Virus record (IMG/VR): IMGVR_UViG_3300009183_000083
Location: 5,810-69,809 of that record
Source: a virus
Strand: one strand, 5' to 3'
Length of the DNA: 64,000 nucleotides
Part shown: positions 1-64,000 of the stretch, one piece after another
Position numbering within the stretch: the stretch's first letter is position 1
Layout of the letters: each line of letters opens with the position of its first letter
The notes under the pieces: model-generated
Databases searched by the model: none
What the model saw: only the letters and a program-made list of their open reading frames with translations
What the model was told of the DNA's origin: nothing
Program-made: the position numbers and the translations under genes

Positions 1-8
1 GCAATTCA

Positions 9-476
9 TTATTTGTGATTTTGAACGTCACAAACTACTGAATAAGAAACCTTTTTCACAACTTTACAGGTTGGTGTACTCATACCACTTCTTGTGTATT
101 TTGCTGCGATTGTGAAATTTAGATTCTCAAATACACTTTCTACTTCAAGTGTGCATTCTGTCATAGGATCACCTTCAGTATCGCAAAACGACTCTTTAGA
201 AAACTTTGGCTCGCCTAAATCCAAACTCATTATCCATTCCATTGATTCTTCACGATTGTCAAATGACTTGCTGTAATGGATGTCTGTACTGCCATAAGCC
301 CACCAACCGCCACCGTACTTCTCACGAAATCTTTTGACAATTGGATCCATTTCAATTAGCAAAACTTCGCGTCTTAAGCTTTCAACTCGATAACTGTTTT
401 CACCGAATAGTTTTCCAAGAGCGTTTAGTGCTTGTTCTACTGTTACTTCTGTTTCGTTTTCGTATTCTGCTGTCAT
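9..476 (-). CDS. hypothetical early protein
   Basis: 155-aa ORF with an A/C-rich leader, in the minus-strand gene run. Confidence 0.7.
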   Translation of the reverse strand: MTAEYENETEVTVEQALNALGKLFGENSYRVESLRREVLLIEMDPIVKRFREKYGGGWWAYGSTDIHYSKSFDNREESMEWIMSLDLGEPKFSKESFCDTEGDPMTECTLEVESVFENLNFTIAAKYTRSGMSTPTCKVVKKVSYSVVCDVQNHK

Positions 477-506
477 GTTTTTGTTTGTATTGATTAAGAC
501 AATTAT

Positions 507-526
507 TTCCCAAGCCCGAAGGGCTT
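507..526 (-). promoter_or_regulatory. CCC-GAA-GGG triloop hairpin, candidate promoter element
   Basis: + strand TTCCC-AAGCCC-GAA-GGGCTT; near-identical copy at 60294-60313 with a compensatory outer pair. Confidence 0.5.
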
Positions 527-543
527 AGATGATTGATATAAAT

Positions 544-582
544 AAAAAAACTCCGACGACTTGACATCGTAAAGCACGGAGG
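544..582 (-). terminator. probable intrinsic terminator
   Basis: minus strand CTCCG...CGGAG stem followed by T7. Confidence 0.5.
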
Positions 583-660
583 TTATTAGTTGATCGGATG
601 CGCTTCTACACCCGCCTGCAATGTCCAGCAGGTCCGTTTGTCTTCTTGGGGAAGATTGTT

Positions 661-885
661 TTAGCGTTTAAGTATTGTAATCTTTTGGATTTTTTCCGCA
701 TTTGCATCAGGGTAATACCTTTGTGCTGCTTCAAGGCACTTTTCTACTGATGACGCGGCGATTACAAACTTATCTCGCTCGTTTGTGCCAATCATAGTTC
801 CAAACCATTCTAATTCTGTTTTTTTAGAATAGCTTTTATTATTTATGATCGGGATATATGCAGGTGTCGTGTCCATAACATTCAT
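661..885 (-). CDS. small hypothetical protein (start uncertain)
   Basis: short ORF co-oriented with its neighbours. Confidence 0.4.
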   Translation of the reverse strand: MNVMDTTPAYIPIINNKSYSKKTELEWFGTMIGTNERDKFVIAASSVEKCLEAAQRYYPDANAEKIQKITILKR

Positions 886-1020
886 TGATGCTTTTTGACA
901 GCTTTTTGTATTTTGTGTTCATTTCCATGATTGCTATTTGTATTAACAATAATGAAAAGCTAGTCACTGAGAATGCTGCGCCTACTATGATTGATGTGCT
1001 CATATTTTTTTGGGCATTAC

Positions 1021-1180
1021 CCCCATTTCTCGCCTCCGGGAAGCTTCTCCGTCAATAGACTCGCTTGTCCACATATCACGAAGCGTGATCAGCGCTTATG
1101 CCAAGGTGGATTTAAAAGGTCTGGCACATTAAAGCTTTTAACCTTATCGCTATCTACGTCTTCGGAGACGAGAAATGGAG
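1021..1180 (-). ncRNA. structured RNA: long closing stem around a pistol-ribozyme-like fold
   Basis: CTCCATTTCTCGTCTCCG pairs with CGGAGGCGAGAAATGGGG; inside are P1 AAGGT/ACCTT, a TTAAA linker, TCCAC/GTGGA, pseudoknot TGTGCCAG/TTGGCATA, GCG and ATCAC/GTGAT. Confidence 0.55.
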
Positions 1181-1211
1181 TGCCAGTATTACGCCTCTGG
1201 CAGTGCGTTTT

Positions 1212-1379
1212 TTAGTACAAATGACCTGCGTACTTGAGTTTTTTCCCTCCTGTGCGTTTGTGTAGCTCTTTACGGGCTTGCTTAATATCTTTGTGGAATT
1301 GAAGCATTTCTTTATGCGCGTTCCACTTTTTTTCTTCGTCTTTGCCGCTTGGCTGAAAGTTGTTTTGAAATTTTTCCAT
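1212..1379 (-). CDS. small basic hypothetical protein (55 aa)
   Basis: translated by hand: MEKFQNNFQPSGKDEEKKWNAHK...; ATCAATC-ATG leader. Confidence 0.55.
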   Translation of the reverse strand: MEKFQNNFQPSGKDEEKKWNAHKEMLQFHKDIKQARKELHKRTGGKKLKYAGHLY

Positions 1380-1397
1380 GATTGATTGTGTTTAGGT

Positions 1398-1448
1398 TTA
1401 GCTACGTTTCCAGTAGCCAGGGACGTAGTAGTAGGTTTCTGTGTGCAT
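1398..1448 (-). CDS. putative 16-aa micropeptide MHTETYYYVPGYWKRS
   Basis: same ATCAATC-ATG leader as the adjacent gene. Confidence 0.3.
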   Translation of the reverse strand: MHTETYYYVPGYWKRS

Positions 1449-1469
1449 GATTGATATGATTGATACGGT

Positions 1470-1512
1470 TAAAAAAAGGGAGCAGGACGCTTAACCGAAG
1501 TCAAGCGCCCTG
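1470..1512 (-). terminator. intrinsic terminator
   Basis: CAGGGCGCTTGAC-TTCG-GTTAAGCGTCCTG hairpin followed by a T-run, just after the 1523 stop. Confidence 0.65.
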
Positions 1513-1522
1513 TGTGTGTGTT

Positions 1523-1966
1523 TTAGAATTCGATTGCGACTTCTTTTGTATTGAAGAAACTATCTAAGTCATTGTAATCAACGTCTTCAGCTGCGACTGT
1601 GGAGATTGGATTAACATAGCTTACTTTTGCTTGTGTACGTCCATTATATTCTTCGTACTCAACTCGTACTGAGCAAGCTTGTCCTACGATGCTTTGCACA
1701 TCTTTGAAGGACTTCAGACCGAACGAAGCTTCTAGCTGTGAAGCCGTGTTTGCTGTACCTGCTAGGCTGGTGCAGTACATATTGTGTGTGACTTGACGCT
1801 CCGCAAGCTCGAGTTCTAGCTCAACGCTTAATTTGCCGTTTCGGTTTCTTGTCATTTGCGCGTTAAGGACACGTGCGCGGTGGTTTCCCGCTTTTAGCAT
1901 TTTGCTAATAGGGGTTAATAACGGTGGGGTTGTTTCAGTCATTGTTTCAGTTTCTGTAGTATTCAT
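1523..1966 (-). CDS. putative OB-fold ssDNA-binding protein (DUF669-like)
   Basis: G.HRARV...IVGQACSVRVEYEEYNG..AKV pattern and acidic tail ending in F. Confidence 0.6.
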   Translation of the reverse strand: MNTTETETMTETTPPLLTPISKMLKAGNHRARVLNAQMTRNRNGKLSVELELELAERQVTHNMYCTSLAGTANTASQLEASFGLKSFKDVQSIVGQACSVRVEYEEYNGRTQAKVSYVNPISTVAAEDVDYNDLDSFFNTKEVAIEF

Positions 1967-2034
1967 ATTTATTAGTTATTAGATTTTGTGAGGTGATCGA
2001 CTTGTGTTGTCGACCACCTTCTTACGTTTATCTC

Positions 2035-3780
2035 TCAAGCGCGAAGCGCTTCTTCAAACGCTCTTGAGAACGCTAATTCGATGCTCAGTGTTCCGGCTTT
2101 GATGGAGCGTAACACCTGACCCTTGCGGGCTTCGCGCTGGCGTTTTGCTTCTACTTTGGGTGACAAGCCGTAGCTCCACGAGTAGCGGCGGCTTGGGGCG
2201 GTTCCCATGGGATGTCCGTTTTTCCATTCGTGGCTGGTTGTTGTCATATCTGGCATTTTGTCAAGCTCTCGGATGATCGGACGCTCTATTTCGTTTGATG
2301 GCGAGTTACACGCTCCGGCGATGATCGCAGGGATCATCTTGGCGTGGTTCTCGCTTGACATGCACATCATTCGATTGGAGTTGTTTGGATACCAGTAGGT
2401 GACGAGGTGGTTAGTTTTGCTGTTACCGACAAACTTGTTCCACATTGTGTTGAGGCGTTTTAGCCTGACTAAATGTTGCTCTAAGTTTTGGATGATTTGG
2501 AGCGTTTTGTCGTCAATTTCTTCTAGCGCTTTCATTTTACGGATGGTCTTTTCCGTTCGCAGAATACCTTTATGGAGGTAGTCGTTGACGAACTGGGAGG
2601 ATTCTAAGTCTCCAAGTGTGATGCCAGCTTCTGATCGTTCAGTTACTGCTGAACAAGCTTGGAATAGCTCCATTTCTTCGTCGTCTTCGCAATATTTGGT
2701 GAAGTCTATGAATGTTTCGTCAGTTTCCCGTTGTGGGAACATTGTCAGGAACTCTTCTTCCTCGTTCATAAACTCAACCACTTCATTGTTTTCATCTGTA
2801 ACTGCCAAGTCGCTGCTTTCGCAGAGTAATTTGTAGTCAAGCTGGGACAGTGTGAGCGGTTTTTCGCCCTCTACAGGCATTTGCGTAAGCTCGTCGTTAC
2901 TGTCCAGCCAGTAACTTGATGGTGTGCATTTTGGGTTTGCTCTCCAGCCAACATATACTACCCACACGCTACCTGACCATATACTGGTGTAGCTTGGGAG
3001 GTATTGGTAGCAGAGTTCTTTTTCTCCATGTGAGTTGGTTTGCTCGAGCATTTCTGCTCCCAACAGTATGTTTAATATTGCTGTGTCACCACCGCGCATT
3101 ACGATGTTAAGTCTAGCCGCTATGTTCTGCATTGCTACGCTTGGGTATTTGTTTAGTTTAGGATTAAACTTTTCAGTTTTAGCTCCTAAATTTACTATTT
3201 TTCCACATGGCAATTTGATTGCGTAGTAGGCTGGTGAGTGACCTCTATCTTCTTGTGGCGGTAGTTCGTGTACTGTTGCGTCAATCCATTTGTATCCTTT
3301 ATCAGTTATCACTTTCTTAGCTATTACTTTTTCGCCGTAATGGCTGGCGTTCTGTAATTTATTTTGTTCTAGTTTCCAAGCCTTGCGGCTTTTAACTTTA
3401 TCGATGGCGTAGACCGCTGCGGACAAGCGGTCTTCAATACTTACTAAGCCTTCTTTCGAGGCGTTGATGAGTTTCTTTTCATCATCTGGCAGAAATCGAC
3501 CGAAGTTTCGGTAGATCATCATCTTTTGTTGCCATACTGCATTTGCTAATGCTCTGCGATCAGCGAATGAACTTAGTTCATCCGCAACTGTTGACATTAT
3601 TGGATCGTTTGAAACTACTTCCAATAGTGGTTTGATTGGGTTTATTAGGGGTTTCGTGAAATTGTTTTGCATTGCTGCAATCAGCTCTTCACGAGCTATC
3701 ATCATATCAAGTGGAGTGGTTTCTGTCACTCCCATTGTTTCTATGCTAGCGTTTGCGTAGGTCGCCACCGAGTTAGTCAT
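2035..3780 (-). CDS. large hypothetical protein
   Basis: 581-aa ORF; no recognised motif. Confidence 0.8.
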   Translation of the reverse strand: MTNSVATYANASIETMGVTETTPLDMMIAREELIAAMQNNFTKPLINPIKPLLEVVSNDPIMSTVADELSSFADRRALANAVWQQKMMIYRNFGRFLPDDEKKLINASKEGLVSIEDRLSAAVYAIDKVKSRKAWKLEQNKLQNASHYGEKVIAKKVITDKGYKWIDATVHELPPQEDRGHSPAYYAIKLPCGKIVNLGAKTEKFNPKLNKYPSVAMQNIAARLNIVMRGGDTAILNILLGAEMLEQTNSHGEKELCYQYLPSYTSIWSGSVWVVYVGWRANPKCTPSSYWLDSNDELTQMPVEGEKPLTLSQLDYKLLCESSDLAVTDENNEVVEFMNEEEEFLTMFPQRETDETFIDFTKYCEDDEEMELFQACSAVTERSEAGITLGDLESSQFVNDYLHKGILRTEKTIRKMKALEEIDDKTLQIIQNLEQHLVRLKRLNTMWNKFVGNSKTNHLVTYWYPNNSNRMMCMSSENHAKMIPAIIAGACNSPSNEIERPIIRELDKMPDMTTTSHEWKNGHPMGTAPSRRYSWSYGLSPKVEAKRQREARKGQVLRSIKAGTLSIELAFSRAFEEALRA

Positions 3781-4015
3781 TAGTTTGTAGTATTTTTTTC
3801 ACTAGCGCGAAGCGCTCAACGCAGAACGGGTCAGCCGTCGTGTTCCACAGCACAATTTGCCGTGGTTGGGCTTCGAACTCGTAATGCTTTGCTTTGGCCA
3901 CAATGGCTTCCATCTCGTTGCGGACCTTGGTGAGGGCTACAACGTTGTTCGGCGCATCAAACGCCATCATGGGGATCTCGTCAGTCGAGTCCCAGCTTGC
4001 TGTAATTACATACAT
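3773..4015 (-). CDS. hypothetical protein
   Basis: 80-aa ORF overlapping the start of the next gene. Confidence 0.65.
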   Translation of the reverse strand: MYVITASWDSTDEIPMMAFDAPNNVVALTKVRNEMEAIVAKAKHYEFEAQPRQIVLWNTTADPFCVERFALVKKILQTND

Positions 4016-4039
4016 ATTTTTGTGTTTTCTATTATTAGT

Positions 4040-4366
4040 TTATTTGGCTTTTTGAGCAAGTTTTTGGATTGTTTCGCAGTGGCATCGTTTTGGCGCACAG
4101 AAGCAGTAGAGCGCAACTTTTTTGCCTTCTGATACTCGCAAGCCGATGCGTGCGATAATCGGTAGGTGTGGGTGAGCGTCCGAAAGCTTCAAATCGTTCT
4201 CGTAAGCATCGCACACTGCATCACGCTGACTTTCGTCGCGCATCCAGTGTGGATTGCCAAGATTAGCGAACACTAGGTCTGTGCGCTTGCACGAGCCTTT
4301 ACGTCCGCAATATAGGTGCAAGTCAGCCTGCACGTTGGCTTCAGATACATGGTGTATGGTGATCAT
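4040..4366 (-). CDS. DUF4326-family protein
   Basis: YCGR...LGNP...RDAVCDAY...LYCFCAPKRCHCETI signature. Confidence 0.8.
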   Translation of the reverse strand: MITIHHVSEANVQADLHLYCGRKGSCKRTDLVFANLGNPHWMRDESQRDAVCDAYENDLKLSDAHPHLPIIARIGLRVSEGKKVALYCFCAPKRCHCETIQKLAQKAK

Positions 4367-4384
4367 TGGATTGTGTGTTGTTTT

Positions 4385-4789
4385 TTAGCCACGGCTAATC
4401 CATTGTCCGGGGCGTGGTTCGTGGTAGCAGCATTCGTTGATGAGAAACAGTGCCACTTCACGTTCTCCAACGTTGTAGGGACGTTCGCGGTCGCTTTGAA
4501 CATCCGTGATGATGCGGGCTTTTGCGAGACAGGCGCGGCGAATCTCTGCGAAGTTGGCTTGCAGGCGTTCGCTTCTTGCGCCTTCAGAGGATATGAATAC
4601 AATGTCTTCCGACGTGTATTCGCTTTTGTTGGCGAGCTCACCCCATGCTAACATGTAGCGATGGGTGGATGAACGTGACGAACCTCTGCCGATGAAGCAG
4701 GTGGCACGGTCAGATTTGGCTTGGTCTTTCGCAAGGTAAGGGCTGCTACCCTGTAATTTTAACCCTCTCAGTTGTTGTATTGTTGTCAT
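4385..4789 (-). CDS. putative SLOG-like (nucleotide-binding) protein
   Basis: FIGRGS..SST, VFISSEGAR and YNVGE motifs; alpha/beta pattern. Family assignment from memory. Confidence 0.45.
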   Translation of the reverse strand: MTTIQQLRGLKLQGSSPYLAKDQAKSDRATCFIGRGSSRSSTHRYMLAWGELANKSEYTSEDIVFISSEGARSERLQANFAEIRRACLAKARIITDVQSDRERPYNVGEREVALFLINECCYHEPRPGQWISRG

Positions 4790-4790
4790 A

Positions 4791-5150
4791 TTAGTGTTGG
4801 TCTATTTCTTGAATTTGTTGTTTGATTTCATTGCATCGATCTTTTAATCCAGACAGATCCAATTCTAATTCATTTGTTTTTTTTATTCCCAGTTGGTACA
4901 CCGTGTCCCCATAATCGTCGTATATGAACTCGCTTAACTGTTCAGCTTCTGTTTCTAATGCAAACAGTTGGTTTTCAAGTTCTCTGATATCAGTTTCTTT
5001 TGGTTCCTCGATCATGAACTCTAGCTTGCTTTGAGCTAGTTTTGCTGCTTTTAAGTAAGCAGTATTCCTGTCGTCTGCCCAGATTTCCATGATTTCTACA
5101 GTTGCTTTTCCATACTGCACTTTTATCCAATATTGGTTTGTTTTTAACAT
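4791..5150 (-). CDS. hypothetical coiled-coil protein
   Basis: 119-aa ORF with heptad E/Q/L-rich C-terminus. Confidence 0.65.
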   Translation of the reverse strand: MLKTNQYWIKVQYGKATVEIMEIWADDRNTAYLKAAKLAQSKLEFMIEEPKETDIRELENQLFALETEAEQLSEFIYDDYGDTVYQLGIKKTNELELDLSGLKDRCNEIKQQIQEIDQH

Positions 5151-5230
5151 ATCATTAGTTTATTTAGCCACTCTACGCGTGTTGGCATTACGCTCTTGAC
5201 TACCTAGTCAAAAAAGCTTTATCTGTCGTC

Positions 5231-5737
5231 ATGCATGACAACTCACCACAGCCTGAACAGGCTCATCCATACATTTTGCTTCCCAATAAGCTCGCTAAAG
5301 CTACACCTCAGCAATGGGCGCAAATGCAAGCCTTAGCCGAAGCTGGTGTCCCATACCCAGAAATCGCAGCAGACTTCCCTGTAGGCGTTGACTCCATTCG
5401 CAAACGCTCAACCGAACGCCAATGGGTTACCCCCGCTCGTCTCCTCAAGGCAGCTAAGGGACAGCTCTCCGCAGACGATCCTGCAACTCTTGTAGCTAAT
5501 CTTTGGAAGGAACGAGGCGAACAATCAAGGGAGGACATCTACCAAGGCGCTCACAAGGCTTTACAACGCTTCTTCGCCTTAGCTCCTGTCCCTCAATCAT
5601 TTAACGAAGCAGCAACCGCCGCTAAATTACTGAAAGAGGCTATAACTCCCGTATCTCTTAACGAAAACAACTCAAACCTCTCAGTAACTATCTTAGCTAA
5701 CTCAGGTTTCTGTCCCAAACCCGCTATTGACGTTTAG
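5231..5737 (+). CDS. HTH protein, candidate terminase small subunit
   Basis: N-terminal W..M..L.EAG.PY.EIAADF.V..DSIRKR...QW HTH and helical body; TTGACT-like -35 at 5196. Confidence 0.55.
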   Translation: MHDNSPQPEQAHPYILLPNKLAKATPQQWAQMQALAEAGVPYPEIAADFPVGVDSIRKRSTERQWVTPARLLKAAKGQLSADDPATLVANLWKERGEQSREDIYQGAHKALQRFFALAPVPQSFNEAATAAKLLKEAITPVSLNENNSNLSVTILANSGFCPKPAIDV

Positions 5738-6151
5738 CCAATCTCTAATTTGACAAACCTCTAATCTACACCCAACCCCAATATGCACCCCAAATGCCAC
5801 CCACTAGTACCCACTTGTCTTTCCCATGTGAAGAACAAATCGAATAACTAGGGGGGTATTAGGGGGGATTGGGTTAGAGTTTGTAAAGAAAAATCGCAAT
5901 AAAGTTATAATTAGATGTAACTTGTTTGGATTTAGGTTGTTAAGAGAGTGAATTATTAACTACTAACAAGTGATGATAACCCGAAGGGTTACCTGTTAGC
6001 AGATAAAGTTCAAAAAGCCCGCCTCCTTTAGGCCCAGGCATGATTGATAAATGTAAAAAGCAAGGGGTTTATTAAGTGGAATAAGGAAGGGAGTTAACCC
6101 CCACCCCTAAGCCCACCGCTGGGTGACGGTGAGCTATGGGGTAGTGTTAAT

Positions 6152-6328
6152 CTAGGTTGGTTTGTAATGTTTAAAGAGATGATCGTAAGACACCTCTATA
6201 AACTTTCCGAATGGGAATCGAATGGTAGCCTTGTCTCGGCTAAGGTGGGCAATGTACCCCGATCCCCCAGCAATTCTGGAGACACGATATCCTACTTTGA
6301 TGTTTCTCCATTGTTTTGGAGTGATCAT
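6152..6328 (-). CDS. small SH3/KOW-like protein (58 aa)
   Basis: translated by hand: MITPKQWRNIKVGYRV...G.G.I...ATIRF; ATGA overlap with the upstream gene. Confidence 0.55.
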   Translation of the reverse strand: MITPKQWRNIKVGYRVSRIAGGSGYIAHLSRDKATIRFPFGKFIEVSYDHLFKHYKPT

Positions 6329-6483
6329 GGAAAGAAAGTCCTTTCAATAGTCGTGCCATCTCCTCGCATTCCTGTGTCAGCCCACGCCATAAGGCGCAGA
6401 GCTGCGATTATGGCTGCTGCAAACAAGCAGAGCCATATGATTTTGAGCATAACCTGCCACAGTTCATACATAACTTCTTTCAT
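6325..6483 (-). CDS. small membrane protein (52 aa)
   Basis: translated by hand: MKEVMYELWQVMLKIIWLCLFAAAIIAALRLMAW... Confidence 0.55.
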   Translation of the reverse strand: MKEVMYELWQVMLKIIWLCLFAAAIIAALRLMAWADTGMRGDGTTIERTFFP

Positions 6484-6527
6484 ATCTTAAAAGCCAGCGT
6501 TGGTTCACGGCTGGTGCGTGTCATCAG

Positions 6528-6585
6528 AATCCCCGATGAGCCGGGCTAGCGCCCTGAGTTGCCCCAGAGCGCCCGGTGAGGGATT
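6528..6585 (-). repeat. bulged stem-loop, copy 1
   Basis: AATCCC-TC-[stem]-CATC-GGGGATT immediately after a stop codon. Confidence 0.6.
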
Positions 6586-6828
6586 TTATACTACCTCTAG
6601 TTCCATGTAGGACACCGCGATTTTGGTGCCTTTGGTCTTGAATGAGAAGAAGCGCTGAGTGCCATCCTCGTCGTGCTTGGCAAGCATCGGGCAAGCCTTA
6701 ATGTTAAGGTCAGGCTCCCAGCCTTCCAGTTTCAGTTCTTTCCATACGGCCGCCGCCGCGTCGCGCCCCATGTGTTTGGTGATGGACTTAGTGGCGATGT
6801 GCTTGGCGATTGTGTTTTTTGTTGTCAT
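6586..6828 (-). CDS. hypothetical early protein
   Basis: 80-aa ORF with ACACAACT-ATG leader. Confidence 0.7.
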   Translation of the reverse strand: MTTKNTIAKHIATKSITKHMGRDAAAAVWKELKLEGWEPDLNIKACPMLAKHDEDGTQRFFSFKTKGTKIAVSYMELEVV

Positions 6829-6880
6829 AGTTGTGTATTCTAAATCGGGCGGTGTAGCCCTTGTTCATCATCGTGCAGCG

Positions 6881-6940
6881 ATTTCCCCGATGGGCTCAGG
6901 ACTTACGCATGGTCTAGCCATGCTGCCCGAGCGAGGGATT
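6881..6940 (-). repeat. bulged stem-loop, copy 2
   Basis: AATCCC-TC-GCTCGG...CTGAGC-CCATC-GGGGAAAT immediately after a stop codon. Confidence 0.6.
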
Positions 6941-6941
6941 A

Positions 6942-7151
6942 CTAACCTTTGGCGAATGTCAGCATGTAGCTCCCATCTGCCTGCATCTTCTCCTCTTGGA
7001 GAAGAGATCCAACCGCAATGAATCCTTTGGCTTCATCTGGCAAGCTGTAGCAAGGATTACCATTCCAAACAGGCATTGTCCTGCCATCGTCCAGAACAAT
7101 GCCATAAACGTGTTCATCAAAATCTTTGATAATGTTTACAATCTTAGTCAT
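6942..7151 (-). CDS. hypothetical early protein (start reassigned to MTKIV)
   Basis: the upstream part of the 6942-7256 ORF is structured RNA; the ATG at 7151 has an A/C-rich leader. Confidence 0.65.
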   Translation of the reverse strand: MTKIVNIIKDFDEHVYGIVLDDGRTMPVWNGNPCYSLPDEAKGFIAVGSLLQEEKMQADGSYMLTFAKG

Positions 7152-7257
7152 ATTCGTGTGTCTTTCTATTCGTCTGCACTCCCCGGCAGGATTCTGGGTT
7201 GGGCAGCAAGAGCGCTGCCAAAGCAGTTGGTTTAGTCCAACTAAAGACACAGACATG

Positions 7258-7316
7258 AAACACCACTCTGCATTTACACGGGCTTGTGACCGTCATTGGC
7301 TGCATTAGTGGCTGTT
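7258..7316 (-). ncRNA. twister self-cleaving ribozyme (type P1)
   Basis: CAC-UAA-UGCA-GCC-AAU-GACGG-UCAC-AA-GCC-CGU-GUAAA-UGCA-GAGUG-GUG aligns with the twister consensus: P1 CAC/GUG, P2 UGCA/UGCA, pseudoknot CAC/GUG; predicted cut between U7307 and A7306. Confidence 0.9.
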
Positions 7317-7342
7317 GATGACCCGGTCAGCTCCGGGGCGAA

Positions 7343-7618
7343 TCAAGACCAGTCGCGCACCGACTCGATGAGCCAGTCTTGATGCTCAGCAAGTTGTTCT
7401 TGCTGTTGTTGCGGAGTCAAGGGATCTTCGTCCTCCATATCGCTATAGTACTCCTCTTGGAGCATCCAGCCGACAAGGAAGGCTTCGAAGGATGCCTCTG
7501 GCATCCCTGTGAATGAGAAGCGCCAGCGCGCTATCGCAACCTTGTGCTCCCATGCCCAATCAGCATAGAAGCACAAAGCTTTCTCACACACAGCGAATGC
7601 ATTTGGATACGTTGTCAT
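7343..7618 (-). CDS. hypothetical early protein
   Basis: 91-aa ORF with acidic C-terminus. Confidence 0.65.
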   Translation of the reverse strand: MTTYPNAFAVCEKALCFYADWAWEHKVAIARWRFSFTGMPEASFEAFLVGWMLQEEYYSDMEDEDPLTPQQQQEQLAEHQDWLIESVRDWS

Positions 7619-7734
7619 GGTCGTGTGCGGGCTTTGACCCGTCTCGCCCTGATTGTTACGCCGGGATCACGCTCGATAGCCTGTCCTTTCGGGGCAGTCG
7701 CCATCTGAGGACCATGACTGATCCAATGTCCTAT

Positions 7735-7775
7735 CTTCCCAGACAGGGCTCAGCGACACGCCGAGCGGTGGGAAG
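7735..7775 (-). repeat. bulged stem-loop, copy 3
   Basis: CTTCCCA-CC-GCTCGGCG...CGCTGAGC-CCTGTC-TGGGAAG. Confidence 0.5.
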
Positions 7776-7786
7776 CCCCTAAGGGG

Positions 7787-7812
7787 AAGCAGTTTAACGA
7801 CCTACTCAGGTC
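7787..7812 (-). ncRNA. small H-type pseudoknot
   Basis: GACC-TGAGTA-GGTC-GTTAAAC-TGCTT; loop GAGTA can pair with TGCTT. Confidence 0.5.
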
Positions 7813-7818
7813 TTTTGA

Positions 7819-8094
7819 TTAACTGTAACGAGCGTTAATCTCTTCAATCCGCTTGCGGCCAGCGGCGAGGAACTCCTCCTCACGCTCAATAGCTGCCCAA
7901 GCCTCAACCTCAAGACGCTTGACATCTTCTGGTCTACTACCTAGCCAACCACATTCAATGGCGTGGTCTAGGCGGCGAGCAGCAGCGTGCGCTTCTTCAC
8001 GAAGCCTGCGCTCCTTCTCTGCTACGCCACTGTTGGCGTAACGACGTGACGCAAGGCTGTCTCCTCCGTATGCGTATCCTGATAGTCTTCTCAT
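7819..8094 (-). CDS. first early gene, hypothetical charged helical protein
   Basis: 91-aa ORF with an ACAC-rich leader. Confidence 0.65.
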   Translation of the reverse strand: MRRLSGYAYGGDSLASRRYANSGVAEKERRLREEAHAAARRLDHAIECGWLGSRPEDVKRLEVEAWAAIEREEEFLAAGRKRIEEINARYS

Positions 8095-8483
8095 AGTAGT
8101 GTGTGTTGTGTGTTGTTCAAGCAGTGTGCTGCGTAGGTGCAGGCACAGTGCAAGGTGGTATAGATCACACTATCAATGAGTACGTACAGGCTGCTGAGGG
8201 GCCACGGGTGGGTCACCTGCTCCCCTACTGCTGCACACCTAGCTGGAGTACAGTATGGGTTCCTCGTGGAATTATTTTTATTTCTTGAAAATAAAACAAA
8301 ACAAAATAAAAAAATAAAAAACAAATAAGATGAGAGGTAAGGTATCGAACAAGAGTCGTATTTTGTGTTGTGGATTATTTTGGGATGGTCATTGTGTTGA
8401 GGTTTGTCCGAGATGTGGGAGGGATTTGTGGGGGATAGGAGTTAAAGGATTGAGTGTTGACAATAAAGTGTTGGGAGTATTAA

Positions 8484-9221
8484 GTGAAGGGCATGGGAAG
8501 CAAAGTGGATTTGACGAAGGTGGCGCCGTGGCCTCCTAAGCCAGTATTGGCACAAAATGTTTCGATGATTAAGAAGCGGTTGTCTGGTAAGGGGAATGCG
8601 CCTGACGCTGGTTCAGAGGAGGAGGATTCGGGGTTTGTTGCGCAGGCGCATGAGAAGGTGAATGATGTTGATTCTATTGTTTCTAATGCTGGGGCAGCGG
8701 CGTCGATTGCTGACAGGGCATTGAAGTATGCGTCGCCTAAGTTAGGGGCTGTTGCAAGTGGGCTAGGAAAGGGGAACCAAGCTCTTTCTTATGCCCGTGC
8801 TGCTATTGATGCTGGTCGGCTATTAACAGACCAAGATCATTGGGAGAACACGCAGGAGGAGGGTGCTGATGGCAGTGTCTCTCCTATTGAGTTTGGAATG
8901 AATGCTGTAGATATAGGACAGCTTCCCACTACGGTTGTTCGCGCTACTGGTATGGTTGGAGGGATCATGGATGCCAACCGAGAGGCTGGAGAGGCATTAG
9001 CGATGAAAGACCAACAAGATAAGTTGATGGGTATTTATCAAAAGAAGAAAGAACGTAATCCATTGACGTATGGTGCAGGAGGCTCATCTGATGTTCCTCC
9101 TGTTGATCCAGAGAGAGAGCGTCAAATTCAAGCTGCAAAAGAAGCCTTTGAGGATCAAAACCTTGAAGGGATGACAATGGAATTGGTTCGTAACATTATC
9201 CGTGGTAATCAGCCAAGTTAA
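8484..9221 (+). CDS. hypothetical protein upstream of terminase
   Basis: 245-aa ORF abutting terL; TTGACA at 8457. Confidence 0.7.
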   Translation: MKGMGSKVDLTKVAPWPPKPVLAQNVSMIKKRLSGKGNAPDAGSEEEDSGFVAQAHEKVNDVDSIVSNAGAAASIADRALKYASPKLGAVASGLGKGNQALSYARAAIDAGRLLTDQDHWENTQEEGADGSVSPIEFGMNAVDIGQLPTTVVRATGMVGGIMDANREAGEALAMKDQQDKLMGIYQKKKERNPLTYGAGGSSDVPPVDPERERQIQAAKEAFEDQNLEGMTMELVRNIIRGNQPS

Positions 9222-9226
9222 GATTT

Positions 9227-11011
9227 ATGATTAAAGATAAAGGGTTTATTGTTGGTGGGATGGAGTTCCCGCATGGAGCAAGCGAGTTGTCTTGTAATTT
9301 GTGGATGTTTTCTCAGGGAGTGAGAAAGGGGGATGGGAGTGAAGTTATGGCAAACGATCGTTTTGTTTTTTTAAAGAAAGCAATTGATTTAGCGTTTAAT
9401 TGTGAAGGAAGTATTCGCACTGTTGTATGGAATCCTTGGACAGAGTTGATATTAAAAGAAATGATTGGGGGGTGGAAAAAGAAGCGGTTTGTTGGTTTTG
9501 CTGGATGTTCTTCTTCAGGCAAGTCTGATGCAGTGGCTCTTTATGGATTGATGGAGTATTGGGCTCGTCCTACCGAGACATTCTTTTTGGTGATGTCTAC
9601 GACTAAGTTGAGTGCTCGTATGCGTGTTTGGAAGTCAATTACGCAGTTGTGGGGGCAAGCAGAAACTCAAGGTTGTCCAGGAAAGTTAATTGATTCAGAC
9701 GGCTACATTAAAGGAATTAATGCTAATGGTAAGTTGTGGCGCAACTCTGGTATTGTCTTGATGGCTGCTGGAACGCAAGATGCAGAGCAGGCTTGCAAGG
9801 ACTTGCTAGGAATTAAAAACCCTAATGTTATTATTGGAGCAGACGAGTTTAATGAGCTTGGAGAGGGAATCCTTAAGACAGCTTATGAAAATATGACCTC
9901 AAATGATAGGTTGACGTTTGCAGGTATGGCTAACCCCGATAAGCTTACTGACCCTTTTGCAAATCTGTGTGAACCAATTAATGGCTGGAAGTCAGTCAAT
10001 GAAAATGAGGAACGTTGGGAGACTAAATATGGGGCGTGTGTGAGACTGAATGCTGAGAAAAGCCCAAGAATTATGTTTCCTGATTTAGTGGATCATAATG
10101 AAAAACACTTGTATCATTGGCAACCAGACCAAGAGTATTGTGATCGGATTGCTGAGAATCGAGGCGGCATTAAAAGCCGAGGTTACTATCGTTTTGTAAA
10201 AGCATTCTGGTGTCCTGATGGGTCGACTAATTCAATTTATTCAGAAGTTGAGTTTATGAACTCAGGAGCATTGGACCAAGATGAACCAGCTTGGGATTGC
10301 GCCCCTATTGTTGTGAGTTCGTTGGACCCCTCATTCAGTCGTGGAGGAGATAGAAGTTTTTGTTGCTTGATGAAAGCTGGATTAGTAAATGGCAAAACTC
10401 ACGCTCATGTTTGTTATGAAACAAGCATTGATGAAGACATGCAGGACAAGAGTGTTGCGCTTACGCATCAAATAGTAAGAGGTTGGAAGACGTTGAGTGA
10501 GGAATGGGGAGTTAAGCCTTTCCGAGCCATTCATGACAATACGGGAGCAGGAACACCGTTTGGTCATGTTGTTGATATGGAATGGTCAACCTCTGTACAA
10601 AAAATAAACTTCCAAGGAAAGAGTTCTGGAAGGACAGTTATATTTAGAAATGAAGACTGTGATTACTTTAATAAAAACTCTGAATTATGGATTCAGCCAA
10701 AAGAATTTTTTCGTGAGGGACAGATTAGTGGCTTATCAAAAGAAACAATGTCCGAGTTAGTTGATCGAGAGTATCACAAAAAAGAAGGTCGGACAATGCG
10801 GGTGGAGGGCAAAGATGAGGCTAAGAAGCGTTTAAAAAAAAGTCCCGATAGAGCTGACGCTTTCTTGCTTTGCATTGAAAAACTCATAACAATAAATATG
10901 TTGAAGAGTGAAGAAGTTAAAAAAGTTTCCAAAACAATAAACAATGGATGGCTTGATTTAGTTCAAAAATTTGGAATAAATACAAATGTTGGAAAAAAAT
11001 TTAAGAGATAG
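9227..11011 (+). CDS. terL: terminase large subunit
   Basis: Walker A AGCSSSGKS, Walker B IIGADEF, GMANP, RNase H-like SLDPSF..GGD and SPDRADA. Confidence 0.92.
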   Translation: MIKDKGFIVGGMEFPHGASELSCNLWMFSQGVRKGDGSEVMANDRFVFLKKAIDLAFNCEGSIRTVVWNPWTELILKEMIGGWKKKRFVGFAGCSSSGKSDAVALYGLMEYWARPTETFFLVMSTTKLSARMRVWKSITQLWGQAETQGCPGKLIDSDGYIKGINANGKLWRNSGIVLMAAGTQDAEQACKDLLGIKNPNVIIGADEFNELGEGILKTAYENMTSNDRLTFAGMANPDKLTDPFANLCEPINGWKSVNENEERWETKYGACVRLNAEKSPRIMFPDLVDHNEKHLYHWQPDQEYCDRIAENRGGIKSRGYYRFVKAFWCPDGSTNSIYSEVEFMNSGALDQDEPAWDCAPIVVSSLDPSFSRGGDRSFCCLMKAGLVNGKTHAHVCYETSIDEDMQDKSVALTHQIVRGWKTLSEEWGVKPFRAIHDNTGAGTPFGHVVDMEWSTSVQKINFQGKSSGRTVIFRNEDCDYFNKNSELWIQPKEFFREGQISGLSKETMSELVDREYHKKEGRTMRVEGKDEAKKRLKKSPDRADAFLLCIEKLITINMLKSEEVKKVSKTINNGWLDLVQKFGINTNVGKKFKR

Positions 11012-11047
11012 TCTTGACAATCTTATAAAAGTAGAAGAAAAGATTTT

Positions 11048-11338
11048 ATGCAGAAATTAACAATTACGGCAACTGGAACATATCTTATTGATGCGGTTCC
11101 TGGGCGCACTACCTACATTGCTTCGTCAGGTACCATTAATGCCACCGTACAGTATCTGACGGCTCCTGGTGTTTATCAGGCAATGGGAACGCCTCCAACA
11201 CTAACTAACTCCACTCAAATTCCTGTTGTAAATTATGGCGCACATTCGGAACTTGCCATTGTGGTTACAGCAGTTACTGGCTCAGCAATTATTATTGCTA
11301 ATCCAGCAGCTCTTCAAGAACGCGGTCGCGTACATTAA
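11048..11338 (+). CDS. small beta-rich structural protein
   Basis: 96-aa ORF between terL and portal. Confidence 0.6.
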   Translation: MQKLTITATGTYLIDAVPGRTTYIASSGTINATVQYLTAPGVYQAMGTPPTLTNSTQIPVVNYGAHSELAIVVTAVTGSAIIIANPAALQERGRVH

Positions 11339-11356
11339 TTTAGCCAAGCTAAAACC

Positions 11357-13684
11357 ATGCCATTAAGTCTTTTTCGTGACTCAGAGCAGTACCTAGATAG
11401 CCTAAAAACTCTTGATGCGGAAACGTATGAAGCCCCATCAGAACGCTTAGGAAGCCCATCAGCTCTTCGTAATAGCTACCTGACGCTAAAGGAAGCAGAC
11501 AATGACAGTAGCTTTAATAGGGCCTTAGTGGATGGTTTAATGGATTACACCCCGCCTCACGATGATGGCGAGTTGGAAAACAAAGGACAGTCTGATCGCT
11601 TCAACATTACAACAGGTGAAGGAGCTGCTATTCTTAATGAAGCTGTTGCGGCATACGTTGACATTTACACCACTCCTAAGATATTAGCTGAAATTCCCTT
11701 ACTCCCTGAAGTTGATAAGCAGCAAGCATTAACTTGGAGCCAGATTATGGCAGAGGAGTACACGGAAATGGATAGGAGTCACGACGGCTCTTTACCATTA
11801 CATCTACAATTAGCCACAACTTACGTTAAACATGGCGTTGCAGTTCCTTATTTTGATGACAAAGAAACCATGCAGTATTCTGTAGGTGGACTTGATCATT
11901 TCAAGTTTCCACGCAAAACAGGAATTATTAGTTCTGAAGTTGAATTAGCTACGGCACTTGGATCTTATGGTGTGACACGCCTTTACAGTAAGATTGGTGG
12001 TGAAGGATGGAATGAGGATGCAGTTAAAAAAGCTATCCTTGAAGCCACAACATCTTACAACGAGAAATGGAACAACTGGGAAGAAGCACAACGTCAAATT
12101 AAAGCTAATGAAATTTATATTGATACTGTTTGCGAAGAAGTTGAAGTGATCCATGGCTGGGTCCGCGAGTTTGATGGATCAATTAGTTATTACATTGCAG
12201 CAAAAGAGGCTCTGTCAGATAACAACAATAATAAAGAGGAGTTTTTATTTAAGGCTCGTGGTTTTTACGAAAGCGTTGACCAAGCATTTCAGATTTTCCC
12301 CTTCTCAGTTGGCAATGGTAGCCGTTTGTACACAGTGCGTGGACTAGGGTATTTGATTTATCAGCTTTGCAATGCAGCTGATATTCTCCATTGTAAGCTT
12401 TTAGATAATGCTCGTGTTGGTTCTTCTCTTATCTTGCAGCCTGCGTCTACAGAAGACCAGCAAGACATGATGCTCCATGACATTGGAGCAGCTATTATGC
12501 TTCCTCCGACAATGAAGATTCCTGAACGTCAAATCGGGATGAATCTTAACAACTCTCTTATCCCAGCAATCACAGAAACTCGTAATATCTTAAATCGAGC
12601 AACTGGAGGATTAGCCTCGGGTAACATGATGCTGAATGATGAAAATTCACGTCAGACTAAGTTAGAAGTTTCCAGCAAACTAGACTTTATTAATAAACTC
12701 AATAGTTTTGCTGTCACTTTGTTTTATGGACCATATGACAAAATCACTAGGGAAAAAGTAAGGCGAGCATTTACAGTGCGTCAAAAAGATAGCGCTGCCG
12801 CCAAGCGAGTTAAAGAGATGAAAGATCGTTGCATTGCTCGTGGAGTTCCTCCAGAGGTTTTCAAGCAAATTGATTTCAAACGTGTTAAAGCCACTCGTAT
12901 TATTGGGACAGGTTCTCGCTCGTCTCGCATCATGTTGATGGAACAACTCCGTGAGGGCTATTCAACATGGGATGCAGTAGGAAGAAAGAACTACGATTAT
13001 GACAGAGCCATGATGCTTGCTGGAGTTGAGATAGCAGATCGTTACGTTGGAAAAGCAAATGAAGTTCGTAAAACTTATGATGATTCTATTGCTAAACTGG
13101 AAAACTTCCAGCTTCTTGAAGGTGATTACATGGACCCAACGGATGGTCAGATTCACATGGTGCATTTGCCAATCCACATTGAGCCACTAGAGCAGGGTCT
13201 TAAGTCTGTAGATGAAGGGGAAATTGATTTGATGCAATGGACAATGGAGCACCAAATGCTTTACAACCATTGTGTTGCTACACTTGAAATGACAGTGGTT
13301 CACGAAAGTGTCCAGCCTGAGCTTAACATGCTTAATCAGAAAGTTCAACAGATCGGAGAGATTGTTGTTAATGGACTTAAGATGATAAATAAAGCAAGCA
13401 GAGAAGGAGAGATGGCTCCTCAACAAGAAGGAGAAGGGAAACAAGAAATGTCTGAGGACCAAAAATTGCAGCAGAAGACGCAACAAGAAATGCAAGCTTC
13501 GGATGCTAAGCACAAACAAAAAGTTGGTCAAGAGATGGAAATAGGTTTGCTGCGCCTTAAACAAATTAAACAAGCTGGAGAAGCAAAGATGGTTGCGCAA
13601 GCTCAATCTGCAATGGCAGGTATGGTTACAAAAGATGCAGAGGCCAAAGCTAAGCTTCAGCGCGCTATGTCAACAATGTCTTAA
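11357..13684 (+). CDS. portal protein
   Basis: 775 aa, follows terL, helical with Q-rich coiled-coil C-terminus typical of podovirus portals. Confidence 0.8.
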   Translation: MPLSLFRDSEQYLDSLKTLDAETYEAPSERLGSPSALRNSYLTLKEADNDSSFNRALVDGLMDYTPPHDDGELENKGQSDRFNITTGEGAAILNEAVAAYVDIYTTPKILAEIPLLPEVDKQQALTWSQIMAEEYTEMDRSHDGSLPLHLQLATTYVKHGVAVPYFDDKETMQYSVGGLDHFKFPRKTGIISSEVELATALGSYGVTRLYSKIGGEGWNEDAVKKAILEATTSYNEKWNNWEEAQRQIKANEIYIDTVCEEVEVIHGWVREFDGSISYYIAAKEALSDNNNNKEEFLFKARGFYESVDQAFQIFPFSVGNGSRLYTVRGLGYLIYQLCNAADILHCKLLDNARVGSSLILQPASTEDQQDMMLHDIGAAIMLPPTMKIPERQIGMNLNNSLIPAITETRNILNRATGGLASGNMMLNDENSRQTKLEVSSKLDFINKLNSFAVTLFYGPYDKITREKVRRAFTVRQKDSAAAKRVKEMKDRCIARGVPPEVFKQIDFKRVKATRIIGTGSRSSRIMLMEQLREGYSTWDAVGRKNYDYDRAMMLAGVEIADRYVGKANEVRKTYDDSIAKLENFQLLEGDYMDPTDGQIHMVHLPIHIEPLEQGLKSVDEGEIDLMQWTMEHQMLYNHCVATLEMTVVHESVQPELNMLNQKVQQIGEIVVNGLKMINKASREGEMAPQQEGEGKQEMSEDQKLQQKTQQEMQASDAKHKQKVGQEMEIGLLRLKQIKQAGEAKMVAQAQSAMAGMVTKDAEAKAKLQRAMSTMS

Positions 13685-13704
13685 CATTTGTTCAGTTAAT
13701 ATTT

Positions 13705-13965
13705 ATGAAAACACTACTAAGTAAAGAAGAGCAGGTAGAACTGCGTCAAATGGTTGACAGTAACACAATGCAAAAAGCATTCATGGAAGCGCTAGGTGAT
13801 GTGTACAAAGAGCAGAGTGGGTCTTCCACGCTTGAAGGTTGTGCGATGAGTTACAGCGTAAATGAAGGAGCAAGAAGCGTCCTTAATAAGCTTATGCTGT
13901 TGTCTGAATCAAAAAAAGAAGTCAGTATTCCAAATACCCGTCGCCTTCGCACAATTAAAAACTAA
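13705..13965 (+). CDS. small head-assembly protein
   Basis: 86-aa ORF between portal and scaffold. Confidence 0.65.
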   Translation: MKTLLSKEEQVELRQMVDSNTMQKAFMEALGDVYKEQSGSSTLEGCAMSYSVNEGARSVLNKLMLLSESKKEVSIPNTRRLRTIKN

Positions 13966-13989
13966 TCTCTAGAAACACACACTAAAAAA

Positions 13990-15204
13990 ATGAGCACTGA
14001 AAACACAACGCCACCAACAGAACTTAAGGCTGAAAACTGGGGTGATCCTAAAATTGATATGATGAAAGCAATGGATGAGTTCTTTGATGGACCATCTAAA
14101 GTTGAGCCTGTTGCTGAACAAATACCAGAAGTAAAGATTGATGCAGCGCCGCCTGTTTCAACGCCTCCAGTTGAAGTTGAAAGCACACCAGAACCAACTT
14201 CAATTATTGAAGAAGAGTTTTTTCCTGATGCTGACAAAGCGCCAAAAGAATCAAAGCCTGAATTAAAAGAAGGTGATTTTGATGAGGACGCTTATGACAA
14301 GCAGACAGAAGAAGAGGTAAAAGGAATGGATTTAAAGGCAGGAGATAAGTTTCGCGCACTTAAAGCGGAACTTAAAGCTGCAAAGCAACAAACAGTTACG
14401 CCTGAAATCCAAGCCAAACTTGAACAACTTGAAATCAAGGCTCAAGAAGCAGAAGGACTTCGTCTTCGTATTGCTGAAATTAGTTCGCAATCTGCAAAAC
14501 TACAGGTTGAAAACGAAGAGATTTACCAAAAAGAAATTGTTGAACCAGCAGCAGATATCTTTTCAAATGCAGATCGGCTTTCTGATACCGTTGGTTTAGA
14601 TCCAAACATCTTAAGATCCATCATTAAAGAGCGTGATCTTGAGGTTCAAGAGCAATTGATGGAAGAGCACTTTGGTTCTAAGTCGCTTCTTATTCAGTCA
14701 AAAGTAGCGACAATGGCAGAAGGGTTTAATTCTTTAATTGTTAAACGCGAAAGGTTGTTAGCTAATGCGGAAAAAACTATTGAAAGAAGCAATGTGGAAC
14801 GCATTGAAAAATCAAATAGATTGCTTGAGGAACAACACAAAGCAGTTCAAGTTTACCAAAAAAAATACTGGGATAAATACAAGCAATACTTTCCTGGATT
14901 TGTTGAGGACGGAGTTGACACTCCTACAATGAAGAAGCTCATGTCTAAAGGTTTATCTATTGACTTTGGATTGGCTAGAGCTGAAGACCAAGGTTTTGCG
15001 GCTTTTGCTAGTGCATCGCTCCCACACGCGCTTGATCAGATTGCTGTGCTAAAAAAACGTCTTAGTGTGTATGAAAAAGATGATAGCAAAGCTGTTCAAC
15101 AAGGAACAAGTGCTGGAAAGTCAGTTACCTCTACTCCGTCTGAAGGCGCTGCTCCTAAAGACTTTATGGAAATGATGAACTCAGATTATGCGTTCACTCA
15201 TTAA
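13990..15204 (+). CDS. capsid scaffolding protein
   Basis: acidic P/E-rich N-terminus, coiled coil, directly upstream of the capsid gene. Confidence 0.7.
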   Translation: MSTENTTPPTELKAENWGDPKIDMMKAMDEFFDGPSKVEPVAEQIPEVKIDAAPPVSTPPVEVESTPEPTSIIEEEFFPDADKAPKESKPELKEGDFDEDAYDKQTEEEVKGMDLKAGDKFRALKAELKAAKQQTVTPEIQAKLEQLEIKAQEAEGLRLRIAEISSQSAKLQVENEEIYQKEIVEPAADIFSNADRLSDTVGLDPNILRSIIKERDLEVQEQLMEEHFGSKSLLIQSKVATMAEGFNSLIVKRERLLANAEKTIERSNVERIEKSNRLLEEQHKAVQVYQKKYWDKYKQYFPGFVEDGVDTPTMKKLMSKGLSIDFGLARAEDQGFAAFASASLPHALDQIAVLKKRLSVYEKDDSKAVQQGTSAGKSVTSTPSEGAAPKDFMEMMNSDYAFTH

Positions 15205-15241
15205 CTGGTTTAAAAATATTAATATTTATTTAAATTAATTG

Positions 15242-15269
15242 TTGACTCTTGCTAAGATTGTGGTAAAAA
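15242..15269 (+). promoter_or_regulatory. sigma70-like promoter for the capsid gene
   Basis: TTGACT-16 nt-TAAAAA with extended TG, followed by a 12-bp hairpin at 15271-15304. Confidence 0.45.
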
Positions 15270-15460
15270 CCTTTTGAACTCAATAACTAAGCGAGTTCAA
15301 AAGGAAGTCTTAGTTCGGCCGCTCGTCCGTCATCAGTTCTAGAAAGCATCCGTTGAGCATCACGCATTTATGCGTAGCTCTGTTTTCCATTCTGGCATAA
15401 ACAATAAAGCAAGCATGCTTTAGCCTGACTAAAAATAAACTTTAATAACAAACCAAAATT

Positions 15461-16954
15461 ATGGCATATACAGTAACAGACCTCATGGTGCAACAAGCAC
15501 CTCAAATCGGACCATTGATCAATCAAAAGATGATGGCTCGACCAACCCCTTGGATCACCCTCGGACGCAAGGAAACTTGGGCTGATGAAATGTCCAGCAA
15601 ACAAAAGACCATGCAATTTGACCGCGCTATGCTGTCTGAAACGGGTCTAGCTGCCGATCTCGTCGAAGAAGTAGACTGGGCTGATGTTGCAACCGACGTT
15701 GGCCTTAACGACTCGGAAGCAAACCACCTTACTGGTACTGGAGATGGACTCCCTCCTGCCGATACCGTAACCTTCACGGAAACCCTCCGTGACTATCGTC
15801 TGCAACATAAAGCAGTTTGGGGACCACCAATGAACACCAACAATTTGCGCGACAAGTTTATGCGTGTTAAACAAATGGGTGCTTGCGTTGAAGCTCTTGC
15901 TGACCAAGGTCGTGAGCTTCAAATCAATCGTGGCCGCAGCGAATACACCCGTGTTGCTGACAAGCTTGTTGTTCTAGACTCAGGTTTCAACTTGAACAAC
16001 AGTTTTTATGGAAATGTTGCATTTCCTATTCCAACAGGAACGGACTCGTCCATCCTTACCAATGAGTTCACCGACATGATCTACGAATACCTCAACCATC
16101 AAGGTGGAGGAGCTGGTTCTCTCGGTGAAGCTGGAGGCAGTTCTAGCTACTCTCTAATCACTTCGCCTCGTTCGTCTCGCCGTCTTGTTACAGCTGACCC
16201 AGAACGTCGTGAGGACTTCCGTTATAGCTCGCAAAACGAGTATTTGCTCAAGTCAATGGGTCAAAAAATCAGTTACAACGGGTTTGTCCACACTTGTGAC
16301 GAGAAAACTAATCGTTGGGAACAAAGTTCTTCAGGCCAGTTTTCTATTGCTACTGCACTTGCTGGTGCTGTAGGAGTTGTAACTTACAGCAGCGCGCCAT
16401 ACATTCCATATAAAGGAAGCACCATTCGTATCAATTCAATTGACTACGTTGTTTCGAAGCGCCTTACTCAGAGTGGCACTACTACCTTTGCTGGAACACT
16501 TAATGTAAAGCGAGCAGACGGCACCGCTCCGGCTATTACTTCCGTTGCGTTGGCTGCTTGCGCAGCTTGGTATGTCGTGCCTCAGTTTTACGTTGCTACA
16601 ACTGGACTCACAGGCGATGGCACTACAAAGCTAAAGCGTGTTCCTAATCCAAACTGGCTCACTGCCACATGGGAAGACACTTACATCTATCACCAAGGTG
16701 TTTGCACTACGTTTGTTCCAAAAGCAATCACTTCAGTTGGTCAAGCCACATTTGATCCAGTAAACTACGCAGGAACTTATCGTTGGACTAACTATGAGCA
16801 TAAAGATGACAATCCAGACGGCTCGATCGGTCAATTCCGTGGAGTTTGGTCAAACGGAACTCGTCCAGACAGTCCTGAGTTTGGTGTTGTTATTCGTCAC
16901 CTAGCCGTAGCATTCCCAGATGGACGCATCATTGATGGCAGTTCGCTTGGCTAA
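15461..16954 (+). CDS. major capsid protein
   Basis: 497 aa after the scaffold, biased codon usage, strong terminator downstream. Confidence 0.8.
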   Translation: MAYTVTDLMVQQAPQIGPLINQKMMARPTPWITLGRKETWADEMSSKQKTMQFDRAMLSETGLAADLVEEVDWADVATDVGLNDSEANHLTGTGDGLPPADTVTFTETLRDYRLQHKAVWGPPMNTNNLRDKFMRVKQMGACVEALADQGRELQINRGRSEYTRVADKLVVLDSGFNLNNSFYGNVAFPIPTGTDSSILTNEFTDMIYEYLNHQGGGAGSLGEAGGSSSYSLITSPRSSRRLVTADPERREDFRYSSQNEYLLKSMGQKISYNGFVHTCDEKTNRWEQSSSGQFSIATALAGAVGVVTYSSAPYIPYKGSTIRINSIDYVVSKRLTQSGTTTFAGTLNVKRADGTAPAITSVALAACAAWYVVPQFYVATTGLTGDGTTKLKRVPNPNWLTATWEDTYIYHQGVCTTFVPKAITSVGQATFDPVNYAGTYRWTNYEHKDDNPDGSIGQFRGVWSNGTRPDSPEFGVVIRHLAVAFPDGRIIDGSSLG

Positions 16955-16969
16955 ACAGTAGTGTGTTAT

Positions 16970-17006
16970 CCCCGGTCTAGACGCCCATCTGGGCCGGGGT
17001 TTTTTT
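16970..17006 (+). terminator. intrinsic terminator
   Basis: CCCCGGTCTAGA...TCTGGGCCGGGG followed by T7. Confidence 0.85.
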
Positions 17007-17028
17007 AACGGGTTTATTTAAAAACATT

Positions 17029-17313
17029 ATGAAACAAGTTATTTTACCACTTACTACTTATAATAAAAAGATTAGTGCTATTACGGCATCTGCAACTTTG
17101 ACTCGCAAAGTGACAACGTCTGCTGGAGCTAACACTGTTACCCTTCCTTCTGCTAAAGGCAAAAAGAAAGAGTTTACAGTTATTTCCACCAGTAACACAG
17201 CAATATTTGCTGTTGTGTCTCCTGACACGTTTGTTGGGCTCACAACTGTTGGCGTAAGTACTTCTGGTACTTGCAGAGCTATTGGCGGCGTCTGGTATCG
17301 TACAGCGACGTAA
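17029..17313 (+). CDS. small virion (decoration-like) protein
   Basis: T/A/S-rich, TVTLPSA motif. Confidence 0.6.
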   Translation: MKQVILPLTTYNKKISAITASATLTRKVTTSAGANTVTLPSAKGKKKEFTVISTSNTAIFAVVSPDTFVGLTTVGVSTSGTCRAIGGVWYRTAT

Positions 17314-17322
17314 TCTTAATCA

Positions 17323-17357
17323 GGAGTCCTTACGTGAATGCGTAGGGACTCCCTTTT
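17323..17357 (+). terminator. intrinsic terminator
   Basis: GGAGTCCTTACG...CGTAGGGACTCC followed by T-runs. Confidence 0.7.
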
Positions 17358-17379
17358 GTCTTTTTAGTCAGGCTAAGTT

Positions 17380-18723
17380 ATGCTTCTTACTGCAAATCTT
17401 GGAGACGCTAAAACCTTCAGCATCCCGCTGAGGTGGGGCAATCGTCAATTTATCCCAGGAGCAGAATGGAACTTAACATTCACAGCCAAAAGCCAACCAG
17501 CCACTCAGCTGGATAGTGCTGCATCGCTTCAAAAACAATTGGGTTCTGAATTTTTTATTTTAAATGACAAAGCAAATATAAAACTTCTTCCTGCGGACAC
17601 ATTTGGAAGCTCTACAGTTACAGCGTTAAGCCCCGGCTTACTGTACTGGGACATCCAGGCTCAAAAGATACTGGATACTCTGGATATTAGGACAGTTGCT
17701 GGAGGCACTCTTAACTTATTTAGAGACGTAACACGGGGAACGCCCACTTATGTTCCACCAAGTCCATCGTTTTCAAGTGTTATTCCAAAATGGACATCAA
17801 CATCCTCAGCATCTAAAGACGCATATTCTGCTCCATCTGTTGTTAATACGTCTGGGATTACAATTAGTTTGGTAGCATCAAATGGGAGCGGTGGCATTAC
17901 CAATGCAAAGATTTCTCTTAATTCTGTAGAACTGGCAGGAACATATTCTTCTACAGGCGTTTGGCCTAATTTGTTTATTAACATTCCTTCGGCTGATCTT
18001 ACGGGACTTTCCGCTAGTTATGTAGCAAGCGTGGCAGTTAGAGTTGCTGGAACTTTCAACTCGTTAACTTTCAACATTGCAAATGCAGGCACTCTTACAA
18101 ATGTTCAGCCCGTAGCTTTTGTCGCTAGTTTGTATGCATCTTACGCACAGCAGTCGCTTCCATTCTACACAACAACAGCAACAGTAAATTATAATTACTC
18201 TGTAACAAGTGGTGCAGCTACTCAGTACTTAGGAACAATTACTCCGACAACTAGCGCCACGTTGAATGCAACCGCAGCAAGCGGCGCGCTTACTAATGTC
18301 CCAAATAAAACTCTTACGTTAGGTGGAAATATTACCGGAACTGGAACAAATGGAGCTGGTTCAACAACCGTCCCAATTATTGGAACAGTAAACGCAGTGC
18401 CTGTTTACTTCCCGGCTTTTTATAAAATTACAACTACCAGTACTCCACCAACATGGACAACAGCTGATGTACAAACTGCGTCTAGTCCAGTGGGACTCAC
18501 AATTACATATCCTCTTACTGCACCAAGTACAAATTATGGATGGTTGGCAACAAGAGTTTCAAAAGAATTGATTTCTATTGTAATTACTGGTATTGGTGAG
18601 TTCCCTTTTGATCCTCCAGTAGTTAGCATTGTTACTATTTCTGGTGAAGACTTTAATCTTTATGGTTTTACTGGATTTGCTGATATTGCAGACAACTCAC
18701 CACTAAAGTTGAAATTTAATTAA
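17380..18723 (+). CDS. virion structural or fibre protein
   Basis: BppU-like N-terminus (YWDIQ...TVAGGTLNL..DVT), T/S/A-rich beta body. Confidence 0.65.
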   Translation: MLLTANLGDAKTFSIPLRWGNRQFIPGAEWNLTFTAKSQPATQLDSAASLQKQLGSEFFILNDKANIKLLPADTFGSSTVTALSPGLLYWDIQAQKILDTLDIRTVAGGTLNLFRDVTRGTPTYVPPSPSFSSVIPKWTSTSSASKDAYSAPSVVNTSGITISLVASNGSGGITNAKISLNSVELAGTYSSTGVWPNLFINIPSADLTGLSASYVASVAVRVAGTFNSLTFNIANAGTLTNVQPVAFVASLYASYAQQSLPFYTTTATVNYNYSVTSGAATQYLGTITPTTSATLNATAASGALTNVPNKTLTLGGNITGTGTNGAGSTTVPIIGTVNAVPVYFPAFYKITTTSTPPTWTTADVQTASSPVGLTITYPLTAPSTNYGWLATRVSKELISIVITGIGEFPFDPPVVSIVTISGEDFNLYGFTGFADIADNSPLKLKFN

Positions 18724-18731
18724 ATTTAACT

Positions 18732-20561
18732 ATGCCGTCATACATTACATTACCATTAACGTTAGGAATTAAAAACGTTGCAGAGCCAGATGTGACAAGT
18801 GCCGTCACCACAAAAGGATATGTAGACGCTCGTATTTCATCTGCCTCGGCCACCGCCCCTACTTCTCCAGTGACTGGCACTTTGTGGGTGGATACGTCAA
18901 CTTACGTACTAAAAGTTTATTCTGATAATCTTTGGAGGACAGTCTCCGGTGGAGTGGCAAGTACTTCGCCAACAATTAACAGCGGTTCGTTATCTGGCCC
19001 TTTAACCAGCACATCTGGCACAGCGTCACCCCCAGTAACCTTCTCAGTTGCTGGTACAAATTTGACAGCGGGCATTCTAGTGACAGCGCCTCAATACTTT
19101 GAGGTTTCCCTAACGTCTGGAGGTACTTACTCAAACCCCATTACTGTAGGTGCAGCAGGAACGATTGCAGCTACCACTGTTTATGTGCGCCTTACCGCTT
19201 CTGCTCCAATTAACACTTACAACTCTCAGAACATTGTTCTCACGAGTGCTGCAGCAACCACCGCAAATGTAACCACTGCCGCAACTGGAAACAGTGTCAC
19301 TGCTGTAAGCACAACGCCTACAATCACTGGAGGTGCCATATCTGGTGCGTTAACCACTACTTTTGGCACAGCGTCAAGCTCTGCAAGCTTTACGGTTTCT
19401 GGTGTTAATATGACAACTGGAATTACAGTAACTCCTCCTACTAGCTTTGAAGTTTCTTTAACATCTGGAGGTACTTACTTAGCGGCTGTCACAGTAACAG
19501 GAACAGGAACAATTTCCTCTACTACTGTTTATGTACGACTTAAATCAACTGCTGCTGTAGGAAATTACAATGCCCAAAACATTGCCCTTACAAGTGCTAG
19601 CGCAGCATTGGTGAATGTGACTACATTATCATCTGGAAACAGTGTCAATTCTGTTGCAACCACCAGTGACTTTACCTACACGTCAACTGCAAGTGCTGTT
19701 ACGATTACAGGATACACTGGAACTGGAGGTGCTATTACAATCCCAAGTACCATTGGTAGTCTTCCAGTAACAAATATAGCAAGCCAAGCATTTTATGGTA
19801 ATACAAATTTTACTAACGTGACAATTCCTGCTAGTGTAACTACTATCGGAAGTCAAGCATTTGGCGTTTGCAGCAATCTTGTTGCTTTAATAGTAGATGG
19901 ATCAAATCCAAACTACAGCAGTACCAACGGAGTATTGTTCAATAAGAACCAAACAAGTCTGATTCAATATCCTGGAGGCAAGACGGGTATTTACACAATA
20001 TTAAACACTATTACAAGCATTACTGAGTATGCGTTCTACAACTGCTCAAATTTAACAGGTGTAACAATTCCAAGTAGCGTAACAGCGATAGGTGCCTTTG
20101 GATTTTCAGGTTGCTCTGGTTTAACAGCTCTAACTATCCCTAGTCTGATAACATCTATTAACTACTGGGCATTCTCATACTGTACTGGATTACAAACTTT
20201 AACTATTCCAAATACAGTAACGTCTATTTTAGACAATGCATTTGTAGGCTGCACAGGATTAACTAATGTAACGGTGTCCTCTAATTTAACCAGTTTAGGA
20301 GCTTCAGTCTTTAATTCTTGCAGTTTGTTGACTAGCGTTTCTTTCCTTGGGAATGCTCCAACTGTGTCTGGATCATGGAGTAATATGACAGGCACCGTTT
20401 ATCACTTGTCTGCGGCTACAGGTTGGGGAACAACTTTTGCAGGAAGACCTGTAGCAATAAGTGACACTACAATAGTTGACAGAGGGTACACAACTCCAAC
20501 TTCTAATGGCGCTGATTATTACATGGCTAATGCCACTGACTACTACTTACAACCTAACTAA
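18732..20561 (+). CDS. adhesin-like virion protein with tandem Ig-like repeats and BspA-type LRR
   Basis: two FEVSLTSGGTY/TTVYVRL repeats; T.VTIP.SVT.IG..AF..C..L repeats; F.GNAP cap. Confidence 0.8.
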   Translation: MPSYITLPLTLGIKNVAEPDVTSAVTTKGYVDARISSASATAPTSPVTGTLWVDTSTYVLKVYSDNLWRTVSGGVASTSPTINSGSLSGPLTSTSGTASPPVTFSVAGTNLTAGILVTAPQYFEVSLTSGGTYSNPITVGAAGTIAATTVYVRLTASAPINTYNSQNIVLTSAAATTANVTTAATGNSVTAVSTTPTITGGAISGALTTTFGTASSSASFTVSGVNMTTGITVTPPTSFEVSLTSGGTYLAAVTVTGTGTISSTTVYVRLKSTAAVGNYNAQNIALTSASAALVNVTTLSSGNSVNSVATTSDFTYTSTASAVTITGYTGTGGAITIPSTIGSLPVTNIASQAFYGNTNFTNVTIPASVTTIGSQAFGVCSNLVALIVDGSNPNYSSTNGVLFNKNQTSLIQYPGGKTGIYTILNTITSITEYAFYNCSNLTGVTIPSSVTAIGAFGFSGCSGLTALTIPSLITSINYWAFSYCTGLQTLTIPNTVTSILDNAFVGCTGLTNVTVSSNLTSLGASVFNSCSLLTSVSFLGNAPTVSGSWSNMTGTVYHLSAATGWGTTFAGRPVAISDTTIVDRGYTTPTSNGADYYMANATDYYLQPN

Positions 20562-20569
20562 ATAAAATC

Positions 20570-23500
20570 ATGGCTAACATAACAGTAAAAACATTAGTTG
20601 ACAAATTATTAACTTCGGACGCAACAGCTTCTGGTAGCATACAAGATCATAAAACAGCACTTACAAACTTAGGTGCTGTTGTTACGGGTGGTGCAGCAAC
20701 TGGATTAAATATGTCCACTGCTAAAATTCTTGGGCGTACCACCGCAACCACAGGTGCAGTTGAAGAGATTACAGTAGGCTCAGGACTTAGCTTGACTGGT
20801 GGCATTCTTGACAAGGGAGCCACAACTGTAGTTGGACCCACTACCGCAGACGACAACGCTATTGCACGTTTTGATACGGGTACTGGCAAATTGATTCAAA
20901 ACAGCTTAGTCACAGTGTCTGACGCAGGCGCAATTACAACACCACAAAGCACGGCTAGCGTGATTCCGTTTTATTATGCTGATTTAGCAAGTTTCCCAGC
21001 AGCAACTGCAGCAAACCATGGAGCTATTGGACACGCTCACCTTGAAAACGCAATGTACTATTCTCATAACAGTACTTGGGTTAAAATGCTTGATACTGGC
21101 ACAGCAGTTACAATAGCTCAGGGCGGCACAAATGCAACTACTGAATTAAATGCGCGTAAAAACATTTTGCCATCATTCACTAGCGCTGGTAATGCGGGAA
21201 AAGTTTTAGCGGTTAAATCAGATTTGTCAGATGTTGAATTTGTTGCACCAACAACTGGACTCCCAGCCGATGGCACTGTTGCTACTTTGCGTGCTGCTAA
21301 AGCAAGTGGTTTTAATTCTGAAGCATCTACGCCATCGCGTATGTGGAGACTTAAAATGAAACTGCAAAGAGATCGCATGACTGCTGGTGGATATGTTATT
21401 GGTGAGAAATTTAGATCAATTGTTTTAGGAGATTCAGTGTCATGTAGTATAGCCAATCAATCAACAGGATTCTTTGGATATGGAGGCGTTGATCTTAATA
21501 TTCAAGGTTGGACTAGGACAGGTGCTAATGCTGGAGCTACTACAGAGGCAAATTGGACTAGCGGGTCTCTTTCTCTTTATGATGAATGGACTAAAACTCC
21601 AGGGGGATATGTAGCATATATTGATGCAAATTATACTAATGGTAGTACTCTTACGCTTTCCAACCTCACTGCTCCAGGAGGACAAGTTTATGTTCAATTT
21701 CTTTCTGGCACCGCCGATACTGGATATGGTACATTTAAATTAGAATATCAAACAAATAATTTTGGCGTCCAAGGAGCTTGGACTCCTGTAACTAGCAATG
21801 CAGTTGTGTCTTCAGGAGTAACTCAATCTGGGGGAGTAGTTAATACAGACAATGCAGGAACTCAAACATTTTCTCAAGCAATCTTTAATCTTCCGCAAAT
21901 AGATAGATATAATTATCGAATTGTTGCAGTAACTGGCCGTTCAAGAATTTGCAATGTATTTTTAAATGCAGGAGGGCTTGTAAATACAATTACTAATGTA
22001 AATCCATTAGCAAAGTCAGGAGCTATTGCTATTAATTATTCTCAAGGAGGGAAATCTCTTTCAAACGCTTTTCGGCTTATTCCTCAATCGGTATTAACTT
22101 CAGCATTTGGATTTGGTGATCCACATGTTATTATATATAAATCTCAAAATGGATGGGATCTTGCTAGTTATCAATCATATTGGACAACATTTGCAGGCAG
22201 AGTAATGACAGCCGCGCCAAAAGCGTTGTTTATTGTTTGCGGTAGCCATCCACAAGGTAATCTTGTTTCCCCAGGAGTTTATACATCTAATACTAATTTA
22301 GATCCTGACCAAATAGCTGTTGATGATTATTTAAGAAAATGGTGTGTTAATACTGAAGGGGCAATTTTTATTGATGTACGTCAAAGTTTTCCCGAATGGA
22401 AAGCTGCCTATGATGGTGACACAACTCTTGCTGAAGATTTATGGACAGCGGGGAGTAATGGCGTTCATATTTATAATGGATCTATTGCAAGTCCTGCTGG
22501 TGGTGAAGAATATGTTCGATCGCTTGTATGGAGCGCTATCTACCCTATTATCCAATCTAATTCAATTGAATCTAATCCAAATGGTACTCAAAGGATTTTA
22601 CCTTTTGTTCCGACAGAGATTCGTCTTTTTGATGGTGCTATAGATTTTAATGCTCCAAACCGGGCTGGAAAATTAGATATTATTGTACCTCCACGATATC
22701 CAGGAGAGCTAATGATTCGAGACTTTTCGGAAATTAATTATGGGGGTCCTTCTGGAATCAAAAAACTTTCTAATGATTCAGCGTCAAAAAATTCATTAGT
22801 ACTTGTTAACAACAATAGCGATGCTGTTACATTTACTAATCATTCTCTTGGCGCATCACTTGGAGCTGCTTTTGGAATCACATCTTCTTCAAGTACGAAT
22901 CTTGTTCGTTCCACTGGTGGATTTAGGTTCTTACAACCAAGTCAGGTTTACGGTGCTAATGAAGGGATGGTAATTGAATCGCGAGACACATGTTATATTA
23001 CTCAACGTTTTTTTGGCATTGATATTTTAGGCAATGACACAACAAAAGCCAATCCATTGTGGTCATATTATCAAGATGGTCGCATTGAATATGAGGGTCA
23101 AATTTATGATGCAACAAACGGTTCGTCTGGCGCAAAAACTGTATTTACGCATGATGAGCCAGCAACAATAAAATGTGGAGGATCAGGATATACTACCGCA
23201 CCAACTGTAGTTATTGGAACTCCATGGTCAGCTAATGCAACTTATGAAAAAAACCAAAGTATTGTAAATGGTTCACTTCATTATCGAGTTGTGGTTCCAG
23301 GCACTTCTGGAACAGTTGCGTTTAGCACACCTGTTATCGGTATTTCCTCAGCAGTGTATACTCCAAGTTCAACTACTATAGTAATTACAACAAATGTTGC
23401 CCACACTCTTGCTTATAGTGCGGCTACTCCGATAACAATTATCGTTGCAGGTCTTGATTACGATACTAATTATCCAAATCCTAATGGTACTTTTGTTATT

Positions 23501-24010
23501 ACCGCAACAAGCACAAATACAATTTCTTATGCAGCATTAACAGCTTCGGGCAGTAATGTTTCTTGGATTGGCACTAATTCAGGACCAACAATAAGTATTA
23601 AAGCTACAGGTGGCACCGCATTTTTTTCTGCTGCCGGGAATCTTGCAATCGGAACCGCAAATGTATCTGCTGGAGGTGCTGTTACTGGTTTTGCTATGTC
23701 TAACAATGGTACTGGATATAGGAATGTAACTCCACCAAAAATAACGCTTACTGGTGGTGGTGGTGGTAGCGGCGCATCCGCTGTGACCACAGCTGTAAGT
23801 GGAGCTGACAACGTAGCATCAATAACATTATCGGCAAGAATACACACACCAATAAATTCCAAGGCAGGTGACGGAGTAAATTCTCGCGTTATTGGTGTAA
23901 TACCAAGTTATTTAAATGACGCTAATATAACCAGTGCAACTTTAGGTGTTAGCGTAGGAGATGTGTACTATGATGAATCACTTCAGAAAGTAAGAGTTCG
24001 GATAAGTTGA
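20570..24010 (+). CDS. tail fibre/spike with SGNH-hydrolase-like domain
   Basis: IVLGDS, FIDVR and NGVH motifs; GSGYTTAPTV-type repeats; paralogue of the next gene. Confidence 0.75.
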   Translation: MANITVKTLVDKLLTSDATASGSIQDHKTALTNLGAVVTGGAATGLNMSTAKILGRTTATTGAVEEITVGSGLSLTGGILDKGATTVVGPTTADDNAIARFDTGTGKLIQNSLVTVSDAGAITTPQSTASVIPFYYADLASFPAATAANHGAIGHAHLENAMYYSHNSTWVKMLDTGTAVTIAQGGTNATTELNARKNILPSFTSAGNAGKVLAVKSDLSDVEFVAPTTGLPADGTVATLRAAKASGFNSEASTPSRMWRLKMKLQRDRMTAGGYVIGEKFRSIVLGDSVSCSIANQSTGFFGYGGVDLNIQGWTRTGANAGATTEANWTSGSLSLYDEWTKTPGGYVAYIDANYTNGSTLTLSNLTAPGGQVYVQFLSGTADTGYGTFKLEYQTNNFGVQGAWTPVTSNAVVSSGVTQSGGVVNTDNAGTQTFSQAIFNLPQIDRYNYRIVAVTGRSRICNVFLNAGGLVNTITNVNPLAKSGAIAINYSQGGKSLSNAFRLIPQSVLTSAFGFGDPHVIIYKSQNGWDLASYQSYWTTFAGRVMTAAPKALFIVCGSHPQGNLVSPGVYTSNTNLDPDQIAVDDYLRKWCVNTEGAIFIDVRQSFPEWKAAYDGDTTLAEDLWTAGSNGVHIYNGSIASPAGGEEYVRSLVWSAIYPIIQSNSIESNPNGTQRILPFVPTEIRLFDGAIDFNAPNRAGKLDIIVPPRYPGELMIRDFSEINYGGPSGIKKLSNDSASKNSLVLVNNNSDAVTFTNHSLGASLGAAFGITSSSSTNLVRSTGGFRFLQPSQVYGANEGMVIESRDTCYITQRFFGIDILGNDTTKANPLWSYYQDGRIEYEGQIYDATNGSSGAKTVFTHDEPATIKCGGSGYTTAPTVVIGTPWSANATYEKNQSIVNGSLHYRVVVPGTSGTVAFSTPVIGISSAVYTPSSTTIVITTNVAHTLAYSAATPITIIVAGLDYDTNYPNPNGTFVITATSTNTISYAALTASGSNVSWIGTNSGPTISIKATGGTAFFSAAGNLAIGTANVSAGGAVTGFAMSNNGTGYRNVTPPKITLTGGGGGSGASAVTTAVSGADNVASITLSARIHTPINSKAGDGVNSRVIGVIPSYLNDANITSATLGVSVGDVYYDESLQKVRVRIS

Positions 24011-24040
24011 TGAATTCAAAACTTAAATTTTAATAATACC

Positions 24041-27000
24041 ATGGCTAACATAACAGTTACAACAGATATAGACAATCTGCTTAAGTCAACATCAGCAGGG
24101 AGTGGGACTACAATAAAAAGCTATAAAGCAGCATTAACTGATTTAGGCGCGGCAACTATTACTTCTGGCACAATTGCGGCAAACATATCGGGCAATGCAG
24201 CAACAGCTTCAAGTTTAACTGGTGGAGTAATTGCTAACATTACAAATAACACTTTACCACTCGCTAAGATTTCTACTGCGAATGCACCTGATAATTTTGT
24301 ATTAACATCTCAAGGGCCAGATGTTCCACCAGCATGGGAAATAATTCCACCAACTGGTGGAGGATTGCTAGCAGACGGAACCCAAGCAACCTTACGCACC
24401 GCTCGCGTAAGCGGGTATAACCGTATTGTTAATCCTTCAATAGACGCTTGGCGCATTCAAAACAAGTTATTGTCACAAAAAAAGATAGGGGCTAACGCTA
24501 ACTACGGCAGTCAAAAATTTAGAATTTCTGTTTTTGGGGATAGCGTAGCCGCTGACCCTGGATCATTTGCTCAAGGTTTCTTCGGCAAAGGTGGAATTGA
24601 TGTTCATCCTACGCCCGGATTTTTCCTTGAACCTGGTCGAGGCCAATTTCTTTCTCTAGATACCACTTACGCTAACTGGACAACAGGTCAATTTAACTTA
24701 TATGACGTTTATGCTAGAACAACAACAGGACGTATTCATTATTTAGATCAAAGCATTACTAGCGGAAGAGAACTTTTTTACAGCAATGTCTTACAAGTTT
24801 TGTGTCATACATATGTTGTTCGTTATCTTTCTGGTCCAACAACTGGCGGGGGTACTGGTGATTTAAGTTACGGAAAATTCAAGCTGCAATACAGAGTAAA
24901 TCCTACTGATAGTTATACTGGGGTTAGCACTTCGTTTTCAGATTGTATTTTGACAACGACATCAACTGGAGGTGGAGTTGTGTCTGTTGCACTTAGTGGC
25001 GCGACGGGTACAAATGCTTCTTTAATTAACAACGAGTTAATTGCTTTGCCTACAATTTCATTCTCAAGGCAATCTTACTCATACACAAGCGGAGCCAACG
25101 TTGTTACAATGTCGTATGCTCCTTCTAATGTGTGGCAAGTTTTTGTAAACGGATCACCGCACTTTACAGCATCATCAGTAGACTCAGTAACTGGCTGGCC
25201 TACAGCATTTACAGCTGTTAGCGGATCAGGAGCCACAGGAACCTTAACAGCACAAACACCAAGCGTAAACACAAATAGCGGTGCAGCAGAACGTGTTTCA
25301 CAAGCTGTATTTTATTTGCCTAAAACCGATCGATATGAATTCAGATTGGTATGTACCTCTGGAAGAGTTAGAATAACACAAGCCATATTAAATGATGGTG
25401 GTATGGCAATTAATGGTGCTTCAGAGTACAATGATAACGGATCAATATCATTCTATCACGCATTAAGTGGCAGAGCTTTAAATAATGCGTTTCAGTACAT
25501 ACCTCAAAGTGTTTTTAATGACGTTTTAGGTTTTGATGATCCGCACATTATTGTTTATAAAAATTTAAACAACTACGGGGTTAATGTGTATCAAGAATTT
25601 TGGCCAGCATTTGCAGCTAGAATTATGTCTGCTGCCCCTAATGCGTTGTTTATTGTTTGCGGTTCACATACTGCTGGAGCAAGTAGTTATCATTATGATG
25701 CAGGTAACCTTGATACTGATGATTATTTAGCAAATTGGTGTGCTAATAAACAAGGCGCTGTTTTTATTGACATTCGTCAAAACTACCCTTCGCATAATGG
25801 AACAATCTTGCTTAGTGGTGCAACGGGTACATATGCTAATTTAATTAACAATGATCTAGTTGCTAATGAGCTAACACTTGTAGGTGGAAAACAGTCCTAC
25901 TCATTTACCAACTCACTTGGTACTGTTACAATGCAGTGGAATGGAACAAACTGGGTAGTTGCTGTAGATGGAATAACTCAATTCACATCAACTGCAATAA
26001 GCGGTGCTGGCTGGCCGCCTACGGGTAGTGGAGCAGTTGCAGGGACAGTGACTCGAAATGGTTCAAATGCTATTACGGCCATTGCTGTTGGTGACGGTGG
26101 TACTTTCTACTCTGTAGCCCCATCTGTAGTAATTACGGGTGGAGGAGGTAGTGGCGCAGCTGCTACTGCCGTTATTACAAATGGAGCTGTGACTGGCGTT
26201 AATGTTACTTCTGGTGGTATTAATTACACTTCAACCCCAACAGTTGAGTTTTTAACATTTACACCTAGTAGTGGAGCAACTGGCACATTAGTATATTCTG
26301 ATTATGGCAATTCTGTACGAGGTATTGATGACCTGTCCGCAGATGGAGTGCATATTGGCGGTATAGGTGCGGACTATGTCAATTCTCTTATTTGGGAAAA
26401 AATTCGGCCAGCTTGCGAAGCATCAATAAATAGCGTTGAAAATTTAAACGTAGGAATTATTAAAGCTCCATTTGGGTTTAATCAAATAGATCTTACTGTT
26501 AGGGACAACAGAACTTCAACATACAATAATCAAACAAATATTCTGTCAATTAAAACAGATCCGCAGTTTACATCAAAATTTGTTACTCGCCCAAGTAACG
26601 CTTACGCTACAGGAGGTGGATATACAGAAGGTGGTGGTTTTGAAGTTAGTCAAAACATAACTAATACTTATGACGCACCTGCAACCGCATTGACGTTAAT
26701 CAGTGGTGGCGTAAACACAATGCGATTTGGTATATCAAAAAACCGAGGGTATTCTGGCGCAATTATTGGCAATCAATGTACGGCAGGTAGATCAGCTTCT
26801 GGACTTAGAGTTTTGCAACCAACTCAAGTTTATGGAAATAACCCTCCTTCTATGGTAGTTGAAGGCATCGTAAATCTTCCTACAACAACAAGAATTTTTG
26901 GGATTGATGTAAATGCAACTAATCAGGCTGAAGGAATCCCTGTTTATTCATGGCACACAGACCACACGGAGTTCCACGGCGCACAAGGTAGTGGTGCAAC

Positions 27001-27451
27001 TGCAACTGCGGTTCTTAGTGGCTCAACTGTAGGGTCTATTAACGTTACAAACAAAGGACACAGCTATCTTGTTGCTCCTATGATTGCCATTACTGGGGGA
27101 GGTGGTACTAATGCGTCATACACAGCTACTGTTTCTGGAGGTAAAATTACTGGTTTTGTGATGGTCAATGCTGGTACTGGATACACCACTGCGCCAACAG
27201 TTGTGATTACTCCAGCATTGCCATCTGCCACAGACAACACTGCAATTAGCTTTACCACAGAAGCTCCTACAACAAATGTTGCTATACACACTCCAATTTC
27301 CGCAACAGAAGGGTCTGGGGATTTGAAAAGAGTCATCGGAGTTATTCCAAGTTATGTTGACGCTAATACTGCCGCTAATGTTGCTGCTCTCGGTGTAGGT
27401 GAAGCGTACTACGATGAGGCAACTAAAAAAGTAAAAGTGAAATTACCATAA
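24041..27451 (+). CDS. tail fibre/spike with SGNH-hydrolase-like domain (paralogue)
   Basis: VFGDS, FIDIR and ADGVH motifs; ITGGGGSGA.ATA repeats; N- and C-termini shared with the upstream gene. Confidence 0.75.
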   Translation: MANITVTTDIDNLLKSTSAGSGTTIKSYKAALTDLGAATITSGTIAANISGNAATASSLTGGVIANITNNTLPLAKISTANAPDNFVLTSQGPDVPPAWEIIPPTGGGLLADGTQATLRTARVSGYNRIVNPSIDAWRIQNKLLSQKKIGANANYGSQKFRISVFGDSVAADPGSFAQGFFGKGGIDVHPTPGFFLEPGRGQFLSLDTTYANWTTGQFNLYDVYARTTTGRIHYLDQSITSGRELFYSNVLQVLCHTYVVRYLSGPTTGGGTGDLSYGKFKLQYRVNPTDSYTGVSTSFSDCILTTTSTGGGVVSVALSGATGTNASLINNELIALPTISFSRQSYSYTSGANVVTMSYAPSNVWQVFVNGSPHFTASSVDSVTGWPTAFTAVSGSGATGTLTAQTPSVNTNSGAAERVSQAVFYLPKTDRYEFRLVCTSGRVRITQAILNDGGMAINGASEYNDNGSISFYHALSGRALNNAFQYIPQSVFNDVLGFDDPHIIVYKNLNNYGVNVYQEFWPAFAARIMSAAPNALFIVCGSHTAGASSYHYDAGNLDTDDYLANWCANKQGAVFIDIRQNYPSHNGTILLSGATGTYANLINNDLVANELTLVGGKQSYSFTNSLGTVTMQWNGTNWVVAVDGITQFTSTAISGAGWPPTGSGAVAGTVTRNGSNAITAIAVGDGGTFYSVAPSVVITGGGGSGAAATAVITNGAVTGVNVTSGGINYTSTPTVEFLTFTPSSGATGTLVYSDYGNSVRGIDDLSADGVHIGGIGADYVNSLIWEKIRPACEASINSVENLNVGIIKAPFGFNQIDLTVRDNRTSTYNNQTNILSIKTDPQFTSKFVTRPSNAYATGGGYTEGGGFEVSQNITNTYDAPATALTLISGGVNTMRFGISKNRGYSGAIIGNQCTAGRSASGLRVLQPTQVYGNNPPSMVVEGIVNLPTTTRIFGIDVNATNQAEGIPVYSWHTDHTEFHGAQGSGATATAVLSGSTVGSINVTNKGHSYLVAPMIAITGGGGTNASYTATVSGGKITGFVMVNAGTGYTTAPTVVITPALPSATDNTAISFTTEAPTTNVAIHTPISATEGSGDLKRVIGVIPSYVDANTAANVAALGVGEAYYDEATKKVKVKLP

Positions 27452-27452
27452 C

Positions 27453-27767
27453 ATGAAACTCCTAGCCTTAATCCTAACCTTAACTCTGCCGCTAGCCGCC
27501 GAACGTACAGTTACTTTCGCGTGGGACGCTAGCGCAGATGCAACGTCTTACACGCTCTACGTCAACGGTGCGGCGTTAGCCTCCACCTCGAACACTGAGA
27601 TCACCGTGCAGATCCCAGACGGCAAAACACTGGCAAACGTCACGGGCGTAAACCTCGCAGGGGAATCCGAGAAATCGGCGACGCTCGTCGTGCCGCCCGC
27701 ACCGACCATACCAAAGAATTTTCGCATCAGCAAAATTGTCAGAACCACAACCGCTACCCCAAAATGA
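27453..27767 (+). CDS. secreted fibronectin type III-like protein
   Basis: signal peptide; VTFAWDAS..ATSY.LY...V.GVN.AGES.KS. Confidence 0.7.
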   Translation: MKLLALILTLTLPLAAERTVTFAWDASADATSYTLYVNGAALASTSNTEITVQIPDGKTLANVTGVNLAGESEKSATLVVPPAPTIPKNFRISKIVRTTTATPK

Positions 27768-27955
27768 TTAATCCCTTTGACCACACAGATTTAGGAACGA
27801 AATTTTTCTTAGGAATAGGCGCACCTATAGCAAGCCTGTTTCTAAACATTGTCCCAGCAGAAATTAACCCTTGGCTGCAAACAGTAGCTTTGATCACTGC
27901 CATCATCGTTTCCACTCTCAGTGCCATATCGATTATAACAAAAAACCTAAAATAA
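27764..27955 (+). CDS. putative holin-like membrane protein
   Basis: 63 aa with two hydrophobic segments. Confidence 0.55.
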   Translation: MINPFDHTDLGTKFFLGIGAPIASLFLNIVPAEINPWLQTVALITAIIVSTLSAISIITKNLK

Positions 27956-27959
27956 TATT

Positions 27960-28118
27960 ATGAACCTAATTATTGAAAAACTAAAAGAAGAAAGCACATG
28001 GAAAGGAATCATTGCACTAGCAATGGCATTTGGTTTGCAGTTGGACCCAGAATTGCAGAACAGCATTCTTATTGTTGGATTGGCTGTTATGGGGTTAATT
28101 AACATTAAAGCAAAATGA
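27960..28118 (+). CDS. putative holin
   Basis: translated by hand: MNLIIEKLKEESTWKGIIALAMAFG...; two TM segments. Confidence 0.65.
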   Translation: MNLIIEKLKEESTWKGIIALAMAFGLQLDPELQNSILIVGLAVMGLINIKAK

Positions 28119-28255
28119 AAACACTCACCGCACTCATCACTATTGTAGGACTTAGTTCTTGCACAGTTACAAACAATCCAGATGGAACGTTTAAAGCATC
28201 AATGGACTCCGCGTCAGCAATAGCAATTGCTAATCAAATGTTTGCAGACAAATGA
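28115..28255 (+). CDS. small lipoprotein (spanin-like)
   Basis: translated by hand: MKTLTALITIVGLSSC lipobox. Confidence 0.6.
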   Translation: MKTLTALITIVGLSSCTVTNNPDGTFKASMDSASAIAIANQMFADK

Positions 28256-28392
28256 TTACCTTTTGCATGTTGATCTTGAAATGGCTGCTGCTCCTTCTGG
28301 GGGCAGCAGCTGTAATTGCGGTAGTTTTATTGGCCGCTGTAATTTTTCTGGATTATCATGTGGACCGAATAGAAAAAGATAAAAAACCATAA
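28252..28392 (+). CDS. small membrane protein
   Basis: translated by hand: MITFCMLILKWLLLLLGAAAVIAVV...; ATGA-coupled to the upstream gene. Confidence 0.5.
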   Translation: MITFCMLILKWLLLLLGAAAVIAVVLLAAVIFLDYHVDRIEKDKKP

Positions 28393-28404
28393 TTTTTTAA
28401 AACA

Positions 28405-28992
28405 ATGATTCCTATTCCCAGAAACAAACCACAAGCATCTTTGTCGGTTGTTATGGATTCTGCTAAACAAGAATGGAACAAATTTAACGAAGAAGATTTG
28501 TTCCCTGAAACTTTTGTGTTAGCTGTCCGAGGGTATTTTTCTAAAACTATTGGTGAAGTTGGAAATGACATCAATGTTTATGATGATGCTCATTTTATTG
28601 TTTCTCCACTTGGTATTAGTGCATGGAACTCCAACGTTGATCCAACTCGTTATGGTTGGAACGCAAAAGCGGGGAAGTACATGGCTCGCCTTTCGGTAGG
28701 TTGTTGGAAATTTCAAAGTCTTATTCATCGCGGAAAATATCAAGCTTTTGGACAAGGAGACAATTTGGTAAAAGTAGACAGGGTTAGAGCTGATGAAAGC
28801 GTTGCGCGTGTTGAGACAGGGCTATTTGGAATCAATGATCATCTTGGAGGCGTGAATGGAACCTCCTCAGAAGGCTGTATGACGCATCCTCCTCAGCAAT
28901 GGAATGGTTACCGTAAGAAGTTAAATGAAGTCCTTGCTTTAGCCAGCCTAAAACAGTTTGACTTTATTTTGGTTGAAGGACCAATAAATTGA
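28405..28992 (+). CDS. putative endolysin, YkuD/L,D-peptidase-like
   Basis: FGINDH.GG..GTSSEGC His/Cys motif, adjacent to holins. Confidence 0.6.
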   Translation: MIPIPRNKPQASLSVVMDSAKQEWNKFNEEDLFPETFVLAVRGYFSKTIGEVGNDINVYDDAHFIVSPLGISAWNSNVDPTRYGWNAKAGKYMARLSVGCWKFQSLIHRGKYQAFGQGDNLVKVDRVRADESVARVETGLFGINDHLGGVNGTSSEGCMTHPPQQWNGYRKKLNEVLALASLKQFDFILVEGPIN

Positions 28993-29015
28993 CATCTGAT
29001 TAAAATTAATTATTA

Positions 29016-30896
29016 TTGTTTAATATGGCAACTCGCTCAGATCAACCGCTTAATCAACCTCGGATTGTTGAGGTTTTAGATCCAGGAACAGGCACTTACA
29101 CGGTGATGGTGCTAATGCCAACTCACCTTGCCTCAAAGTATCCAGACAAGCCGTGGGGTACAGGGATCGAGTCTATTGGGTTGTCAGCAAAAGACGCAAA
29201 TCAATTCCCCGGATATGTATTGGTGGATTTTGAGCCAATAAAAGGATCTCCTGATTTGTTTTGGGTTTTTCAGAATTTGACTAATGCTCCTTCATGGACA
29301 ACTAAAAGCACAGGACAAGAAAGTTTAATTCCTCAAAAATACAGAAAACAAATCACTACTGTCCGTACTAAAAAAGAAGTTGTTCCATCAACATTGCCAC
29401 TTGCAATTACTGGTGATCTTACGTCTTCGATAGTAGAGCAGCAAGATAACACAGGTAAAGCTATTCAGGTTAATACAACTGAAGTAATTCAGGAAAATAC
29501 AAGTGTTCTTGAGGGAGAAGAATACGGAGCGCTAGTTACACAAACAGTCGAAGAGCTAATTGTTGTAGACGGAACGGATGCAGATTCTGGATTAAATGTA
29601 ATTTCATCTACTGTCAGCCCTTTGGGCAATGGTAAATCAATTAAGCAAACTAAAAAAATTAAGGGTGTTGCATGGCCTGATCCTATTGACAAAGAGGTTT
29701 CAAAAGATGCAGCTGGAATGCCACCACTTCGTTATCGGAAAAACTTAACCCAGACAACAACAACTCGAAAGATTGCGACAAGTGCCATTCCGACTACCCC
29801 GGCACTTATAAACAAAGAGGTAGCCAAGTCGTACAAAAAAGAAACGCCTGATCGCGCTGAAGAAACCTTAGTTGTTCAAGATTTTGTGTTGAACGCAACA
29901 TCCGTAGATGAGGCTGTTGAGCAGAAACCTTTTGTTAAAATTGTTTCTACTATGACACCCGGACCTACTGCCGTTGTTCCGTTAACGGGTAACGGTTCTG
30001 CTAAGTTAGTATGGGAAGGGCCAGATTCAAACATCTATGAGAATATTGCAGAGGTGGCAACTATTAAGGCAGGTCTTAAAGGCGTAGACACAGACGCTCG
30101 TGAATGGGGCAGTTTAATAACTACCACTAATTACACTAGTTCTTCTTCTGCTCCATCAGGTGGTTCTACTCAGTTAATTTATAATGATGGCGCAATTAGC
30201 ATTTATGAAGCAGCTACTTCAGCTGTGTCACTTCTTTCTGGATCTTTTACCTCAGCCGAAAAGACCACTCCAATTTACAAGATTAGTGAAACTACGAGTT
30301 TTTCATCTAGTGCAACTGCTACTGGAACAAACAATAAAACTAGATTAGTATTTTCACTAGGATCACAAAGAGTATTTGAAAACACAACTACTGTTGTTAG
30401 TGCAAATTTAACAAAAGTTTATTATTCGGTAATCAATGCTCAAAAACCAAGTGTACTAACTTCTGTTTCAATAGAACCTATGGGAAGAAAAGCAGATTCA
30501 GATGGAAACCCGCGACGTGACAAAGTTTGTGTCAGAGCTATTATTGAAGAAGGTTACAGTGGTTTATTTCCAGCTAAGATTACAGAGTATTTCACAACAG
30601 ACCCTTCTGCCGCAGATACTTTTGTACCTTTAATTTTTAAAACTAAAAGAATTGATTATGATGGTATTAATTATCAAGTTTCAATTGGTGAGACGCTGCA
30701 TAGTGCAATTGTTTTTAATGACTTAATAGGAACTAACGATCCTGAATATGATTATGGATCTCTTTCTTTAGGATTTCGGACTTTTGAAGCCACTGTCCCT
30801 AATACTGTTCCAACAGGATGGCAAAATTACGCAATTCAAATTGATCCATTTGAAGATGGATACATTGTTAAAGAGATTCAAATTAAATATTTGTAA
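29016..30896 (+). CDS. tail structural protein
   Basis: 626 aa, T/S/V-rich, in the tail block. Confidence 0.6.
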   Translation: MFNMATRSDQPLNQPRIVEVLDPGTGTYTVMVLMPTHLASKYPDKPWGTGIESIGLSAKDANQFPGYVLVDFEPIKGSPDLFWVFQNLTNAPSWTTKSTGQESLIPQKYRKQITTVRTKKEVVPSTLPLAITGDLTSSIVEQQDNTGKAIQVNTTEVIQENTSVLEGEEYGALVTQTVEELIVVDGTDADSGLNVISSTVSPLGNGKSIKQTKKIKGVAWPDPIDKEVSKDAAGMPPLRYRKNLTQTTTTRKIATSAIPTTPALINKEVAKSYKKETPDRAEETLVVQDFVLNATSVDEAVEQKPFVKIVSTMTPGPTAVVPLTGNGSAKLVWEGPDSNIYENIAEVATIKAGLKGVDTDAREWGSLITTTNYTSSSSAPSGGSTQLIYNDGAISIYEAATSAVSLLSGSFTSAEKTTPIYKISETTSFSSSATATGTNNKTRLVFSLGSQRVFENTTTVVSANLTKVYYSVINAQKPSVLTSVSIEPMGRKADSDGNPRRDKVCVRAIIEEGYSGLFPAKITEYFTTDPSAADTFVPLIFKTKRIDYDGINYQVSIGETLHSAIVFNDLIGTNDPEYDYGSLSLGFRTFEATVPNTVPTGWQNYAIQIDPFEDGYIVKEIQIKYL

Positions 30897-31516
30897 TGGG
30901 AGACAAAGTAAATGATGCTGCTACTTCTGGTGCTGGAAGAGGAAAAGCAATTAAACGTGATTCTTCGGACAATCGTCCAGTTAATCCAGCTGCTACTCTT
31001 GGAGCTGGAAGAGGCTATGTGCCAGTAAGGATTGGAGTTCATGCAACACCAGAGCGGCGCAGAAATAACGACACTAAAGTAGAAATTACTTTAACTCCAG
31101 ATCCTGTAACAGTAAGTGGTGGTGGTGGCTGCAATGGATTTGAACTCACAGCGGGAGGCACTCCTGCCGACCTTAAAGTAAATGTTTCCTCTGCCTTGAT
31201 AGCAGGTCAAGAACCAAGTGGGTTCACAGCAGGGTCTAAAGAGTTTTCCGTTTCTTCTTCTGGGGTGATATACGCCCAAATAACGGTCAACAGCACTACT
31301 GGAGCGATTACTGGAAGAGCCTTGAATTATGGATCAAGCACCCCTGCTAATACCGCTACAGTTTTCTACGAACAGATCGGTACTTACACCGTGACAGGCA
31401 TTGGCGATGCGCGAGCTGTCAGTGTTGCAAATTCCCGTTGCGGATCTGTATACGTCAACATCTGCCGAAACTGGTATGCAGCAACAGCACCTTTCTTTGG
31501 TGTTTCATTTTCATGA
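30896..31516 (+). CDS. tail-associated protein
   Basis: 206 aa, translationally coupled to the upstream gene. Confidence 0.6.
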   Translation: MGDKVNDAATSGAGRGKAIKRDSSDNRPVNPAATLGAGRGYVPVRIGVHATPERRRNNDTKVEITLTPDPVTVSGGGGCNGFELTAGGTPADLKVNVSSALIAGQEPSGFTAGSKEFSVSSSGVIYAQITVNSTTGAITGRALNYGSSTPANTATVFYEQIGTYTVTGIGDARAVSVANSRCGSVYVNICRNWYAATAPFFGVSFS

Positions 31517-31519
31517 ATT

Positions 31520-32620
31520 ATGGCCGATTCTAATAGTGCTTGTGATTGTTGCAATCAACCGCCGTGTCCTACTCCAACTTTGGAGTTTATTTCGGTCAGT
31601 GCAAACTGCGAAACTACATGCGCGACTGGGGAAATTGAGTGGAATTTACAGGGGAAAATCCAAACAACAACAATCACTCTTGTCGATGGCGAGTGCAAAA
31701 TTGAGGAATCTTGTTCTGGAAGCAGAAGTATTACCTATGATAGTTCTGGGAGTACTGGGGGGAGTACCGCAGGAGAGGGGACTTGTTCAGGTTCGGACAC
31801 CTTCACGGAAACCACGTCCTTTGATGATGATTGCGAAGGCACAATTATATGTTCGGGCAGTGGTAACTACACCACTACTACCTATAGTGGAAGCGGTGTA
31901 AGTAATACACAGGTGGTCGCATGGACGATCAATGCCGATTGCAGTACGACTTACTCAGACGGAGAGGGGTATGCTATTTGCCCAACCAGTACTGTAGTAA
32001 CACAAAGTCCACCAGCAGGAACCGCCTCCACTGTAACATCGTCGTTGGTTAAATTGGAATGCACATTGCCGCCCTACCCCGCCTATCCAGCATTCTTTAA
32101 CTCTTGGGAATCTCCTCCCGCATTATTGTTAGGACAAGGTCGCTTCCCCACAGCGAAAAGAGATTGGAACGCATTCGTCGCAAGAGTCCCGATTGACCCT
32201 ACCCTGAACGGTGGAGACTCTATTGACGGAGTTCAGGTGGATGCGGGTTCGACGAAGATGGAGCGAAAAATCAAATATCGAATCTGCCATTGGCCTTCTG
32301 GCACTTGCTATCTCAAAGTTTGGATTTCTACTATTTTTACACCCTTGGATGGAACTCCAGAAGCGCCAGTCATTACCAGCTACACTTGGACAGGCACCGG
32401 AAACCCATGTCTTACTGTTCCCAATGATCCAGTTAATGCCGACTCGCAAAAAATCAACAGTTCAACCACTGAAGTTTTACCCCCTGCGACTAATGGTACG
32501 AAGGAAGTCACCATTCTTAAATGGTCTTGCGTCAATGGCTACGAACCAGACGTTTCAGACCCCGACAACAAACAAAATAACGGATTCCCTGACCCAATTT
32601 GGGAAGCATCACCACCATGA
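31520..32620 (+). CDS. Cys-rich tail tip or receptor-associated protein
   Basis: CDCC N-terminus and many Cys, Thr and Ser residues. Confidence 0.6.
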   Translation: MADSNSACDCCNQPPCPTPTLEFISVSANCETTCATGEIEWNLQGKIQTTTITLVDGECKIEESCSGSRSITYDSSGSTGGSTAGEGTCSGSDTFTETTSFDDDCEGTIICSGSGNYTTTTYSGSGVSNTQVVAWTINADCSTTYSDGEGYAICPTSTVVTQSPPAGTASTVTSSLVKLECTLPPYPAYPAFFNSWESPPALLLGQGRFPTAKRDWNAFVARVPIDPTLNGGDSIDGVQVDAGSTKMERKIKYRICHWPSGTCYLKVWISTIFTPLDGTPEAPVITSYTWTGTGNPCLTVPNDPVNADSQKINSSTTEVLPPATNGTKEVTILKWSCVNGYEPDVSDPDNKQNNGFPDPIWEASPP

Positions 32621-32922
32621 AAATTCAAATAAACGAAATTTACAAAATGGCAGCGGAAAGACCAGAAGGTTACGCCGCACATGTTATCTCTGAAGGTGAA
32701 ATTGTCGGCGATTACCTTGAGATTTCCAGCGAGTCTCTGGCAAAGCTACGAGCCATTTACCGTCCCACGAAACCAGCACTGAAAGGATTAGGAGACGTAG
32801 TAGCCGCTGTAGCGCAGCCGATAGCTAAAGTTATTGACGTTGTATCTGGAACAAACGTAGCTGGATGTGGCGGTTGCGCTAAAAGACAGGCTGCGTTAAA
32901 CGCGGCATTTCCTTTTAAATAA
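32617..32922 (+). CDS. small Cys-motif protein (GLGD.V...CGGC.KRQ..LN)
   Basis: conserved-looking phage motif; ATGA-coupled start MKIQ. Confidence 0.65.
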   Translation: MKIQINEIYKMAAERPEGYAAHVISEGEIVGDYLEISSESLAKLRAIYRPTKPALKGLGDVVAAVAQPIAKVIDVVSGTNVAGCGGCAKRQAALNAAFPFK

Positions 32923-32979
32923 TTAAATTGTGTCTAGTCTTGCATATTTTCTAAAAATCAATAACATCTCTAAAACATT

Positions 32980-33636
32980 ATGTCAAAACTGATTACCTTT
33001 GCAGAAGCTATTGTTCGGTTTGGTCCGCTTGTTACGACAGGGATTGAGATTGAGGATGCAATCCAAGAAGCAGTTGATCGCATTTTTGAAATGGGTCGTT
33101 GGCCTGGAACTACACGAGAAGTAGAGCTTTTGCAGGCAGATTTTGTTGAAGATGCTGATTCTTTGGAATGGTATTACTTTTTTGACGAGACTATTTATGA
33201 TGGTGCAATTGGCTTTAGAAACATTACGCGCGGCTGGGCAATTGTTGATCAAACTTCTCTTTATAAAGATGGCATTAATATGGGGGATAGGGAGTGGGTT
33301 GATCTTGGAACAATCACAGTGGATGGTGTGGACTTTAGAAAGTATCGCGCCCCTCTAGGGTTTGTTCCATCCACTGGTCCTTATTACGCCCTGATGAAGC
33401 TTGAAGCTCCTAGCCTAAGCATGGACGACTTGATTCCAGTTCAAAGCGTAGCAGCACTTAAATGCGCGATTTTGGCTGTCTCCTCAGAATATGCGGGAGA
33501 CACGGAGAAAGCAACGAATCAATGGCAGTTATTTGATCAATTTATTAAACTTGGTGAACGTCAAGTTTCTGGTCCAAAACGATATTCAATTGGAATGGAT
33601 TCTAGCTTAAGGCGTAAACCTCGTCAATTTAACTAA
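32980..33636 (+). CDS. head-tail adaptor (tail tubular A-like)
   Basis: I..AI.EAV.RI...G.W N-terminus; size and position. Confidence 0.55.
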   Translation: MSKLITFAEAIVRFGPLVTTGIEIEDAIQEAVDRIFEMGRWPGTTREVELLQADFVEDADSLEWYYFFDETIYDGAIGFRNITRGWAIVDQTSLYKDGINMGDREWVDLGTITVDGVDFRKYRAPLGFVPSTGPYYALMKLEAPSLSMDDLIPVQSVAALKCAILAVSSEYAGDTEKATNQWQLFDQFIKLGERQVSGPKRYSIGMDSSLRRKPRQFN

Positions 33637-33654
33637 CTTTACCTAAATAAAATC

Positions 33655-35733
33655 ATGGCCCTTAAATACAGTATGGCTCCCCCGTCTGAAGGAGAAAGAG
33701 CTGCAAAAAGAGAACGCACTACAAATAATCGTATTGATCGTAATTTGCAACGTGCAATGCGAAGTGGATCTCCAGCAGCACGACTTGAAGCGGGGAAATT
33801 GTATCAACAGCGCTCAAATACCCCGGGTTATCAGCAAGGTGGAGGGATTGGTAGTGCAGAAGGGAATAGGGAAAGAGATCGGATAACTGCAGAAAATTAT
33901 ACAAAGGAAGGATTGCAGCTCAAAAACAATACAAATCAAAATGTTAATCCCGGAACTGCCCAAGATGCAAATGCCATTGAGCAAAAGAATCCTGCAAATC
34001 CAGCAGGAAGACCGTTGCAAAGATCAGAAAGAGCAGCTGGACAAACTCAAGAAGATTTTGTCAATGAGCGGGCTGGCCCTGTTTATAAGGAAAACGCTGT
34101 AGGGCCAGTTGACGTAACAGAGCCACGAGACCCTCGCATTACTGCTGGCAATCAGGTTACGCCATATACAAACACTCCAACTCCTCAAGGTGGAATGTCT
34201 CCAAAAGACTTTGCAACAGATGCGCTCAAAGGTCCTAATATTTATGAAAAAGGCGTAAAACCAGATGATATTGCTAAAGGTCTTGCTGCAACACAAGGTG
34301 TTGGGAATGCAAGTAATCCTATAAAAACAACTGCTGCGCCTCAAGAAGCGCCAGCAAATACAACAACTACGCCACAAGTAGCGTCAACCGACACTATGGC
34401 AGATCGAGGTAATTCAAAAATTGCTGGATATCAAAAAGCAACTGCTGATGCTAAAACAAAATTTGCTGATGATTTAAAAAAATACGGAACATCAGGAAAA
34501 AGATCTCCAGAAAAAGACGCTCAAATTCGTGAGTATGGTAAAACGCTTAATCTTAACGAAGATCAAATTAACGCAGCAATGCGAGGAGATACAAAATTAG
34601 ATGCTAAGTCAGCGGCTGCATCTGCTTCAGCATACGAAAAAAACGCAGCAAATAAAGCTGCAAATACTCCGGAAGCAAGAAACAAAAGGTCTACTGATGA
34701 GTTTAGCAAGGCTTACGGCAACTATCTTAATGGAGAAGGTAAAGGGGCTTCCGAAAAAGAAAGAGCAGCTAAATACAACGAGTTAAAAGGCAAGGCAACA
34801 AAAGATGGATTTGTTGTCACTAAAGAAGCTGAAGATAAAGTATTTGAAGATCGTTTTAATGCAAGAGTTGAAAGAGCTGTGAAATCAGGCATGTCTCGCG
34901 AAGACGCTATATCAGAAACTTCTAGAAGAGATAACTCTACACAAGAAGTTCTTGATTTAATTCCTGGAGCAAAAAGAGATGTTCAAGCAGCTATTGATCT
35001 TGCCGACATGATGACAGGTTCCAAAGAAGATGCCCTTGGTGATTATAAGGCAAAAGCTGATTCGTTGAGGAAAAAGCGTGGAGCTCCTGCTATTTCAGAC
35101 GCTCAGCGTCAAATTGTTACCGAAGGAAACAATAACATTCAAAGAGAAAACGATCCAACTCTTCAGTCTACTGGTAACCCTTTATATGATGATTTAATTA
35201 ACAAACCAATAAAAGAAGACTTAACCGATGGATCAATCAAAGACGATCCAACTGGATCAATTGAAGATCCATATAAAAACTCTAAATCTTCTCAACCAAA
35301 GATTGATGTGCCACCCATTAATCCAAAAAATAAATCGAAAGAAAAAACGTTTATTGAAGCCGCTTTAAATGACGCTGGATCGGTTTATGATTTTGGAAGT
35401 GGCGTAACAAAACAAATAATTGATCAAGGTAAATATAACGCTATTGACGCAATTGGTCAAGCCCGCAAAGTTTGGGCTGGAGCTCAAGAAGTCGGCCCCT
35501 CAATGCTTACTCAGTTTTTGCCGGGAGATGTAGGTGAATGGTCAGAAAAAAAATCCAAGGAAAATTTTCAAAATCTTGGAAAACGTTCTCAAAAAATTGA
35601 TGCCTCAACAAAAAATCTAAAAGATGCTTTGGATTCACCGCAAGCTTCAGTAAACACAAAACAAAAGATTCAGAAATCTGCTGCAGAAGTTGTTTCTTAT
35701 TCTGATAATCTTAATAGATACCTTTTAGCCTGA
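33655..35733 (+). CDS. internal virion (ejection) protein
   Basis: 692 aa, low-complexity A/K/N/Q-rich; first of three large internal-type genes. Confidence 0.55.
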   Translation: MALKYSMAPPSEGERAAKRERTTNNRIDRNLQRAMRSGSPAARLEAGKLYQQRSNTPGYQQGGGIGSAEGNRERDRITAENYTKEGLQLKNNTNQNVNPGTAQDANAIEQKNPANPAGRPLQRSERAAGQTQEDFVNERAGPVYKENAVGPVDVTEPRDPRITAGNQVTPYTNTPTPQGGMSPKDFATDALKGPNIYEKGVKPDDIAKGLAATQGVGNASNPIKTTAAPQEAPANTTTTPQVASTDTMADRGNSKIAGYQKATADAKTKFADDLKKYGTSGKRSPEKDAQIREYGKTLNLNEDQINAAMRGDTKLDAKSAAASASAYEKNAANKAANTPEARNKRSTDEFSKAYGNYLNGEGKGASEKERAAKYNELKGKATKDGFVVTKEAEDKVFEDRFNARVERAVKSGMSREDAISETSRRDNSTQEVLDLIPGAKRDVQAAIDLADMMTGSKEDALGDYKAKADSLRKKRGAPAISDAQRQIVTEGNNNIQRENDPTLQSTGNPLYDDLINKPIKEDLTDGSIKDDPTGSIEDPYKNSKSSQPKIDVPPINPKNKSKEKTFIEAALNDAGSVYDFGSGVTKQIIDQGKYNAIDAIGQARKVWAGAQEVGPSMLTQFLPGDVGEWSEKKSKENFQNLGKRSQKIDASTKNLKDALDSPQASVNTKQKIQKSAAEVVSYSDNLNRYLLA

Positions 35734-35741
35734 CTAAAAAC

Positions 35742-37160
35742 ATGCCAAACTACCAATCTTACACAAACGATAGCGACACTCAGTTTGCCAATCAACTTGA
35801 CAACTATAAATTAGGGACAAGTCGTAGTGGTGGCAGTGATTATGATGAAGCTGTTGGAGCATTCAATACATTGCCTGAGAGCATGGCGGTTGGACAGATA
35901 ATGCAAATGCGTCAAGCGGCACAAAACAATAGTTTAAACACGCGCCGTGCAGTGGCTGAAGACAATGTGAAAACAACTGAAGCTAATGAATTTGCAGCAT
36001 TTAATGATAGTTATCAAAACCTAAACCTTGATCCAACTGATTACGAAGGAAATGCAAAAGCATTGGCTAAACTTCAAATACAAAATCCTAATAATAAATT
36101 AATTAAAGATGCGGCTGATAGCATTCGTGATGCATCACAGAAAATTTTAACTGGTCGCAAACAAAAAAATGATAGTCTGGATATGGATTATGATGAGGCA
36201 ACTCGTGAAATGCGCGAAGAAACTGATCGTTTAAATCGTCAAGCAAACCTTAAAAAAGCGCAAGTGTTGTATGAAACTGCATCTATGGCAGAAGACGAAA
36301 TAAATCCAGGTAGTGTAATGTCTAAGGTAACAGGCACTTTGGCAGAAAAACATCCAGAATTAATGGGAGCTGCAGCTTCATGGAATTCTCGTTATGGGAA
36401 TAATCCAGAACTGGCAGAGGAAACAAGAGGCATGGCTCGTTTATTAACTGGATTAGGCACGGCAGGTTATTTAGAAGACGCCAATAAATACCCAATGGAA
36501 AATATTGGAAAAGGGCTTAATTCATTAGCTCCAAAAATTAATTTTGATTATAATCAAACACCTGAAGAAATTGCTGCGTCTTATCAAGCCGCTGCAAGCT
36601 TATATGAGGATTCAGATCCAAGAGATATTGCTCTTGAAAAACTTATTGCTCAACATAAAACTATTCATAACGCTCAAGTTACTCGCAAGGGTTTAGAAAA
36701 AAGTATTACCGAGCTTCTTAGCCAGCAACCTAATATTATGGATGCACAAGCAAAAGCTGACTTTAAAGCTAGAATTGCGGATGTACAAACAAGAGCTGGA
36801 GTTATTACGGGTCAAGTTGAGAAAGACTACAAAGACAGGAAATCACAAGAAGACGCAATTACCAAAGAGCAGACAGAAAGAAAGCTTGAAATTCAAGAAG
36901 AGAGTCTTGGCATTAGAAGAGATACTGCTAATAGTACTATTGAAAGCAGAGAAGATAAAAGAATTCTTGACGCAAGAAAATTTAAAGAAAAACAAAAACT
37001 TGCAGAAGAGAAAAATGGTCTTGATGTTTACACACAACTTTCTAAAGACGAAAAATTCAAAAAACTTCCTGCTGAAGAGCAATATAAACTACTTAATGAT
37101 CAAATAAAATTAAAGGCTTCATCTATTCCTAGTTGGAACAGCGCTAATGATAATGAATAA
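35742..37160 (+). CDS. internal virion (ejection) protein
   Basis: 472 aa, helical coiled coil. Confidence 0.55.
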   Translation: MPNYQSYTNDSDTQFANQLDNYKLGTSRSGGSDYDEAVGAFNTLPESMAVGQIMQMRQAAQNNSLNTRRAVAEDNVKTTEANEFAAFNDSYQNLNLDPTDYEGNAKALAKLQIQNPNNKLIKDAADSIRDASQKILTGRKQKNDSLDMDYDEATREMREETDRLNRQANLKKAQVLYETASMAEDEINPGSVMSKVTGTLAEKHPELMGAAASWNSRYGNNPELAEETRGMARLLTGLGTAGYLEDANKYPMENIGKGLNSLAPKINFDYNQTPEEIAASYQAAASLYEDSDPRDIALEKLIAQHKTIHNAQVTRKGLEKSITELLSQQPNIMDAQAKADFKARIADVQTRAGVITGQVEKDYKDRKSQEDAITKEQTERKLEIQEESLGIRRDTANSTIESREDKRILDARKFKEKQKLAEEKNGLDVYTQLSKDEKFKKLPAEEQYKLLNDQIKLKASSIPSWNSANDNE

Positions 37161-37177
37161 TTTCAATTACTAAATTT

Positions 37178-40100
37178 ATGCTTATTGATAAATCAAGTTA
37201 TTCTTCGGATAACAAATTACCAGAAGAAGAAGAAGAAGTACATCCATTAGCCTCTGAACTTGGAAGGCATTATCTTTTATCAGAAGATTACGTATATGGT
37301 GACGATAAAAAACTTGTAGCCAATCAGGCTTTTATGCACTGGGCTTCTGATCAAGAAGCTGAAAAAAAAGGAACAGTTAAAGCAACTGGTTATGAAAAAA
37401 ACGATGCTGGTGTTTTAGAAAAGGTTGAAAAAGATTTTCCTATGTTTAATGGGGAAAGTTTGACTTCTAAAGGACAAGAAGAATACGAGAAGGTTAAAAG
37501 GTATTTTGATGACGCTGCTTCTATGCCAAATGGAGGAGTGTCTCGTAATCCAACAACTCGCAAGTGGGAAGTGGATAGTCGCCTTGAGTCTGTTTTTACA
37601 GAAAAACAAGAAAAGCGTCCTGATCCATTTAAGGACATGTCGGAGTTTATTGATGAACAACTTAAAGTTACTAAGGAAGGTGATAGTCCCGCTTACACTT
37701 ACGAAGACTTTACTAACTTTTCTAACGCTGTAGTAAAGAACGGCGAAGCTCACCTTGATCCAAATAACAAGGAAATGAAAGCTCGCTTTTTACAAGAAGT
37801 GAATCGTCGTACATTTGATTCTTCTTTAATGGATGAAGCTGAAATTGGTCAGAAAGTAGCTGGAGCTTATGTAATCAACCCTAAAAATTACAGTGAAGTA
37901 GACAAAGTTGAAAGTTGGATTGAGGGCTTAACAGATCTAAGTGCTTCTGATAAGAAGATGATGCTTATTGATTATCGTTCTAAAATTGAAGCAAATGTTG
38001 GTACTTTAGTTAATGATTTTGCCGCTGCTGATGCTGGAGTGATTGGCGGTATTTTTAGTTCTCCTCTTCGTGATGAGTTTAATGAATACATGAGCAAGCC
38101 AGGAGCTAGTGGTTATCAATTTCTTAAAGAGAACAAAGAGCGAATGAGCAAAGACTCATATGGCGTTACGTCTGAAATTGCTACTAAATTTCGAGACTCA
38201 GTAATGGCTACCGGAACTGGTTTTTTATGGGCGGCGAGCGCTGGCAACTACACCAGCCCTGCGGAAGCGTGGGGTGGCTTGGCCGAGGATTCGTCCAAAG
38301 CATATTCAAATGGCAAGGCGTTCGAACTTTTTGGAGTCGACATCAACCGCCGTGATTTAACCGAGCTAACCGGACAGGTCGGGTCGTTTATTGCAATGGG
38401 TGGAATGGGCGCTTTAGCAGGTAAAGGATTGACCGCAATTGGTGCTCAAGGAGCTTCACGTTATGCTGTTAATGAAGCCGGGATTTTGCTTTCTACTGTA
38501 GCTAAAACAGAAGCAGCCGCTGCTGCTGGCACTAGAACTTTTGGACAAAAAACTTTAGCCGGACTAAAAGCGGCTGGGACTGATCCAGAAATGTATCTTG
38601 GATCGCTTCAAGCTGCTGGAACGTCTTTTGGAAAAACTTTTAATTCAACACTTGAAGAAACAGGAAGTCGTGAAGAAGCACTTAAGGCAGCAAACATTGC
38701 TGCAATATCAGATGGTTTTTCAGCTTTTATTGCAACAGGTGTGATGAACCGTTTTGCTCCAGGCATGGGCAAAGTGCTAGGAATGGGAGATGGCGAAGTA
38801 GGTGGTGGTATTGTTCAAGCATTTAAAAATAAAGCTTTAGCTAAAGAGTCGATGGAGCAAGTCCAGACATTGCTTAACAACCTTGATGGAAAAATTGGAG
38901 AACCGCTTCGCAAGCAATTTGCTAATGACATTGGAAGTGTGATGGGTGCTTCTGCACGTTCTCTTGGTTTAAAAGGAATTGGTATTTTTGGAAATATGGG
39001 AGCTGAAGCAATTGAAGAAGCTTCAGATGAAATTATTTCTGATGTTATTAGTTCGATGCTTGATGATTCTAAAACTTGGAACGAAGAAGTTTGGCAAAAC
39101 ATTGGGACCAAGTGGAAAGAATATGTTAAGGCGGGGGTGCTTGGTGCAATTGGTGGAGCAATGGGTGATGCTACATCAACAGTACTTAGTCCAAAAGAAA
39201 CATTTGGAACTAGCGAGGGACTTAAACTTCAAACTCAAGAATGGGACAGAATTAAAACTAATGTAAAAAAGTTTGACTCTATGGAGAATTTTGTTTTCCC
39301 AGCTCCTATTCAAGATGCAAAGAATCTTGCTGAGTATATTGCAATGCCTGATGACAAAGTTTCAATAGAACAAAAGTCAGATGCGTTGTTAGCGGCAGTT
39401 CGTAATAAGACTTTATTTACAAGCATGGTTAACGCCAATGTGCCTGTAGCCGATCCTAGTAGTGTTCCTGAGCCAAGTGTCACAGTTGACGCTGAAGGCG
39501 CACCTATAGCTAGCGACGCAGCAAAACAAGCCACTTCAGCTAGTGTGTTTGCTACAGTTATGTCAAACTCAGGTTTAGTTTTACCTGAGGGTCGTGTTTG
39601 GCGTGATGACATTTCATTTGCCCCAACTGAAGGAAGTTCTCCACTAAGTATATCTAATAATGTTAAAATCACACCATTGTCTACTGTAGCTGATGGAGAC
39701 AGAACAGATCATGTTACTTATGTAGCGGCAAAAAAAGAAACAACAAATCCAAATGGATCAGTTACCACTGAGTATTTAAGCGCAAAAGAAGCTGCTGCTG
39801 AATTAGGAACAGCAATGTCTAGTCTCAGTTCAAAGAATAGAACTAAAGCAAATAATTTAGTTAACAACTTTCTCAGCAAATCAACTAATACTAACTATAA
39901 TGAACAATGGTCAACTGAAGTTCAAAAAGAACAAGGAGCTTCTTCTTCTGAACCTAATTTAACAACAGAATCTAAACTGTCATCAAGCATAGAAGGTGTA
40001 CCACTAGATGTTGGGTCGGAAGTAAAATGGGAAAGCTCAAATGGTAATGGTCCGCGCAGTGGTAAAATTATATCTATTGACGCAGCAAGTGGTATGGCTG

Positions 40101-43100
40101 TTGTGCAAATGCCAGATGGAAAAGCTCGTGACGTTCCCGTTAAGGCCTTTAGTCAGGCTGAAACTCCAACTGTAGCGGAGGGCGCTCTTATTTCCTCTCA
40201 AAACCAATCTCCTGGAATAAAAAAACAACAAACAATAATAAAAAATGAACAACAAGAAAATGATGCCAATGATGGGAGCAATGATGAAGCCATCAGCAAA
40301 GCCGAAAGCGATGCCGAAAAAGATGGCGAAATCAATGCCGAAAAAGATGGCGAAGAAAAAGATGTGTTAAGTGAATCAGGAGCTGCTGGGGAAACATCTC
40401 CAGCAGCTTCTTCTAGTAGCGTTAATAATCGCATTAAAATCAGAAATCGGCTCAAAGGAGTTAAAAACACAGAGCCTCTTGTTAACAAAGAAAACGATCG
40501 CTTTTACAAATCAGACGGAGGAATTTATGTTTCTAAAGGAAAAGATCCCGTAACCTATGTTACCGACGATGAAATTGATGCTGAGATTGAAAGACAGGGT
40601 GGCAATCTAAATAATGCCCTTAAAGTGATCAACGATAAGATCACAAAAATGGGCGGTAATATTAACGCTTATGCTTTAGACATACAAGAGAAGACAGCGG
40701 AAAATGCCACTTCATTAACTTATCAAGACGTAACTTACGTTGCTGACCCTAGTCTTATTCAAGATGGAACTGATGCAATTGGCGGCAAGTGGATGATGAT
40801 AACTAACGAGAAGACTGGTGTTGTGTCTTATACTTATCGTCCACCTACTGGAAGCGCGTTATCATTAGGAATTGGTGAAGTTGTAGCAATTGATGGAAAA
40901 CCTGACGAATTCTTAGTAGTAAAACGAGTATTCAATGGTCGATGGGATTTTGAAAAAAAGGATGCTAAAGACGCAGCTGGAGACATTATCAATGATAAAG
41001 GCTTAACTCAAGAAGGAAACAAATTTACTCGTTCTCGTTTATCTTTAATTTCCAAAGAATTTGAAAAACATTTTGAGTCAATTGTTAATGGAAAAATTAA
41101 TCCAGAACAAATGGAGAAATTATTTCTTAAAGTATTGAAAATTGTTTCTCCTAAAAAAGATTTTGTTGTTGTCAATAAAGACATGTCTGAAGAAAAAGGT
41201 TATGTTTACGCAAGCCGAAACAATGAGAATCCAGATGATTTTGGTTCAATCAATGTAGACTATAAGAAGCTGTCTGAGCAACTTTCTCAACTTTATCGTA
41301 CAGCTAATACTAAAAATAAATTTTCTAATGCTCTTCTTGGAATGGATGCAGCAAGAGTTGTTTCTGCTATTATTGATGAAGAACTCACTCACTTAATTGG
41401 ATTTAAGATTTTTGACGATGCTGAACTTTTTTCGTTTTACAGATCTATTCTTGATCTTCCAAAAAACAAAGATGGTACTGAGCATCCATTCAAACAAATT
41501 CTTTTAGAAACTTTAACTGAGCGGTTTCCTCAAAGACAAGGTTTGCCTGCGTTAAGCCCCGAGATTGATGGGTTTGATGAAGGTACAGTAGGTGATGCTG
41601 ATAACATGGATGAGATTGTCCTGACAGTGGCAACAGAAATGATTCGTAAGCTTCATCAGATGGCAACACGCGGAACTACCACAGAACGCGATACAGAGCT
41701 TTCTAGACAGCTTCAGGCTGCGATTTATGGTGACGCTGCTGCTAAGTCCCAAGAAACTGCTGAATCAAAGGTGAAGGGGCCTTTAAACGTCATTGGTCAA
41801 ATAATTAGGCGTTACGCTGAACGTGTTCGCAATATCCTTTGGATGAAGTGGCAACAAGGGATGCTACCACGAAACACTCGTGATATGCTTACAAGATTAA
41901 ACAAAGCTTATCAAAACGAAGGGATTCAAGGTGATGTAGACTTTGGTTATGACGCTGCGATGGAAGAATCAGAGCGCCGAGTAGAACAGTATGAGAAATC
42001 TTTTATTGATGAAACTAGCAAAATTGCAAGGATTTCTAATCCTGCAATGATGAAGCTTCGATCAATAAGCAGGGAGTTTGGTTACATGTCTCTTGGTGAA
42101 TCCCTAGTAGTTGACAAAGACACAATGACGCTTTCTCTTCATCCAAAAATCATGCAACACATTAAGGATAATAACTTAATGGACTTGGATTTGGTAAATA
42201 AAGTTTTGTTTGAATTAAATGGTGAGGGTGTCAGCACTCCATCTTATCAAAAAGCAGTTACTGTAGCTTTTCTAAAGCAGCAAGTTATGGATTTAAAGCG
42301 TGATAAACTTACGTTTAATCCTTCTGATTTGTTTGACTCAATGAAAAATGATGAGGGGTTATTTGGTAATCAAGCAAAAGATGCTAAGTCTGCAAAGCAT
42401 TCTGTTTTATGGAGACAAATTCTTGAAGGCATTCCAGAAAACAACTTTGAAGCATCACTAAAAGAAGTTGTCTCACCATTAGTTTCTGAGCGAAACGAGA
42501 TGTGGAAAGAACGTGATCGTTTGCATGGATTAGTTATTCAAGAAGCATTTAAGGCAGTTAACGCAATTGATACAGATTTGGGTGGGTTCTCTTCAATTAA
42601 AGCGTTAATTAAATGGGGTCGCTTGGCTCAAGTCAAACGACCTGGAAAAAGAGAATTAGTTGATATTTTTGATGATTTTACATTTCCTAGCGAGCAATGG
42701 TTTGAATATCAATCTCCTGCAGATAAGTTAATTAATGCAACTCCAGAAGAATCAGCGCAGGTGCGTCGTGATTTCAAGCAATCCATACTTCAATCGCTGG
42801 CTCTTTCTCTTCCTTCAATTACCGGAGAAAGTCATGTTAAATTTTTAGAGTCTATTGGTGGTCCTGTTTCAGAAGCTTTAGCCGAACTAAAGAGTACGGA
42901 AAAATCTTTAGAAACTATAACTCAATATATTGAAACAATTAAGTATTATAATAAATTCAATCACTTTATTCCAGGAATGGACCCTAAGGATAGGGATCAG
43001 CTTAAGACTGCAATGTCTGCAGAACGTAACGCGCGAAGCCCGAAAAAAAGTGGGCTACCTATAAATGATGAAAATAATGTTCTTCAGCGTCAGCAACCGC

Positions 43101-46100
43101 TTTCACCTGAAGCGCAAGCTGCTTCGTTTTCTATTTATCAAGAATACATTGAGTTTTCTCGCGCTGTAGATGACTACAACAAATCTATTCAATTTGTAAA
43201 GAACCGAGCATTGGGTGAGTTTGGTACACGTTCTGAGGAGTTTGGAATGAATTATGCAGACATGAATAAAGCAACTGGCAACAACGCTACGCTTGAGTTT
43301 AAAAGCATGACTGACGAACTTCAGCCTGCTAGTACGCCTAATGATGTATTTAGCGGAAATATGATTCCAGAAGGAATGAAATATGGTTACGGGTCAATAG
43401 CTCGTTTTGATGATAATGGAGAACCACTTTCAGAAGAAGAACAGGCATGGAACGCTGGACTAGAAGTTTATCGTTACACAATGCAATCAAACGCTGATTT
43501 TGTTGGCAAAAATTTATTTTTAAACTACTGGGTTAATCTTCAACTTGGGAAAGTTGTTTTGTCTGGTGTTGCTAGTGACTACGAAAAAACAGGAGGATTC
43601 TTATTTAAAAGACAAGTTAACGAAATTGAAATGGTAGATTACGAAACTGCTGATCAAGCGTTTCCTGACTTACCAACTGAAGAGCTTGGAGAAGCAAAGA
43701 TGAAACTTAAGTCTGGCGGCGCAGAAGACATTCTTAATGTTATGCGTTTTTTCCAAAAGGTTAACGTATGGGCAAGCGGAATTAAAAGCAAGTATCAAGG
43801 AGTTACGACAGATGAAGTTGGTGGAGAGCAAGGTTTTGCTGGTCGCATGATTCCAATGCTTAATGAATTATTTGGAAAGATGGAAAGCATGATTGATCCA
43901 ATTAGTGGAGAGTCATTTATTGGACTTACTGAAGGATTGGATTTTGATTTAAAAGCACACGTTGAAGACGTAATAAAGTTTTTAAGTCGTCATTACGAGA
44001 TGAAGGATTTTTACACAAGATCTGGTAGTTTTGTTATGCCTACAGAAGAAGTAAAAGACTTTATGGACTTCTTTAAAATGAAGGACGGCAAGTTAATTAA
44101 AATTTCATCACGTAAAGACAATCAAATTGCTAATGATTTTTCTGGTGTGCTTTTAAATTCAGGCAAAAAACTTAAGGTTTCATTACGCAGCGCTACCCAA
44201 GGTGTTAAATTAATGAAACGTTCTTTTAAAGCGTTTAGTAACCCTCGCTGGAAGCGTAACGTTGAACAAGAAGGTAGTCGTTATCAACGTGATCCTGCAT
44301 ATGAACCAGACAATAAAGCTATTCTAAAGCTCGGAGAAATGACGGCAGATGCCCGAATGAGAAATCAGATGAAGTGGAATTTAAAATATTTTGAAACTAG
44401 CCGTAATTACATTTTTGGTTCTAATTGGGCATTTGAATTTTACAATGATATTCAACGAAGCAGTTATGGAGAAGGACGAGAGCCTTATGTAAAAATCAAA
44501 GCTTCAAGCATAAGTGCTAATAGAGATATAACATTAAATGAAATGTTTGATCCTAATCGGTGGACCCTTGAAAGACCTAAAGGATTTATTCCTAATCAAC
44601 AAGATTACAACGATTCTTTATATTTTGGTGTCGGAAAAGAAACAAGAAGAGTAACAGATACTAATCTTTATTTAAATCCAGAAAGCGAAGTAATTAATCC
44701 AAACGAGTATTCCGGAAGCGAAGATGATCCTCGTGTTGCTAATTCTAGCATGTCTACTACAGACCCTACGGTTAGGGGGTACACTCAAACTTATAACGAA
44801 GGTCGTGCTTCAACACCACAGGAAACTGCTCAAAGGGCTTTTGGACGTTCTGCAGTTTCCCGGTCGATTAAAATAACTCAAGCGGCTATGTTCATAGGCA
44901 GCAATGGTCCAAGCGGACGTTCATCGTCAGACGCAGATCAATTTTATTTTGACATGATTCGTCTTGGAAGAGACAACGATTGGTTTACATCAGAAAACAT
45001 TATTGAAGAACGCAATCGTTCAAGTAATAACGTGTTTTTTGCTGATTTGACAAATGATGAAATTGATAGCATGGATAATCGTCAGATTATGACGGTTTTT
45101 CGTCAATCTATGACTGACAGTCTTGTTCGTCGTGGATTAAAAGGATTGTTTCCAGCTTTAGATTACACAAATGATGAAACTCATAACAAGATTTACGATG
45201 CGTTTCTTGATGAATACGGAAACAAAACAGACAAAAACGGTAAGTATTTTTTTATTGATTCAGAAAAGTTTATTTTAGATTTGCTTGAGTTTAAGATGAA
45301 GTTTGAACGGGCAGTTGTAGAAGAAAACCGTGTTAAGAATCAAGATGACATTGCTATAGCTTACGATTTAATTTCTAAAGGAAATCAATTTGTATCTCCT
45401 AATGAGTCTGAGCGCATGGCTAAAGCCATCAAGGAGTCAATGACGAGTGAAAAATTTAATATTTTTGATACTCGTCTTGGTACTGGGCTTGGAACAGGAA
45501 ATGCAATTGTGGATCATTTAATTGATACGCTTCCAGGCAGAACACTAATTGTTGAAATTCGTTCTGATGTTGCAGATGCAAACGATTTAAAGGGACTTAA
45601 CATTCAAGTATTTAAAGGCAATCAAAAACAAGGTGAGGCAATCACTCCGAATGTTGTTTTTATGCCATTAAATCAAAATGGTCCATATCTTTCCAAAGAC
45701 AAAGCAAGAAGTTTAATTAGCCAGTTACTCAGCATATCGGCTGAAAACAACTTAGTAGTTAAAAAAACGCTTCTTGATCTTTCTGCTAAGATTGATGCTG
45801 AATTAAAGCCAGTTCAGTTGGCTGATGGTCTTGTAATTAGCTATCGTTCTAAACCAAAAAAGAAAACGTTTTTTCCTAAAAATCGTTACATTTTTGATGC
45901 TTTTGACAAAATGGCGGCAATCCGATCTGATTTTGACATTGTTTCAAAAAGCTTATCTTTTCCTGGCGTTGATCCAAACTTGGTAGACGCAATTATTATG
46001 GTTTCTGCATTTCTTACTAACGATGATGCTAAAACATTTCTTGATCAATCTTATAAAGGATTTGAAGTTCGCGTTTCAAGCAATTTGCCGCAGCAAATAC

Positions 46101-49100
46101 AAGATGATCTACTTCATTCAATTTGGATGATTCGTCAAAGCAAACTTTATGAAACTAATCGTTTTGGAGATGAGACAGAAAACCTTGAATCAAACGATAA
46201 TAACAACGAAGAAAATGAAATTGATGATGAGGAAGAGTTTCCTGATCCAGACAAAGATGTAGACAATTCTGACCCATCTCAAGAACTTGATGATTCACTT
46301 GAAAAAAGTGAAGAAGCTAATAATTTTTTTGCTGACAATGTTATTCCTGAACTTGAAAAAAAGATAGCTGAGATTGAAGATGGCAAATTAGAAATTGAAA
46401 TGGTAATTGCTTCTGCTGATTTTGGTGTAAACGATGCAAGCGATATACTGCTTTATAATGCTCTTGCTTCAATTGTTGAGGCTGGAATAAAACGTGAAAG
46501 TTTGGAAGTTGTTAAAGGTCTTCAGGAAAGATATTCTAACAAGGGCCGCAAGGCTAGAAGCACTCGTGATATTCTGGCTAATCCTAAATTAGGTGGACAG
46601 TCAGGTAATCTTCGCGCTGATCTTGCTGCTCCAGTAGTTAAATCTAATGCAAAAGAGGATGAAGAGGTTGGGTTTTCACAAACAAAAATGAGTTTTGCTG
46701 TTAAAACTTATATTGGAGAAGCAATTAATATGGCTCGTCCAAACGTAAAAAATAGAACCGTTTTGAATTCTGAATTTGCTTCCACTAGGATTAATAATAT
46801 AAACGCTGCTTTAATTTACAGTTTAAGCAGTGTTGAAAATCAAGTTGAAGAACAACTTACTAGGTCTTTTAAATCAGCTCTTGGGGCTGTTGCAAAAATA
46901 AATTTTAGAAGCAATACAAAAAACGGAACTTTGGATTCTGTTAAGATTTCTAGCCAAAAAATTGAAGTTGTTGTTAATGATGAGCTTCTTTCTGAATTAG
47001 GAAGAAACTTGCCAGCAGCTGAATTAGAAGTTGCTTTGAGTCAGACTCGAAAAGCAGTTGAAGATTTATTTGTAAGCAAAGATAGATTTGAAACTATTTT
47101 AGCTTCTTTAAAAGAAGATCGCGCTAATGCAGTAGTTCTTAATTCAAAAAATGTTGCTGAATACTGGGCTAATACACCTACATCAATTCCTGATGCAACA
47201 GGAAAACGTAAAGGCAAAAAAGTTTCAAATGACGAGTTAAGCAACGCAATGAGCAAAGAGAATGTTGAATTAGCAAGAGCTAAGTCTGCAGCTCTTGTTG
47301 ATAAGTTGCGTGTAATTGATCGCCAAATTAATCGCGTCCAAGATGATCTACTTGCAGTAAAACGTGAGATTTCTAAAATTGAAAATTATCGCGGTCAAAC
47401 TGTTTTAGGTCGTTCACATTTTAAAGCTAATATTGGATTAGACATTCTTAAAAATGAAGAAGGCACACAGATTTCTGCTGCGGTAGAAGAGGCTACACGT
47501 AAAGTTGGATTTAATATTATTACTACTCCGTTTTTTGGCTCAATTGACGAACGTGCTCGCTGGATGGACACATCTTCTGATAACGCAATAGCTGATGTTG
47601 AAATCAAAGAACTTCGAAAAGAACATTACATTAAAGAACAGGCAATGATTTCTGCTTTAACGCAGTTAGCAACTGATCACATTGATGATGCTTATAAGAT
47701 TTCTAGAAACACAGCGGATAATTTTATGGATTTTAATCCGCTTAAAGCAATTCGCCAAGCAATTGAGATTTCCAACGTTGAATCAATTGTTTTGAAAGAT
47801 CAAATGAAGATGGCAAGAACTGAAGCTGAAAGTGCCATGATGAGAGGGTTGGAGGCTGACGATATTGCAATGTTGACTGACCCCGCTTCAACTAATTTAA
47901 TGGTGATGACGTTTGCTGATCAAGCAAAACTTACTCCACAAGAAAAAACAGGCAAAACAATTTTAACACCTAATCAATACACTAGATTACGTATTTTAAA
48001 CATGCCTAAGAGCATGACAGAAAGAAGTAAGAAGATTGGAGCGCTATTTAGTCAGGAAGGCCAAAACGCAATCTTAATGCCTACTACAGTGAAGGAGCAG
48101 CTTATGAGGGCATTTCCTATGACTGTAACAAAAAGGAACGTAAACAGCACTATAACACAGATAGTAGCTGAAGCAGCGGCTTTGTCTCAGAATGTCTCAC
48201 TTGATTCAATGCGTCATTCCGAACTGGAAGCCAAGCATAACGATGGAACGATTACTCCTGAGGAGACAGAAACGGCTCAAAAACTTGTATATGAGGCAGC
48301 TGATAAAAAGGGGTATGACCAAAAAGGACATAGAGCAGGAGTGTATAAAAATGGAATTCCACTCCTACCAAGCACAACTGGTGGTTTGGGGTCTGCTTAT
48401 TATGCTATTTTGGGAGGTTCTCTCGAGGAAATTAAAGAGTTTGGTGGGGAGATTTTGGGCCCTGACCGAAACAACCCGTCGATTAAAACAATAGCTGGTG
48501 AAGTGAGAATAAATCTTGGTGATAAACCTTTATTTGTTAAGCACCCCAGTGAGGTGTCAGAATGGGCTGATAAAAATAACCTTATTCCATCTTTTTATGC
48601 TTGGTTGAATTACCAACAAGCAGTCAATTCAGTTTATGATACCATCTATAAGGGTCAAAATAAAACAGATTGGAATGCGCCTACACGTCGTATAGACGTT
48701 AATCCAAACAGTCTTGAAGCCAGAAGAGCAGGACGCTTATACATAGAAACTGCTGAAAGCAAAAAAGAATACCGAGATGCCCTAATTAAAGATGGGTATT
48801 CAGAAAAGGACATTGACCGAATGAGGCTGAATGAAGACACGGTAGGAACTTCTGATGCTGCTAAGTTGAATTCTTTCTTGTTTGATCAAGGTCATGTTAC
48901 TGCAATCGTAGCAGATTGGTCTGGAGCTGCAAAAAATAAGAGAGCTTCGGGTGATGGACGTATGTTCACCGAGGTTGCATTAGCAAATCCAGATCAAATC
49001 AAATCCGCAGAACCCTTCACTGGAGTTCCTTTGGATCAAAGGTTTAACCCACAAAGTCATAGCATTGCTTACGCTGCCAATCTTGATTCACGCCCGATTT

Positions 49101-52100
49101 TAAACATCCGTTCTTCTGTTCGAAAAGCATTAGAGGATTCTGGTTTTTCGTTTAGCGATAATTTTGATGATGTTCAAGCTAGCAAGATTGCTCGCGTTGT
49201 TACAAAACGGTTGCGTGGAACTCGTGACACCAGCCCGGAATTTATTTTAGATGGTTCTGAAGCATTATCGTATTTAGTTTACGAACAACTTGGTCTTCCT
49301 GAGCGAGATCAAGCTGGCCGAGAATCAATTCAAAAAGCTATCGCTTCGTGGATGGAAACAGGTAAAGATCCAAAGAATATTGATAAGTCACTTTGGCAGA
49401 AGGTGCTTGAAGTTATTGAACGCATTAGTTCGTTATGGAATGGATCTAAATTCCAATCTATTGAAAAAGCTCTTTCAAGCGAACTCAATCAAATCGAAAT
49501 GGGGAACAAGAATTACTTCTTGTCTCCTGCTGTTGGTCGTTCAAAAATAAGTTTCCAAGGTATTGTCAATCGCAATCCAGACGCCGTTGGGGTGATGAAC
49601 TACCTTCAAGATCAAGGAATTGATTTTATACTTACTGGAAGCTTTGCTTACGCCGATCAAGTGTCAATTTATCGTAGCGCCGATAAGCCTGTGCATGATG
49701 TTGATCTAATTTTAAAGAGCGGAACGGTTGATTTAGCTGCAGACAAACTAAAGAATCATTACACTACCGCTAATCTTTACGACTTTCATCCCCGTAAAGG
49801 CGAGGCATCCCGCATCAATGGAATTATTGTTGTTCCAAAATCTCAACAAATAACTAACCTCATAACTCGTTGGGTAAAAACGCGAAATGGCTTTGAACCA
49901 TTACGTTCGTATGATGTTATCGACAACGTGACTGGTAATAAAGTAGGGTCTTATAAGTTTTCTCCATCTGGTGAAGTTTCAGATAATGCTGGAGTAATAC
50001 TTGATTTAATTGAGCACAAACCCGGTGTTGAGCGAGAGTTTGTAAATCAATCATTTCAAGATGGGTCTGACAACAATCGCACCATCAAGGTAAGTAATTA
50101 TGTTTCTGGATTTGTTCACAAGCTGGAGCTTCTTCGCTATAAGGATTTGCGAGACTTTAGAATGGCTCGTCCAGCGAACACTGAGGGTTCTGCTGTTTTG
50201 GATTCCACAACTCAATCGGTCAATAATCAGGGTCAAGGAATTGCTTATGCTGCAAACCTCAACCCAACAGATCATTCTTATTTCATGAACTCTATGGAGA
50301 GCTTGAAAAAAGAAACATTTTCTGGCGACGAGTTTAGCCTAACTAAAGGCAAAACAATGACTAAAGAAGAAGCGGCTAAAGCATTTTCAACTGAGTTTGC
50401 TAATAAGGTTAAAGTGTTTCTTAATACAATTCGTAATAATGGAGATGTAAACGGAAAGAAAGTTTTTGATTCTAATGGCCCTCTTTATCAAGCACAAATT
50501 GAAGAATTTTCCTTCATGCTTGAAGGAATGGTAATGGCTTACAACGACTCAGCCGGGGTGTTAAAAAAGGAAACAAAAGATGCGGTAAGAACTTTATTAA
50601 AAAGCATTAGTGAAAACAATGAAGGATCTTTTTCTTTTATTTCAGAAAGACAGTCATTTGGTATTGATATTAACACTGAAAACATGGTTAACTTTAGGAT
50701 TCCAAAAGTGTTTTCAAGTGTTTTTATGGATGTTGAAACCGATTTGATTGTTAAGCGTCTTACTTCATCTATGACTATTCATAATGGATGGGCATCATTG
50801 TTTACAATGAAGTATCTTGATCATCATGACTCTCGTATGCGCAATCGTTTTCAGAAAAACCGCGCTGGTCGACAAGCGGCACTTCATTTGAAAAACATTC
50901 TTGATCGAGGCGTGAGCGGCAAAAGCGGACGTTCAGCTTACGAAACGCGAAAAAAAGCAGCTCAAGAAGAAATTGCTCAAGCTGCAAAAAAACTTGATAA
51001 TAATGCTTTAGATCAAACTATTGGATATTTTCATGCAATGCTTGATGGTCTTGATAACGCTAATGGCATGACCTATGTTAACGCATTCAACTCTTGGTTT
51101 AATCAAATAAAACGTGGTTTTGATCAATATAATGAGTTGGTAAAAGAAGTAGATAGTTATTACGATAAAAACGAAATTTCAAAATATTGGGATGCTAATC
51201 ACATTGATTTACGTCGTGACAAAGAATTAACTGATAAGATCAAAGAGATATTAAATAGTGCTAAAGCAACATCTGATTTCATTGATGAATCTAAAGCAAG
51301 AGAAGCGGTAGAGCGAATTCAAAAAGCGTTAATAGATAATGTTACTAAAGGTAAAGAAGCAGATGTGCTTAATTATTCTACAACTGTATCTAGAGTTTTA
51401 GGTGATATTGATAGTGCAATGCATTTAACAATGGCAATGCTTTCTCAGCCTTCTGATCCACGAATAGATTCTGAAAAAAACAAATGGAATAATCGTGAAG
51501 TTAAAGGATATAAGCGAACCTATTCATCTGTTCCAATGATTATTGGATATGCTGGCAACCCTAAAAGCAAGGTTCCAATTAAACAAGGTGAATACATTTC
51601 TGATGCTATGGATATTGTAGCGTTTGATAGGTCTTCATTTTTTGGCGGTGTCGGTCATTCCTCACAGCGCTTTGACGATAAAAGTGTATTTCGACCTATT
51701 TTTGTTAATGGAGTGATGGCTCCACAATCTTTAATTGATGATGCTATTTATCGTCTTAACGTAACTCCAACTTATGAAGTGCTTCGTCGTTCGCTTGGAA
51801 AGGTTAAAGACACATCTGGACAACTTGGTATTGAAGATAGCGGTATTCTTGAAATTGTTCAGTCTCAAGTTCCTGATATTAATTTGCCAACTCAGGATTA
51901 CAATGAACAGAAGCACAATCATGACATGGAAGTTGATGCGACAACTACAGCTTTGGCTTTTGTCGCAAACGAATTAGAAACTACAATACGAAATGACTAT
52001 CAAACTGGTGTAGTAAATACTGGTGGTGCAGAAATATTGAGATTTTTAGGTTCAACGTTTATTGTAAGATCTTTAGCATCATTACAACAGATTACTGACC

Positions 52101-53500
52101 AGTCGGTTGCTCCATCTATAGGTTACGTTTCTGGAAAGTTTGCTGTTGGTAAGTTTAAAATGGCTACAACTTATCTTAATTTAGTTCAACGCTATCTTAC
52201 AGATTCAAAGTTTAAAAAAAGAGCTCGTGAATTTATTATGAAGACTGATCCTACAGTTTACTACCGTTCTCTTGATGGTCGCGAAGTGTATCAAGATGTA
52301 ACTAAAGGACAGGTTCGTTACAGCAAAAAAAACTCAGTTAAAAACAAATTAGGAAAAGGATTTAGAGCATATGAAAAGTATGGAGAAATTGCATTGCATA
52401 AAACTATTGGTTCAGTAGAGCGTGTGCTTGCAACGTCTGTATTCTTAACTGAACTAATGGATTACAATGGAGAAACTGACGTTGAAAAACTTTTTTCTGG
52501 AGAATCAAAGTTTACTTCAATGGACGTTACTAATTCTCGGATTAAAGTAAACGACATGTTTGGTCAATCTGATCAAGGCAACAAAGCTTGGATGTTCCAA
52601 TCTAGAGATAGCAGTCCAATTATGTCTGCTATTTTTAAATCGTTATCTGCTTTTTCTAATCACACTGCTAGTGTTGGAAGCAACATGTATGTTCTTGCGC
52701 CACAAGCACTTAACCCTTTGCTTAACAAAATAAGCCCTAAGAAAATTGACTTGCTTGATAAAGATATTCAACAAGAAGCATTGGAAAACGTAGTTACAAC
52801 TTTGGTTCAAAACGTATTGTTTGCTCCGTTTAAAGCAAAGATGATTGTTCCAATGGTATGTTGGGTTATCGCACGTTTGATTTATCGTGATGATGAAGAT
52901 AAAGCTGTAAGACATGCCCAAGAAATGGCCAATTCAATTCTTGCTCCAACTGAAGATGGAAATATGGTCACCAATGCTATTAAATCAACGGTTTTTGGCA
53001 AGAAGCGTGAGTTTTTCCGTTCCGAGTTGGAACCTGACGCGGCATTCGCTTCAGGCATTGCTGAGATAGTTTCTAAAACGTTGCTTGAAGGTGTAACAGC
53101 GCTTCCTTTTGGAGTTGTTGCTAGTTATTCAGCAGCAAACACAAATGTTCAAAGATTCGTAACAAACGATGCTGCTGAATCAATTGTGGCTTGGGTTGCT
53201 AATCTTGAGAAATCTAAGTTTTATTTTGATGACAACGGAGTTATGGTCCGTCAATATGAAGCGAATGCATTGGAAAATGTTGCTGATACTACCGCAGCAG
53301 GAAGCACTTTATATGATCTTGCCGCATCAGCAAAATTAATGGCTGAATATAACATGACTGACGAAGCTTCAAGTAATCGAATGAAAGCTGCAAGCAACAC
53401 AGCGCTTTATTTTGCAACTGAGATTGCACCTTTTTTACGTGACGCTAGAGGTCAAATGCAAAGCGTGTTGAAAGAAACTATAAAAGCAGAGAAAGATTAA
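37178..53500 (+). CDS. giant polyvalent internal virion protein
   Basis: 5440 aa; G/A-rich N-terminal helices (E.IEE..D.II), degenerate zincin EELTH, ART-like and Pol-beta NTase modules. Confidence 0.85.
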   Translation: MLIDKSSYSSDNKLPEEEEEVHPLASELGRHYLLSEDYVYGDDKKLVANQAFMHWASDQEAEKKGTVKATGYEKNDAGVLEKVEKDFPMFNGESLTSKGQEEYEKVKRYFDDAASMPNGGVSRNPTTRKWEVDSRLESVFTEKQEKRPDPFKDMSEFIDEQLKVTKEGDSPAYTYEDFTNFSNAVVKNGEAHLDPNNKEMKARFLQEVNRRTFDSSLMDEAEIGQKVAGAYVINPKNYSEVDKVESWIEGLTDLSASDKKMMLIDYRSKIEANVGTLVNDFAAADAGVIGGIFSSPLRDEFNEYMSKPGASGYQFLKENKERMSKDSYGVTSEIATKFRDSVMATGTGFLWAASAGNYTSPAEAWGGLAEDSSKAYSNGKAFELFGVDINRRDLTELTGQVGSFIAMGGMGALAGKGLTAIGAQGASRYAVNEAGILLSTVAKTEAAAAAGTRTFGQKTLAGLKAAGTDPEMYLGSLQAAGTSFGKTFNSTLEETGSREEALKAANIAAISDGFSAFIATGVMNRFAPGMGKVLGMGDGEVGGGIVQAFKNKALAKESMEQVQTLLNNLDGKIGEPLRKQFANDIGSVMGASARSLGLKGIGIFGNMGAEAIEEASDEIISDVISSMLDDSKTWNEEVWQNIGTKWKEYVKAGVLGAIGGAMGDATSTVLSPKETFGTSEGLKLQTQEWDRIKTNVKKFDSMENFVFPAPIQDAKNLAEYIAMPDDKVSIEQKSDALLAAVRNKTLFTSMVNANVPVADPSSVPEPSVTVDAEGAPIASDAAKQATSASVFATVMSNSGLVLPEGRVWRDDISFAPTEGSSPLSISNNVKITPLSTVADGDRTDHVTYVAAKKETTNPNGSVTTEYLSAKEAAAELGTAMSSLSSKNRTKANNLVNNFLSKSTNTNYNEQWSTEVQKEQGASSSEPNLTTESKLSSSIEGVPLDVGSEVKWESSNGNGPRSGKIISIDAASGMAVVQMPDGKARDVPVKAFSQAETPTVAEGALISSQNQSPGIKKQQTIIKNEQQENDANDGSNDEAISKAESDAEKDGEINAEKDGEEKDVLSESGAAGETSPAASSSSVNNRIKIRNRLKGVKNTEPLVNKENDRFYKSDGGIYVSKGKDPVTYVTDDEIDAEIERQGGNLNNALKVINDKITKMGGNINAYALDIQEKTAENATSLTYQDVTYVADPSLIQDGTDAIGGKWMMITNEKTGVVSYTYRPPTGSALSLGIGEVVAIDGKPDEFLVVKRVFNGRWDFEKKDAKDAAGDIINDKGLTQEGNKFTRSRLSLISKEFEKHFESIVNGKINPEQMEKLFLKVLKIVSPKKDFVVVNKDMSEEKGYVYASRNNENPDDFGSINVDYKKLSEQLSQLYRTANTKNKFSNALLGMDAARVVSAIIDEELTHLIGFKIFDDAELFSFYRSILDLPKNKDGTEHPFKQILLETLTERFPQRQGLPALSPEIDGFDEGTVGDADNMDEIVLTVATEMIRKLHQMATRGTTTERDTELSRQLQAAIYGDAAAKSQETAESKVKGPLNVIGQIIRRYAERVRNILWMKWQQGMLPRNTRDMLTRLNKAYQNEGIQGDVDFGYDAAMEESERRVEQYEKSFIDETSKIARISNPAMMKLRSISREFGYMSLGESLVVDKDTMTLSLHPKIMQHIKDNNLMDLDLVNKVLFELNGEGVSTPSYQKAVTVAFLKQQVMDLKRDKLTFNPSDLFDSMKNDEGLFGNQAKDAKSAKHSVLWRQILEGIPENNFEASLKEVVSPLVSERNEMWKERDRLHGLVIQEAFKAVNAIDTDLGGFSSIKALIKWGRLAQVKRPGKRELVDIFDDFTFPSEQWFEYQSPADKLINATPEESAQVRRDFKQSILQSLALSLPSITGESHVKFLESIGGPVSEALAELKSTEKSLETITQYIETIKYYNKFNHFIPGMDPKDRDQLKTAMSAERNARSPKKSGLPINDENNVLQRQQPLSPEAQAASFSIYQEYIEFSRAVDDYNKSIQFVKNRALGEFGTRSEEFGMNYADMNKATGNNATLEFKSMTDELQPASTPNDVFSGNMIPEGMKYGYGSIARFDDNGEPLSEEEQAWNAGLEVYRYTMQSNADFVGKNLFLNYWVNLQLGKVVLSGVASDYEKTGGFLFKRQVNEIEMVDYETADQAFPDLPTEELGEAKMKLKSGGAEDILNVMRFFQKVNVWASGIKSKYQGVTTDEVGGEQGFAGRMIPMLNELFGKMESMIDPISGESFIGLTEGLDFDLKAHVEDVIKFLSRHYEMKDFYTRSGSFVMPTEEVKDFMDFFKMKDGKLIKISSRKDNQIANDFSGVLLNSGKKLKVSLRSATQGVKLMKRSFKAFSNPRWKRNVEQEGSRYQRDPAYEPDNKAILKLGEMTADARMRNQMKWNLKYFETSRNYIFGSNWAFEFYNDIQRSSYGEGREPYVKIKASSISANRDITLNEMFDPNRWTLERPKGFIPNQQDYNDSLYFGVGKETRRVTDTNLYLNPESEVINPNEYSGSEDDPRVANSSMSTTDPTVRGYTQTYNEGRASTPQETAQRAFGRSAVSRSIKITQAAMFIGSNGPSGRSSSDADQFYFDMIRLGRDNDWFTSENIIEERNRSSNNVFFADLTNDEIDSMDNRQIMTVFRQSMTDSLVRRGLKGLFPALDYTNDETHNKIYDAFLDEYGNKTDKNGKYFFIDSEKFILDLLEFKMKFERAVVEENRVKNQDDIAIAYDLISKGNQFVSPNESERMAKAIKESMTSEKFNIFDTRLGTGLGTGNAIVDHLIDTLPGRTLIVEIRSDVADANDLKGLNIQVFKGNQKQGEAITPNVVFMPLNQNGPYLSKDKARSLISQLLSISAENNLVVKKTLLDLSAKIDAELKPVQLADGLVISYRSKPKKKTFFPKNRYIFDAFDKMAAIRSDFDIVSKSLSFPGVDPNLVDAIIMVSAFLTNDDAKTFLDQSYKGFEVRVSSNLPQQIQDDLLHSIWMIRQSKLYETNRFGDETENLESNDNNNEENEIDDEEEFPDPDKDVDNSDPSQELDDSLEKSEEANNFFADNVIPELEKKIAEIEDGKLEIEMVIASADFGVNDASDILLYNALASIVEAGIKRESLEVVKGLQERYSNKGRKARSTRDILANPKLGGQSGNLRADLAAPVVKSNAKEDEEVGFSQTKMSFAVKTYIGEAINMARPNVKNRTVLNSEFASTRINNINAALIYSLSSVENQVEEQLTRSFKSALGAVAKINFRSNTKNGTLDSVKISSQKIEVVVNDELLSELGRNLPAAELEVALSQTRKAVEDLFVSKDRFETILASLKEDRANAVVLNSKNVAEYWANTPTSIPDATGKRKGKKVSNDELSNAMSKENVELARAKSAALVDKLRVIDRQINRVQDDLLAVKREISKIENYRGQTVLGRSHFKANIGLDILKNEEGTQISAAVEEATRKVGFNIITTPFFGSIDERARWMDTSSDNAIADVEIKELRKEHYIKEQAMISALTQLATDHIDDAYKISRNTADNFMDFNPLKAIRQAIEISNVESIVLKDQMKMARTEAESAMMRGLEADDIAMLTDPASTNLMVMTFADQAKLTPQEKTGKTILTPNQYTRLRILNMPKSMTERSKKIGALFSQEGQNAILMPTTVKEQLMRAFPMTVTKRNVNSTITQIVAEAAALSQNVSLDSMRHSELEAKHNDGTITPEETETAQKLVYEAADKKGYDQKGHRAGVYKNGIPLLPSTTGGLGSAYYAILGGSLEEIKEFGGEILGPDRNNPSIKTIAGEVRINLGDKPLFVKHPSEVSEWADKNNLIPSFYAWLNYQQAVNSVYDTIYKGQNKTDWNAPTRRIDVNPNSLEARRAGRLYIETAESKKEYRDALIKDGYSEKDIDRMRLNEDTVGTSDAAKLNSFLFDQGHVTAIVADWSGAAKNKRASGDGRMFTEVALANPDQIKSAEPFTGVPLDQRFNPQSHSIAYAANLDSRPILNIRSSVRKALEDSGFSFSDNFDDVQASKIARVVTKRLRGTRDTSPEFILDGSEALSYLVYEQLGLPERDQAGRESIQKAIASWMETGKDPKNIDKSLWQKVLEVIERISSLWNGSKFQSIEKALSSELNQIEMGNKNYFLSPAVGRSKISFQGIVNRNPDAVGVMNYLQDQGIDFILTGSFAYADQVSIYRSADKPVHDVDLILKSGTVDLAADKLKNHYTTANLYDFHPRKGEASRINGIIVVPKSQQITNLITRWVKTRNGFEPLRSYDVIDNVTGNKVGSYKFSPSGEVSDNAGVILDLIEHKPGVEREFVNQSFQDGSDNNRTIKVSNYVSGFVHKLELLRYKDLRDFRMARPANTEGSAVLDSTTQSVNNQGQGIAYAANLNPTDHSYFMNSMESLKKETFSGDEFSLTKGKTMTKEEAAKAFSTEFANKVKVFLNTIRNNGDVNGKKVFDSNGPLYQAQIEEFSFMLEGMVMAYNDSAGVLKKETKDAVRTLLKSISENNEGSFSFISERQSFGIDINTENMVNFRIPKVFSSVFMDVETDLIVKRLTSSMTIHNGWASLFTMKYLDHHDSRMRNRFQKNRAGRQAALHLKNILDRGVSGKSGRSAYETRKKAAQEEIAQAAKKLDNNALDQTIGYFHAMLDGLDNANGMTYVNAFNSWFNQIKRGFDQYNELVKEVDSYYDKNEISKYWDANHIDLRRDKELTDKIKEILNSAKATSDFIDESKAREAVERIQKALIDNVTKGKEADVLNYSTTVSRVLGDIDSAMHLTMAMLSQPSDPRIDSEKNKWNNREVKGYKRTYSSVPMIIGYAGNPKSKVPIKQGEYISDAMDIVAFDRSSFFGGVGHSSQRFDDKSVFRPIFVNGVMAPQSLIDDAIYRLNVTPTYEVLRRSLGKVKDTSGQLGIEDSGILEIVQSQVPDINLPTQDYNEQKHNHDMEVDATTTALAFVANELETTIRNDYQTGVVNTGGAEILRFLGSTFIVRSLASLQQITDQSVAPSIGYVSGKFAVGKFKMATTYLNLVQRYLTDSKFKKRAREFIMKTDPTVYYRSLDGREVYQDVTKGQVRYSKKNSVKNKLGKGFRAYEKYGEIALHKTIGSVERVLATSVFLTELMDYNGETDVEKLFSGESKFTSMDVTNSRIKVNDMFGQSDQGNKAWMFQSRDSSPIMSAIFKSLSAFSNHTASVGSNMYVLAPQALNPLLNKISPKKIDLLDKDIQQEALENVVTTLVQNVLFAPFKAKMIVPMVCWVIARLIYRDDEDKAVRHAQEMANSILAPTEDGNMVTNAIKSTVFGKKREFFRSELEPDAAFASGIAEIVSKTLLEGVTALPFGVVASYSAANTNVQRFVTNDAAESIVAWVANLEKSKFYFDDNGVMVRQYEANALENVADTTAAGSTLYDLAASAKLMAEYNMTDEASSNRMKAASNTALYFATEIAPFLRDARGQMQSVLKETIKAEKD

Positions 53501-53649
53501 TCTTTGAAATAATCTTGTTTTATATCGTGAATTATTAATTCTAATGCTCCGATTACAAAAGGATAAGTTAAATCAAATTCTTTTGTTAATCGGTTAATTA
53601 ATTTTTCCACTTGCTCTATAAAAATAGTTTCTTGGTCATTTTGATCCAT
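53497..53649 (-). CDS. small hypothetical protein (50 aa)
   Basis: translated by hand: MDQNDQETIFIEQVEKLINRLTKEFDLTYPFVIGALE... Confidence 0.55.
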   Translation of the reverse strand: MDQNDQETIFIEQVEKLINRLTKEFDLTYPFVIGALELIIHDIKQDYFKD

Positions 53650-53654
53650 AGAAG

Positions 53655-54107
53655 TTAAAACTTAAGCTTTTCAATTAACAATCTAGCGTGGGTAATGTTA
53701 ATTGAAATCCTATTGATGAATTGTGGATTTGGACCGTTCACTCCTTTTGTTTTATTTGCAATGGGAGCTAAATAGTTAATTGCATTAATCAATCTTTCAA
53801 TTATCAGTGCAGCGCTAGGCGTTTCATTTTGTCTTGGATCTTTAGTTTTTTCTAAGAGTTCTTCAACTTCTTGATTAACAGCAATTTGCTCTTCATTGTT
53901 TTTTTGTACAATTATTTCTTGTTCTTCTGTCAAATCATTAGTCCATATATTTGCAATTTCATTGTTTGGAGAAAATTCGTTAAAATCTTCATCTTCAATT
54001 ATTTCATTGGCAATAGGTTTTACTGGAAGAGTGTCTTTTTTTAAAGCTGAGTCAAAAGCTGCTGCAATAACTTTTGTTTTTTTTGTGGTTGTTTTTTTAG
54101 CTGGCAT
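53655..54107 (-). CDS. hypothetical protein
   Basis: 150-aa ORF. Confidence 0.65.
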   Translation of the reverse strand: MPAKKTTTKKTKVIAAAFDSALKKDTLPVKPIANEIIEDEDFNEFSPNNEIANIWTNDLTEEQEIIVQKNNEEQIAVNQEVEELLEKTKDPRQNETPSAALIIERLINAINYLAPIANKTKGVNGPNPQFINRISINITHARLLIEKLKF

Positions 54108-54342
54108 TGTTGTTGGTTTGTGTGTTTATTTTATTTATTTCTTCTTGAGCAATAGCTAATGCTTCGGATTTTATTAATCCGGGCATGATTCGTTTGGCAA
54201 TTTTTTGCGCAGCTTTAATAGCGTTGTCTAAAGATATTGGATCATTAACGTCAGATAATGGTTTCATTAGAGCTGGAGCTAAAAAAAGAACTAATTTTTT
54301 AATTCTTTCTGATTGTTCCAAAGTAAAAGGTTTTTCCTTCAT
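54097..54342 (-). CDS. hypothetical protein
   Basis: 81 aa, coupled to its neighbours. Confidence 0.6.
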   Translation of the reverse strand: MKEKPFTLEQSERIKKLVLFLAPALMKPLSDVNDPISLDNAIKAAQKIAKRIMPGLIKSEALAIAQEEINKINTQTNNNAS

Positions 54343-54554
54343 TAGTTTTTTTCTTGAATAAGGTTTATGTATTTAAGAGTTACCAATTCTAATGCTTTTG
54401 CATTTCTTTCGGCTCCTTTATTGGCGGCTCGTAGCAAGCGCCTAGCTTCGTGCCACTTATGTCTCATTGCCATCATTTGATCATAAAGTTGATCTGCACG
54501 AATACGTTCATTCATTGCAATTAAACGATAGGTTTCTTCTTTATTTATATTCAT
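54342..54554 (-). CDS. hypothetical coiled-coil protein
   Basis: 70 aa, coupled to its neighbours. Confidence 0.6.
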   Translation of the reverse strand: MNINKEETYRLIAMNERIRADQLYDQMMAMRHKWHEARRLLRAANKGAERNAKALELVTLKYINLIQEKN

Positions 54555-54774
54555 TCAATGGTTGCCAAGTGTTTATAAAAAGACTATTGAAATATTTTTT
54601 TTCTACGCGAAAAGGATCGCCAAGATCTCCTTCTTCAGAATGGACAAGGTATATTTTTTTTGCATAACGACAAGTAACTCGATTAAAATTACCGACTTGA
54701 TCAACATAGAGTTGTCTTTTAATAATCCCCCGCTCTCCACAAATATGACGAAATTCAATTGTTAGTTTTTCCAT
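54541..54774 (-). CDS. hypothetical protein
   Basis: 77 aa, coupled to its neighbours. Confidence 0.6.
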   Translation of the reverse strand: MEKLTIEFRHICGERGIIKRQLYVDQVGNFNRVTCRYAKKIYLVHSEEGDLGDPFRVEKKYFNSLFINTWQPLNEYK

Positions 54775-55292
54775 TATTTAGTCAGGCTAAAGTTTTCTAG
54801 AATTGGTATAGAGTAGTAAGCTGGGAAAGGCATTTTCAAAATAAGTTCTCTTGCGTCATCAATGGTAAAGACTTTGCTGTTTCTTCCTGGCCACAAGAGT
54901 CCAATGGATTCGGCATCTTTTCCGTTTTCGTGTACCCAGTGGTGGCACGGAGTGCATGTTTGAACTGTAAATAAGAACGAGGTTTTGCGTCTTCCTGCTG
55001 GGTGGTGGCGTTCGAACGCAGCTTTAGGGAGCGATACCCCACATTTTGGGCATCTAGGATAAGGCGGTATTTTTTCATAGGCTTGCGCATATGCGCTTAA
55101 CAAAGCTTTTCTTTGTGCAGTCGCAGGAGGACGCTTACGACGCTTCTCAGGGGCCTTAAAGGTAGGCTCTTGGTCCGTCTGGATTGTATTCGGGATTGTT
55201 GCTGGGTTCATTTGATGAAACCATTTCAGAGAATCCTTCAATTCCTTTTTGGATGAGCTTAAACTTTTTTTCTTTAATGCTTTTTTCTTCAT
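54774..55292 (-). CDS. HNH-like Zn-binding nuclease
   Basis: CPKC...ERHHPAGR...CTPCHHWVH. Confidence 0.7.
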   Translation of the reverse strand: MKKKALKKKSLSSSKKELKDSLKWFHQMNPATIPNTIQTDQEPTFKAPEKRRKRPPATAQRKALLSAYAQAYEKIPPYPRCPKCGVSLPKAAFERHHPAGRRKTSFLFTVQTCTPCHHWVHENGKDAESIGLLWPGRNSKVFTIDDARELILKMPFPAYYSIPILENFSLTK

Positions 55293-55500
55293 TGATGAAC
55301 TGATTTAAAGCATTAGCAGCAATTTCCATAATAACTTCAAGTTCTTCTTCTTCGTTGCCTACATTTGGAGTGGATTGTGCAACTCGGGCAACAACTAAAG
55401 CAATGGCTTCTTGAATAGTGTTGTAATCACTATTAGCATGAAAGATTGGTCCTAAAACTTTTGTTATTTCTTCGACCATGTTGTGTGTTTTTGATTTCAT
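55156..55500 (-). CDS. hypothetical protein
   Basis: 114 aa; its 3' end overlaps the HNH gene. Confidence 0.55.
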   Translation of the reverse strand: MKSKTHNMVEEITKVLGPIFHANSDYNTIQEAIALVVARVAQSTPNVGNEEEELEVIMEIAANALNQFINEEKSIKEKKFKLIQKGIEGFSEMVSSNEPSNNPEYNPDGPRAYL

Positions 55501-55509
55501 TTTATTAAA

Positions 55510-57354
55510 TCACCAAGGTTTGGATTCATACATTTGTTTTGGTTCGCCAGCTTTTGACATAAAACGCATTGTTGGCTTGTCAAAGTAATAAGAACACATT
55601 GGAAGAGAACCAGTCGCACGTTGCTTGCGAGCAATAATCTTACCACATGGAGTAGATCGCCAAAACATTTCAATGTCTTTCTGCTCTTCCCCTGAGTCTT
55701 CCATTTCTGCAATTCGTTCAGCTTTTGCCATGTCACGCCAACAAGTTATTACATTGTTTGGTATGTCACCCCATTCTGAAGCACCACGAATTTCAGCCAT
55801 TCCAGGGGCTTTGCTGGTGCTTTCTGGTGGTTTGCGAGGGTGAGCTACAACATGCACATGAACAGGGTAATCTGCCGCAAATACACGAACAAGGTCTGCC
55901 GCTTCTGCTTGCTTTGTATTGTCACCGCGATCAATATCCATTGTCATAACATTATCTATTACGAATGATTCAATGCCATAACGTCTGTGCGCATGTACAA
56001 AAGTTTGTAGTAAATGTTTTGGGTCAGCCCGTTTGCGTATCTTGTACATAAACACATTTTTAGACAAATATTCATAAGCAGGATCAAATTCTTCGTGATG
56101 AGGAAGATTAGGCCAAGCAGTGAAGTTCAAAAGAATCTGAGCAAATGTAAGTTCTGGTGGTTGTTCAAACGATGCAACACAACTCATCTTACCTTGACTC
56201 ATCAATGATGCGACTTGGTTTTGTACGCATTGAGACTTACCGTGTCCTGAGAAACCAAACCACAAAGTGATTTCGTGCTTTCTAAAGCTCATGTCAAAAC
56301 CTGGAAGAAAGAATGAGTCGCCATCAATCAAATGCTCACCTTTCATGTAAGACCTAACAGTCTCTTTCATTGCAACAGGATCAGCAATTTCAGCGATAGG
56401 GTCACGATTGGTGTTTTCAATGCATTCAAGAATCTCAGCTCCTCGCCCTGATTTAAGCATGTCATTCGCATCTTTAAGAGGCAAGGTGACAATTAAGCAA
56501 CGTTCTGAGCCAAGTCGTGCAGCAGCCTCTCGTACACCTTTCTTGCCGGGTTCATCATTGTCGAACAAAAGAACAATCTCATCAAAGTGAGACAAGTATT
56601 GGTAATCTTCTGTAATCCAATTTGTGTTGCTTACACCCATAGGGATTGAAACCGCAGGCAGTCCTAGTTGCCAACATGCCATAGCATCCCACTCACCCTC
56701 ACAAATAATCAGTCTAGGAATGTTTGTTTCTGGATCACAAACATCTTTACCAAAAATAGATATGACAGGATCAGAACTAACCCAAGTATCTTTTTTGCCG
56801 TCAGCTTTAAGTTTGTGACCCCAATGCTTGGTCATTCCAAGATTACCATATGCGTCGTAGTAGGGGAACAACAACCCGTCACGGTCGTCTGACGAAACTC
56901 CAAACTTACGTAATGTTTCTTCAGTGATGCCACGTTGCCTTGCATACTCAATAGAAGCAGGTTTAAGGGGGCGCATTGTACGTGATAACGCGTCTGGATC
57001 TTTAGCCTTACTAATAGTGCCAAAGCTTTGAATTGGAGGAACATTGCAAAACTTAGCTAACCATTCGATGCTTTCTTTAAGGGTGCAACCTTTAACTAAA
57101 GAAACTAATCTCCATGGTCCACCTTTTATTGAGGGATCAGCAAAGTCTTGAAAGTATCCGGGATTGTTTGCGCGAGTACTGATCATCATTGACTCACCTT
57201 TTTCTCCAGTAATACCGCCAATTCGATATGCAGATGCTTGTCGTTTAGCATTAGGAAACAAGGTTAAGCAAAACTCGTCAATTCTAGTAACAAGAGATTC
57301 CCGAATTTGTTGTAAGTCATAGAAGTCTTGATCTTTTTGGTTTGTGTGATTCAT
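55510..57354 (-). CDS. T7 gp4/Twinkle-type primase-helicase
   Basis: TOPRIM IICEGEWDAM, LFDNDEPG and KDAND; Walker A GFSGHGKS; VIDNV; HVVAHPRK; IRGAS. Confidence 0.92.
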   Translation of the reverse strand: MNHTNQKDQDFYDLQQIRESLVTRIDEFCLTLFPNAKRQASAYRIGGITGEKGESMMISTRANNPGYFQDFADPSIKGGPWRLVSLVKGCTLKESIEWLAKFCNVPPIQSFGTISKAKDPDALSRTMRPLKPASIEYARQRGITEETLRKFGVSSDDRDGLLFPYYDAYGNLGMTKHWGHKLKADGKKDTWVSSDPVISIFGKDVCDPETNIPRLIICEGEWDAMACWQLGLPAVSIPMGVSNTNWITEDYQYLSHFDEIVLLFDNDEPGKKGVREAAARLGSERCLIVTLPLKDANDMLKSGRGAEILECIENTNRDPIAEIADPVAMKETVRSYMKGEHLIDGDSFFLPGFDMSFRKHEITLWFGFSGHGKSQCVQNQVASLMSQGKMSCVASFEQPPELTFAQILLNFTAWPNLPHHEEFDPAYEYLSKNVFMYKIRKRADPKHLLQTFVHAHRRYGIESFVIDNVMTMDIDRGDNTKQAEAADLVRVFAADYPVHVHVVAHPRKPPESTSKAPGMAEIRGASEWGDIPNNVITCWRDMAKAERIAEMEDSGEEQKDIEMFWRSTPCGKIIARKQRATGSLPMCSYYFDKPTMRFMSKAGEPKQMYESKPW

Positions 57355-57363
57355 TATTTATTA

Positions 57364-57717
57364 TTAAGTTTTGTCTTTGACAAATTGATCCATTAATTTT
57401 TCGTTAACTTTTTCCATTATCTCGTGCATTTTTGAATTGCCCGTAATGTTTGAATGTAATGATATCATGCGACCAAACATGCTTGAGCCATTCATTGTCT
57501 CAAGTGGAAACATTTTAATGCATTCTAAAGCAACAGCGTTTAGCTTGTGCTCTATTTGTTCTTCTGACATAAGAAGCTGAGTCTTAAGTTTTTTACTTAA
57601 ATTAGCATCAAGAACAAGAGCGCAACTAATTTCTTTTTGAATTAATCCGAGAAATGTCATCATTTCCATAACGAAATCAACAATTGATTCTTCGTCTTCA
57701 GGAAATTTATTTATCAT
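57364..57717 (-). CDS. hypothetical protein
   Basis: 117-aa ORF. Confidence 0.6.
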   Translation of the reverse strand: MINKFPEDEESIVDFVMEMMTFLGLIQKEISCALVLDANLSKKLKTQLLMSEEQIEHKLNAVALECIKMFPLETMNGSSMFGRMISLHSNITGNSKMHEIMEKVNEKLMDQFVKDKT

Positions 57718-58834
57718 TTGTTTCGGATGGCATTCTTTTTACTTTTTTGATTTCGGCAACAACTCCGTTTGCGGTAGCTGTAAGTTTTTTTAGATTTATT
57801 ACTATTGCTCCTTCATGCACTGAGTCTACTGAATCTGTAAATGTTACAAACTCACCTTGATCATACACAAGAAACTGAGCCTTGTTTCCACGGTATGCAA
57901 TAATTATGTCCATTGCTTGACCGTGGCTTCGGATATTTCGGATAACAGTGTCATCTTCCATTCTTTTTGCTACAGAACAAAGCGATCTTAATTGTTTTGC
58001 CCCTAGTTTATAGGTCTTTGCCTTGTTGAGTAACAATTTCTTTGTCACCATTGGGTCTGGTCGCAGCTTGGTTTTTGGGATTTTATTATTAGCCATTTCT
58101 TGATGGTGACTATAACTAAGTCCGCTTATTGGATTTGGGAATGTACGAACAGTTTTGACTGCTTGAGCAATAGTATTGTATGCTTTTTCTGTTGCCGGGC
58201 AAACTTGAGAAATCGAGAAAGCTTCTCCATGCAAATCTTCCATGGAAGCAACAAGAGATCCAATCATATAACTTGATTTGTCATCAATCACTTTTCCTAG
58301 TTCTCCAAGTTTTAAAGCATGAGAAATGGCAACATGTGATTGTTCAATTGATGGAGGATTCTTTGGATTAACAATGCAAATTCCATTATCTTTGATTATG
58401 AAAAAACCTTCTGGATCAGAAAAGGTTTTCATTAATGATGATGCTGCGTAAGTTACGATTTCATCTGCTTCGTCTTTTTCTTTATTTTCTTCAGATTCCT
58501 CCAGATCATCTGATTCTTGAAAAACTTGCAAAGCTTGAGCTACTTCTGATTCCTCAAAAGATTCTTCTTCGCTGCTGTATAAAACTTCTTCTGGTGTTGT
58601 TGATGTCATTGTGTTTTCAGTTGGTGGGGAAAGAGACAAAGCAGAGCTTAATTCTTTTACTCGTTGTCTTGTGGTGCCTGAAAAAGCCATTACTGGAATT
58701 TCTCCTGTTTCAGCAAATACGTTGACACAGCGACAAACTGCTTCAAATGGTATTTTGAATTTAGCTGCAATCTCAGGGTATTGAGATTCGTCTAGTGGTG
58801 CTTCTTGGTAATAAACGATAGTGTTTGTAATCAT
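57707..58834 (-). CDS. putative DNA-binding protein with LmbU-like segment
   Basis: IG.L......GE..S......Y.T....V...F....GLSYSHH pattern. Confidence 0.5.
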   Translation of the reverse strand: MITNTIVYYQEAPLDESQYPEIAAKFKIPFEAVCRCVNVFAETGEIPVMAFSGTTRQRVKELSSALSLSPPTENTMTSTTPEEVLYSSEEESFEESEVAQALQVFQESDDLEESEENKEKDEADEIVTYAASSLMKTFSDPEGFFIIKDNGICIVNPKNPPSIEQSHVAISHALKLGELGKVIDDKSSYMIGSLVASMEDLHGEAFSISQVCPATEKAYNTIAQAVKTVRTFPNPISGLSYSHHQEMANNKIPKTKLRPDPMVTKKLLLNKAKTYKLGAKQLRSLCSVAKRMEDDTVIRNIRSHGQAMDIIIAYRGNKAQFLVYDQGEFVTFTDSVDSVHEGAIVINLKKLTATANGVVAEIKKVKRMPSETNDK

Positions 58835-58881
58835 AAGGTGGAATGTTTTTTTAGCAGTCTAAAAATGATTGTCGATAAAAT

Positions 58882-59223
58882 TTAAAGTCGTTGTTTAACT
58901 TGAAACAAATTATTAAATACAACTTTTTCATTGTGTGTCGATAATCCAGCATAAAGCAGTACCCCACAAGGTTTTTGCTCATCATCTATTGGCGAAAACA
59001 TTTCTGTCCCTTTGAATTTCTTTTCATCAGGTAAATAATAAAGATGAACTTCTTTTGTTTTTTCATCAAATGTTTTTGCGCCAATAGTGATTCGCTTGCC
59101 ACTCATGTCTAAATCAAGGCCTGATAAAGCTTCCCAAGGAGTTTTGCCTGTTGCCCACCCAATAAAGTTCACTGCAAAATAAGCAGCTCCTTGGCTGTTT
59201 GATAGCTCTGATTGATTTTCCAT
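58882..59223 (-). CDS. hypothetical protein
   Basis: 113-aa ORF. Confidence 0.65.
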   Translation of the reverse strand: MENQSELSNSQGAAYFAVNFIGWATGKTPWEALSGLDLDMSGKRITIGAKTFDEKTKEVHLYYLPDEKKFKGTEMFSPIDDEQKPCGVLLYAGLSTHNEKVVFNNLFQVKQRL

Positions 59224-59240
59224 GTTTTAGTCTGGCTAAA

Positions 59241-60248
59241 TTAAGCTGTCAGAGCAACATCTTTGCTGATCATAGCATTTCCTCGACGAACATTATTGTC
59301 CCAGTCGCTAACAAAATTACTTGCTACCATGCTTTTGACTTGAGCAGAAGACCCAAATTCGCTTGTATAGCTTTGTGCTCCATCGCCTTTGCGATTAGTG
59401 CTTTCATTAGAGTGGAAGTCAGTAAGAGCAGAGAATGCGTCAAGACGAGTGCGACCTTCATTGCCACGACCCACTTCGAACAATTCCATGATCCTGGCGC
59501 TCTTCTGAAGCATACCATTAGTCAATTGATCACTGTTACGAGTTTCGATGCCTGCTACCCATGCGCGCGCCTCATCACGGCTACAAGGGGTGTTCTGTGC
59601 CGTTGTAAGCATAGCCTGAAACTTCGCTGAGGTTCCAGAAAAATTATCAATAGCGTCAATTAGTCGGCCAATGTTCATTTCAATCATTTGCGTGTGCTTT
59701 GCTTTGCCGATTTGAGAACCAGTATGCATGTTTGCAGCAAACGTATTGGAACAAACAACACAGATATTTGAATACCGAGCTTGTAACGAAGTACTTTTAT
59801 CATACGAATCAAGAATAGTGATAAAGTCCTTGAATTCGCGATCACCAATGCGAAAACCTTCACTTACTTTGATGGAGGCAAAGACCTTGCAGCGATTATC
59901 AACAGTGCCTGCTGACATAATTTCATACGGTGTGTCTCCCATACCTTTCCGAATGATTTCCCAGAACGTCGCGATTGAAGACGGGCAGTATGAAGATCCA
60001 TAAGGGTCTCCAATTGGTAAGAAGTCATCAGAGGCAATGAGTTGCTTCCAATTAGGGCTTTCGATAAATGTGTCTTGGTTGACTCCAAAATCATCTTTTT
60101 CAGTAATTTTGTGGTAAATAGGTGATTCAATAATTTCAAATGGATGTGCAATCTTTTGGGTGATTGGACCATCTTCAATGATTGTCATATTGTGCCATGC
60201 TTGGCTTTTTCCTACTTGTTTGTCTCTTTCTGTGATTCCTGCTGGCAT
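59241..60248 (-). CDS. DUF932-family protein
   Basis: AWH, SAG......VF, DSYD.STS......VVCSNT and KHT motifs. Confidence 0.85.
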   Translation of the reverse strand: MPAGITERDKQVGKSQAWHNMTIIEDGPITQKIAHPFEIIESPIYHKITEKDDFGVNQDTFIESPNWKQLIASDDFLPIGDPYGSSYCPSSIATFWEIIRKGMGDTPYEIMSAGTVDNRCKVFASIKVSEGFRIGDREFKDFITILDSYDKSTSLQARYSNICVVCSNTFAANMHTGSQIGKAKHTQMIEMNIGRLIDAIDNFSGTSAKFQAMLTTAQNTPCSRDEARAWVAGIETRNSDQLTNGMLQKSARIMELFEVGRGNEGRTRLDAFSALTDFHSNESTNRKGDGAQSYTSEFGSSAQVKSMVASNFVSDWDNNVRRGNAMISKDVALTA

Positions 60249-60293
60249 ATTTTTGTTTTATTAGTGTGTTTGTGTTTGAGAATTAACACTTAC

Positions 60294-60313
60294 TTCCCCA
60301 GCCCGAAGGGCTG
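60294..60313 (-). promoter_or_regulatory. CCC-GAA-GGG triloop hairpin, candidate promoter element
   Basis: TTCCC-CAGCCC-GAA-GGGCTG about 45 nt upstream of the DUF932 start. Confidence 0.5.
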
Positions 60314-60337
60314 CGCGTTCAGTGCGTTCAATGTTTG

Positions 60338-60841
60338 TTATTTCGCTGTGGCATTTTTTGCAGACGATGAAATGTATTCAATCCCTCGATGCAAAGCCTC
60401 AACGGAATCTTTTATACATCCTAAGAATTGATTACACTTAGCGCATAGTAATCCTCTGACTTTATTTGATGAGTGGCAATGATCAACATGCAGTAAGTAG
60501 GTCATTTCTTGTGAGTCTTTATGGCATATAGCGCATTTGAAGTTTTGTTTTTTTAGTAGGTCGTCATAGTCTTTGAGTGTTATCCCATAGCGACATTTTA
60601 ATACGTATCCACGTTGTTTAATCCACTCTTTGCCGGGATTAAGCACTCTAGAACGATCAATTTTGAGCCGTTCTAAATCCTTTAGAACTTTTCTTTTTTC
60701 TGGGTTGTTTCTGACCCATTCTCGAACTGATACAGCTCGACATTTTTTGCACCAACTACTGATTCCATTGGCTCGACCTCGGTCTTTTGACATTTCTTCA
60801 TTTGTGCATAAGGCTTTACATTTCGTGCAAGTGTTATTCAT
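60338..60841 (-). CDS. endonuclease VII-family protein
   Basis: RYGIT..DY..L...Q..KCAIC...LHVDHCH....VRGLLC..CN..LG. Confidence 0.9.
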   Translation of the reverse strand: MNNTCTKCKALCTNEEMSKDRGRANGISSWCKKCRAVSVREWVRNNPEKRKVLKDLERLKIDRSRVLNPGKEWIKQRGYVLKCRYGITLKDYDDLLKKQNFKCAICHKDSQEMTYLLHVDHCHSSNKVRGLLCAKCNQFLGCIKDSVEALHRGIEYISSSAKNATAK

Positions 60842-60850
60842 GACAGAATC

Positions 60851-61279
60851 TTACAGTAAGAATTCAGATTTGTCACGAGTTTTTTTGCGATCTTGATTTT
60901 CTAAATTTGTTATTTCTTGGTGACAGGAGCGGCAGACAACTTGAAATCCTATTGCGGGACAAAACAATCTTTCAATAAATTGATCCCATGATACAAATCC
61001 TTCGGGTCCAACAACTGGCACAATGTGGTCAGCATGAACTCCATTTTGTGGAAACATTCCTTTGCAAACAGAACATAAATGCAGTTTGCATTTTCTTCCA
61101 GTTGCTGGGTTTATTCCGTTTTCAACAAATGCATTTTTAATAGCTCTGTATTTTTCAGGCCATCTTGCTCCTCGTAATGCGCTTTTGATAAACGATGTGA
61201 ATTTAGCTTTTGTCCATTCTCCATTACAATATGGACGAGGAATGTCATTACGTTTTTTAGTCTTTTTTTTGGCGGTCAT
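60851..61279 (-). CDS. HNH endonuclease
   Basis: FIKSALR, CSVC, ADHIVPV, RLFC and QVVCRSCH motifs. Confidence 0.8.
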   Translation of the reverse strand: MTAKKKTKKRNDIPRPYCNGEWTKAKFTSFIKSALRGARWPEKYRAIKNAFVENGINPATGRKCKLHLCSVCKGMFPQNGVHADHIVPVVGPEGFVSWDQFIERLFCPAIGFQVVCRSCHQEITNLENQDRKKTRDKSEFLL

Positions 61280-61532
61280 TGTGATTTGTTAATCTATCGG
61301 CAATAGTTTTTAAATCATAAGCTGTAAGTGCTGGATAGTCTGGTCCTTTTGCAATAAAAATATGTTCATATCCTTTTATTCTCAGCACTTCTGATTTTAA
61401 GTCTAGAAGTGTTCTTTTTATTATTACACCAATTGGTTTACCAACAGCTTCTAGTCCATAGGTTTGAAACCCTATTGAATTACCACCACGAATGTCGTCA
61501 TGCAGGAAAACTTCTTCAATAATTATATCCAT
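61257..61532 (-). CDS. hypothetical protein
   Basis: 91 aa, coupled to its neighbours. Confidence 0.55.
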   Translation of the reverse strand: MDIIIEEVFLHDDIRGGNSIGFQTYGLEAVGKPIGVIIKRTLLDLKSEVLRIKGYEHIFIAKGPDYPALTAYDLKTIADRLTNHNDRQKKD

Positions 61533-61822
61533 TATTCAAAATCTTTAGTTCCTTCTTGGCTTATTACTTTTTCAGATTTTTTCCGAATGTCTCGAAAAAC
61601 TGATTTTATCCATTTAATTGGATCGTCAATACTTGGAGCGTCCCAATCAAAAGCAGTCATTCTGCTTCCTGTCATTTGATTAATCATTGTGTAAAACTTT
61701 CGTTGTTCTCCTTTATGAATAAAATGAATTACTCCCCAAGGTTTTTTTAGATCACACAATGTATGTGGTTTTATGTTGGTTTTCATTAGTTGTCTTCTTT
61801 GTCTTCTTGACAGCATTCGCAT
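61532..61822 (-). CDS. hypothetical protein (true start probably MKTN at 61786)
   Basis: ORF coupled to its neighbours. Confidence 0.55.
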   Translation of the reverse strand: MRMLSRRQRRQLMKTNIKPHTLCDLKKPWGVIHFIHKGEQRKFYTMINQMTGSRMTAFDWDAPSIDDPIKWIKSVFRDIRKKSEKVISQEGTKDFE

Positions 61823-62001
61823 AACAAAACGATTGATTGAAGTTTTGTTAATTGATCTGAGTCAAGACCATCTTTTGGTAGTTTGATTGCAGATCCATTA
61901 GGTTTGTGATAACGAGCATTGTCATTATTTACATCTAAAGCAGTAGATTCTTCTCCGCATTCAGAACATTTTACTTTGATTTTGCTAAGTGGAGTTTTCA
62001 T
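61786..62001 (-). CDS. small Zn-ribbon protein
   Basis: CSEC...CECC. Confidence 0.6.
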   Translation of the reverse strand: MKTPLSKIKVKCSECGEESTALDVNNDNARYHKPNGSAIKLPKDGLDSDQLTKLQSIVLLCECCQEDKEDN

Positions 62002-62068
62002 TGATTTAAAAATTTCTTGATTAAATTATTATTTTGGTTTAATTTTTCCGCGTTTATCAATTGAAATT

Positions 62069-62227
62069 ATGAGCAAAAATTCAACTCATTACTTGCCTAG
62101 CGGAAAAACTTATACAGGCGCTGTTCACAAAATGAATGGTAAGATACACACTGGCGCTAAACATACAGCGACAAGTAAAACCTTAAGTCACACTAAGCCT
62201 AGCTCGACTAAAAAAAGTAAATGCTAA
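62069..62227 (+). CDS. small His/Lys-rich phage protein (52 aa)
   Basis: translated by hand: HYL.SGK.Y.G.VHKM.G..HTGAKH...SK.L. Confidence 0.65.
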   Translation: MSKNSTHYLPSGKTYTGAVHKMNGKIHTGAKHTATSKTLSHTKPSSTKKSKC

Positions 62228-62250
62228 ATTTAATCTTAAACATCGATAAT

Positions 62251-62472
62251 ATGGAAAAAAGATTTACTAAAGTGATTAAAAACCCAGAAACAGGCAGAAC
62301 CAAAACCATAAAATATGGTCAAGCTGGTAAAGCTGCTGATGGAGGAGATCGTATTCGACCTGGAACTGCAAAAGCTAAAGCTTACTGTGCTCGTTCAGCT
62401 AAAATTAAAGGAGATTGGAAAAACAACCCTAATAGTCCAAATTCTTTGTCTCGCAAGAAGTGGAAGTGCTAA
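62251..62472 (+). CDS. DUF6321-like small basic protein
   Basis: IKYGQ.G...K.KAYCARS..IKG...SPN..SR.KWKC. Confidence 0.65.
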   Translation: MEKRFTKVIKNPETGRTKTIKYGQAGKAADGGDRIRPGTAKAKAYCARSAKIKGDWKNNPNSPNSLSRKKWKC

Positions 62473-62686
62473 TAGGATTGTTTGGAATGGTTGCTGTACT
62501 TGTTGGATCAAATTCCAATAACGCAAGATCGTGAATTGCGTTTAGCAAATGATACAAACCTACTGCGGTTGCTTTTTCTAAGCATAAATTATTATCTATT
62601 GCATGAGATATTTCCTTTTTGCCCATATTGCAAGTTAATTGAGCTCGAAATGCCGCCCATTCTTTTTTTGTGGCTGGTTTTTTCAT
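62429..62686 (-). CDS. hypothetical protein
   Basis: 85 aa, ATGA-coupled to the upstream gene. Confidence 0.5.
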   Translation of the reverse strand: MKKPATKKEWAAFRAQLTCNMGKKEISHAIDNNLCLEKATAVGLYHLLNAIHDLALLEFDPTSTATIPNNPISTSTSCETKNLDY

Positions 62687-63078
62687 AGTTTATTTCGGTT
62701 GGCTAGGGATTGAAGTGCTTTGGTCGCAATGCTTTCTGGATCTTCTTCACCAAACCTTCCTTGGTAGGAAAGTATTTGCTCAAGAGCCTCCTCTAGCTTG
62801 TCCCGCGCATCTCGCGCCTTTTCAAGCGAAGCAAGAAGGTCAAATGCTGTTGTCGTTAAGGATTCAACGGTCTCCCGCGCCTCATCCCGCTGCTGCGTGA
62901 CGGTGGCTAGTTCAGATCGTAAATTATTCTCAAGATCCGCAAGCGCTTCTGACCATTCAAGCGAGGTTATTATTTTGGCTCTGGCCTTATTGCGTTCGCG
63001 TTCCAATTGTTCAGCAAACTCAGTTGGCACAACGTGGTTTCCCCGCGCAAGGTCGTCGGTTTCTGGTGTGTCAGTCAT
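62683..63078 (-). CDS. MTDTPETD-family coiled-coil protein
   Basis: paralogue of 63575-63970. Confidence 0.7.
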   Translation of the reverse strand: MTDTPETDDLARGNHVVPTEFAEQLERERNKARAKIITSLEWSEALADLENNLRSELATVTQQRDEARETVESLTTTAFDLLASLEKARDARDKLEEALEQILSYQGRFGEEDPESIATKALQSLANRNKL

Positions 63079-63164
63079 TTTGGTTGGTTGGTTGATTTTG
63101 CAGGTTTACGCGCTAATCGGCGGGTAAATCTGCGGATGTAGAGGATAACAACAAGTTCGCTGAA

Positions 63165-63533
63165 TTAAGCATTTTTGCGCTTCCATCCTTTTGCTTTGAT
63201 TGCCGTCTCCGCAAAAATCGCTAGCCTGTTGGGAGTCATCCACCCCTTCCCGCAGAGATGAATCATCCAGTCAGTCAGTTCTGCCCAGCCTTTAATACGG
63301 CGCAGCTCTACAATGTATCCGGCGTGATTCCACTCCATGACAACACACCCGTCTTTTACGGATATAAGTTTTTCGTCTTTTTTTATTTCTTGCATGACTT
63401 GCCCAAGGTGTTGGTGATCGGTGACGTTCGGAATAGAATAGTCCGCGCATCCAGTGCCAGCGGTGCAGGCATACACACTAGACGATGTATCCAACGGTAA
63501 ATCTCTTTTGCATTTTTCGCATTTCTTTTTCAT
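63165..63533 (-). CDS. hypothetical protein with Cys-rich N-terminus
   Basis: 122-aa ORF; HL.GK.W motif. Confidence 0.6.
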   Translation of the reverse strand: MKKKCEKCKRDLPLDTSSSVYACTAGTGCADYSIPNVTDHQHLGQVMQEIKKDEKLISVKDGCVVMEWNHAGYIVELRRIKGWAELTDWMIHLCGKGWMTPNRLAIFAETAIKAKGWKRKNA

Positions 63534-63574
63534 TTTTTTTCTGGATTAGTATCCATCGGGCTGTTTCTAGTGTA

Positions 63575-63970
63575 TTAGTCATTTGCGTTCGGGCTGTTTA
63601 GGGATTGTAGGGTTTCGTTGGCTCTAGTTATGTTGTTGACGGTTTCTTGGTATCTCTTCTGGCGACCATATTTTGGCTCGTAACTCCACCAGTCGCGTTC
63701 GGCTTTTAGTTCCATTGAGTCCTCAAGACACTCCCGCAGCGCTACCGCCAGTCTGTTTCGCTGCTCGGTGACTTCCTGCATATTAGTTTCGTGGTGTATT
63801 TCGGCGGCAGCATATCGAATACCAAGCATTTCGATCTTCTCTCGCGCCTCGTCGCGTTCGCGTTCTAACTTGCGTGAGTGTTCAAACATCTGCGCAAAAT
63901 CTGATCCTTCCACATAGGATGTCGCCCAAATGTCATCTCGGAGTTCATCCGTTTCTGGTGTATTAGTCAT
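63575..63970 (-). CDS. MTNTPETD-family coiled-coil protein
   Basis: LERERDEAR motif; paralogue of 62683-63078. Confidence 0.7.
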   Translation of the reverse strand: MTNTPETDELRDDIWATSYVEGSDFAQMFEHSRKLERERDEAREKIEMLGIRYAAAEIHHETNMQEVTEQRNRLAVALRECLEDSMELKAERDWWSYEPKYGRQKRYQETVNNITRANETLQSLNSPNAND

Positions 63971-64000
63971 TTTGTTTTAATCAGTTGCAGGGAGTGTTCC

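Follow-up and report, generated by a model that had tools for sequence, protein, structure and literature searches.

Short hairpins with a three-nucleotide loop recur at gene junctions in the genome of a virus and in those of its relatives, and they constitute a real, structured element that is conserved in about ten lineages, strand-specific and confined to non-structural genes. By analogy with the early promoters of phage N4, we tentatively favour the reading, which we consider quite possible, that these hairpins are class-specific start signals for the modules that serve replication and recombination and for further non-structural ones, and act as N4-like template-strand DNA hairpins. The N4 promoter family itself does not include them: two of its defining features are absent and no cognate enzyme was found.

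The window, meaning the whole stretch of DNA analysed here, comprises 64 kb (bases 5810-69809) of the 69,809-bp virus record IMGVR_UViG_3300009183_000083, which is rated 100% complete and in which a terminal repeat was not detected. Structural genes occupy the plus strand from window position ~8484 to 53500, and non-structural genes occupy the minus strand on both sides of this block (window 9-5150 and 53497-63970, plus the 5.8 kb before the window). The recognizable non-structural proteins are a Toprim primase/helicase, a DUF932 protein, an Endonuclease VII-domain protein, an HNH protein, ERF, a PD-(D/E)XK nuclease, an OB-fold protein and DUF4326. Start codons are preceded by A-rich leaders without Shine-Dalgarno sites. 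Five genes recur in the account below:

9..476, minus strand: 155-aa gene, downstream of hairpin copy 1; no family match
2035..3780, minus strand: 581-aa gene; no domain and no fold match
37178..53500, plus strand: 5440-aa ORF, last gene of the structural block; considered as virion polymerase, with negative result
59241..60248, minus strand: DUF932 gene, which opens a module reaching the primase/helicase (55510-57354)
60338..60841, minus strand: Endonuclease VII-domain gene, upstream of hairpin copy 2

Neither megablast of 10.5 kb of the window nor tblastn of the 581-aa protein gave any match among GenBank phages, a search of IMG/VR found no relative of the 155-aa gene, and Rfam at gathering thresholds together with a tRNA scan of the window returned nothing. 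Because TerL has only weak terminase matches and the primase/helicase is only ~30% identical to the proteins of many phages, we conclude that the window phage has no cultured relative. Ten sequencing runs contain the phage in small shares each, and their metadata state only freshwater or lake, which gives no firm evidence for such a habitat. Four contigs from one lake-water metatranscriptome library are identical to early-gene sequence of the window (1-38, 214-433, 1641-1792 and 3531-3726), and thus the same phage was present in that lake sample; the contigs are short, lie inside early genes and give neither transcript ends nor strands, and DNA carry-over is possible. Between 5738 and 8330 the window has a higher GC content (0.51), C and G runs and only small ORFs, two of which are on the early strand and conserved, one encoding a 52-aa hydrophobic protein.

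Hairpin copies in the genome and among its relatives

A sequence-only reading of the window had described three template-strand hairpins with a GAA triloop, and all three are genuine. The plus strand carries TATTTCCC-AAGCCC-GAA-GGGCTT at 504-526 and TACTTCCC-CAGCCC-GAA-GGGCTG at 60291-60313, with a compensatory change (A-T to C-G) in the outer stem pair between the two. Their downstream leaders on the minus strand (GGGAAATAATTGT vs GGGAAGTAAGTGT) are as that reading gave them, as are the minus-strand ATGs that lie 35 nt (at 476) and 50 nt (at 60248) downstream, and the third stem, TAACCC-GAA-GGGTTA at 5977-5991, does lack the flanking CCC. The count was incomplete, however, since two copies in the window (2037-2051 and 3804-3816) had been missed and the whole genome holds six:

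504..526, minus strand: hairpin copy 1, sense AAGCCC-TTC-GGGCTT (512-526), then GGGAAATA (504-511); 30.1 bits
2037..2051, minus strand: hairpin copy, AAGCGC-TTC-GCGCTT, then GAGAGATAA; ATG at 1966, 70 nt downstream; 30.1 bits
3804..3816, minus strand: hairpin copy, AGCGC-TTC-GCGCT, then AGTGAA; 23 nt upstream of the 581-aa ATG (3780); 28.1 bits
5977..5991, minus strand: divergent copy, TAACCC-TTC-GGGTTA, then TCATCAC; 17.8 bits
60291..60313, minus strand: hairpin copy 2, sense CAGCCC-TTC-GGGCTG (60299-60313), then GGGAAGTA; 28.8 bits
Genome 2167-2181: sixth copy, outside the window

These copies emerged from a whole-genome scan for perfect hairpins of at least 5 bp with the triloop TTC, TCC, GAA or GGA, and they lie at genome positions 2167, 6321 (window 512), 7846 (2037), 9613 (3804), 11786 (5977) and 66108 (60299). 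All six are closed by a C:G pair, are GC-rich, have stems of 5-6 bp and present a GAA or GGA loop on the plus strand, and the same scan found no C:G-closed copies in the opposite orientation. When the C-GRA-G / C-TYC-G class with at least five perfect pairs is counted, the genome contains six, all with GRA on the plus strand, vs a mean of 0.68 and a maximum of three (both orientations together) in 40 dinucleotide shuffles. Likewise, an 11-mer core with at most one mismatch occurs three times in the window, vs 0.34 expected, a number reached in none of 100 shuffles. Chance is no explanation for this recurrence.

Every copy sits at a gene junction on the template strand of minus-strand non-structural genes and, with the exception of the divergent copy, 11-70 nt upstream of a start codon. 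The genes and modules that they precede are the 581-aa gene, a 147-aa gene, the 155-aa gene, an ERF/OB-fold module and the module that runs from DUF932 to the primase/helicase. Copy 2 lies 25 nt past the stop codon of the Endonuclease VII-domain gene and has syntenic copies in six of nine relatives, and the copy at 2037-2051 overlaps the stop codon of the 581-aa gene, after which relatives also carry syntenic copies. The divergent copy scores 17.8 bits vs 24-30 for the others, has a pyrimidine-rich flank, and lies between small early-strand ORFs and a convergent 168-aa gene; it is syntenic with a GACGC-TTC-GCGTC hairpin in two relatives (G001 and G004), where the flank is TC-rich.

Relatives were gathered through two anchor genes, DUF932 and the 581-aa gene, which gave nine loci first, and the collection also includes five whole relative contigs (G001-G005, 39-57% GC) and extra loci from IMG/VR and metagenomes, of which the metagenome scan added only four. 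The hairpin class is present in all relatives collected. Across six genomes, 27 of the 29 perfect copies (at least 5 bp) are both within the non-structural block and in gene-sense orientation, and the two antisense copies both have AT-rich or weak stems; the structural genes of six genomes, totalling 196,010 bp with block limits drawn from naive ORF maps, contain no perfect copies. The hairpin is found upstream of the 581-aa gene in every lineage whose upstream flank was examined, and downstream of this gene wherever a contig extends past its 3' end.

A covariance model of 27 nt was trained on 40 of 42 candidates, leaving out two AT-rich intragenic stems (L011:16002-16028 and L018:18971-18997). 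It gave 54 matches at E<=5 in 411,807 bases, and the top 42 are all on the early-gene strand. Training rows match the model by construction, and seven of the top 42 matches come from loci outside the training input: four have 27-mers that are new to the training set (L018 616, L018 6865, L022 13237 and L046 12129), and the other three duplicate training rows of close relatives. The model is usable for finding relatives. A scan of IMG/VR for the exact 19-mer (flank plus hairpin) gave no matches, and a sequence search of the literature, judged by title, found no published description of the motif.

The hairpin might also be a replication signal in single-stranded DNA, such as a loading site for a primase or an initiator. 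All copies lie on one DNA strand, the genome encodes a Toprim primase/helicase, and the C-GAA-G / CC-GAA-GG core is shared with the complementary-strand origins of ssDNA phages and with ssiA, according to the available part of a 2026 review (PMC13037366). We nevertheless regard this function as improbable, given that the element sits precisely at gene junctions and keeps to the 5' end of particular genes from lineage to lineage, that two thirds of the genome is without it, and that the G-R-G-R flank would have no role.

Stem, loop and flank

The sense-strand consensus is A-AGCSC-TNC-GSGCT-N-G-R-G-R. Its outer pairs (A-G-C / G-C-T) mostly keep their sequence, and the fourth stem pair covaries, being C-G in 20, G-C in 16 and A-U in 3 of 40 rows, with one row shifted by MAFFT and counted as unpaired at this position. 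The covariation score is 0.288 vs 0.084 in shuffled alignments and the share of paired cells is 85.8% vs 74.1%, both values being reached in none of 500 shuffles, and pairing falls to 13-38% when the 3' partner is slid. The closing pair is C-G in 39 of 40 alignment rows and in 41 of the 42 best model matches. Among these 42 best matches the sense loops are TTC (29), TCC (10), TAC (1), TTT (1) and GTT (1), which on the template strand read GAA (29), GGA (10) and GTA (1) with two outliers. A G, corresponding to a template C, follows the sixth stem column in 41 of the 42 matches, and the next three bases are mostly purines.

Stems differ among lineages at the same genomic location. Upstream of the 581-aa gene the stem is AGCGC in the window, L041 and L047, AGCAC in G003 and L036, AAGGCC in L033, and GCCC in G001, G004, L028, L035, L045 and L046; after this gene it is AAGCGC, AGCGC, AGCAC, GCGCC or GCCC, depending on the lineage. 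One lineage carries the flipped stem GGGC-TTC-GCCC upstream of DUF932. These substitutions indicate that selection acts on the structure and not on the sequence of the stem.

The same pattern bears on the proposal that a dimeric regulator binds the palindrome as a double-stranded operator, which would suit a short perfect palindrome at regulatory positions. The half-site is free to vary if it remains paired, and the asymmetric loop is fixed and strictly oriented; the element is therefore a poor fit to a symmetric dimer site, and we consider an operator very unlikely.

A stronger rival holds that the hairpin acts as RNA in early transcripts that arise from a few other promoters, with the C-UNC-G triloop and the purine-rich tail forming a binding or cleavage site. 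Possible roles include intercistronic processing, protection of mRNA ends, translational control, and anti-termination by an early phage protein. In a syntenic copy at L022 13237-13263 the sense strand closes the loop with T.G. This pair becomes a C.A mismatch in the template DNA and is kept only as U.G, a state that is tolerable in RNA; one-mismatch hairpin scans are too noisy for G.U vs A.C, and for the pair just beyond the stem the G-rich flank is a confounder. However, the complement of the UNC triloop is a special DNA motif, since d(GCGNAGC) and d(CCGAAGG) fold into mini-hairpins of exceptional stability that contain a sheared G.A pair (as covered in the available part of PMC13037366). 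Furthermore, the RNA reading would leave to chance the exact match between the fixed bases and those on which DNA extrusion depends in N4, namely a loop-closing G:C pair with G at the 5' side and A at the 3' side of the loop (in the part of PMC4496689 that could be consulted). With the positional evidence given below, we judge the RNA-level role to be possible if somewhat doubtful.

Terminators, spacers and possible start signals

Three other hairpins in the early region of the window help to define the surroundings of the element:

548..582, minus strand: terminator-like hairpin, followed by seven T (542-548); -9.9 kcal/mol, with a modest z-score of -1.1
1483-1512, minus strand: strong intrinsic terminator, 13-bp stem with a UUCG tetraloop; -22.2 kcal/mol, z-score -6.6
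1991..2019, minus strand: larger 11-bp hairpin without a T-run, in the leader downstream of the 2037-2051 copy

The second of these, with its T-run 5 nt after the hairpin, is the clearest intrinsic terminator of the early region, and its tetraloop contrasts with the triloop of the element. Copy 1 lies ~22 nt past the T-run of the first. The 101-nt stretch that includes the third folds at -27.9 kcal/mol (z-score -4.1), and a second, larger and variable hairpin is often found 15-25 nt downstream of copies, in the leader, an arrangement compatible with a structured 5' leader as well as with a processing site.

Could the element itself terminate or attenuate transcription of the upstream gene? Many copies abut the stop codon of that gene, such that a GC-rich hairpin stands right after stop codons, and the divergent copies (window 5977-5991 and the GACGC stems of G001 and G004) lie between convergent genes. 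None of the copies is followed by a T-run, however, and the flank is instead the purine-rich N-G-R-G-R; separate hairpin-plus-T-run elements exist, one of them just upstream of copy 1, and a scan for terminator-like sites lists other sites and none of the hairpin copies. In addition, the copy before the 581-aa gene occupies a divergent spacer in G003/L037, L036, L033 and G001, between this gene and the conserved, oppositely transcribed 168-aa gene, where no co-directional gene ends and there is nothing upstream to terminate. The window genome carries an insertion of four genes at this spacer, and the hairpin has been kept 23 nt from the 581-aa ATG. Late operons contain no copies. The divergent-spacer copies, the location of copy 1 after a T-run hairpin and the lack of T-runs thus argue against a terminator or a mere 3' stabilizer, and we hold termination to be highly improbable. 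The sequence-only reading had weighed a terminator or an RNA 5' stabilizer against its own promoter proposal: the first is opposed by the evidence of T-runs and divergent spacers, and an RNA-level role stays as a rival.

Several further aspects of position speak to that RNA-level role. The hairpin is always sense-oriented and is therefore always transcribed with the genes, the upstream stop codon is often abutted or overlapped, the second hairpin 15-25 nt on resembles the arrangement of processing sites and structured leaders, and a phage polymerase would be unnecessary. On the other side, generic stabilizers or processing sites would be expected in the 196 kb of late genes too, where there are none, and a host promoter would find room only in the ~22 nt between the T-run and copy 1.

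The proposal that the hairpins are start signals also meets unusual placements, to which the frequent abutment of upstream stop codons adds. In G001, G004 and G005 a 6-bp copy falls within the coding sequence of a conserved protein, where it specifies QPSGL ~40 codons short of the stop codon, and because the divergent copies lie between convergent genes, a promoter there would make antisense RNA. In favour of the proposal, searches for conventional promoter sequences were negative: no motif is common to the 30-nt stretches that precede the copies, sigma-70-like sites are not enriched (5 vs 12.1 expected and 19 vs 26.8 expected), and no sense-oriented intergenic TAnnTTTG, the Bacteroidota-type -7 motif, was found in the non-structural blocks, where this sequence is present only as the reverse complement of start regions.

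Other sequences are repeated in this genome. A near-palindrome of 14-15 nt, TTTAGYCNGRCTAA(A), occurs at seven window sites, giving 13 both-strand matches vs 0.07 expected:

2459-2472, 15419-15432, 17363-17376, 35724-35737, 38554-38567, 54777-54790 and 59226-59239: near-palindrome TTTAGYCNGRCTAA(A)

A looser form yields tens of both-strand matches in each whole-contig relative despite their GC contents of 39-57%. The motif, which all relatives share, belongs to early as well as late modules. Its copies mostly end 2-4 nt ahead of a start codon, with the sense form TTTAGCCTGACTAAA, and a few lie within coding sequence, one of them conserved in the 581-aa gene. It is often just upstream of, or overlapping, a TNC hairpin. 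A literature sequence search did not find the 14-mer in print, and it resembles the start-associated sequences of some mycobacteriophages. The word (T)ATCAATCAT appears five to six times in ~1 kb (window ~530-540, 1000-1010, 1380-1390 and 1445-1470), with two of these occurrences directly following T-runs and several joined to an ATG. Finally, the 168-aa gene (window 5231-5737, plus strand) is conserved at 42-59% identity in relatives and opposes the surrounding early genes, and the spacer beside its start (5150-5231) holds a TTGAC...GTCAA-type palindrome in several lineages; together they look like a switch region.

Candidate enzymes and comparison with known systems

If the hairpins are promoters, then an enzyme or factor must read them. 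The sequence-only reading had found no RNA polymerase motifs in the window, which holds, and no RNA polymerase of known type was found in the whole genome either; the single-subunit enzyme that the reading suggested seeking in the rest of the genome was not found with Pfam, PHROGs, motif scans, hhalign or phmmer. Specifically, Pfam on 33 sequences and PHROGs on 16 (with the 5440-aa ORF divided into three pieces in each, and with part of the small ORFs covered) produced nothing polymerase-like. Scans of all six frames and of the giant proteins turned up neither a DxDGD or DFDxD motif that relatives conserve nor a motif B of the T7 type. The alignment of four giant proteins to N4 gp50 by hhalign had a probability of 0.4%, with a shallow profile, and phmmer vs PDB sequences gave no matches.

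The 5440-aa ORF was considered for the role of virion polymerase and gave no sign of one, having no Pfam, PHROG or PDB sequence match and no motif B, although this giant protein leaves room for a very divergent or new polymerase. Its counterparts in relatives have 4848-5788 aa and chiefly share an N-terminal block, a block at ~1340-1700 and the C-terminal ~1050 residues, the last being the most conserved part. In Atlas searches two parts of the ORF yielded nothing beyond leads to 'large polyvalent protein' domains, scoring 0.94-0.95 and <=0.80. Residues ~3670-4352, which are missing in one relative, hold a GS...DxD nucleotidyltransferase-like motif seen by eye.

The 581-aa protein belongs to a family of 63 homologues, many of which are on ~70-kb contigs, and has neither a Pfam domain nor a relative of solved structure. 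No member was found in species-representative bacterial genomes, and therefore the family gives no host clue. Its structure model reaches a pLDDT of 43.6 with 5 sequences and 71.0 with 61, Foldseek of the model vs PDB returned nothing at E<=0.001, and VIA-align returned only helical-hairpin matches (Z<=8.8, ~70 residues). This hairpin-bracketed protein and the ~5400-aa polyvalent-like protein are candidates for the polymerase or specificity factor.

Our preferred reading of the hairpins as DNA start signals would operate in the following manner. Under negative supercoiling or in single-stranded DNA, the palindrome of 13-15 nt would extrude and the template strand would fold into a C-GNA-G mini-hairpin of great stability. 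The hairpin structure, together with the fixed loop ends and the closing pair, might be recognized by a polymerase that the phage specifies or by a host polymerase that a phage factor redirects. RNA synthesis would then begin at the conserved template C two bases past the stem, to yield 5' ends rich in G and A (N-G-R-G-R). We infer by analogy with N4 that action is at the level of DNA rather than RNA, that transcription starts at the element, and which enzymes are candidates. The more ambitious formulation, that an uncultured freshwater lineage with no detectable protein kinship to Schitoviridae uses mini-hairpin promoters for its replication and recombination genes and reads them with a polymerase or factor of a novel type, we deem rather unlikely.

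If the start-signal reading is true, then a second, unrelated lineage would share the same loop chemistry and the hairpin-promoter solution would have arisen more than once. It would also point to an unrecognized transcription enzyme or factor in a phage group that is almost wholly unannotated. Even if the hairpin acts at the RNA level, the element marks the boundaries of early transcription units in a widespread freshwater phage group.

Several known elements resemble these hairpins in part. The RNase III sites of phage T7, an example of intercistronic processing hairpins in early operons of phages, are strand-specific structured elements between early genes and are formed by much longer irregular duplexes; they are alike in their strand-specific placement, whereas conservation here is limited to a 5-bp stem and its fixed triloop. 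The boxB hairpins of the lambda nut sites have a five-pair GC-rich stem and a fixed purine-rich pentaloop in RNA, are recognized in early transcripts and number about two per genome. Their stem size and fixed loop are alike, whereas the RNA loop here is UNC and there are five or six copies. The UNC triloop is not known to be a stable RNA motif, and to our knowledge promoters that are read as extruded DNA hairpins are known from N4-like phages only.

The crAss-like phage phi14:2 is similar in having a giant virion protein and a host that probably does not use Shine-Dalgarno sites, whereas its DFDxD catalytic motif is absent here. In the accessible text of its description (bioRxiv 10.1101/2020.03.07.982082), the phi14:2 virion polymerase prefers single-stranded templates and, according to the authors, early transcripts have no common upstream motif; this phage therefore offers no parallel for the hairpin element.

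In core sequence the hairpins match the origins of G4, ST-1 and alpha3 and the ssiA signal of RSF1010, whose core heptamers are identical to those on the template strand here. As described in the portion of PMC13037366 at hand, mini-hairpins of this kind are found at ssDNA phage origins, ssiA of RSF1010 and N4 early promoters. The G4, ST-1, alpha3 and ssiA signals prime replication on ssDNA, with one or two per replicon. In contrast, the hairpins described here are placed at junctions between genes of a single class and carry a purine-rich flank that is conserved.

The promoter comparison with N4, which the sequence-only reading had raised, survives with respect to strand, module, loop, covariation and position, and fails with respect to the polymerase, the -8G and the four-base spacer. 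The early promoters of N4 are template-strand hairpins whose polymerase reads the central purine, -10G, -8G and +1C, the remaining stem bases needing only to pair (as far as the available text of PMC4496689 describes). The position equivalent to -8G is the covarying pair here, with G in a minority of copies, and +1C, which in the N4 promoters covered by that source lies 5 nt from the stem after an A4 spacer and eight bases downstream of -8, has as its counterpart a template C 2 nt from a 5-bp stem. N4 promoter function further entails supercoil-driven extrusion, dependence on SSB and early transcription that resists rifampicin. The cognate N4 enzyme is a T7-like virion RNA polymerase in a giant virion protein, of which no homologue was detected here. 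The likenesses, again as far as the source describes N4, extend from architecture to sequence: both elements are template-strand hairpins with stems of 5-7 bp and a 3-nt loop, stand before early genes and occur in several copies. Both have a C:G closing pair and a loop with G at its 5' end, A at its 3' end and a central purine (GAA or GGA here), and the other stem bases are free if paired, as the covarying fourth pair illustrates here. N4 transcripts start on a template C, and a conserved template C lies just downstream of the hairpins of the present phage group.

Follow-up and report, generated by a model that had tools for sequence, protein, structure and literature searches.

A predicted structured RNA family of freshwater phages with a core laid out like the pistol ribozyme

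Judging from sequence comparison, the minus strand of positions 1021-1207 carries a member of an undescribed family of structured phage RNAs of about 185 nt. Positions are those of the window, by which we mean the whole stretch of 64,000 nt that was analysed, itself a portion of a 69.8-kb virus record; all features of the RNA described below lie on its minus strand. The family is common to several freshwater phages, in at least five different gene neighbourhoods. A sequence-only reading of this DNA had offered three possibilities for the element, a variant pistol ribozyme, an inactive one and a new motif with similar topology. The two pistol readings fail on several counts, as there is no Rfam match, a single C takes the place of purine-32/G33, a conserved GCG is missing and the hairpin ends 8 nt from the 3' strand of P2 (P2'). 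The third is borne out: P1, pseudoknot, linker and P2 stand in pistol order in 18 of 18 sequences, as the core of a larger conserved RNA. The element is thus very probably a conserved structured RNA that is not a pistol.

The RNA lies in a gap of 208 nt (1004-1211) between two small open reading frames on the same strand, 1212-1379 and 839-1003. A 216-nt region has a folding energy of -71.9 kcal/mol against a shuffle mean of -52.4 (z = -4.53), and none of 200 shuffles folded as well; since the element is conserved at 17 other loci, it is well beyond chance. All strings listed by the earlier reading within 1062-1150 are present at their places on the minus strand. So is the enclosing 18-bp stem that it had drawn, here called H1, in which all 18 positions of 1180-1163 are paired with 1021-1038, including two G.U pairs. 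Directly abutting this terminal stem is a 5' flanking box (1181-1207) made up of ACGCACU and the hairpin H0, whose stem joins UGCCAG (1202-1197) to CUGGCA (1186-1181) and whose loop holds CGUAAU. Inward from H1, the 5' strands of the middle part (1150-1162) comprise AAG (1162-1160), which belongs to a 3-bp extension, and CGUAGAUAG (1158-1150), which belongs to helix H2. The corresponding 3' strands (1041-1058) are CUAUUGACG of H2 (1058-1050) and CUU of the extension (1043-1041), followed by a CC bulge (1040-1039).

The other members were found by pattern scans and with R1, a covariance model of the 78-nt core, which together gave 17 further loci, scoring 74.6-106.6 bits, on contigs from freshwater phages and metagenomes; individual loci are referred to by L numbers where they have to be told apart. 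Three related loci were reached through a 581-aa neighbour protein, and nhmmer found the element in two of them; L004, which holds a 42%-identity relative of this protein, has no copy. Pattern scans built from the shared core matched seven, then eight viral stretches. A metagenome scan returned 59 stretches, ten of which are family members as judged by the upstream GCCAG/UU.AAU context and the 25-nt spacing, the remainder being chance or coding matches. In the first scoring with R1, members reached 79.9-106.6 bits and chance matches at most 20.2 bits. Two relaxed viral scans added four new members (74.6-92.6 bits): the first gave 33 stretches, consisting of seven known members, the four new ones and 22 chance matches (at most 18.1 bits), and the second gave 17, consisting of seven known members and ten chance matches (at most 12 bits). 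A further 25 stretches, mostly from Bacteroidota, came from 185,579 representative prokaryote genomes. These were rejected as members because all of them lie inside open frames (105-1509 codons) and score no more than 20.2 bits; as coding look-alikes they were also rejected as evidence of a host. Among GenBank phages, blastn gave no match to 950-1300. The working set therefore consists of the window and 17 loci; among their cores there are 14 different sequences, and 13 members resemble each other rather closely.

We counted base pairs on an alignment of the 18 core sequences, with percentages taken over the 14 distinct ones. The pistol drawing of the earlier reading has 81.4% of its cells paired, against 94.2% for our revised model, in which 16 of 26 pairs change on both sides among the 14 distinct sequences. 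Controls slid along the alignment were 29.7-42.6% paired, and none of 500 shuffles reached the values of the revised model, although the shuffles overstate the significance because the set of 18 consists of related sequences, 13 of which are close to each other. Covariation backs three of the predicted helices, namely the terminal stem, P1 and S1, a hairpin of 5 bp with a 7-nt loop. P1 joins AAGGU (1141-1145) to ACCUU (1116-1120); it is the same in both drawings, with 98.6% of cells paired and all five pairs changing on both sides. Its loop (1126-1140) contains an invariant U.AA.G and a weak mini-hairpin, P1a, which is absent from the earlier drawing and is 92.9% paired. Insertions of 1 or 2 nt occur in the P1 loop of L009, L003, L022 and L028.

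At the 3' end of the P1 loop lies GCCAG (1121-1125), the 5' strand of the pseudoknot, and its partner is UUGGC (1100-1104). The pseudoknot had been drawn with eight pairs, and in that form it is 68.8% paired: five of the pairs, GCCAG/UUGGC, are complementary in 18 of 18 sequences (100%) and stand, whereas the three extra pairs form in only one to three of the 14 distinct sequences. The five pairs never vary, so there is no covariation, and complementarity is the only support for them. Between P1 and P2 runs the linker UUAAAU (1110-1115). The UUAAA picked out earlier is indeed there in the window, but its third base is A in 4 of 18 sequences and C in the other 14 (UUCAAU), the remaining positions being invariant; UUNAA is presumably compatible with the T-loop consensus. 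P2 pairs CCAC (1109-1106), which is followed by an invariant C (together 1105-1109), with GUGG (1072-1069). With these 4 bp it is 94.6% paired, compared with 85.7% for the 5-bp version drawn before. No P2 pair changes on both sides; there is a U.G in one sequence and an uncompensated G.G in three of the 14 distinct ones, and this predicted helix is supported by complementarity alone. The dinucleotide AU (1074-1073), where the sequence-only reading had placed its cleavage junction, precedes the 3' strand of P2, and the whole of AUGUGG (1069-1074) is invariant in 18 of 18 sequences.

Another revision concerns the hairpin within P2. S1 (1081-1097) pairs AAGCG with CGCUU around the loop CUGAUCA; it is 95.7% paired, and each of its five pairs shows both-sided changes, seen in more than one lineage. 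It is the very AGCG/CGCU hairpin that the sequence-only reading had named as the alternative that would speak against its fold. The hairpin preferred there, P3, joins AUCAC (1089-1085) to GUGAU (1079-1075). P3 can be drawn in the window but is only 80.0% paired in the alignment, against 95.7% for S1, with which it overlaps. In the window alone the two are equally stable (-3.9 kcal/mol for S1 and -4.2 for P3), and therefore only the sequence comparison decides between them. Four of the five P3 pairs, AUCA (1089-1086) in the S1 loop with UGAU (1075-1078), are compatible with S1 as a pseudoknot, and the P3 pairs may thus survive as a second, 4-bp pseudoknot, S2. We regard S2 as a possible pseudoknot, because L009 and the group of L076, L078 and L080 have one or two of its pairs disrupted; it is 80.4% paired, and its both-sided changes come mostly from the window. 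The GCG to which the earlier reading had drawn attention (1095-1093) has a similar fate: it is present in the window, but in this one sequence of 18 only, and there it is part of the 5' strand of S1. At the same place the other members have CCG, CUG or UCG, all within the 5' strand of S1.

Taken together, P1, a loop-to-junction pseudoknot, an A-rich linker and P2 follow each other in pistol order in 18 of 18 sequences, and the 78-nt core has 30 invariant positions. The invariant nucleotides that are single-stranded in the model are U.AA.G, UUNAAU, C, AU and AGCGA. A coding or DNA-level explanation of this conservation is ruled out by the 1- and 2-nt indels in the core and by G.U pairs in H1 that fit this strand only.

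Outside the core, the full-length model consists of H1, a basal helix with an invariant asymmetric loop (GGGC/GAGCGACC), the helices H2a and H2b, and the core. Over the 17 other members, 93.3% of its cells are paired and 22 of its 60 pairs show both-sided changes; for H1 and the basal helix the values are 94.0% and 9 of 25. H1 measures 17-22 bp among the members, except in L009, where the stem has 11 bp with one mismatch. The GGGC/GAGCGACC loop was considered as a kink-turn and rejected, as its strands do not fit the kink-turn consensus. The terminal stem and the core of the window are the same as in the other members, but its middle part is different: it has no basal loop of the kind common to the 17 other members, and in place of their helices it has H2, a helix of nine positions (1158-1150 with 1058-1050). 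Given these differences, H2 and the extension as they occur in the window rest on one sequence. The single-stranded linker ACAAGCGAGU of the window (1059-1068) contains AGCGA, a stretch similar to the other members' invariant GAGCGACC loop. By this resemblance, from which we infer the homology of the AGCGA stretches, the AAGCGAG junction stretch in the window may correspond to the GAGCGA loop of the others.

Close relatives of the window provide a second view of the conservation. Thirteen sequencing runs are listed as carrying the sequence (DNA or unknown type, none listed as RNA, with small shares), and four freshwater DNA runs were used for variation. Compared with the window over 900-1400, the contigs from these four runs show one difference within 1021-1190, at 1131 in the weak P1a mini-hairpin. 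In the same contigs, the adjacent open reading frame (1212-1379) has 6-23 differences, and further differences lie at 1010, 1015 and 1020, just outside the terminal stem.

By inspection, a hairpin abuts the 5' end of H1 in every family member, with sequences that differ. A 25-nt motif, ACGCCUGACCGACGUAAUCGGUCAC, closely related to H0 of the window, precedes the RNA in L003, L076, L078 and L080 and is identical among these four. A second copy stands ahead of the next unit, some 230 nt further downstream, in L076, L078 and L080, and in L083 a variant with four mismatches is found downstream of the RNA, before the next gene. Records contain one or two copies of the motif; the complete 73.9-kb relative has one, close to its right end. 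The second copy in L076 is followed by an RNA of 80 nt with the same kind of terminal stem and a basal CAGUAAGGGC loop, and without the core. When a second H0-like box was looked for in the window, there were one exact site and a few loose matches, and the one inspected (near 8024-8041) is unlike H0. The box with H0 could serve as a promoter or 5' element. As for the companion "twister" that had been proposed for this strand, no Rfam twister match was obtained at the gathering score in the 64-kb window or at E<=10 in 1-3000, and the GUAAU-containing hairpin just upstream looks like a conserved 5' flanking or promoter-like motif instead.

The genes next to the RNA vary from one context to another. 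Their names were read from translations rather than obtained by family searches, with the exception of the SSB-like gene, for which there is a weak PHROG match. This gene and that for the 581-aa protein lie upstream of the RNA in the window, L002 and L003. A primase-helicase-like gene is upstream in L006 and L019, and a gene for a 120-aa protein in the L007 group. Downstream, there is a DNA polymerase A-like gene in L005 and L028, and there are PRPP-synthetase-like and NAMPT-like genes in L009, a contig of 196 kb. The RNA is co-oriented with the flanking genes in all loci, and the spacing to the next start codon ranges from about 16 to 85 nt. The start contexts, A-rich and without an SD sequence, may hint at a host among the Bacteroidota. 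Neither a sigma-70-type promoter nor an intrinsic terminator was found in 800-1500, which fits RNA ends made by processing or a non-standard promoter. Genes for tRNAs on the same strand are located 0.3-4.2 kb from the RNA in L002, L009, L076, L078, L080 and L083, which represent four contexts. In 141 kb of family loci, tRNAs were the only such RNAs nearby, and no known ribozyme was found; in the window, ARAGORN detected no tRNA or tmRNA. For a 5440-aa open reading frame, considered as a possible N4-like virion polymerase, PHROGs gave no family.

How closely does the core resemble a pistol? Pistols have P1 to P3 and a covarying pseudoknot of six pairs, and their P3/P2 junction is strictly of two nucleotides, a modestly conserved GU that holds the cleavage site (Harris et al. 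2015, PMC4604425; a 2017 review, PMC6154101). Ten nucleotides are highly conserved, among them purine-32, G33, G40, C41 and G42. G40-C41-G42, which follow the pseudoknot strand, are the general base and its support; purine-32 is the general acid, and A32C is reported to abolish activity (PMC6154101). The phage RNA shares with pistols a P1 loop paired to the strand that separates P2 from the following hairpin, an A-rich linker from P1 to P2, a P2 that encloses the pseudoknot strand and a hairpin, and a location in phage intergenic regions. The likeness in connectivity exceeds what the window alone shows, since there is covariation in P1 and all members retain the other complementary strands. 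However, the pseudoknot is of 5 bp and invariant here, while that of pistols has 6 bp and covaries; the P1 loop is expanded and carries a mini-hairpin; and the core is embedded in an RNA of 185 nt with an 18-bp terminal stem and further conserved helices. The absence of the canonical purine-G (A32/G33), which the sequence-only reading had already remarked upon, holds for the entire family, since the loop in question is a single nucleotide, a C in 18 of 18 sequences. The hairpin S1 ends 8 nt before P2', and the register that would leave two nucleotides (AU) is 80.0% paired and overlaps S1. The catalytic features of pistols were thus looked for and are missing, which is why the element is not regarded as a pistol.

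Searches for known families agree with this. With Rfam 15 there was no match at the gathering score in the whole 64-kb window. At E<=10, positions 1-3000 gave only miRNA and snoRNA families (E 1.8 and 8.1), neither of them in the element, and there were no matches at all on 990-1225 or for the typical members L021 and L011. The pistol model in particular, the relaxed search with which the sequence-only reading had proposed to check its call, gave no match even at E<=10. The hammerhead families of Rfam did not match either (64-kb window; E<=10 in 1-3000 and 990-1225), and with no CUGANGA/GAAA core seen by eye the hammerhead was rejected.

As to function, we tentatively favour, at a little under even probability, a stable non-coding RNA, made as a gene or module of its own and acting in trans, rather than a regulator of one particular gene. 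The RNA would start beside the conserved H0 hairpin or box, and its ends would pair into H1, which could close and protect the molecule or serve as a stalk for processing, for instance by the host RNase III. Processing of H1 would then release or stabilise the folded core, whose invariant single-stranded nucleotides might act in trans by binding a conserved partner from the phage or the host. Varied gene contexts, a 5' signal of its own, a long stem and a conserved folded head are easier to reconcile with an autonomous RNA module than with the regulation of a single gene, and for this reason a stable RNA that acts on a conserved partner is favoured. The nearby tRNA genes and the recurring H0 motif are consistent with a stable-RNA gene. 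Against it stand the short stem of L009, the lack of a tRNA in the window and the lack of the basal loop in the window's copy; moreover, invariant junction nucleotides are equally expected of a ribozyme or an aptamer.

The phi29 packaging RNA and the Y-RNA-like RNAs of bacteria and phages are small stable RNAs of comparable build, in which the 5' and 3' ends are held in a long helix that has a bulge close to the top. This helix carries an apical module of several helices with loop-loop complementarity, and the RNAs are phage-encoded and not tied to one downstream gene. The loop-loop pairing of the phi29 RNA covaries, whereas that of the family described here never varies. Further differences are the lack of an Rfam match, genomes of 55-196 kb that are not phi29-like, and the lack of a Ro60/TROVE gene. 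The latter (PF05731) was not found in the 69.8-kb record, with control genomes positive, though the host might encode such a partner.

Alternatively, the RNA could be an element of the transcript that works in cis and has no function in trans, such as an RNase III site, a 5' stabiliser or a put-like RNA after a phage promoter, although we consider this unlikely. The hairpins cut by RNase III in the early transcript of T7-type phages, like the family described here, are intergenic, co-oriented with the genes and found in varied gene contexts, with a long stem and an asymmetric internal loop. A long, nearly perfect stem such as H1 is a plausible RNase III substrate, going by these T7 early sites, and a cis element would also suit an RNA that is always co-oriented with its flanking genes, is followed by no terminator and has a promoter-like box or hairpin directly before it, as has the next gene in L080 and L083. 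However, the T7-type hairpins are about 60 nt long and have no conserved pseudoknotted apical domain, and a processing or stabilising hairpin needs no 78-nt core with 30 positions invariant across unrelated neighbours. Additionally, one or two boxes per record, and one in the 73.9-kb relative, are few for a general promoter.

A bolder proposal is that the core is the catalytic or ligand-binding heart of a third kind of functional RNA on the scaffold of pistol and the pseudoknot-type hammerhead, either a new ribozyme with a different active site or a stable RNA that, like the phi29 pRNA, joins a conserved protein machine, common to several unrelated freshwater phage genome types; we would give it a small chance. 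The fold and connectivity of the pseudoknot-type hammerhead are described as identical to those of pistol (PMC11300833), and therefore its connectivity is also that of the core studied here; the two share a compact pseudoknotted fold. That ribozyme has eleven conserved core nucleotides, including a loop C3-A9 between helix I and the pseudoknot (PMC11300833). This loop has no counterpart in the phage RNA, in which the loop is 1 nt, a C. The pseudoknot-type hammerhead is excluded on that account, because its catalytic loop, too, sits between helix I and the pseudoknot.

That the RNA is a new class of self-cleaving ribozyme on this scaffold, cutting at or near the AU at 1074-1073 with a different active site, is improbable. 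The candidate parts of such an active site would be the invariant linker, the S1/S2 pseudoknot and the AGCGA loop. The helix connectivity is that of two known nucleolytic ribozymes (PMC11300833); the invariant unpaired nucleotides cluster at the junction of P2, pseudoknot and S1, with the AU invariant in 18 of 18 sequences; and the coding strand of a phage intergenic region is a typical home of small ribozymes according to Harris et al. 2015 (PMC4604425). Yet the loop between P2 and the pseudoknot that is catalytic in both pistol and the pseudoknot-type hammerhead is a single C, the distance from S1 to P2' is 8 nt and not 2, and the 141 kb of family loci contain no known ribozyme. The 18-bp stem would probably also keep the products together after cleavage, which would be odd for a processing ribozyme.

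Far less probable is a riboswitch-like sensor of a ligand that controls genes of replication or nucleotide metabolism downstream. The pseudoknotted core, compact and with its junction nucleotides invariant, would suit such a sensor, as would the downstream genes of some loci, named from their translations (DNA polymerase in L005 and L028; PRPP-synthetase-like and NAMPT-like in L009); in other contexts, however, the downstream genes are unrelated, no terminator or platform sequestering a start codon is seen, the spacing to the start varies, and an 18-bp closing stem would seem too stable to switch. Finally, a variant or degenerate pistol is hardly credible: the window can be drawn with P1, linker, P2, pseudoknot strand, hairpin and 2-nt junction arranged as in a pistol, and P3 is there as stable as S1 (-4.2 against -3.9 kcal/mol), but there is no Rfam match at E<=10, C replaces purine-32/G33 (A32C is reported to abolish pistol activity, PMC6154101), GCG occurs in 1 of 18 sequences and inside S1, P3 is 80% paired against 95.7% for S1, and all of this sits within a 185-nt RNA that has additional conserved helices.

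The family has no entry in Rfam 15, and in the literature we found no description of it, the one work of relevance being the general catalogue of Fremin et al. 2023. This catalogue holds some ten thousand candidate structured RNAs from IMG/VR, with models of 29-151 nt (PMC10690425), and a part of the RNA may already stand in it, without name or function. The "pistol" and "twister" calls made on this DNA prove to be pattern resemblances: once relatives are compared, one helix is assigned differently and the catalytic residues drop out. If real and functional, the family would extend the short list of structured RNAs in phages by a large and strongly conserved one, with a core that reuses the helix layout of two ribozyme classes; one could then examine if compact active sites of RNA are generally built on this scaffold. 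That it occurs beside unrelated genes, and often close to those for tRNAs, points to a role connected with a conserved machine of the host or the phage.

A 25-nt motif, ACGCC-U-GACCG-ACGUAAU-CGGUC-AC, lies upstream of the structured RNA in four of the freshwater phage and metagenome loci (L003, at 7927-7951, L076, L078 and L080), and its counterpart in the window is the box and hairpin at 1181-1207 (-) that abut the terminal stem of the RNA. L076, L078 and L080 each hold two copies, the second of which stands about 230 nt downstream, ahead of the next gene or RNA, and in L083 a variant with four mismatches precedes the gene downstream of the RNA. The motif is present in only one or two copies per record. 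Its appearance suggests either a rare phage promoter or a 5' processing signal. It was probably also this motif that prompted the sequence-only reading to propose a companion twister ribozyme.

In L076, a second, shorter RNA (2841-2920 (-)) directly follows the first and is preceded by the same motif. It consists of a 19-bp terminal stem, a CAGUAAGGGC basal loop and an apical part of only 43 nt that is devoid of the pistol-like core, and it may be a paralogue that has the stalk module in common with the first RNA.

Turning to the gene neighbourhood, six loci carry a tRNA gene that lies 0.3-4.2 kb from the RNA and shares its strand: Thr in L002 (8632-8700), Met in L009 (5889-5963), L076 (1396-1469) and L078 (1137-1208), Leu in L080 (2676-2750), and one called by Rfam only in L083 (7149-7233). 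No tRNA gene was found in the window. Upstream of the window's RNA is a 55-aa ORF (1212-1379 (-)), with relatives at the corresponding position in L002 and L003, and at another position in L028; it diverges fast, with 6-23 differences among close relatives.

Elsewhere in the window, a single ORF of 5440 aa (37178-53500 (+)) adjoins the structural genes. Neither of its halves gave a PHROG match, and its product could possibly be a virion-packaged enzyme. A long hairpin at 2488-2617 (+), within the 581-aa gene that neighbours the RNA and on the strand opposite to it, weakly matched a plant miRNA family (E = 1.8), very likely by chance.

Bacteroidota matches from the core pattern search of representative prokaryote genomes were rejected as host evidence, being coding look-alikes. 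In the window (1004-1020 (-)), and likewise in the genes that follow the RNA in L005 and L083, the stretch ahead of the start codon is A-rich, e.g. AAAAAAAUAUG, and lacks a Shine-Dalgarno sequence; these start contexts hint at a host of the Bacteroidota type.

What the first reader, a model, noticed from the sequence alone, without database searches (positions are those of the whole stretch)
5940..8290. Early operon with a structured RNA module in nearly every spacer: candidate RNA-based processing system
Seen: this visibly GC-richer stretch alternates tiny ORFs with 100-200-nt spacers that fold extensively and start right after stop codons. They are a long hairpin (6094-6150), a pseudoknot plus bulged stem (6493-6585), a bulged stem plus multibranch (6842-6940), a multibranch (7157-7250, closed by GTGTCTTT/AAAGACAC), the twister (7258-7316), and a pseudoknot plus four hairpins (7620-7812). 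Known: T7 early mRNA is cut at intergenic RNase III stems. Inference: the first-expressed transcript is diced by a ribozyme plus host RNase into single-gene mRNAs or stable small RNAs, possibly anti-defence decoys. I know of no description of this combination.
Basis: partly seen in the sequence, partly recalled or inferred. Interest (0 to 1): 0.85.

Follow-up and report, generated by a model that had tools for sequence, protein, structure and literature searches.

The report
Structured-RNA joints between phage gene cassettes
Six small genes of an uncultivated phage are separated by conserved folded RNA pieces: one is a self-cutting twister ribozyme, and three are copies of an uncatalogued pseudoknot that takes the twister's place in related phages, so the message is probably cut or capped at each gene boundary.

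Summary
The operon runs on the minus strand (8094 to 6152). Its spacers are conserved modules, but they do not fold better than shuffled or coding controls.

The twister (7311-7260, minus) is real: 56.2 bits, E 6e-10, below Rfam's cut-off only because an optional stem is missing. It shows compensatory changes against a relative.

Three spacers carry "motif X", a stem-loop/pseudoknot that abuts the stop codon:
- 27 copies in 14 sources, all on the sense strand.
- 99% of cells paired, and 12 of 21 pairs changed on both sides.

In relatives the same leader follows either a twister or X. A gene is gained or lost by a crossover inside X.

A four-way-junction leader (7256-7151) also covaries. No Rfam family matches X or this leader.

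Best reading: a punctuated polycistronic message made of exchangeable RNA joints. Cleavage is inferred, not shown.

Ribozyme-flanked phage genes have been in print since 2011 (PMC3088659). This scan has noted twister arrays in other phages. What is new here is motif X and the leader. "Early" timing, RNase III and decoy roles are untested.

The parts
8095..8280 (-). 5' leader of the operon. It holds a conserved hairpin (about 8154-8118) and a GUGUG...CACAC closing pair next to the start codon.
   Evidence: 85-87% identical in L001 and L026, 72% in L004. RNAalifold on 7 sequences gave 21 pairs, 6 of them with changes on both sides. MFE z is only -0.54.
7819..8094 (-). g1, 91 aa, an orphan ORF.
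   Evidence: ORF list. No Pfam or PHROG family. No tblastn match in the related loci or in GenBank phages.
7727..7776 (-). Motif X, type A, minimal form: a=UCCCA, b=GCUCGGCG/CGCUGAGC with a 3-nt loop, c=CCUGUC, a'=UGGGA, c'=GAUAGG. Small hairpins lie upstream of it (about 7812-7778). A conserved 3' module follows, down to 7619.
   Evidence: CM R2 hit of 45.2 bits, E 7e-07. 69 consecutive bases are identical to L004. Parsed.
7343..7618 (-). g2, 91 aa, a real conserved small protein of unknown function.
   Evidence: Three metagenomic homologues at 92, 81 and 73% identity (A11; found), with a conserved N-terminal ~60 aa. No Pfam or PHROG family.
7322..7337 (-). Hairpin Y (CCCGG-AGCUGA-CCGGG), 5 nt after the g2 stop and upstream of the twister.
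   Evidence: A Y-like hairpin precedes the twister in the window and in L004, and precedes X in L004 and L029.
7260..7311 (-). Minimal type-P1 twister ribozyme with the optional stem replaced by CAAU. The predicted cut lies between 7307 and 7306. The cut position is recalled from knowledge of the family and was not tested.
   Evidence: RF03160 scores 56.2 bits (cut-off 67.2), E 2.8e-11 in 2.8 kb and 6.4e-10 in 64 kb. It is the only twister match in the 69.8-kb genome. There are compensatory changes against the L004 copy.
7151..7256 (-). Leader M2b: a four-way junction made of closing stem GUGUCUUU/AAAGACAC plus three hairpins. It ends 8 nt before the g3 AUG.
   Evidence: CM R3 scores 118.8 bits. 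There are 8 copies in 8 sources. 89.8% of cells are paired, 9 of 24 pairs changed on both sides, and 0 of 500 shuffles reach the observed pairing or the count of pairs changed on both sides. 5 of 6 sequences fold to the same MFE shape.
6942..7151 (-). g3, 69 aa, an orphan ORF.
6865..6941 (-). Motif X, type B: a=UCCCU, b=GCUCGGG/CCUGAGC with a 25-nt extension, c=CAUC, a'=GGGGA, c'=GAUG. It starts 3 nt after the g3 stop. A small GGGC/GCCC hairpin follows, down to 6829.
   Evidence: CM R2 scores 27.3 bits, E 0.0033. Parsed. Gap to the stop codon.
6586..6828 (-). g4, 80 aa, with a weak DUF1651-like match.
   Evidence: Pfam E 0.018, below the cut-off. Homologues at 59-60% aa identity in L004, L007 and L014. 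There a twister, not X, lies just upstream.
6517..6586 (-). Motif X, type B: b=CCGGGC/GCCCGG, c=UCAUC, c'=GAUGA. It starts 2 nt after the g4 stop.
   Evidence: CM R2 scores 25.4 bits, E 0.0084..
6494..6520 (-). g5 leader: a possible H-type pseudoknot, CACG-CA-CCAGC-CGUG-AACCAAC-GCUGG.
   Evidence: The 23-base pattern scanned in viral contigs is identical in L004, L029, L030 and the contigs of L014 and L015. The full element also stands in the window, L026 and L018. It is invariant, so covariation can neither support nor refute the fold.
6152..6483 (-). g5 (52 aa, hydrophobic) and the overlapping g6 (58 aa).
   Evidence: tblastn homologues in L026, L015, L021, L030 and L029.
6101..6144 (-). Operon-terminal bulged hairpin (CCCC..GGGG lower stem, 10-bp upper stem).
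   Evidence: Seen in the MFE fold of the tail, z -4.73, 0 of 150 shuffles as low. The 5900-6542 block that contains it is 82% identical to L026. No covariation test was made.

Best explanation
This is a minus-strand operon of six small phage genes. Each gene boundary is built from exchangeable RNA modules.

Directly after a stop codon comes a 'boundary' module. It is either hairpin Y plus a twister self-cleaving ribozyme, or motif X. X is a long bulged stem-loop whose base (UCCC/GGGA) can also be read as a pseudoknot with a small 3' hairpin.

Next to the following start codon comes a 'leader' module: the four-way junction M2b, a small pseudoknot, or others. Each ends in an unpaired CA-rich stretch before the AUG.

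Likely working:
- The operon is transcribed as one RNA.
- The twister cuts it, which is inferred from family membership.
- X marks the other boundaries as sites where the RNA is cut or its end is protected. This is inferred from X standing in the twister's place in relatives.
- The result is gene-sized messages whose stability and translation are set by their own end structures.

The repeated modules also serve as crossover points through which genes are gained, lost and moved between phages. This last point is shown by comparison with relatives.
For: Twister:
- 56.2 bits, E 6.4e-10 in the whole window.
- Compared with the L004 copy, one P1 pair changes C-G to G-C and one P4 pair changes A-U to G-C.
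- The CAC/GUG pair set replaces the consensus CCC/GGG.
- Relatives carry twisters in the same operon: 3 in L004, one of which passes the cut-off (61.0 vs 37.6 bits), and 1 each in L007, L014, L015 and L018.

Motif X:
- 27 hits at E<=0.05 in 311,931 nt of 29 sources, all on the operon's sense strand.
- 99.0% of 512 cells are paired, 12 of 21 pairs changed on both sides, 0 of 500 shuffles reach this, and slid controls give 24-48% paired.
- One pair is G-U in 23 of 27 copies, so the fold exists only on the sense strand.
- Helix c/c' is at least 5 bp in 21 of 26 distinct copies, against 13% of 550 mismatched copy pairs.

Interchange and cassettes:
- A leader of about 78 nt, almost identical in three phages, follows Y+twister in L004 but X in L030 and L027.
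- In relatives a twister sits upstream of the g4 homologue, where the window has X.
- L026 (terminase 97% identical) lacks g4, and its single X is the 5' half of one window copy joined to the 3' half of the other.
- Spacers are conserved while the genes between them are not.

Leader M2b: 8 copies, 9 of 24 pairs changed on both sides. It precedes unrelated genes.

Precedent: ribozymes flanking variable genes in prophages, with transcript processing proposed (PMC3088659, passages).
Against: - No RNA data. No RNA run was listed, so no processed end has been seen.
- Spacer folding energies are no better than shuffled or coding controls.
- X has few conserved unpaired nucleotides, which is unusual for a catalytic core. 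Its a/a' helix is nearly invariant, so it is only weakly supported by covariation: one pair varies, plus UCCU/AGGA variants in two or three copies.
- The alignments behind searches were fitted to the models' structures, which favours pairing. Helix a/a' was not in the model.
- Many copies are related by descent, so the counts overstate the number of independent events.
- There is only one twister per complete genome.
- A single promoter and a polycistronic transcript are assumed, not shown (one search found no sigma-70-like site on the operon strand).
Confidence: 0.55

Rival explanations
1. Motif X is itself a new class of small self-cleaving ribozyme, functionally equivalent to the twister it replaces.
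For: X and twister occupy the same slot between the same flanks. It has a compact conserved core with a variable peripheral stem: the b extension is 3 to 31 nt. It has a hairpin-loop pseudoknot next to a second hairpin, a layout that recalls pistol (my recollection of that fold). No Rfam family matches it.
Against: Very few conserved unpaired nucleotides. The conserved bases lie mostly in helices. No known ribozyme model scores on it at E<=10. No biochemical data.
Confidence: 0.15
2. X and the terminal hairpins are passive or nuclease-read stem-loops. They would work like T7 RNase III sites or bacterial REP elements, as barriers to 3' exonucleases or cutting sites for a host or phage endonuclease. 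The c/c' hairpin would be an alternative fold.
For: The bulged stem-loop sits right after the stop codon: the gap is 0 nt in 11 of 28 copies and 1-6 nt in 10 of 28. Operon-terminal hairpins in relatives are closed by the same UCCCC/GGGGA base. The T7 and REP precedents are from my own knowledge.
Against: Minimal X copies have only about 8+5 bp, which is short for RNase III. The strong covariation of c/c' (5 of 5 pairs) is not needed for a simple barrier hairpin.
Confidence: 0.3
3. X is a translation-coupled switch. A ribosome stopping at the adjacent stop codon melts helix a/a'. This lets c/c' form, or frees c', and so sets translation of the next gene.
For: The stop codon abuts strand a. a/a' and c/c' compete for a 6-nt loop in type A copies, where only 1 nt lies between a' and c'. 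Leaders pair the region before the AUG.
Against: The next AUG lies 34-244 nt beyond X with varied leaders in between, leaving aside one copy (L021) where an ATG frame was picked 2 nt after X. In 7 of 28 copies X lies 15-47 nt from the stop. The interchange with a twister is not explained.
Confidence: 0.12
4. Each gene is its own transcription unit, as with PeSL cassettes of T4-type phages. X would be a terminator, the leaders would hold promoters, and the conserved modules would matter mainly as DNA recombination sites.
For: Recombination inside X explains the L026 deletion. The cassette-like mosaic is seen. PeSL precedent: PMC2839356 (abstract read).
Against: No sigma-70-like promoter on the operon strand inside the operon. 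The leaders share no common promoter-like motif. X is not followed by a U-run. The G-U pairs and sense-strand-only hits point to RNA, not duplex DNA. The twisters act on RNA.
Confidence: 0.1

Closest known systems
Twister self-cleaving ribozyme, type P1 (Rfam RF03160, clan CL00120)
   Same: The element at 7311-7260 aligns over the whole model, with P1, P2, P4 and the conserved core letters.
   Different: It lacks the optional stem (4 nt instead of a hairpin), so it scores 56.2 bits against a cut-off of 67.2. Activity was not tested.
Clustered ribozymes flanking genes in prophages (hammerheads: Perreault et al. 2011, PMC3088659, passages read; review PMC6765202, passages read)
   Same: Ribozymes lie between small, variable phage genes. 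Processing of long transcripts into gene-length mRNAs is proposed.
   Different: Here only one boundary per genome holds a known ribozyme. The others hold uncatalogued motifs (X, M2b and other leaders).
PeSL regulatory cassettes of T4-type phages (Arbiol et al. 2010, PMC2839356, abstract read)
   Same: Short repeated intergenic modules in a region of small non-essential genes. Recombination between the copies shuffles genes.
   Different: A PeSL is a sigma-70 promoter plus a terminator stem-loop. Here no such promoter was found, and the modules are covarying RNA folds that include a ribozyme.
T7 early-mRNA RNase III sites and bacterial REP elements (from my own knowledge, no call)
   Same: Related bulged stem-loops lie between or after cistrons and shape mRNA ends.
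   Different: X has an extra covarying hairpin whose loop is complementary to the stem base. Minimal copies look too short for RNase III. Cleavage was not tested.
Pistol ribozyme (Rfam RF02679; PMC4604425, abstract start seen in a search listing)
   Same: A hairpin loop pairs with a strand that lies next to a second hairpin. This resemblance is recalled, not tested.
   Different: The order of the strands differs, there is no P2, and the Rfam model gives no hit at E<=10.

Membership tests
Twister ribozyme (RF03160 / CL00120), for 7311-7260 | Stems P1, P2 and P4 in the family's order | tested here: met
   cmscan alignment over model positions 1-68. P2 has 4 of 4 pairs, P4 3 of 3, and P1 3 of 4. 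P1 and P4 each show a compensatory change against the L004 copy.
Twister ribozyme (RF03160 / CL00120), for 7311-7260 | Conserved core letters (UAA at the cut site, GC after P2, GGUC.CAAGCCCG loop, UAAA, GAG.G) | tested here: met
   All are present in the alignment. The two deviating letters (CAC for CCC, GUG for GGG) are complementary to each other. That these form pseudoknot T2 is my recollection of the family.
Twister ribozyme (RF03160 / CL00120), for 7311-7260 | Score at or above Rfam's gathering cut-off | tested here: not met
   56.2 bits against 67.2. The deficit comes from 16 model positions of the optional stem that are deleted. A relative's type-P5 copy passes its cut-off, 61.0 against 37.6.
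Twister ribozyme (RF03160 / CL00120), for 7311-7260 | Site-specific self-cleavage | not testable with these tools
   No RNA reads and no bench assay.
Known small ribozymes (hammerhead, pistol, hatchet, twister-sister, HDV-like), for motif X and leader M2b | Match to the family's covariance model | tested here: not met
   No such family at E<=10 in window 5700-8500 or in L030 2100-5450, which holds six X copies and one M2b. The CUGAUGA in 6536-6530 is followed by a stem and AAC, not GAAA (read from the sequence).
RNase III processing site of the T7 type, for motif X | About two turns of double helix interrupted by an internal loop | tested here: inconclusive
   Long copies reach about 5+8+10 bp. 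Minimal copies (window 7776-7727, L004, L029) have about 5+8 bp with a 3-nt loop. Cleavage was not testable.
PeSL-type regulatory cassette | Sigma-70-like promoter joined to a terminator stem-loop | tested here: not met
   Only 2 promoter-like sites in 5700-8500 (shuffles give a mean of 3.4), none on the operon strand inside the operon. No U-run follows X.
PeSL-type regulatory cassette | Gene gain or loss by recombination between repeated copies | tested here: met
   The L026 hybrid X equals the window's 6941-side 5' half joined to its 6586-side 3' half, with g4 absent.

The most novel reading that the evidence does not exclude
Motif X is a new class of self-cleaving (or otherwise self-processing) RNA that phages use interchangeably with twister ribozymes at gene-cassette boundaries. 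The four-way-junction leader M2b is a second new cis-acting RNA class that loads ribosomes onto the cut message.
Probability: 0.15. Interest if true: 0.85.

Novelty: new variant of a known kind. Interest (0 to 1): 0.6.

Why it matters
What bacterial and phage self-cleaving ribozymes are for is still an open question (PMC6765202, passages read).

This locus offers a compact natural experiment. The same leaders and genes are found behind a twister in one phage and behind an uncatalogued pseudoknot in another. A gene has visibly been gained or lost by a crossover inside that pseudoknot.

If X cleaves or directs cleavage, it is a new processing RNA found by the same guilt-by-association logic that yielded pistol, hatchet and twister-sister. 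If it does not, it shows what else can do the twister's job at a gene boundary.

Either way, four spacers of about 100-200 nt can be tested directly in vitro.

Tried and rejected
- Rfam at gathering cut-offs over the whole window: 0 matches. At E-value thresholds only the twister was credible. The other rows (snoRNA, bxd, miRNA, SCARNA) are chance-level.
- tRNA/tmRNA scan of the window: none, so tRNA punctuation is not in play.
- Folding-energy z-scores do not separate spacers from coding controls. I dropped them as evidence.
- GenBank phages: no match for the 2.5-kb region (blastn), g2, g1 or even the terminase at 1e-20. The tool warns that records near the window may be left out.
- Pattern scans of viral contigs gave few new relatives. 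Searches returned 4, 3 and 5 stretches. One search returned 17 stretches, and only L036 among the 11 new loci is a true X.
They are mostly high-G+C bacteria, and 0 of 120 have the rest of the motif. I treat them as chance.
- Hammerhead reading of CUGAUGA in 6536-6530: rejected, because the letters after stem II are AAC and no stem I or III fits.
- HDV-like and circularly permuted pistol mappings of X: rejected by strand order (my own reasoning from recalled folds).
- MAFFT alignments A3 and A5 of X were out of register at strands a and c'. I did not use them for counts and used model-fitted alignments instead.
- Rows dropped: L028, L033 and L034 (same contigs as L004, L015 and L014) were kept out of the model searches. 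L029 12703-12772 is an X by eye but fell outside E<=0.05.
- With model R1, five weak hits of 14-15 bits looked like noise. One was the reverse strand of a true copy and one lay inside M2b. I excluded them by tightening the threshold.
- Expression: 'no RNA holder listed'.
- Supplements of the papers were not opened. Figure S-type gene maps in PMC3088659 may show arrangements closer to this one than the passages I read.
- Searches behind 'not in print' for X and M2b: Rfam and three full-text searches. None searched for the motif as such, so the claim is only 'not catalogued in Rfam 15'.


Full report
WHAT IS THERE

The window is bases 5810-69809 of a 69,809-nt virus record rated complete. The finding lies just upstream of, and divergent from, the large terminase gene (9227-11011, plus strand). 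The small genes in it run on the minus strand:
- g1 8094-7819
- g2 7618-7343
- g3 7151-6942
- g4 6828-6586
- g5 6483-6325
- g6 6328-6152

They are preceded by a ~186-nt leader and separated by spacers of 200, 191, 113 and 102 nt. G+C is 0.50-0.56 here against about 0.40 in the neighbourhood.

The genes are real at least in part.
- g2 has three metagenomic homologues at 73-92% identity with a conserved N-terminal half.
- g4, g5 and g6 have homologues in related phage contigs.
- None of the six has a Pfam or PHROG family, apart from a sub-threshold DUF1651 match of g4.

IS IT MORE THAN CHANCE?

Not by folding energy. With 150 dinucleotide shuffles, the sense-strand z-scores of the spacers are -0.54, -1.17, -1.61, -1.79 and -2.86. 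Coding controls give -2.44, -4.60, -3.90, -0.66 and -3.95.

The evidence is comparative. I fetched 15 viral and 13 metagenomic loci through the terminase and a few more through DNA patterns.
- Spacer blocks are 85-90% identical to L004, a phage whose terminase is only 65% identical in protein. One block holds 69 consecutive identical bases.
- g4 is 69% identical in DNA.
- g1-g3 have no counterpart in these loci.

So the spacers are better conserved than the genes. They are also richer in G+C than the rest of this genome, which suggests exchange between phages.

THE TWISTER

RF03160 (twister-P1) matches 7311-7260 on the minus strand over the full model. It scores 56.2 bits, with E 2.8e-11 in 2.8 kb and 6.4e-10 in the window. 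It misses the 67.2-bit cut-off because the optional hairpin is replaced by four bases.

Against the L004 copy:
- one P1 pair changes C-G to G-C;
- one P4 pair changes A-U to G-C;
- the two letters that depart from the consensus (CAC for CCC, GUG for GGG) are complementary to each other.

L004 holds three twisters, and its type-P5 copy passes its cut-off. L007, L014, L015 and L018 hold one each. Each of the two complete genomes searched has exactly one, inside this operon.

I take this as a genuine twister. The cut position (7307/7306) is recalled from the family's description.

MOTIF X

Three spacers share one element.
- Strand a (UCCCN) lies right after the stop codon.
- After 1-2 nt comes stem b. 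It is usually GCUCGG../..CUGAGC, also CCGGGC/GCCCGG, GCUGAGG/CCUCAGC, GCUAGAGC/GCUCUAGC and others. Its extension varies from a 3-nt loop to about 30 nt.
- Then come strand c, strand a' (NGGGA, complementary to a) and strand c'.

It can be drawn as a long bulged stem-loop (a/a' closing b), or as that plus a small hairpin c/c' whose loop is a', which makes a pseudoknot.

Two rounds of covariance models found 27 copies at E<=0.05 in 311,931 nt of 29 sources, all on the operon's sense strand. The window's copies are at 7776-7727, 6941-6865 and 6586-6517.

On that alignment:
- 99.0% of 512 cells pair.
- 12 of 21 pairs show changes on both sides.
- No shuffle of 500 reaches the observed values.
- Slid partners give 24-48% pairing.
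- All five c/c' pairs and four of eight b pairs covary.
- One b pair is G-U in 23 of 27 copies, so the fold exists on the sense strand only.

Caveats:
- The alignment was fitted to stems b and c, and many copies are related by descent.
- Helix a/a' was not in the model. It pairs in 97.5% of cells but is almost invariant. Its support is one covarying pair, plus UCCU/AGGA variants in L027 and L032 and a shifted one in L030.

An independent check: the c/c' helix is at least 5 bp in 21 of 26 distinct copies, but in only 13% of 550 pairings of one copy's c with another copy's downstream sequence.

The gap from the preceding open frame's stop to strand a is 0 nt in 11 of 28 copies, 1-6 nt in 10 and 15-47 nt in 7. 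Those frames are stop-to-stop frames of at least 35 codons, not validated genes.

No Rfam model touches X. A pattern for its core found nothing credible in 120 listed bacterial hits.

LEADERS

The 'multibranch' (7256-7151) is a four-way junction closed by GUGUCUUU/AAAGACAC.
- Eight copies in eight sources.
- 89.8% of cells pair, 9 of 24 pairs changed on both sides, and 0 of 500 shuffles reach the observed pairing or the count of pairs changed on both sides.
- Five of six sequences reach the same fold unaided.
- It ends a few bases before the AUG and precedes unrelated genes in different phages.

The g5 leader can form an H-type pseudoknot. It is invariant wherever it occurs, so covariation says nothing about it.

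The 5' leader has a hairpin with several compensatory changes.

Start codons follow an ACACAC-like stretch with no Shine-Dalgarno sequence (read).

WHAT THE ARRANGEMENT SAYS

The modules combine freely.
- An ~78-nt leader that is almost identical in three phages is preceded by hairpin Y plus a twister in L004, but by X in L030 and L027.
- Hairpin Y precedes the twister in the window and L004, and precedes X in L004 and L029.
- Relatives have a twister upstream of the g4 homologue, where the window has X.
- L026, whose terminase is 97% identical, lacks g4. Its single X is the 5' half of the window's upstream copy joined to the 3' half of the downstream copy. The switch lies inside stem b.

Thus X stands in the twister's slot, and the repeated copies are crossover points.

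MECHANISM

Shown:
- the conserved sense-strand folds;
- twister family membership;
- the interchange of X and twister;
- recombination at X.

Inferred:
- one long transcript;
- self-cleavage at the twister;
- cutting or end-capping at X;
- leaders that set translation.

Rivals are a new ribozyme, a nuclease or barrier hairpin, a translation-coupled switch and PeSL-like transcription units. They are weighed in the fields above.

'Early' timing is unproven. No sigma-70-like promoter was found on the operon strand. In a complete relative with terminal repeats, the operon lies about 6 kb from one end and is read toward it.

WHAT IS KNOWN

- Perreault et al. [quoted passage not shown]
- The 2019 review repeats this for twisters and calls the function open (PMC6765202, passages).
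- PeSL cassettes show shuffling at repeated intergenic modules (PMC2839356, abstract).
- Self-cleavage enabling translation is reported for RNA viruses of fungi and plants (PMC13725137, abstract).
- Earlier notes of this scan list many twister arrays in other phage genomes, twisters as cassette joints, and a two-hairpin spacer in twister positions. They are unchecked AI notes, but they show the general pattern is recurrent.

The news here is narrower: motif X and the M2b leader, uncatalogued in Rfam 15, and the direct X-for-twister substitution.

VERDICT

This is a new variant of a known kind. Interest is 0.6.

Noticed in passing
window 2459, 7231, 11339, 15419, 28938, 35724, 38554, 42877, 50333, 54777, 59226: The palindrome TTTAG-N5-CTAAA occurs 11 times against 0.24 expected. 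Four copies end 2-3 nt before an ATG, and two of those directly follow a TAA. One copy lies inside hairpin 1 of the M2b leader. It may be a genome-wide start-proximal signal.
   Followed up: partly
window 7343-7618, 6942-7151, 6152-6483 (minus strand): The coding regions of g2, g3 and g5-g6 have MFE z-scores of -4.6, -3.9 and -3.95, lower than any spacer. This is unexplained. The mRNAs themselves may be structured.
   Followed up: no
window 9227-11008: The large terminase has no tblastn match at 1e-20 among 50,697 GenBank phage records, though the tool may leave out near records. Relatives are found only among uncultivated viral and metagenome contigs.
   Followed up: partly
L036 10674-10747: A full motif X directly after a TAA stop in a phage contig with otherwise different, tightly packed genes. 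It suggests X moves between unrelated phages.
   Followed up: partly
L004 1624-1668, L006, L007, L014, L015 (operon ends): A 45-nt bulged hairpin closed by UCCCC/GGGGA, the same base as motif X's a/a', marks the end of the operon in five relatives.
   Followed up: no
window 1062-1150: Another first-reader note calls this a pistol-like fold. The whole-window Rfam scan at E<=1 lists no pistol match.
   Followed up: partly
L015 1706-1774 and L029 10502-10572: tRNA genes in two relatives (39.7 and 49.3 bits). The L029 one lies just beside the terminase gene. The window itself has none.
   Followed up: no
window 8111-8095, 7631-7619, 7166-7152, 6843-6829 and L030 spacers: Start codons are preceded by an ACACAC-like stretch and no Shine-Dalgarno sequence (read). 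This hints at a host with SD-independent initiation.
   Followed up: no

What the first reader, a model, noticed from the sequence alone, without database searches (positions are those of the whole stretch)
7258..7316. Twister ribozyme between two early phage genes
Seen: the minus strand reads CACUAAUGCAGCCAAUGACGGUCACAAGCCCGUGUAAAUGCAGAGUGGUG. Known: this has the type-P1 twister core (U^AA, GCC, GGUC.., AAGCC, GAG) with self-consistent P1, P2, P4 and pseudoknot pairings. It lies on the same strand as the flanking genes, about 30 nt after the stop of 7343-7618. Inference: it cuts the polycistronic early mRNA, leaving a 5'-OH downstream transcript and separating expression of the first two genes from the rest.
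Basis: partly seen in the sequence, partly recalled or inferred. Interest (0 to 1): 0.85.

Follow-up and report, generated by a model that had tools for sequence, protein, structure and literature searches.

The report
Minimal twister ribozyme in phage operon
A genuine-looking, stripped-down twister self-cutting RNA sits between two small genes of an uncultured phage, directly in front of a conserved folded leader RNA that related phages place behind other kinds of self-cutting RNA, a clean new example of a known phage habit.

Summary
The minus strand 7311..7260 matches Rfam twister-P1 over the full model (56.2 bits, E 6.4e-10 for the whole window). It is the only Rfam match in the window. It falls below the curated cut-off (67.2) because the optional P3 stem is absent.

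Thirty-four distinct P3-less twisters from viral metagenome contigs, this one included, show strong covariation in P1, P4 and one pseudoknot pair.

The predicted cut is U7307/A7306. It lies 36 nt after the stop of the 91-aa gene and just after a conserved GC hairpin.

New context:
- Eight nt after the ribozyme starts a ~95-nt conserved multibranch leader (7251..7157), which ends 5 nt before an AUG at 7151.
- In relatives the same leader follows a twister-P5 or a by-eye type II hammerhead, and precedes unrelated genes.
- The phage has almost no Shine-Dalgarno sites.

Most likely the ribozyme gives the downstream cistron its own 5'-OH end. Cleavage, timing ("early") and effect are untested.

Ribozymes punctuating phage operons are in print (Perreault 2011). 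This scan has noted many such cases on other DNA (390 notes). It is a new member of a known kind.

The parts
7343..7618 (-). Upstream ORF, 91 aa, no family assignment; its stop codon is at 7345-7343
   Evidence: ORF list. No PHROG or Pfam hit. No relative found in viral contigs. The ORF body is not conserved with relative L117, although both flanking RNA blocks are.
7322..7337 (-). GC hairpin (5-bp stem, 6-nt loop) ending 10 nt before the ribozyme. It would lie close to the 3' end of the upstream cleavage product.
   Evidence: Predicted in the fold of the 45 nt upstream. Identical in L117, within a 77-81-nt block of 90% identity that also holds the twister. Strong upstream hairpins are common before P3-less twisters: 13 of 34 have MFE <= -11 kcal/mol, against 60 of 680 random 45-mers of the same loci.
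7260..7311 (-). P3-less type-P1 twister ribozyme. Pairings: P1 7310-7308 with 7263-7261; P2 7304-7301 with 7272-7269; P4 7293-7291 with 7280-7278; pseudoknot T1 7288-7286 with 7266-7264; pseudoknot T2 7300-7299 with 7283-7282.
   Evidence: RF03160, 56.2 bits, E 6.4e-10. Pair counts on 34 P3-less twisters. Orthologue in L117.
7306..7307 (-). Predicted scissile bond between U7307 and A7306
   Evidence: Position of the conserved U-A-A junction in the model alignment. The chemistry is inferred from the family (PMC5408937, section 8 read) and not tested.
7157..7251 (-). Conserved multibranch leader RNA: a 9-bp closing stem (7251-7243 with 7165-7157), hairpin 1 (7242-7237 with 7230-7225), hairpin 2 (7219-7214 with 7207-7202) and a 36-nt invariant joining region
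   Evidence: MFE -37.9 kcal/mol, z -3.24. 88.5% nt identity to L117, with compensatory changes in both hairpins. The same element is found in 4 metagenome contigs. No Rfam family matches.
6942..7151 (-). Downstream ORF, 69 aa from AUG 7151 (the mechanical ORF 6942..7256 is probably over-extended)
   Evidence: In L117, L135 and L136 the frame running through the leader is closed before the AUG. The leader before 7151 is A-rich and G-poor, like the other starts of this phage, whereas the bases before 7256 are not. No Pfam hit.

Best explanation
**What it is.** The site is an active-type, minimal (P3-less) type-P1 twister self-cleaving ribozyme. It is transcribed within the leftward operon of small genes that starts in the divergent gap next to the probable terminase gene.

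**Predicted cut (inferred from the family).** During or just after transcription it cuts between U7307 and A7306.
- The upstream RNA (two 91-aa genes) would end in a 2',3'-cyclic phosphate, 14 nt after a conserved GC hairpin.
- The downstream RNA would begin with a 5'-OH and the compact ribozyme body. It continues after 8 nt into a conserved ~95-nt multibranch leader, whose closing stem ends 5 nt before the AUG (7151) of a 69-aa gene.

**What the cut is for (inferred).** It gives the downstream cistron its own defined, structured 5' end and uncouples it from the upstream message. Relatives use a different ribozyme in front of the same leader, so the cut itself is what is selected, not the twister fold.

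**Status of each step.**
- Shown here: family assignment, class covariation, orthology, and the conserved leader with swapped ribozymes.
- Inferred: cleavage in vivo, the end chemistry in this RNA, and any effect on stability or translation.
For: **Family assignment**
- Full-length RF03160 match, 56.2 bits, E 6.4e-10 in 64 kb. It is the only Rfam match.
- Every upper-case consensus position is present, except one loop C that is replaced by A. Its partner G is replaced by U, so the pair is kept.

**Class covariation**
- On 34 distinct P3-less twisters, 88.9% of cells pair, against 73.1% in shuffles and 21-48% with slid partners.
- The three inner P1 pairs have 16-18 sequences changed on both sides, and the outer P4 pair has 10.
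- The variable T1 pair reads A-U 32, C-G 1, U-A 1, with none unpaired.
- P2 pairing was my selection rule, so it does not count.

**Orthologue**
- Relative L117 carries a P3-less twister (42.9 bits) inside a 90%-identical block.
- It has compensatory changes in P1 (C-G to G-C) and P4 (A-U to G-C).

**Leader with swapped ribozymes**
- The same leader (85.7-89.2% nt identity to the three other versions) is preceded at 8-10 nt by three different ribozymes:
  - this twister-P1 in the window;
  - a Twister-P5 (61 bits, gathering score 37.6) in L117, identical in L137;
  - a textbook type II hammerhead core in L135 and in L136, identical in L138.
- The four downstream ORFs and the upstream ORFs are unrelated, with best E 0.15.

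**Position before start codons**
- 46 of 94 distinct pattern-matched viral twisters have an ATG-initiated ORF of at least 40 aa starting 10-39 nt after the core. The control is 76 of 565 random positions.

**Published precedent**
- P1, P2 and P4 are the essential stems; P0, P3 and P5 are optional; P1 is dispensable for cleavage (PMC5408937, section 8 and passages).
- Ribozymes flank genes in prophages and are read as processing long phage transcripts. A hammerhead variant lies 13 nt before an early halovirus gene, and the transcript's 5' end maps to the cut (PMC3088659, passages).
Against: - The match is below Rfam's gathering score (56.2 against 67.2).
- P1 is only 3 pairs before a mismatch.
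- The MFE fold prefers a shifted 5-pair helix, 7311-7307 with 7267-7263. This would occupy the 3' strand of T1 and pair the cleavage-site U, so some of the RNA may misfold.
- The 76-nt fold is not unusually stable (z -1.40).
- No cleavage or expression data exist.
- Nothing here shows that transcription crosses the site or that the genes are early.
- In E. coli reporters, twister cleavage of a 5' UTR did not by itself change mRNA stability or protein level (PMC5052635, discussion passage). A cut therefore need not have a large effect.
- The hammerheads in L135 and L136 are called by eye and by a pattern only. Rfam models did not report them at E<=0.01 or at E<=10.
- Only four distinct versions of the leader are known, all close relatives.
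Confidence: 0.7

Rival explanations
1. The ribozyme and the ~95-nt element are one device whose product is the folded RNA itself, either a regulatory or ligand- or protein-binding RNA or a stand-alone small RNA. The twister exists to free that RNA's 5' side so that it folds correctly, rather than to segment the mRNA as such.
For: - The element is more conserved (88.5% to L117) than the neighbouring coding sequence (69%), and has a 36-nt invariant joining region.
- Its stems covary.
- The spacing to the ribozyme is constant at 8-10 nt, whatever the ribozyme class.
- Its closing stem sequesters the A/C-rich tract just before the AUG. In the other genes of this phage such tracts serve as A-rich, G-poor leaders.
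Against: - There is no terminator or second ribozyme to give it a 3' end, and an AUG follows within 2-6 nt in all four versions.
- No known riboswitch or sRNA family matches.
- Other twisters of relatives lie about 10 nt before an AUG with no such element.
Confidence: 0.15
2. The cut serves to destabilise RNA, in the manner of glmS. The 5'-OH downstream fragment, or the unprotected upstream fragment, is degraded quickly. This limits how much or how long the distal genes of the operon are expressed.
For: The glmS precedent, where cleavage is followed by degradation by cellular RNases (PMC6765202, section 13 read). The review also raises the idea that ribozyme processing could give transcripts of different stabilities.
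Against: - Both products carry features that look protective: a conserved GC hairpin near the new 3' end, and a compact pseudoknotted ribozyme body plus a stable leader at the new 5' end.
- Placement immediately before start codons is the rule. That fits making messages better than destroying them.
Confidence: 0.08
3. The motif is an inactive relic or a chance look-alike. The conservation reflects something else, such as a DNA-level site.
For: The score is under the curated threshold. P1 is short and a competing helix exists.
Against: - E 6.4e-10, and a pattern expectation of 0.01 per window.
- Compensated pseudoknot change.
- Compensatory changes against the L117 orthologue.
- Seven of seven other matches of 51-52 nt, five of them from the P3-less set, in five viral records score the same way: 51.7-59.5 bits, none over the cut-off. 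The low score is therefore a property of the P3-less class, not decay of this copy.
Confidence: 0.04
4. The ribozyme is one end of an excised, possibly circularised RNA.
For: Cleavage leaves 5'-OH and 2',3'-cyclic phosphate ends. Relative L117 has three twisters within 1.5 kb.
Against: Only one ribozyme match exists in this 69.8-kb record, so nothing brackets a segment here. Perreault et al. looked for spliced or circular products of prophage hammerhead arrays and detected none (PMC3088659, passage).
Confidence: 0.03

Closest known systems
Type-P1 twister ribozymes (Rfam RF03160, clan CL00120; Roth et al. 2014 as reviewed in PMC5408937)
   Same: Order of elements; U-A scissile junction; P1, P2 and P4; both pseudoknots; all strongly conserved loop nucleotides.
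   Different: No P3, which the family definition allows as optional. The match is 52 nt long and scores below Rfam's gathering threshold, as did all 7 other matches of 51-52 nt that were tested. P1 has only 3 pairs.
Ribozyme-punctuated prophage and phage operons (Perreault et al. 2011, PMC3088659; passages read)
   Same: Self-cleaving ribozymes lie between small, variable genes on the coding strand and are read as cutting long phage transcripts into shorter messages. One hammerhead variant lies 13 nt before an early halovirus gene, and the transcript's 5' end maps to the cut.
   Different: That work concerns hammerheads. Here there is a single twister in the genome, followed by a conserved structured leader. 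In relatives a twister-P5 or a hammerhead sits in front of the same leader.
glmS ribozyme in 5' UTRs (as summarised in PMC6765202, section 13)
   Same: Cis-cleavage upstream of a coding region that leaves a 5'-OH message.
   Different: glmS needs a metabolite cofactor and its cleavage leads to decay. Nothing here indicates a ligand, and the products look protected.
Self-cleaving ribozymes in 5' UTRs of fungal and plant RNA viruses that enable translation (PMC13725137; abstract read)
   Same: Ribozymes of several classes (hammerhead, deltavirus-type, twister) used interchangeably just upstream of ORFs, with the cut itself being what matters.
   Different: Those are eukaryotic hosts, RNA genomes and cap-independent translation. 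This is a DNA phage of an unknown host in which almost no start has a Shine-Dalgarno site.

Membership tests
Twister ribozyme, type P1 | Strongly conserved nucleotides of internal loop L1 and terminal loop L4, including the A 3' of the scissile bond | tested here: met
   In the alignment to RF03160, all upper-case consensus positions match except one L4 C (A here), whose L1 partner G is U here.
Twister ribozyme, type P1 | Essential stems P1, P2 and P4, with the termini in P1 | tested here: met
   P2 has 4 pairs, P4 has 3 and P1 has 3 followed by a mismatch. Covariation of P1 and P4 across 34 P3-less examples. P1 is reported dispensable for cleavage (PMC5408937, passages).
Twister ribozyme, type P1 | Two pseudoknots (T1, T2) that bring L1, L2 and L4 together | tested here: met
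   T1 has 3 pairs and T2 has 2 in the window. Across 34 sequences T1 is 100% paired and T2 98.5%, and the only variable pair covaries (A-U 32, C-G 1, U-A 1). Four of these ten columns were fixed by my search pattern. Which bases form T1 and T2 is my recollection of the published model, supported by these counts.
Twister ribozyme, type P1 | Score at or above Rfam's gathering threshold for RF03160 (67.2 bits) | tested here: not met
   56.2 bits. The deficit is the deleted optional P3. Seven other matches of 51-52 nt in 5 viral records score 51.7-59.5 bits, and 0 of 7 are over the cut-off.
Twister ribozyme, type P1 | Site-specific self-cleavage giving 2',3'-cyclic phosphate and 5'-OH | not testable with these tools
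   No RNA run was listed for this stretch. This needs an in vitro transcription assay.
Hammerhead ribozyme, type II (the element in relatives L135 and L136, not in the window) | Catalytic core (C3-A9, G12-A14, A15.1-U16.1, H17) with paired positions next to the core; stems I and III closed, stem II open | tested here: inconclusive
   By direct reading, all core positions and the three core-adjacent pairs are present. A core pattern matches once in L136 against 0.00 expected. Rfam hammerhead models gave no match at E<=0.01 or at E<=10.

The most novel reading that the evidence does not exclude
**The cassette reading.** The twister is one interchangeable 'cutter' of a portable RNA cassette (cutter plus ~95-nt leader). 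In a phage lineage with almost no Shine-Dalgarno sites, this cassette drives expression of hypervariable small genes. The leader would be a new riboregulator or ribosome-entry element that needs a freed 5' side.

**A possible new ribozyme class.** At least one of the other highly conserved, unclassified spacer RNAs of the operon may be a new class of self-cleaving ribozyme. The main candidate is the module at 6829-6941.
- It occupies the exact position, just before the homologues of the 80-aa gene, where relatives have a twister.
- Two database homologues with identical mature protein sequence carry read-through N-termini, one of the twister kind and one of this module's kind.
Probability: 0.2. 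Interest if true: 0.8.

Novelty: new member of a known kind. Interest (0 to 1): 0.48.

Why it matters
What genomically encoded self-cleaving ribozymes do in bacteria and phages is still called largely elusive (PMC6765202, section 13).

This locus offers a compact natural experiment. One conserved leader RNA sits in front of unrelated genes, and in close relatives it is served by a twister-P1, a twister-P5 or a hammerhead at the same 8-10-nt spacing. That argues that the cut itself is the selected function. It also gives a defined construct (ribozyme, leader and AUG) in which active and dead ribozymes can be compared.

The locus also shows that the P3-less twister form is frequent in viral metagenomes. 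It was the largest single class, 39 of 116 pattern matches. This form is systematically missed at Rfam's gathering threshold, so twisters are under-annotated in phages.

Tried and rejected
**Searches for relatives**
- Related DNA in cultured phages: none for 6500-8500.
- Relatives of the 91-aa upstream protein and of the 80-aa protein alone: none beyond the window itself.
- With an alignment of the 80-aa protein, only the 3 viral loci already known were found, plus 24 other database proteins.
- Patterns from the leader and from spacer 7655-7775 found only L117 in viral contigs.
- In species genomes the only match was one chance hit in an AT-rich coding region of a MAG contig (L139). I rejected it.

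**Model of the leader**
- A covariance model of the leader (R1) found no convincing further copy in 130 held sources.
- It gave a 23-bit hit in L032. That hit overlaps the end of an ORF and has no ribozyme before it. I keep it only as a weak lead.
- A 16-bit hit in L102 (E 0.12) was not looked at.

**Other checks**
- tRNA scan of the window: 0 genes.
- Promoter and terminator scan of 6000-8700: nothing beyond chance.
- PHROG and Pfam scans of the small ORFs: no assignments.
- RNA sequencing runs: none was listed.
- I first thought that the 3' strand of P1 might double as a Shine-Dalgarno site for ATG 7256. I rejected this because only 2 of 46 starts in this phage have any SD-like 4-mer, and because the frame through the leader is closed in 3 of the 4 versions.
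- I called the 594-aa protein a terminase by position only. It has no PHROG or Pfam hit and only weak tblastn similarity to annotated large terminases (26-29% identity, best E 4e-5).
- Supplementary files of papers were not available, including Perreault 2011 Dataset S1 and the twister alignments of Roth 2014. They may already list P3-less phage twisters like this one.

Full report
**1. Observation**

ORFs 7819..8094, 7343..7618, 6942..7256 and 6586..6828 lie on the same strand.

Rfam results:
- cmscan at gathering thresholds found nothing in the window.
- With E-value reporting, RF03160 (twister-P1) matches 7311..7260 over its whole length at 56.2 bits.
- E is 2.7e-12 for 271 nt, 1.3e-11 for 1351 nt and 6.4e-10 for the full 64 kb.
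- It is the only Rfam match at E<=0.1 in the window, and the only RF03160 match in the 69,809-bp virus record of which the window is bases 5810-69809.
- The match misses the gathering score (67.2) because the 16 model positions of stem P3 are deleted and replaced by a few bases.

All upper-case consensus positions are present except one C of the P4 loop, which is A here. The G it pairs with in the pseudoknot is U here, so the pair is kept.

The 17-base core pattern occurs once in the window even with two mismatches allowed, against 0.01 expected.

**2. Is a P3-less twister a real kind?**

The review PMC5408937 (section 8 read) defines twister by three essential stems (P1, P2, P4), with P0, P3 and P5 optional. 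It also reports that P1 is dispensable for cleavage.

Of 116 matches in those loci plus the window and its duplicate L001:
- 105 had a P2 partner;
- the largest single class, 39, had a 9-nt link between P2 and the P4 loop, which means no P3.

*Covariation.* This gave 34 distinct 60-nt sequences including the window. Counting pairs for P1, P2, P4, T1 and T2 on them:
- 88.9% of cells pair, against 73.1 +/- 1.0% in shuffles and 21-48% with slid partners.
- The three inner P1 pairs have 16-18 sequences changed on both sides.
- The outer P4 pair has 10.
- The one variable T1 pair reads A-U 32, C-G 1, U-A 1, with none unpaired.

*Caveats.* P2 pairing was my selection rule. Ten loop and junction columns were fixed by the pattern. 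Several sequences are close relatives of each other. The 112 loci are simply the first that the scan returned.

*Rfam threshold.* Five records holding P3-less examples gave 7 RF03160 matches of 51-52 nt at 51.7-59.5 bits, and 0 of 7 were over the cut-off. The sub-threshold score is therefore a property of the class.

**3. Relatives of this phage**

*Finding them.* The 594-aa protein at 9227-11011 has no PHROG or Pfam hit. It shows weak similarity to annotated large terminases. It fetched 15 related viral loci at 64-97% identity.

*Ribozymes in them.*
- RF03160 matched in 4 of the 10 records searched. Most of the records are fragments.
- A wider scan of 7 loci added no other ribozyme family.
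- L117 (8.2 kb) has three twisters within 1.5 kb, on the strand opposite to the terminase-like gene:
  - a P3-less P1 form (42.9 bits);
  - a Twister-P5 (61 bits, gathering score 37.6);
  - a P1 form with both P3 and P5 (34.7 bits).

*Nucleotide blocks shared by the window and L117.*

| Window block | Identity to L117 | Content |
|---|---|---|
| 7600-7774 | 85% | spacer; about 95 nt are identical |
| 7262-7338 | 90% | GC hairpin plus twister |
| 7156-7251 | 88.5% | leader |
| 6593-6800 | 69% | coding sequence of the 80-aa gene |

The body of the 91-aa ORF (7343-7600) has no counterpart in L117. The RNA blocks are thus better conserved than the proteins between them.

*Orthologue.* The two P3-less twisters differ by compensatory changes in P1 (C-G to G-C) and in P4 (A-U to G-C).

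**4. What lies downstream**

*The fold.* The 118 nt after the ribozyme fold far better than shuffles (-37.9 kcal/mol, z -3.24). The fold has a 9-bp closing stem, two 6-bp hairpins and a long joining region.

*Other copies.*
- L117 has the same element directly after its Twister-P5.
- One metagenome scan found four more contigs.
- L137 is identical to L117, and L138 to L136, over the 264 nt shown.
- There are therefore four distinct versions: the window, L117, L135 and L136.

*Pair counts.* In the four-way alignment, 4 of 26 predicted pairs keep pairing through changes on both sides, three in hairpin 1 and one in hairpin 2. The closing stem and a 36-nt joining region do not vary.

*Hammerhead in L135 and L136.* In these two contigs the element is preceded not by a twister but by a sequence that I read as a type II hammerhead:
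- All core positions are present.
- There is a GUC cleavage triplet.
- The pairs next to the core are standard.

A core pattern matches once in L136, with 0.00 expected. Rfam's hammerhead models did not report it, so this call rests on direct reading.

*Spacing and neighbours.*
- The gap from the ribozyme's 3' end to the closing stem is 8-10 nt in all versions.
- An AUG follows the closing stem after 2-6 nt.
- The four downstream ORFs (69, 134, 54 and at least 47 aa) and the upstream ORFs are not detectably related, best E 0.15.
- The reading frame that makes the mechanical 104-aa ORF (ATG 7256) is closed inside or just after the element in L117, L135 and L136.
- The gene therefore most likely starts at 7151.

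**5. Initiation context**

Only 2 of 46 start sites in the window have an SD-like 4-mer at -20..-4. Leaders are 46.5% A and 8.4% G, against 29.7% and 21.4% genome-wide. The bases before AUG 7151 fit this pattern; those before ATG 7256 do not. The closing stem of the leader pairs the A/C-rich tract just before the AUG.

**6. General habits of viral twisters in my sample**

- Of 94 distinct instances, 46 have an ATG-ORF of at least 40 aa starting 10-39 nt after the core. The control is 76 of 565 random positions.
- Of the 34 P3-less ones, 13 have a strong hairpin in the 45 nt upstream (MFE <= -11). The control is 60 of 680 random 45-mers; Mann-Whitney p 1.3e-4, with non-independent sequences.
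- The window's hairpin, 7337..7322, is of this kind and is identical in L117.

**7. Reading**

The ribozyme most likely cuts the leftward transcript at 7307/7306.
- The upstream product would end shortly after a GC hairpin.
- The downstream product would start with the ribozyme body, followed by the leader and the 69-aa gene.

Three ribozyme types sit at one spacing in front of one leader with unrelated neighbours. I therefore infer that the cut is the selected function and that it serves the downstream unit.

This agrees with the published suggestion that ribozymes process polycistronic phage transcripts (PMC3088659 passages; PMC6765202 section 13).

Against a strong effect: twister cleavage of a 5' UTR changed little in E. 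coli reporters (PMC5052635 passage). This copy also has a short P1 and a competing 5-pair helix in the MFE fold.

'Early' is unverified. I can only say that the operon begins at the divergent gap at about 8095-8483 and consists of small unassigned ORFs in a stretch of higher G+C (0.50-0.52 against about 0.38-0.48).

**8. Known or new**

- Twisters and hammerheads near phage genes, and near each other, are in print (PMC4604425 passage; PMC3088659).
- This scan holds 390 notes with these words in at least 327 genomes. Follow-ups described ribozyme-punctuated phage operons and, once, a different ribozyme class at the same spot in relatives.
- No look-alike of this stretch was on record.
- I found no paper describing this leader in four full-text searches.
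- I file the twister as a new member of a known kind. The leader and the neighbouring spacer RNAs are the less ordinary part.

**9. A lead beyond the finding**

The 80-aa gene (6586..6828) has 24 other database homologues. Gene callers ran eight of them into the upstream RNA:
- Four begin with the translation of a twister's 3' end, as in L117.
- Four begin with the translation of the window's spacer module at about 6871-6847, as in L135.
- Two of these eight, P0006 and P0007, have identical mature sequences but one extension of each kind.

So this unclassified module (conserved with L135; no Rfam match) replaces a twister at the same position. It deserves a cleavage test.

Noticed in passing
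window 7157-7251 (-): A ~95-nt conserved multibranch RNA between the twister and AUG 7151. Its hairpins covary and it has a 36-nt invariant joining region. No Rfam family matches. In relatives it follows a twister-P5 or a hammerhead and precedes unrelated genes.
   Followed up: partly
window 6829-6941 (-): A conserved spacer RNA just before the 80-aa gene, shared with L135. In L117, L127 and L120 the same position holds a twister about 10 nt before the AUG. Database homologues P0006 and P0007 have identical mature proteins, with read-through N-termini of the twister kind and of this module's kind respectively. No Rfam match. It is a candidate for a cleavage test.
   Followed up: partly
window 7655-7775 (-): A spacer between the two 91-aa ORFs with about 95 nt identical to L117. 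By contrast, the terminase-like proteins of the two phages are only 65% identical. No Rfam match.
   Followed up: no
window 2459, 7231, 11339, 15419, 28938, 35724, 38554, 42877, 50333, 54777, 59226: The palindrome TTTAG-N5-CTAAA occurs 11 times against 0.24 expected. Several copies end 2-3 nt before a start codon, for example those before the starts at 11357, 35742 and 59223. The copy at 7231 lies inside hairpin 1 of the leader.
   Followed up: partly
window, 46 start sites: The phage has almost no Shine-Dalgarno sites (2 of 46 starts). Its leaders are A-rich and G-poor (46.5% A, 8.4% G). This suggests a host with SD-independent initiation. The host was not identified.
   Followed up: partly
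L117 2030-3484 (-): Three twisters of three architectures lie within 1.5 kb of one strand: P3-less P1, type P5, and P1 with both P3 and P5 (the last with C instead of U before the cut).
   Followed up: partly
5 IMG/VR records (G011-G015): All 7 matches of 51-52 nt to RF03160 (the P3-less length) score 51.7-59.5 bits, below Rfam's gathering score of 67.2. Two of the records carry a second copy 0.7-1.2 kb from the first.
   Followed up: partly
window 6492-6520 and L117 2312-2340; window 6484-6533 and L127 3899-3948: Short blocks of 100% (29 nt) and 92% (50 nt) identity in another spacer of the operon.
   Followed up: no
L032 2529-2637 (-): A weak match (23 bits) of the leader model, with a similar closing stem and joining motif. 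It overlaps the end of an ORF and has no ribozyme before it.
   Followed up: partly
window 37178-53500 (+): A single ORF of 5440 aa, about a quarter of the window. Not examined.
   Followed up: no
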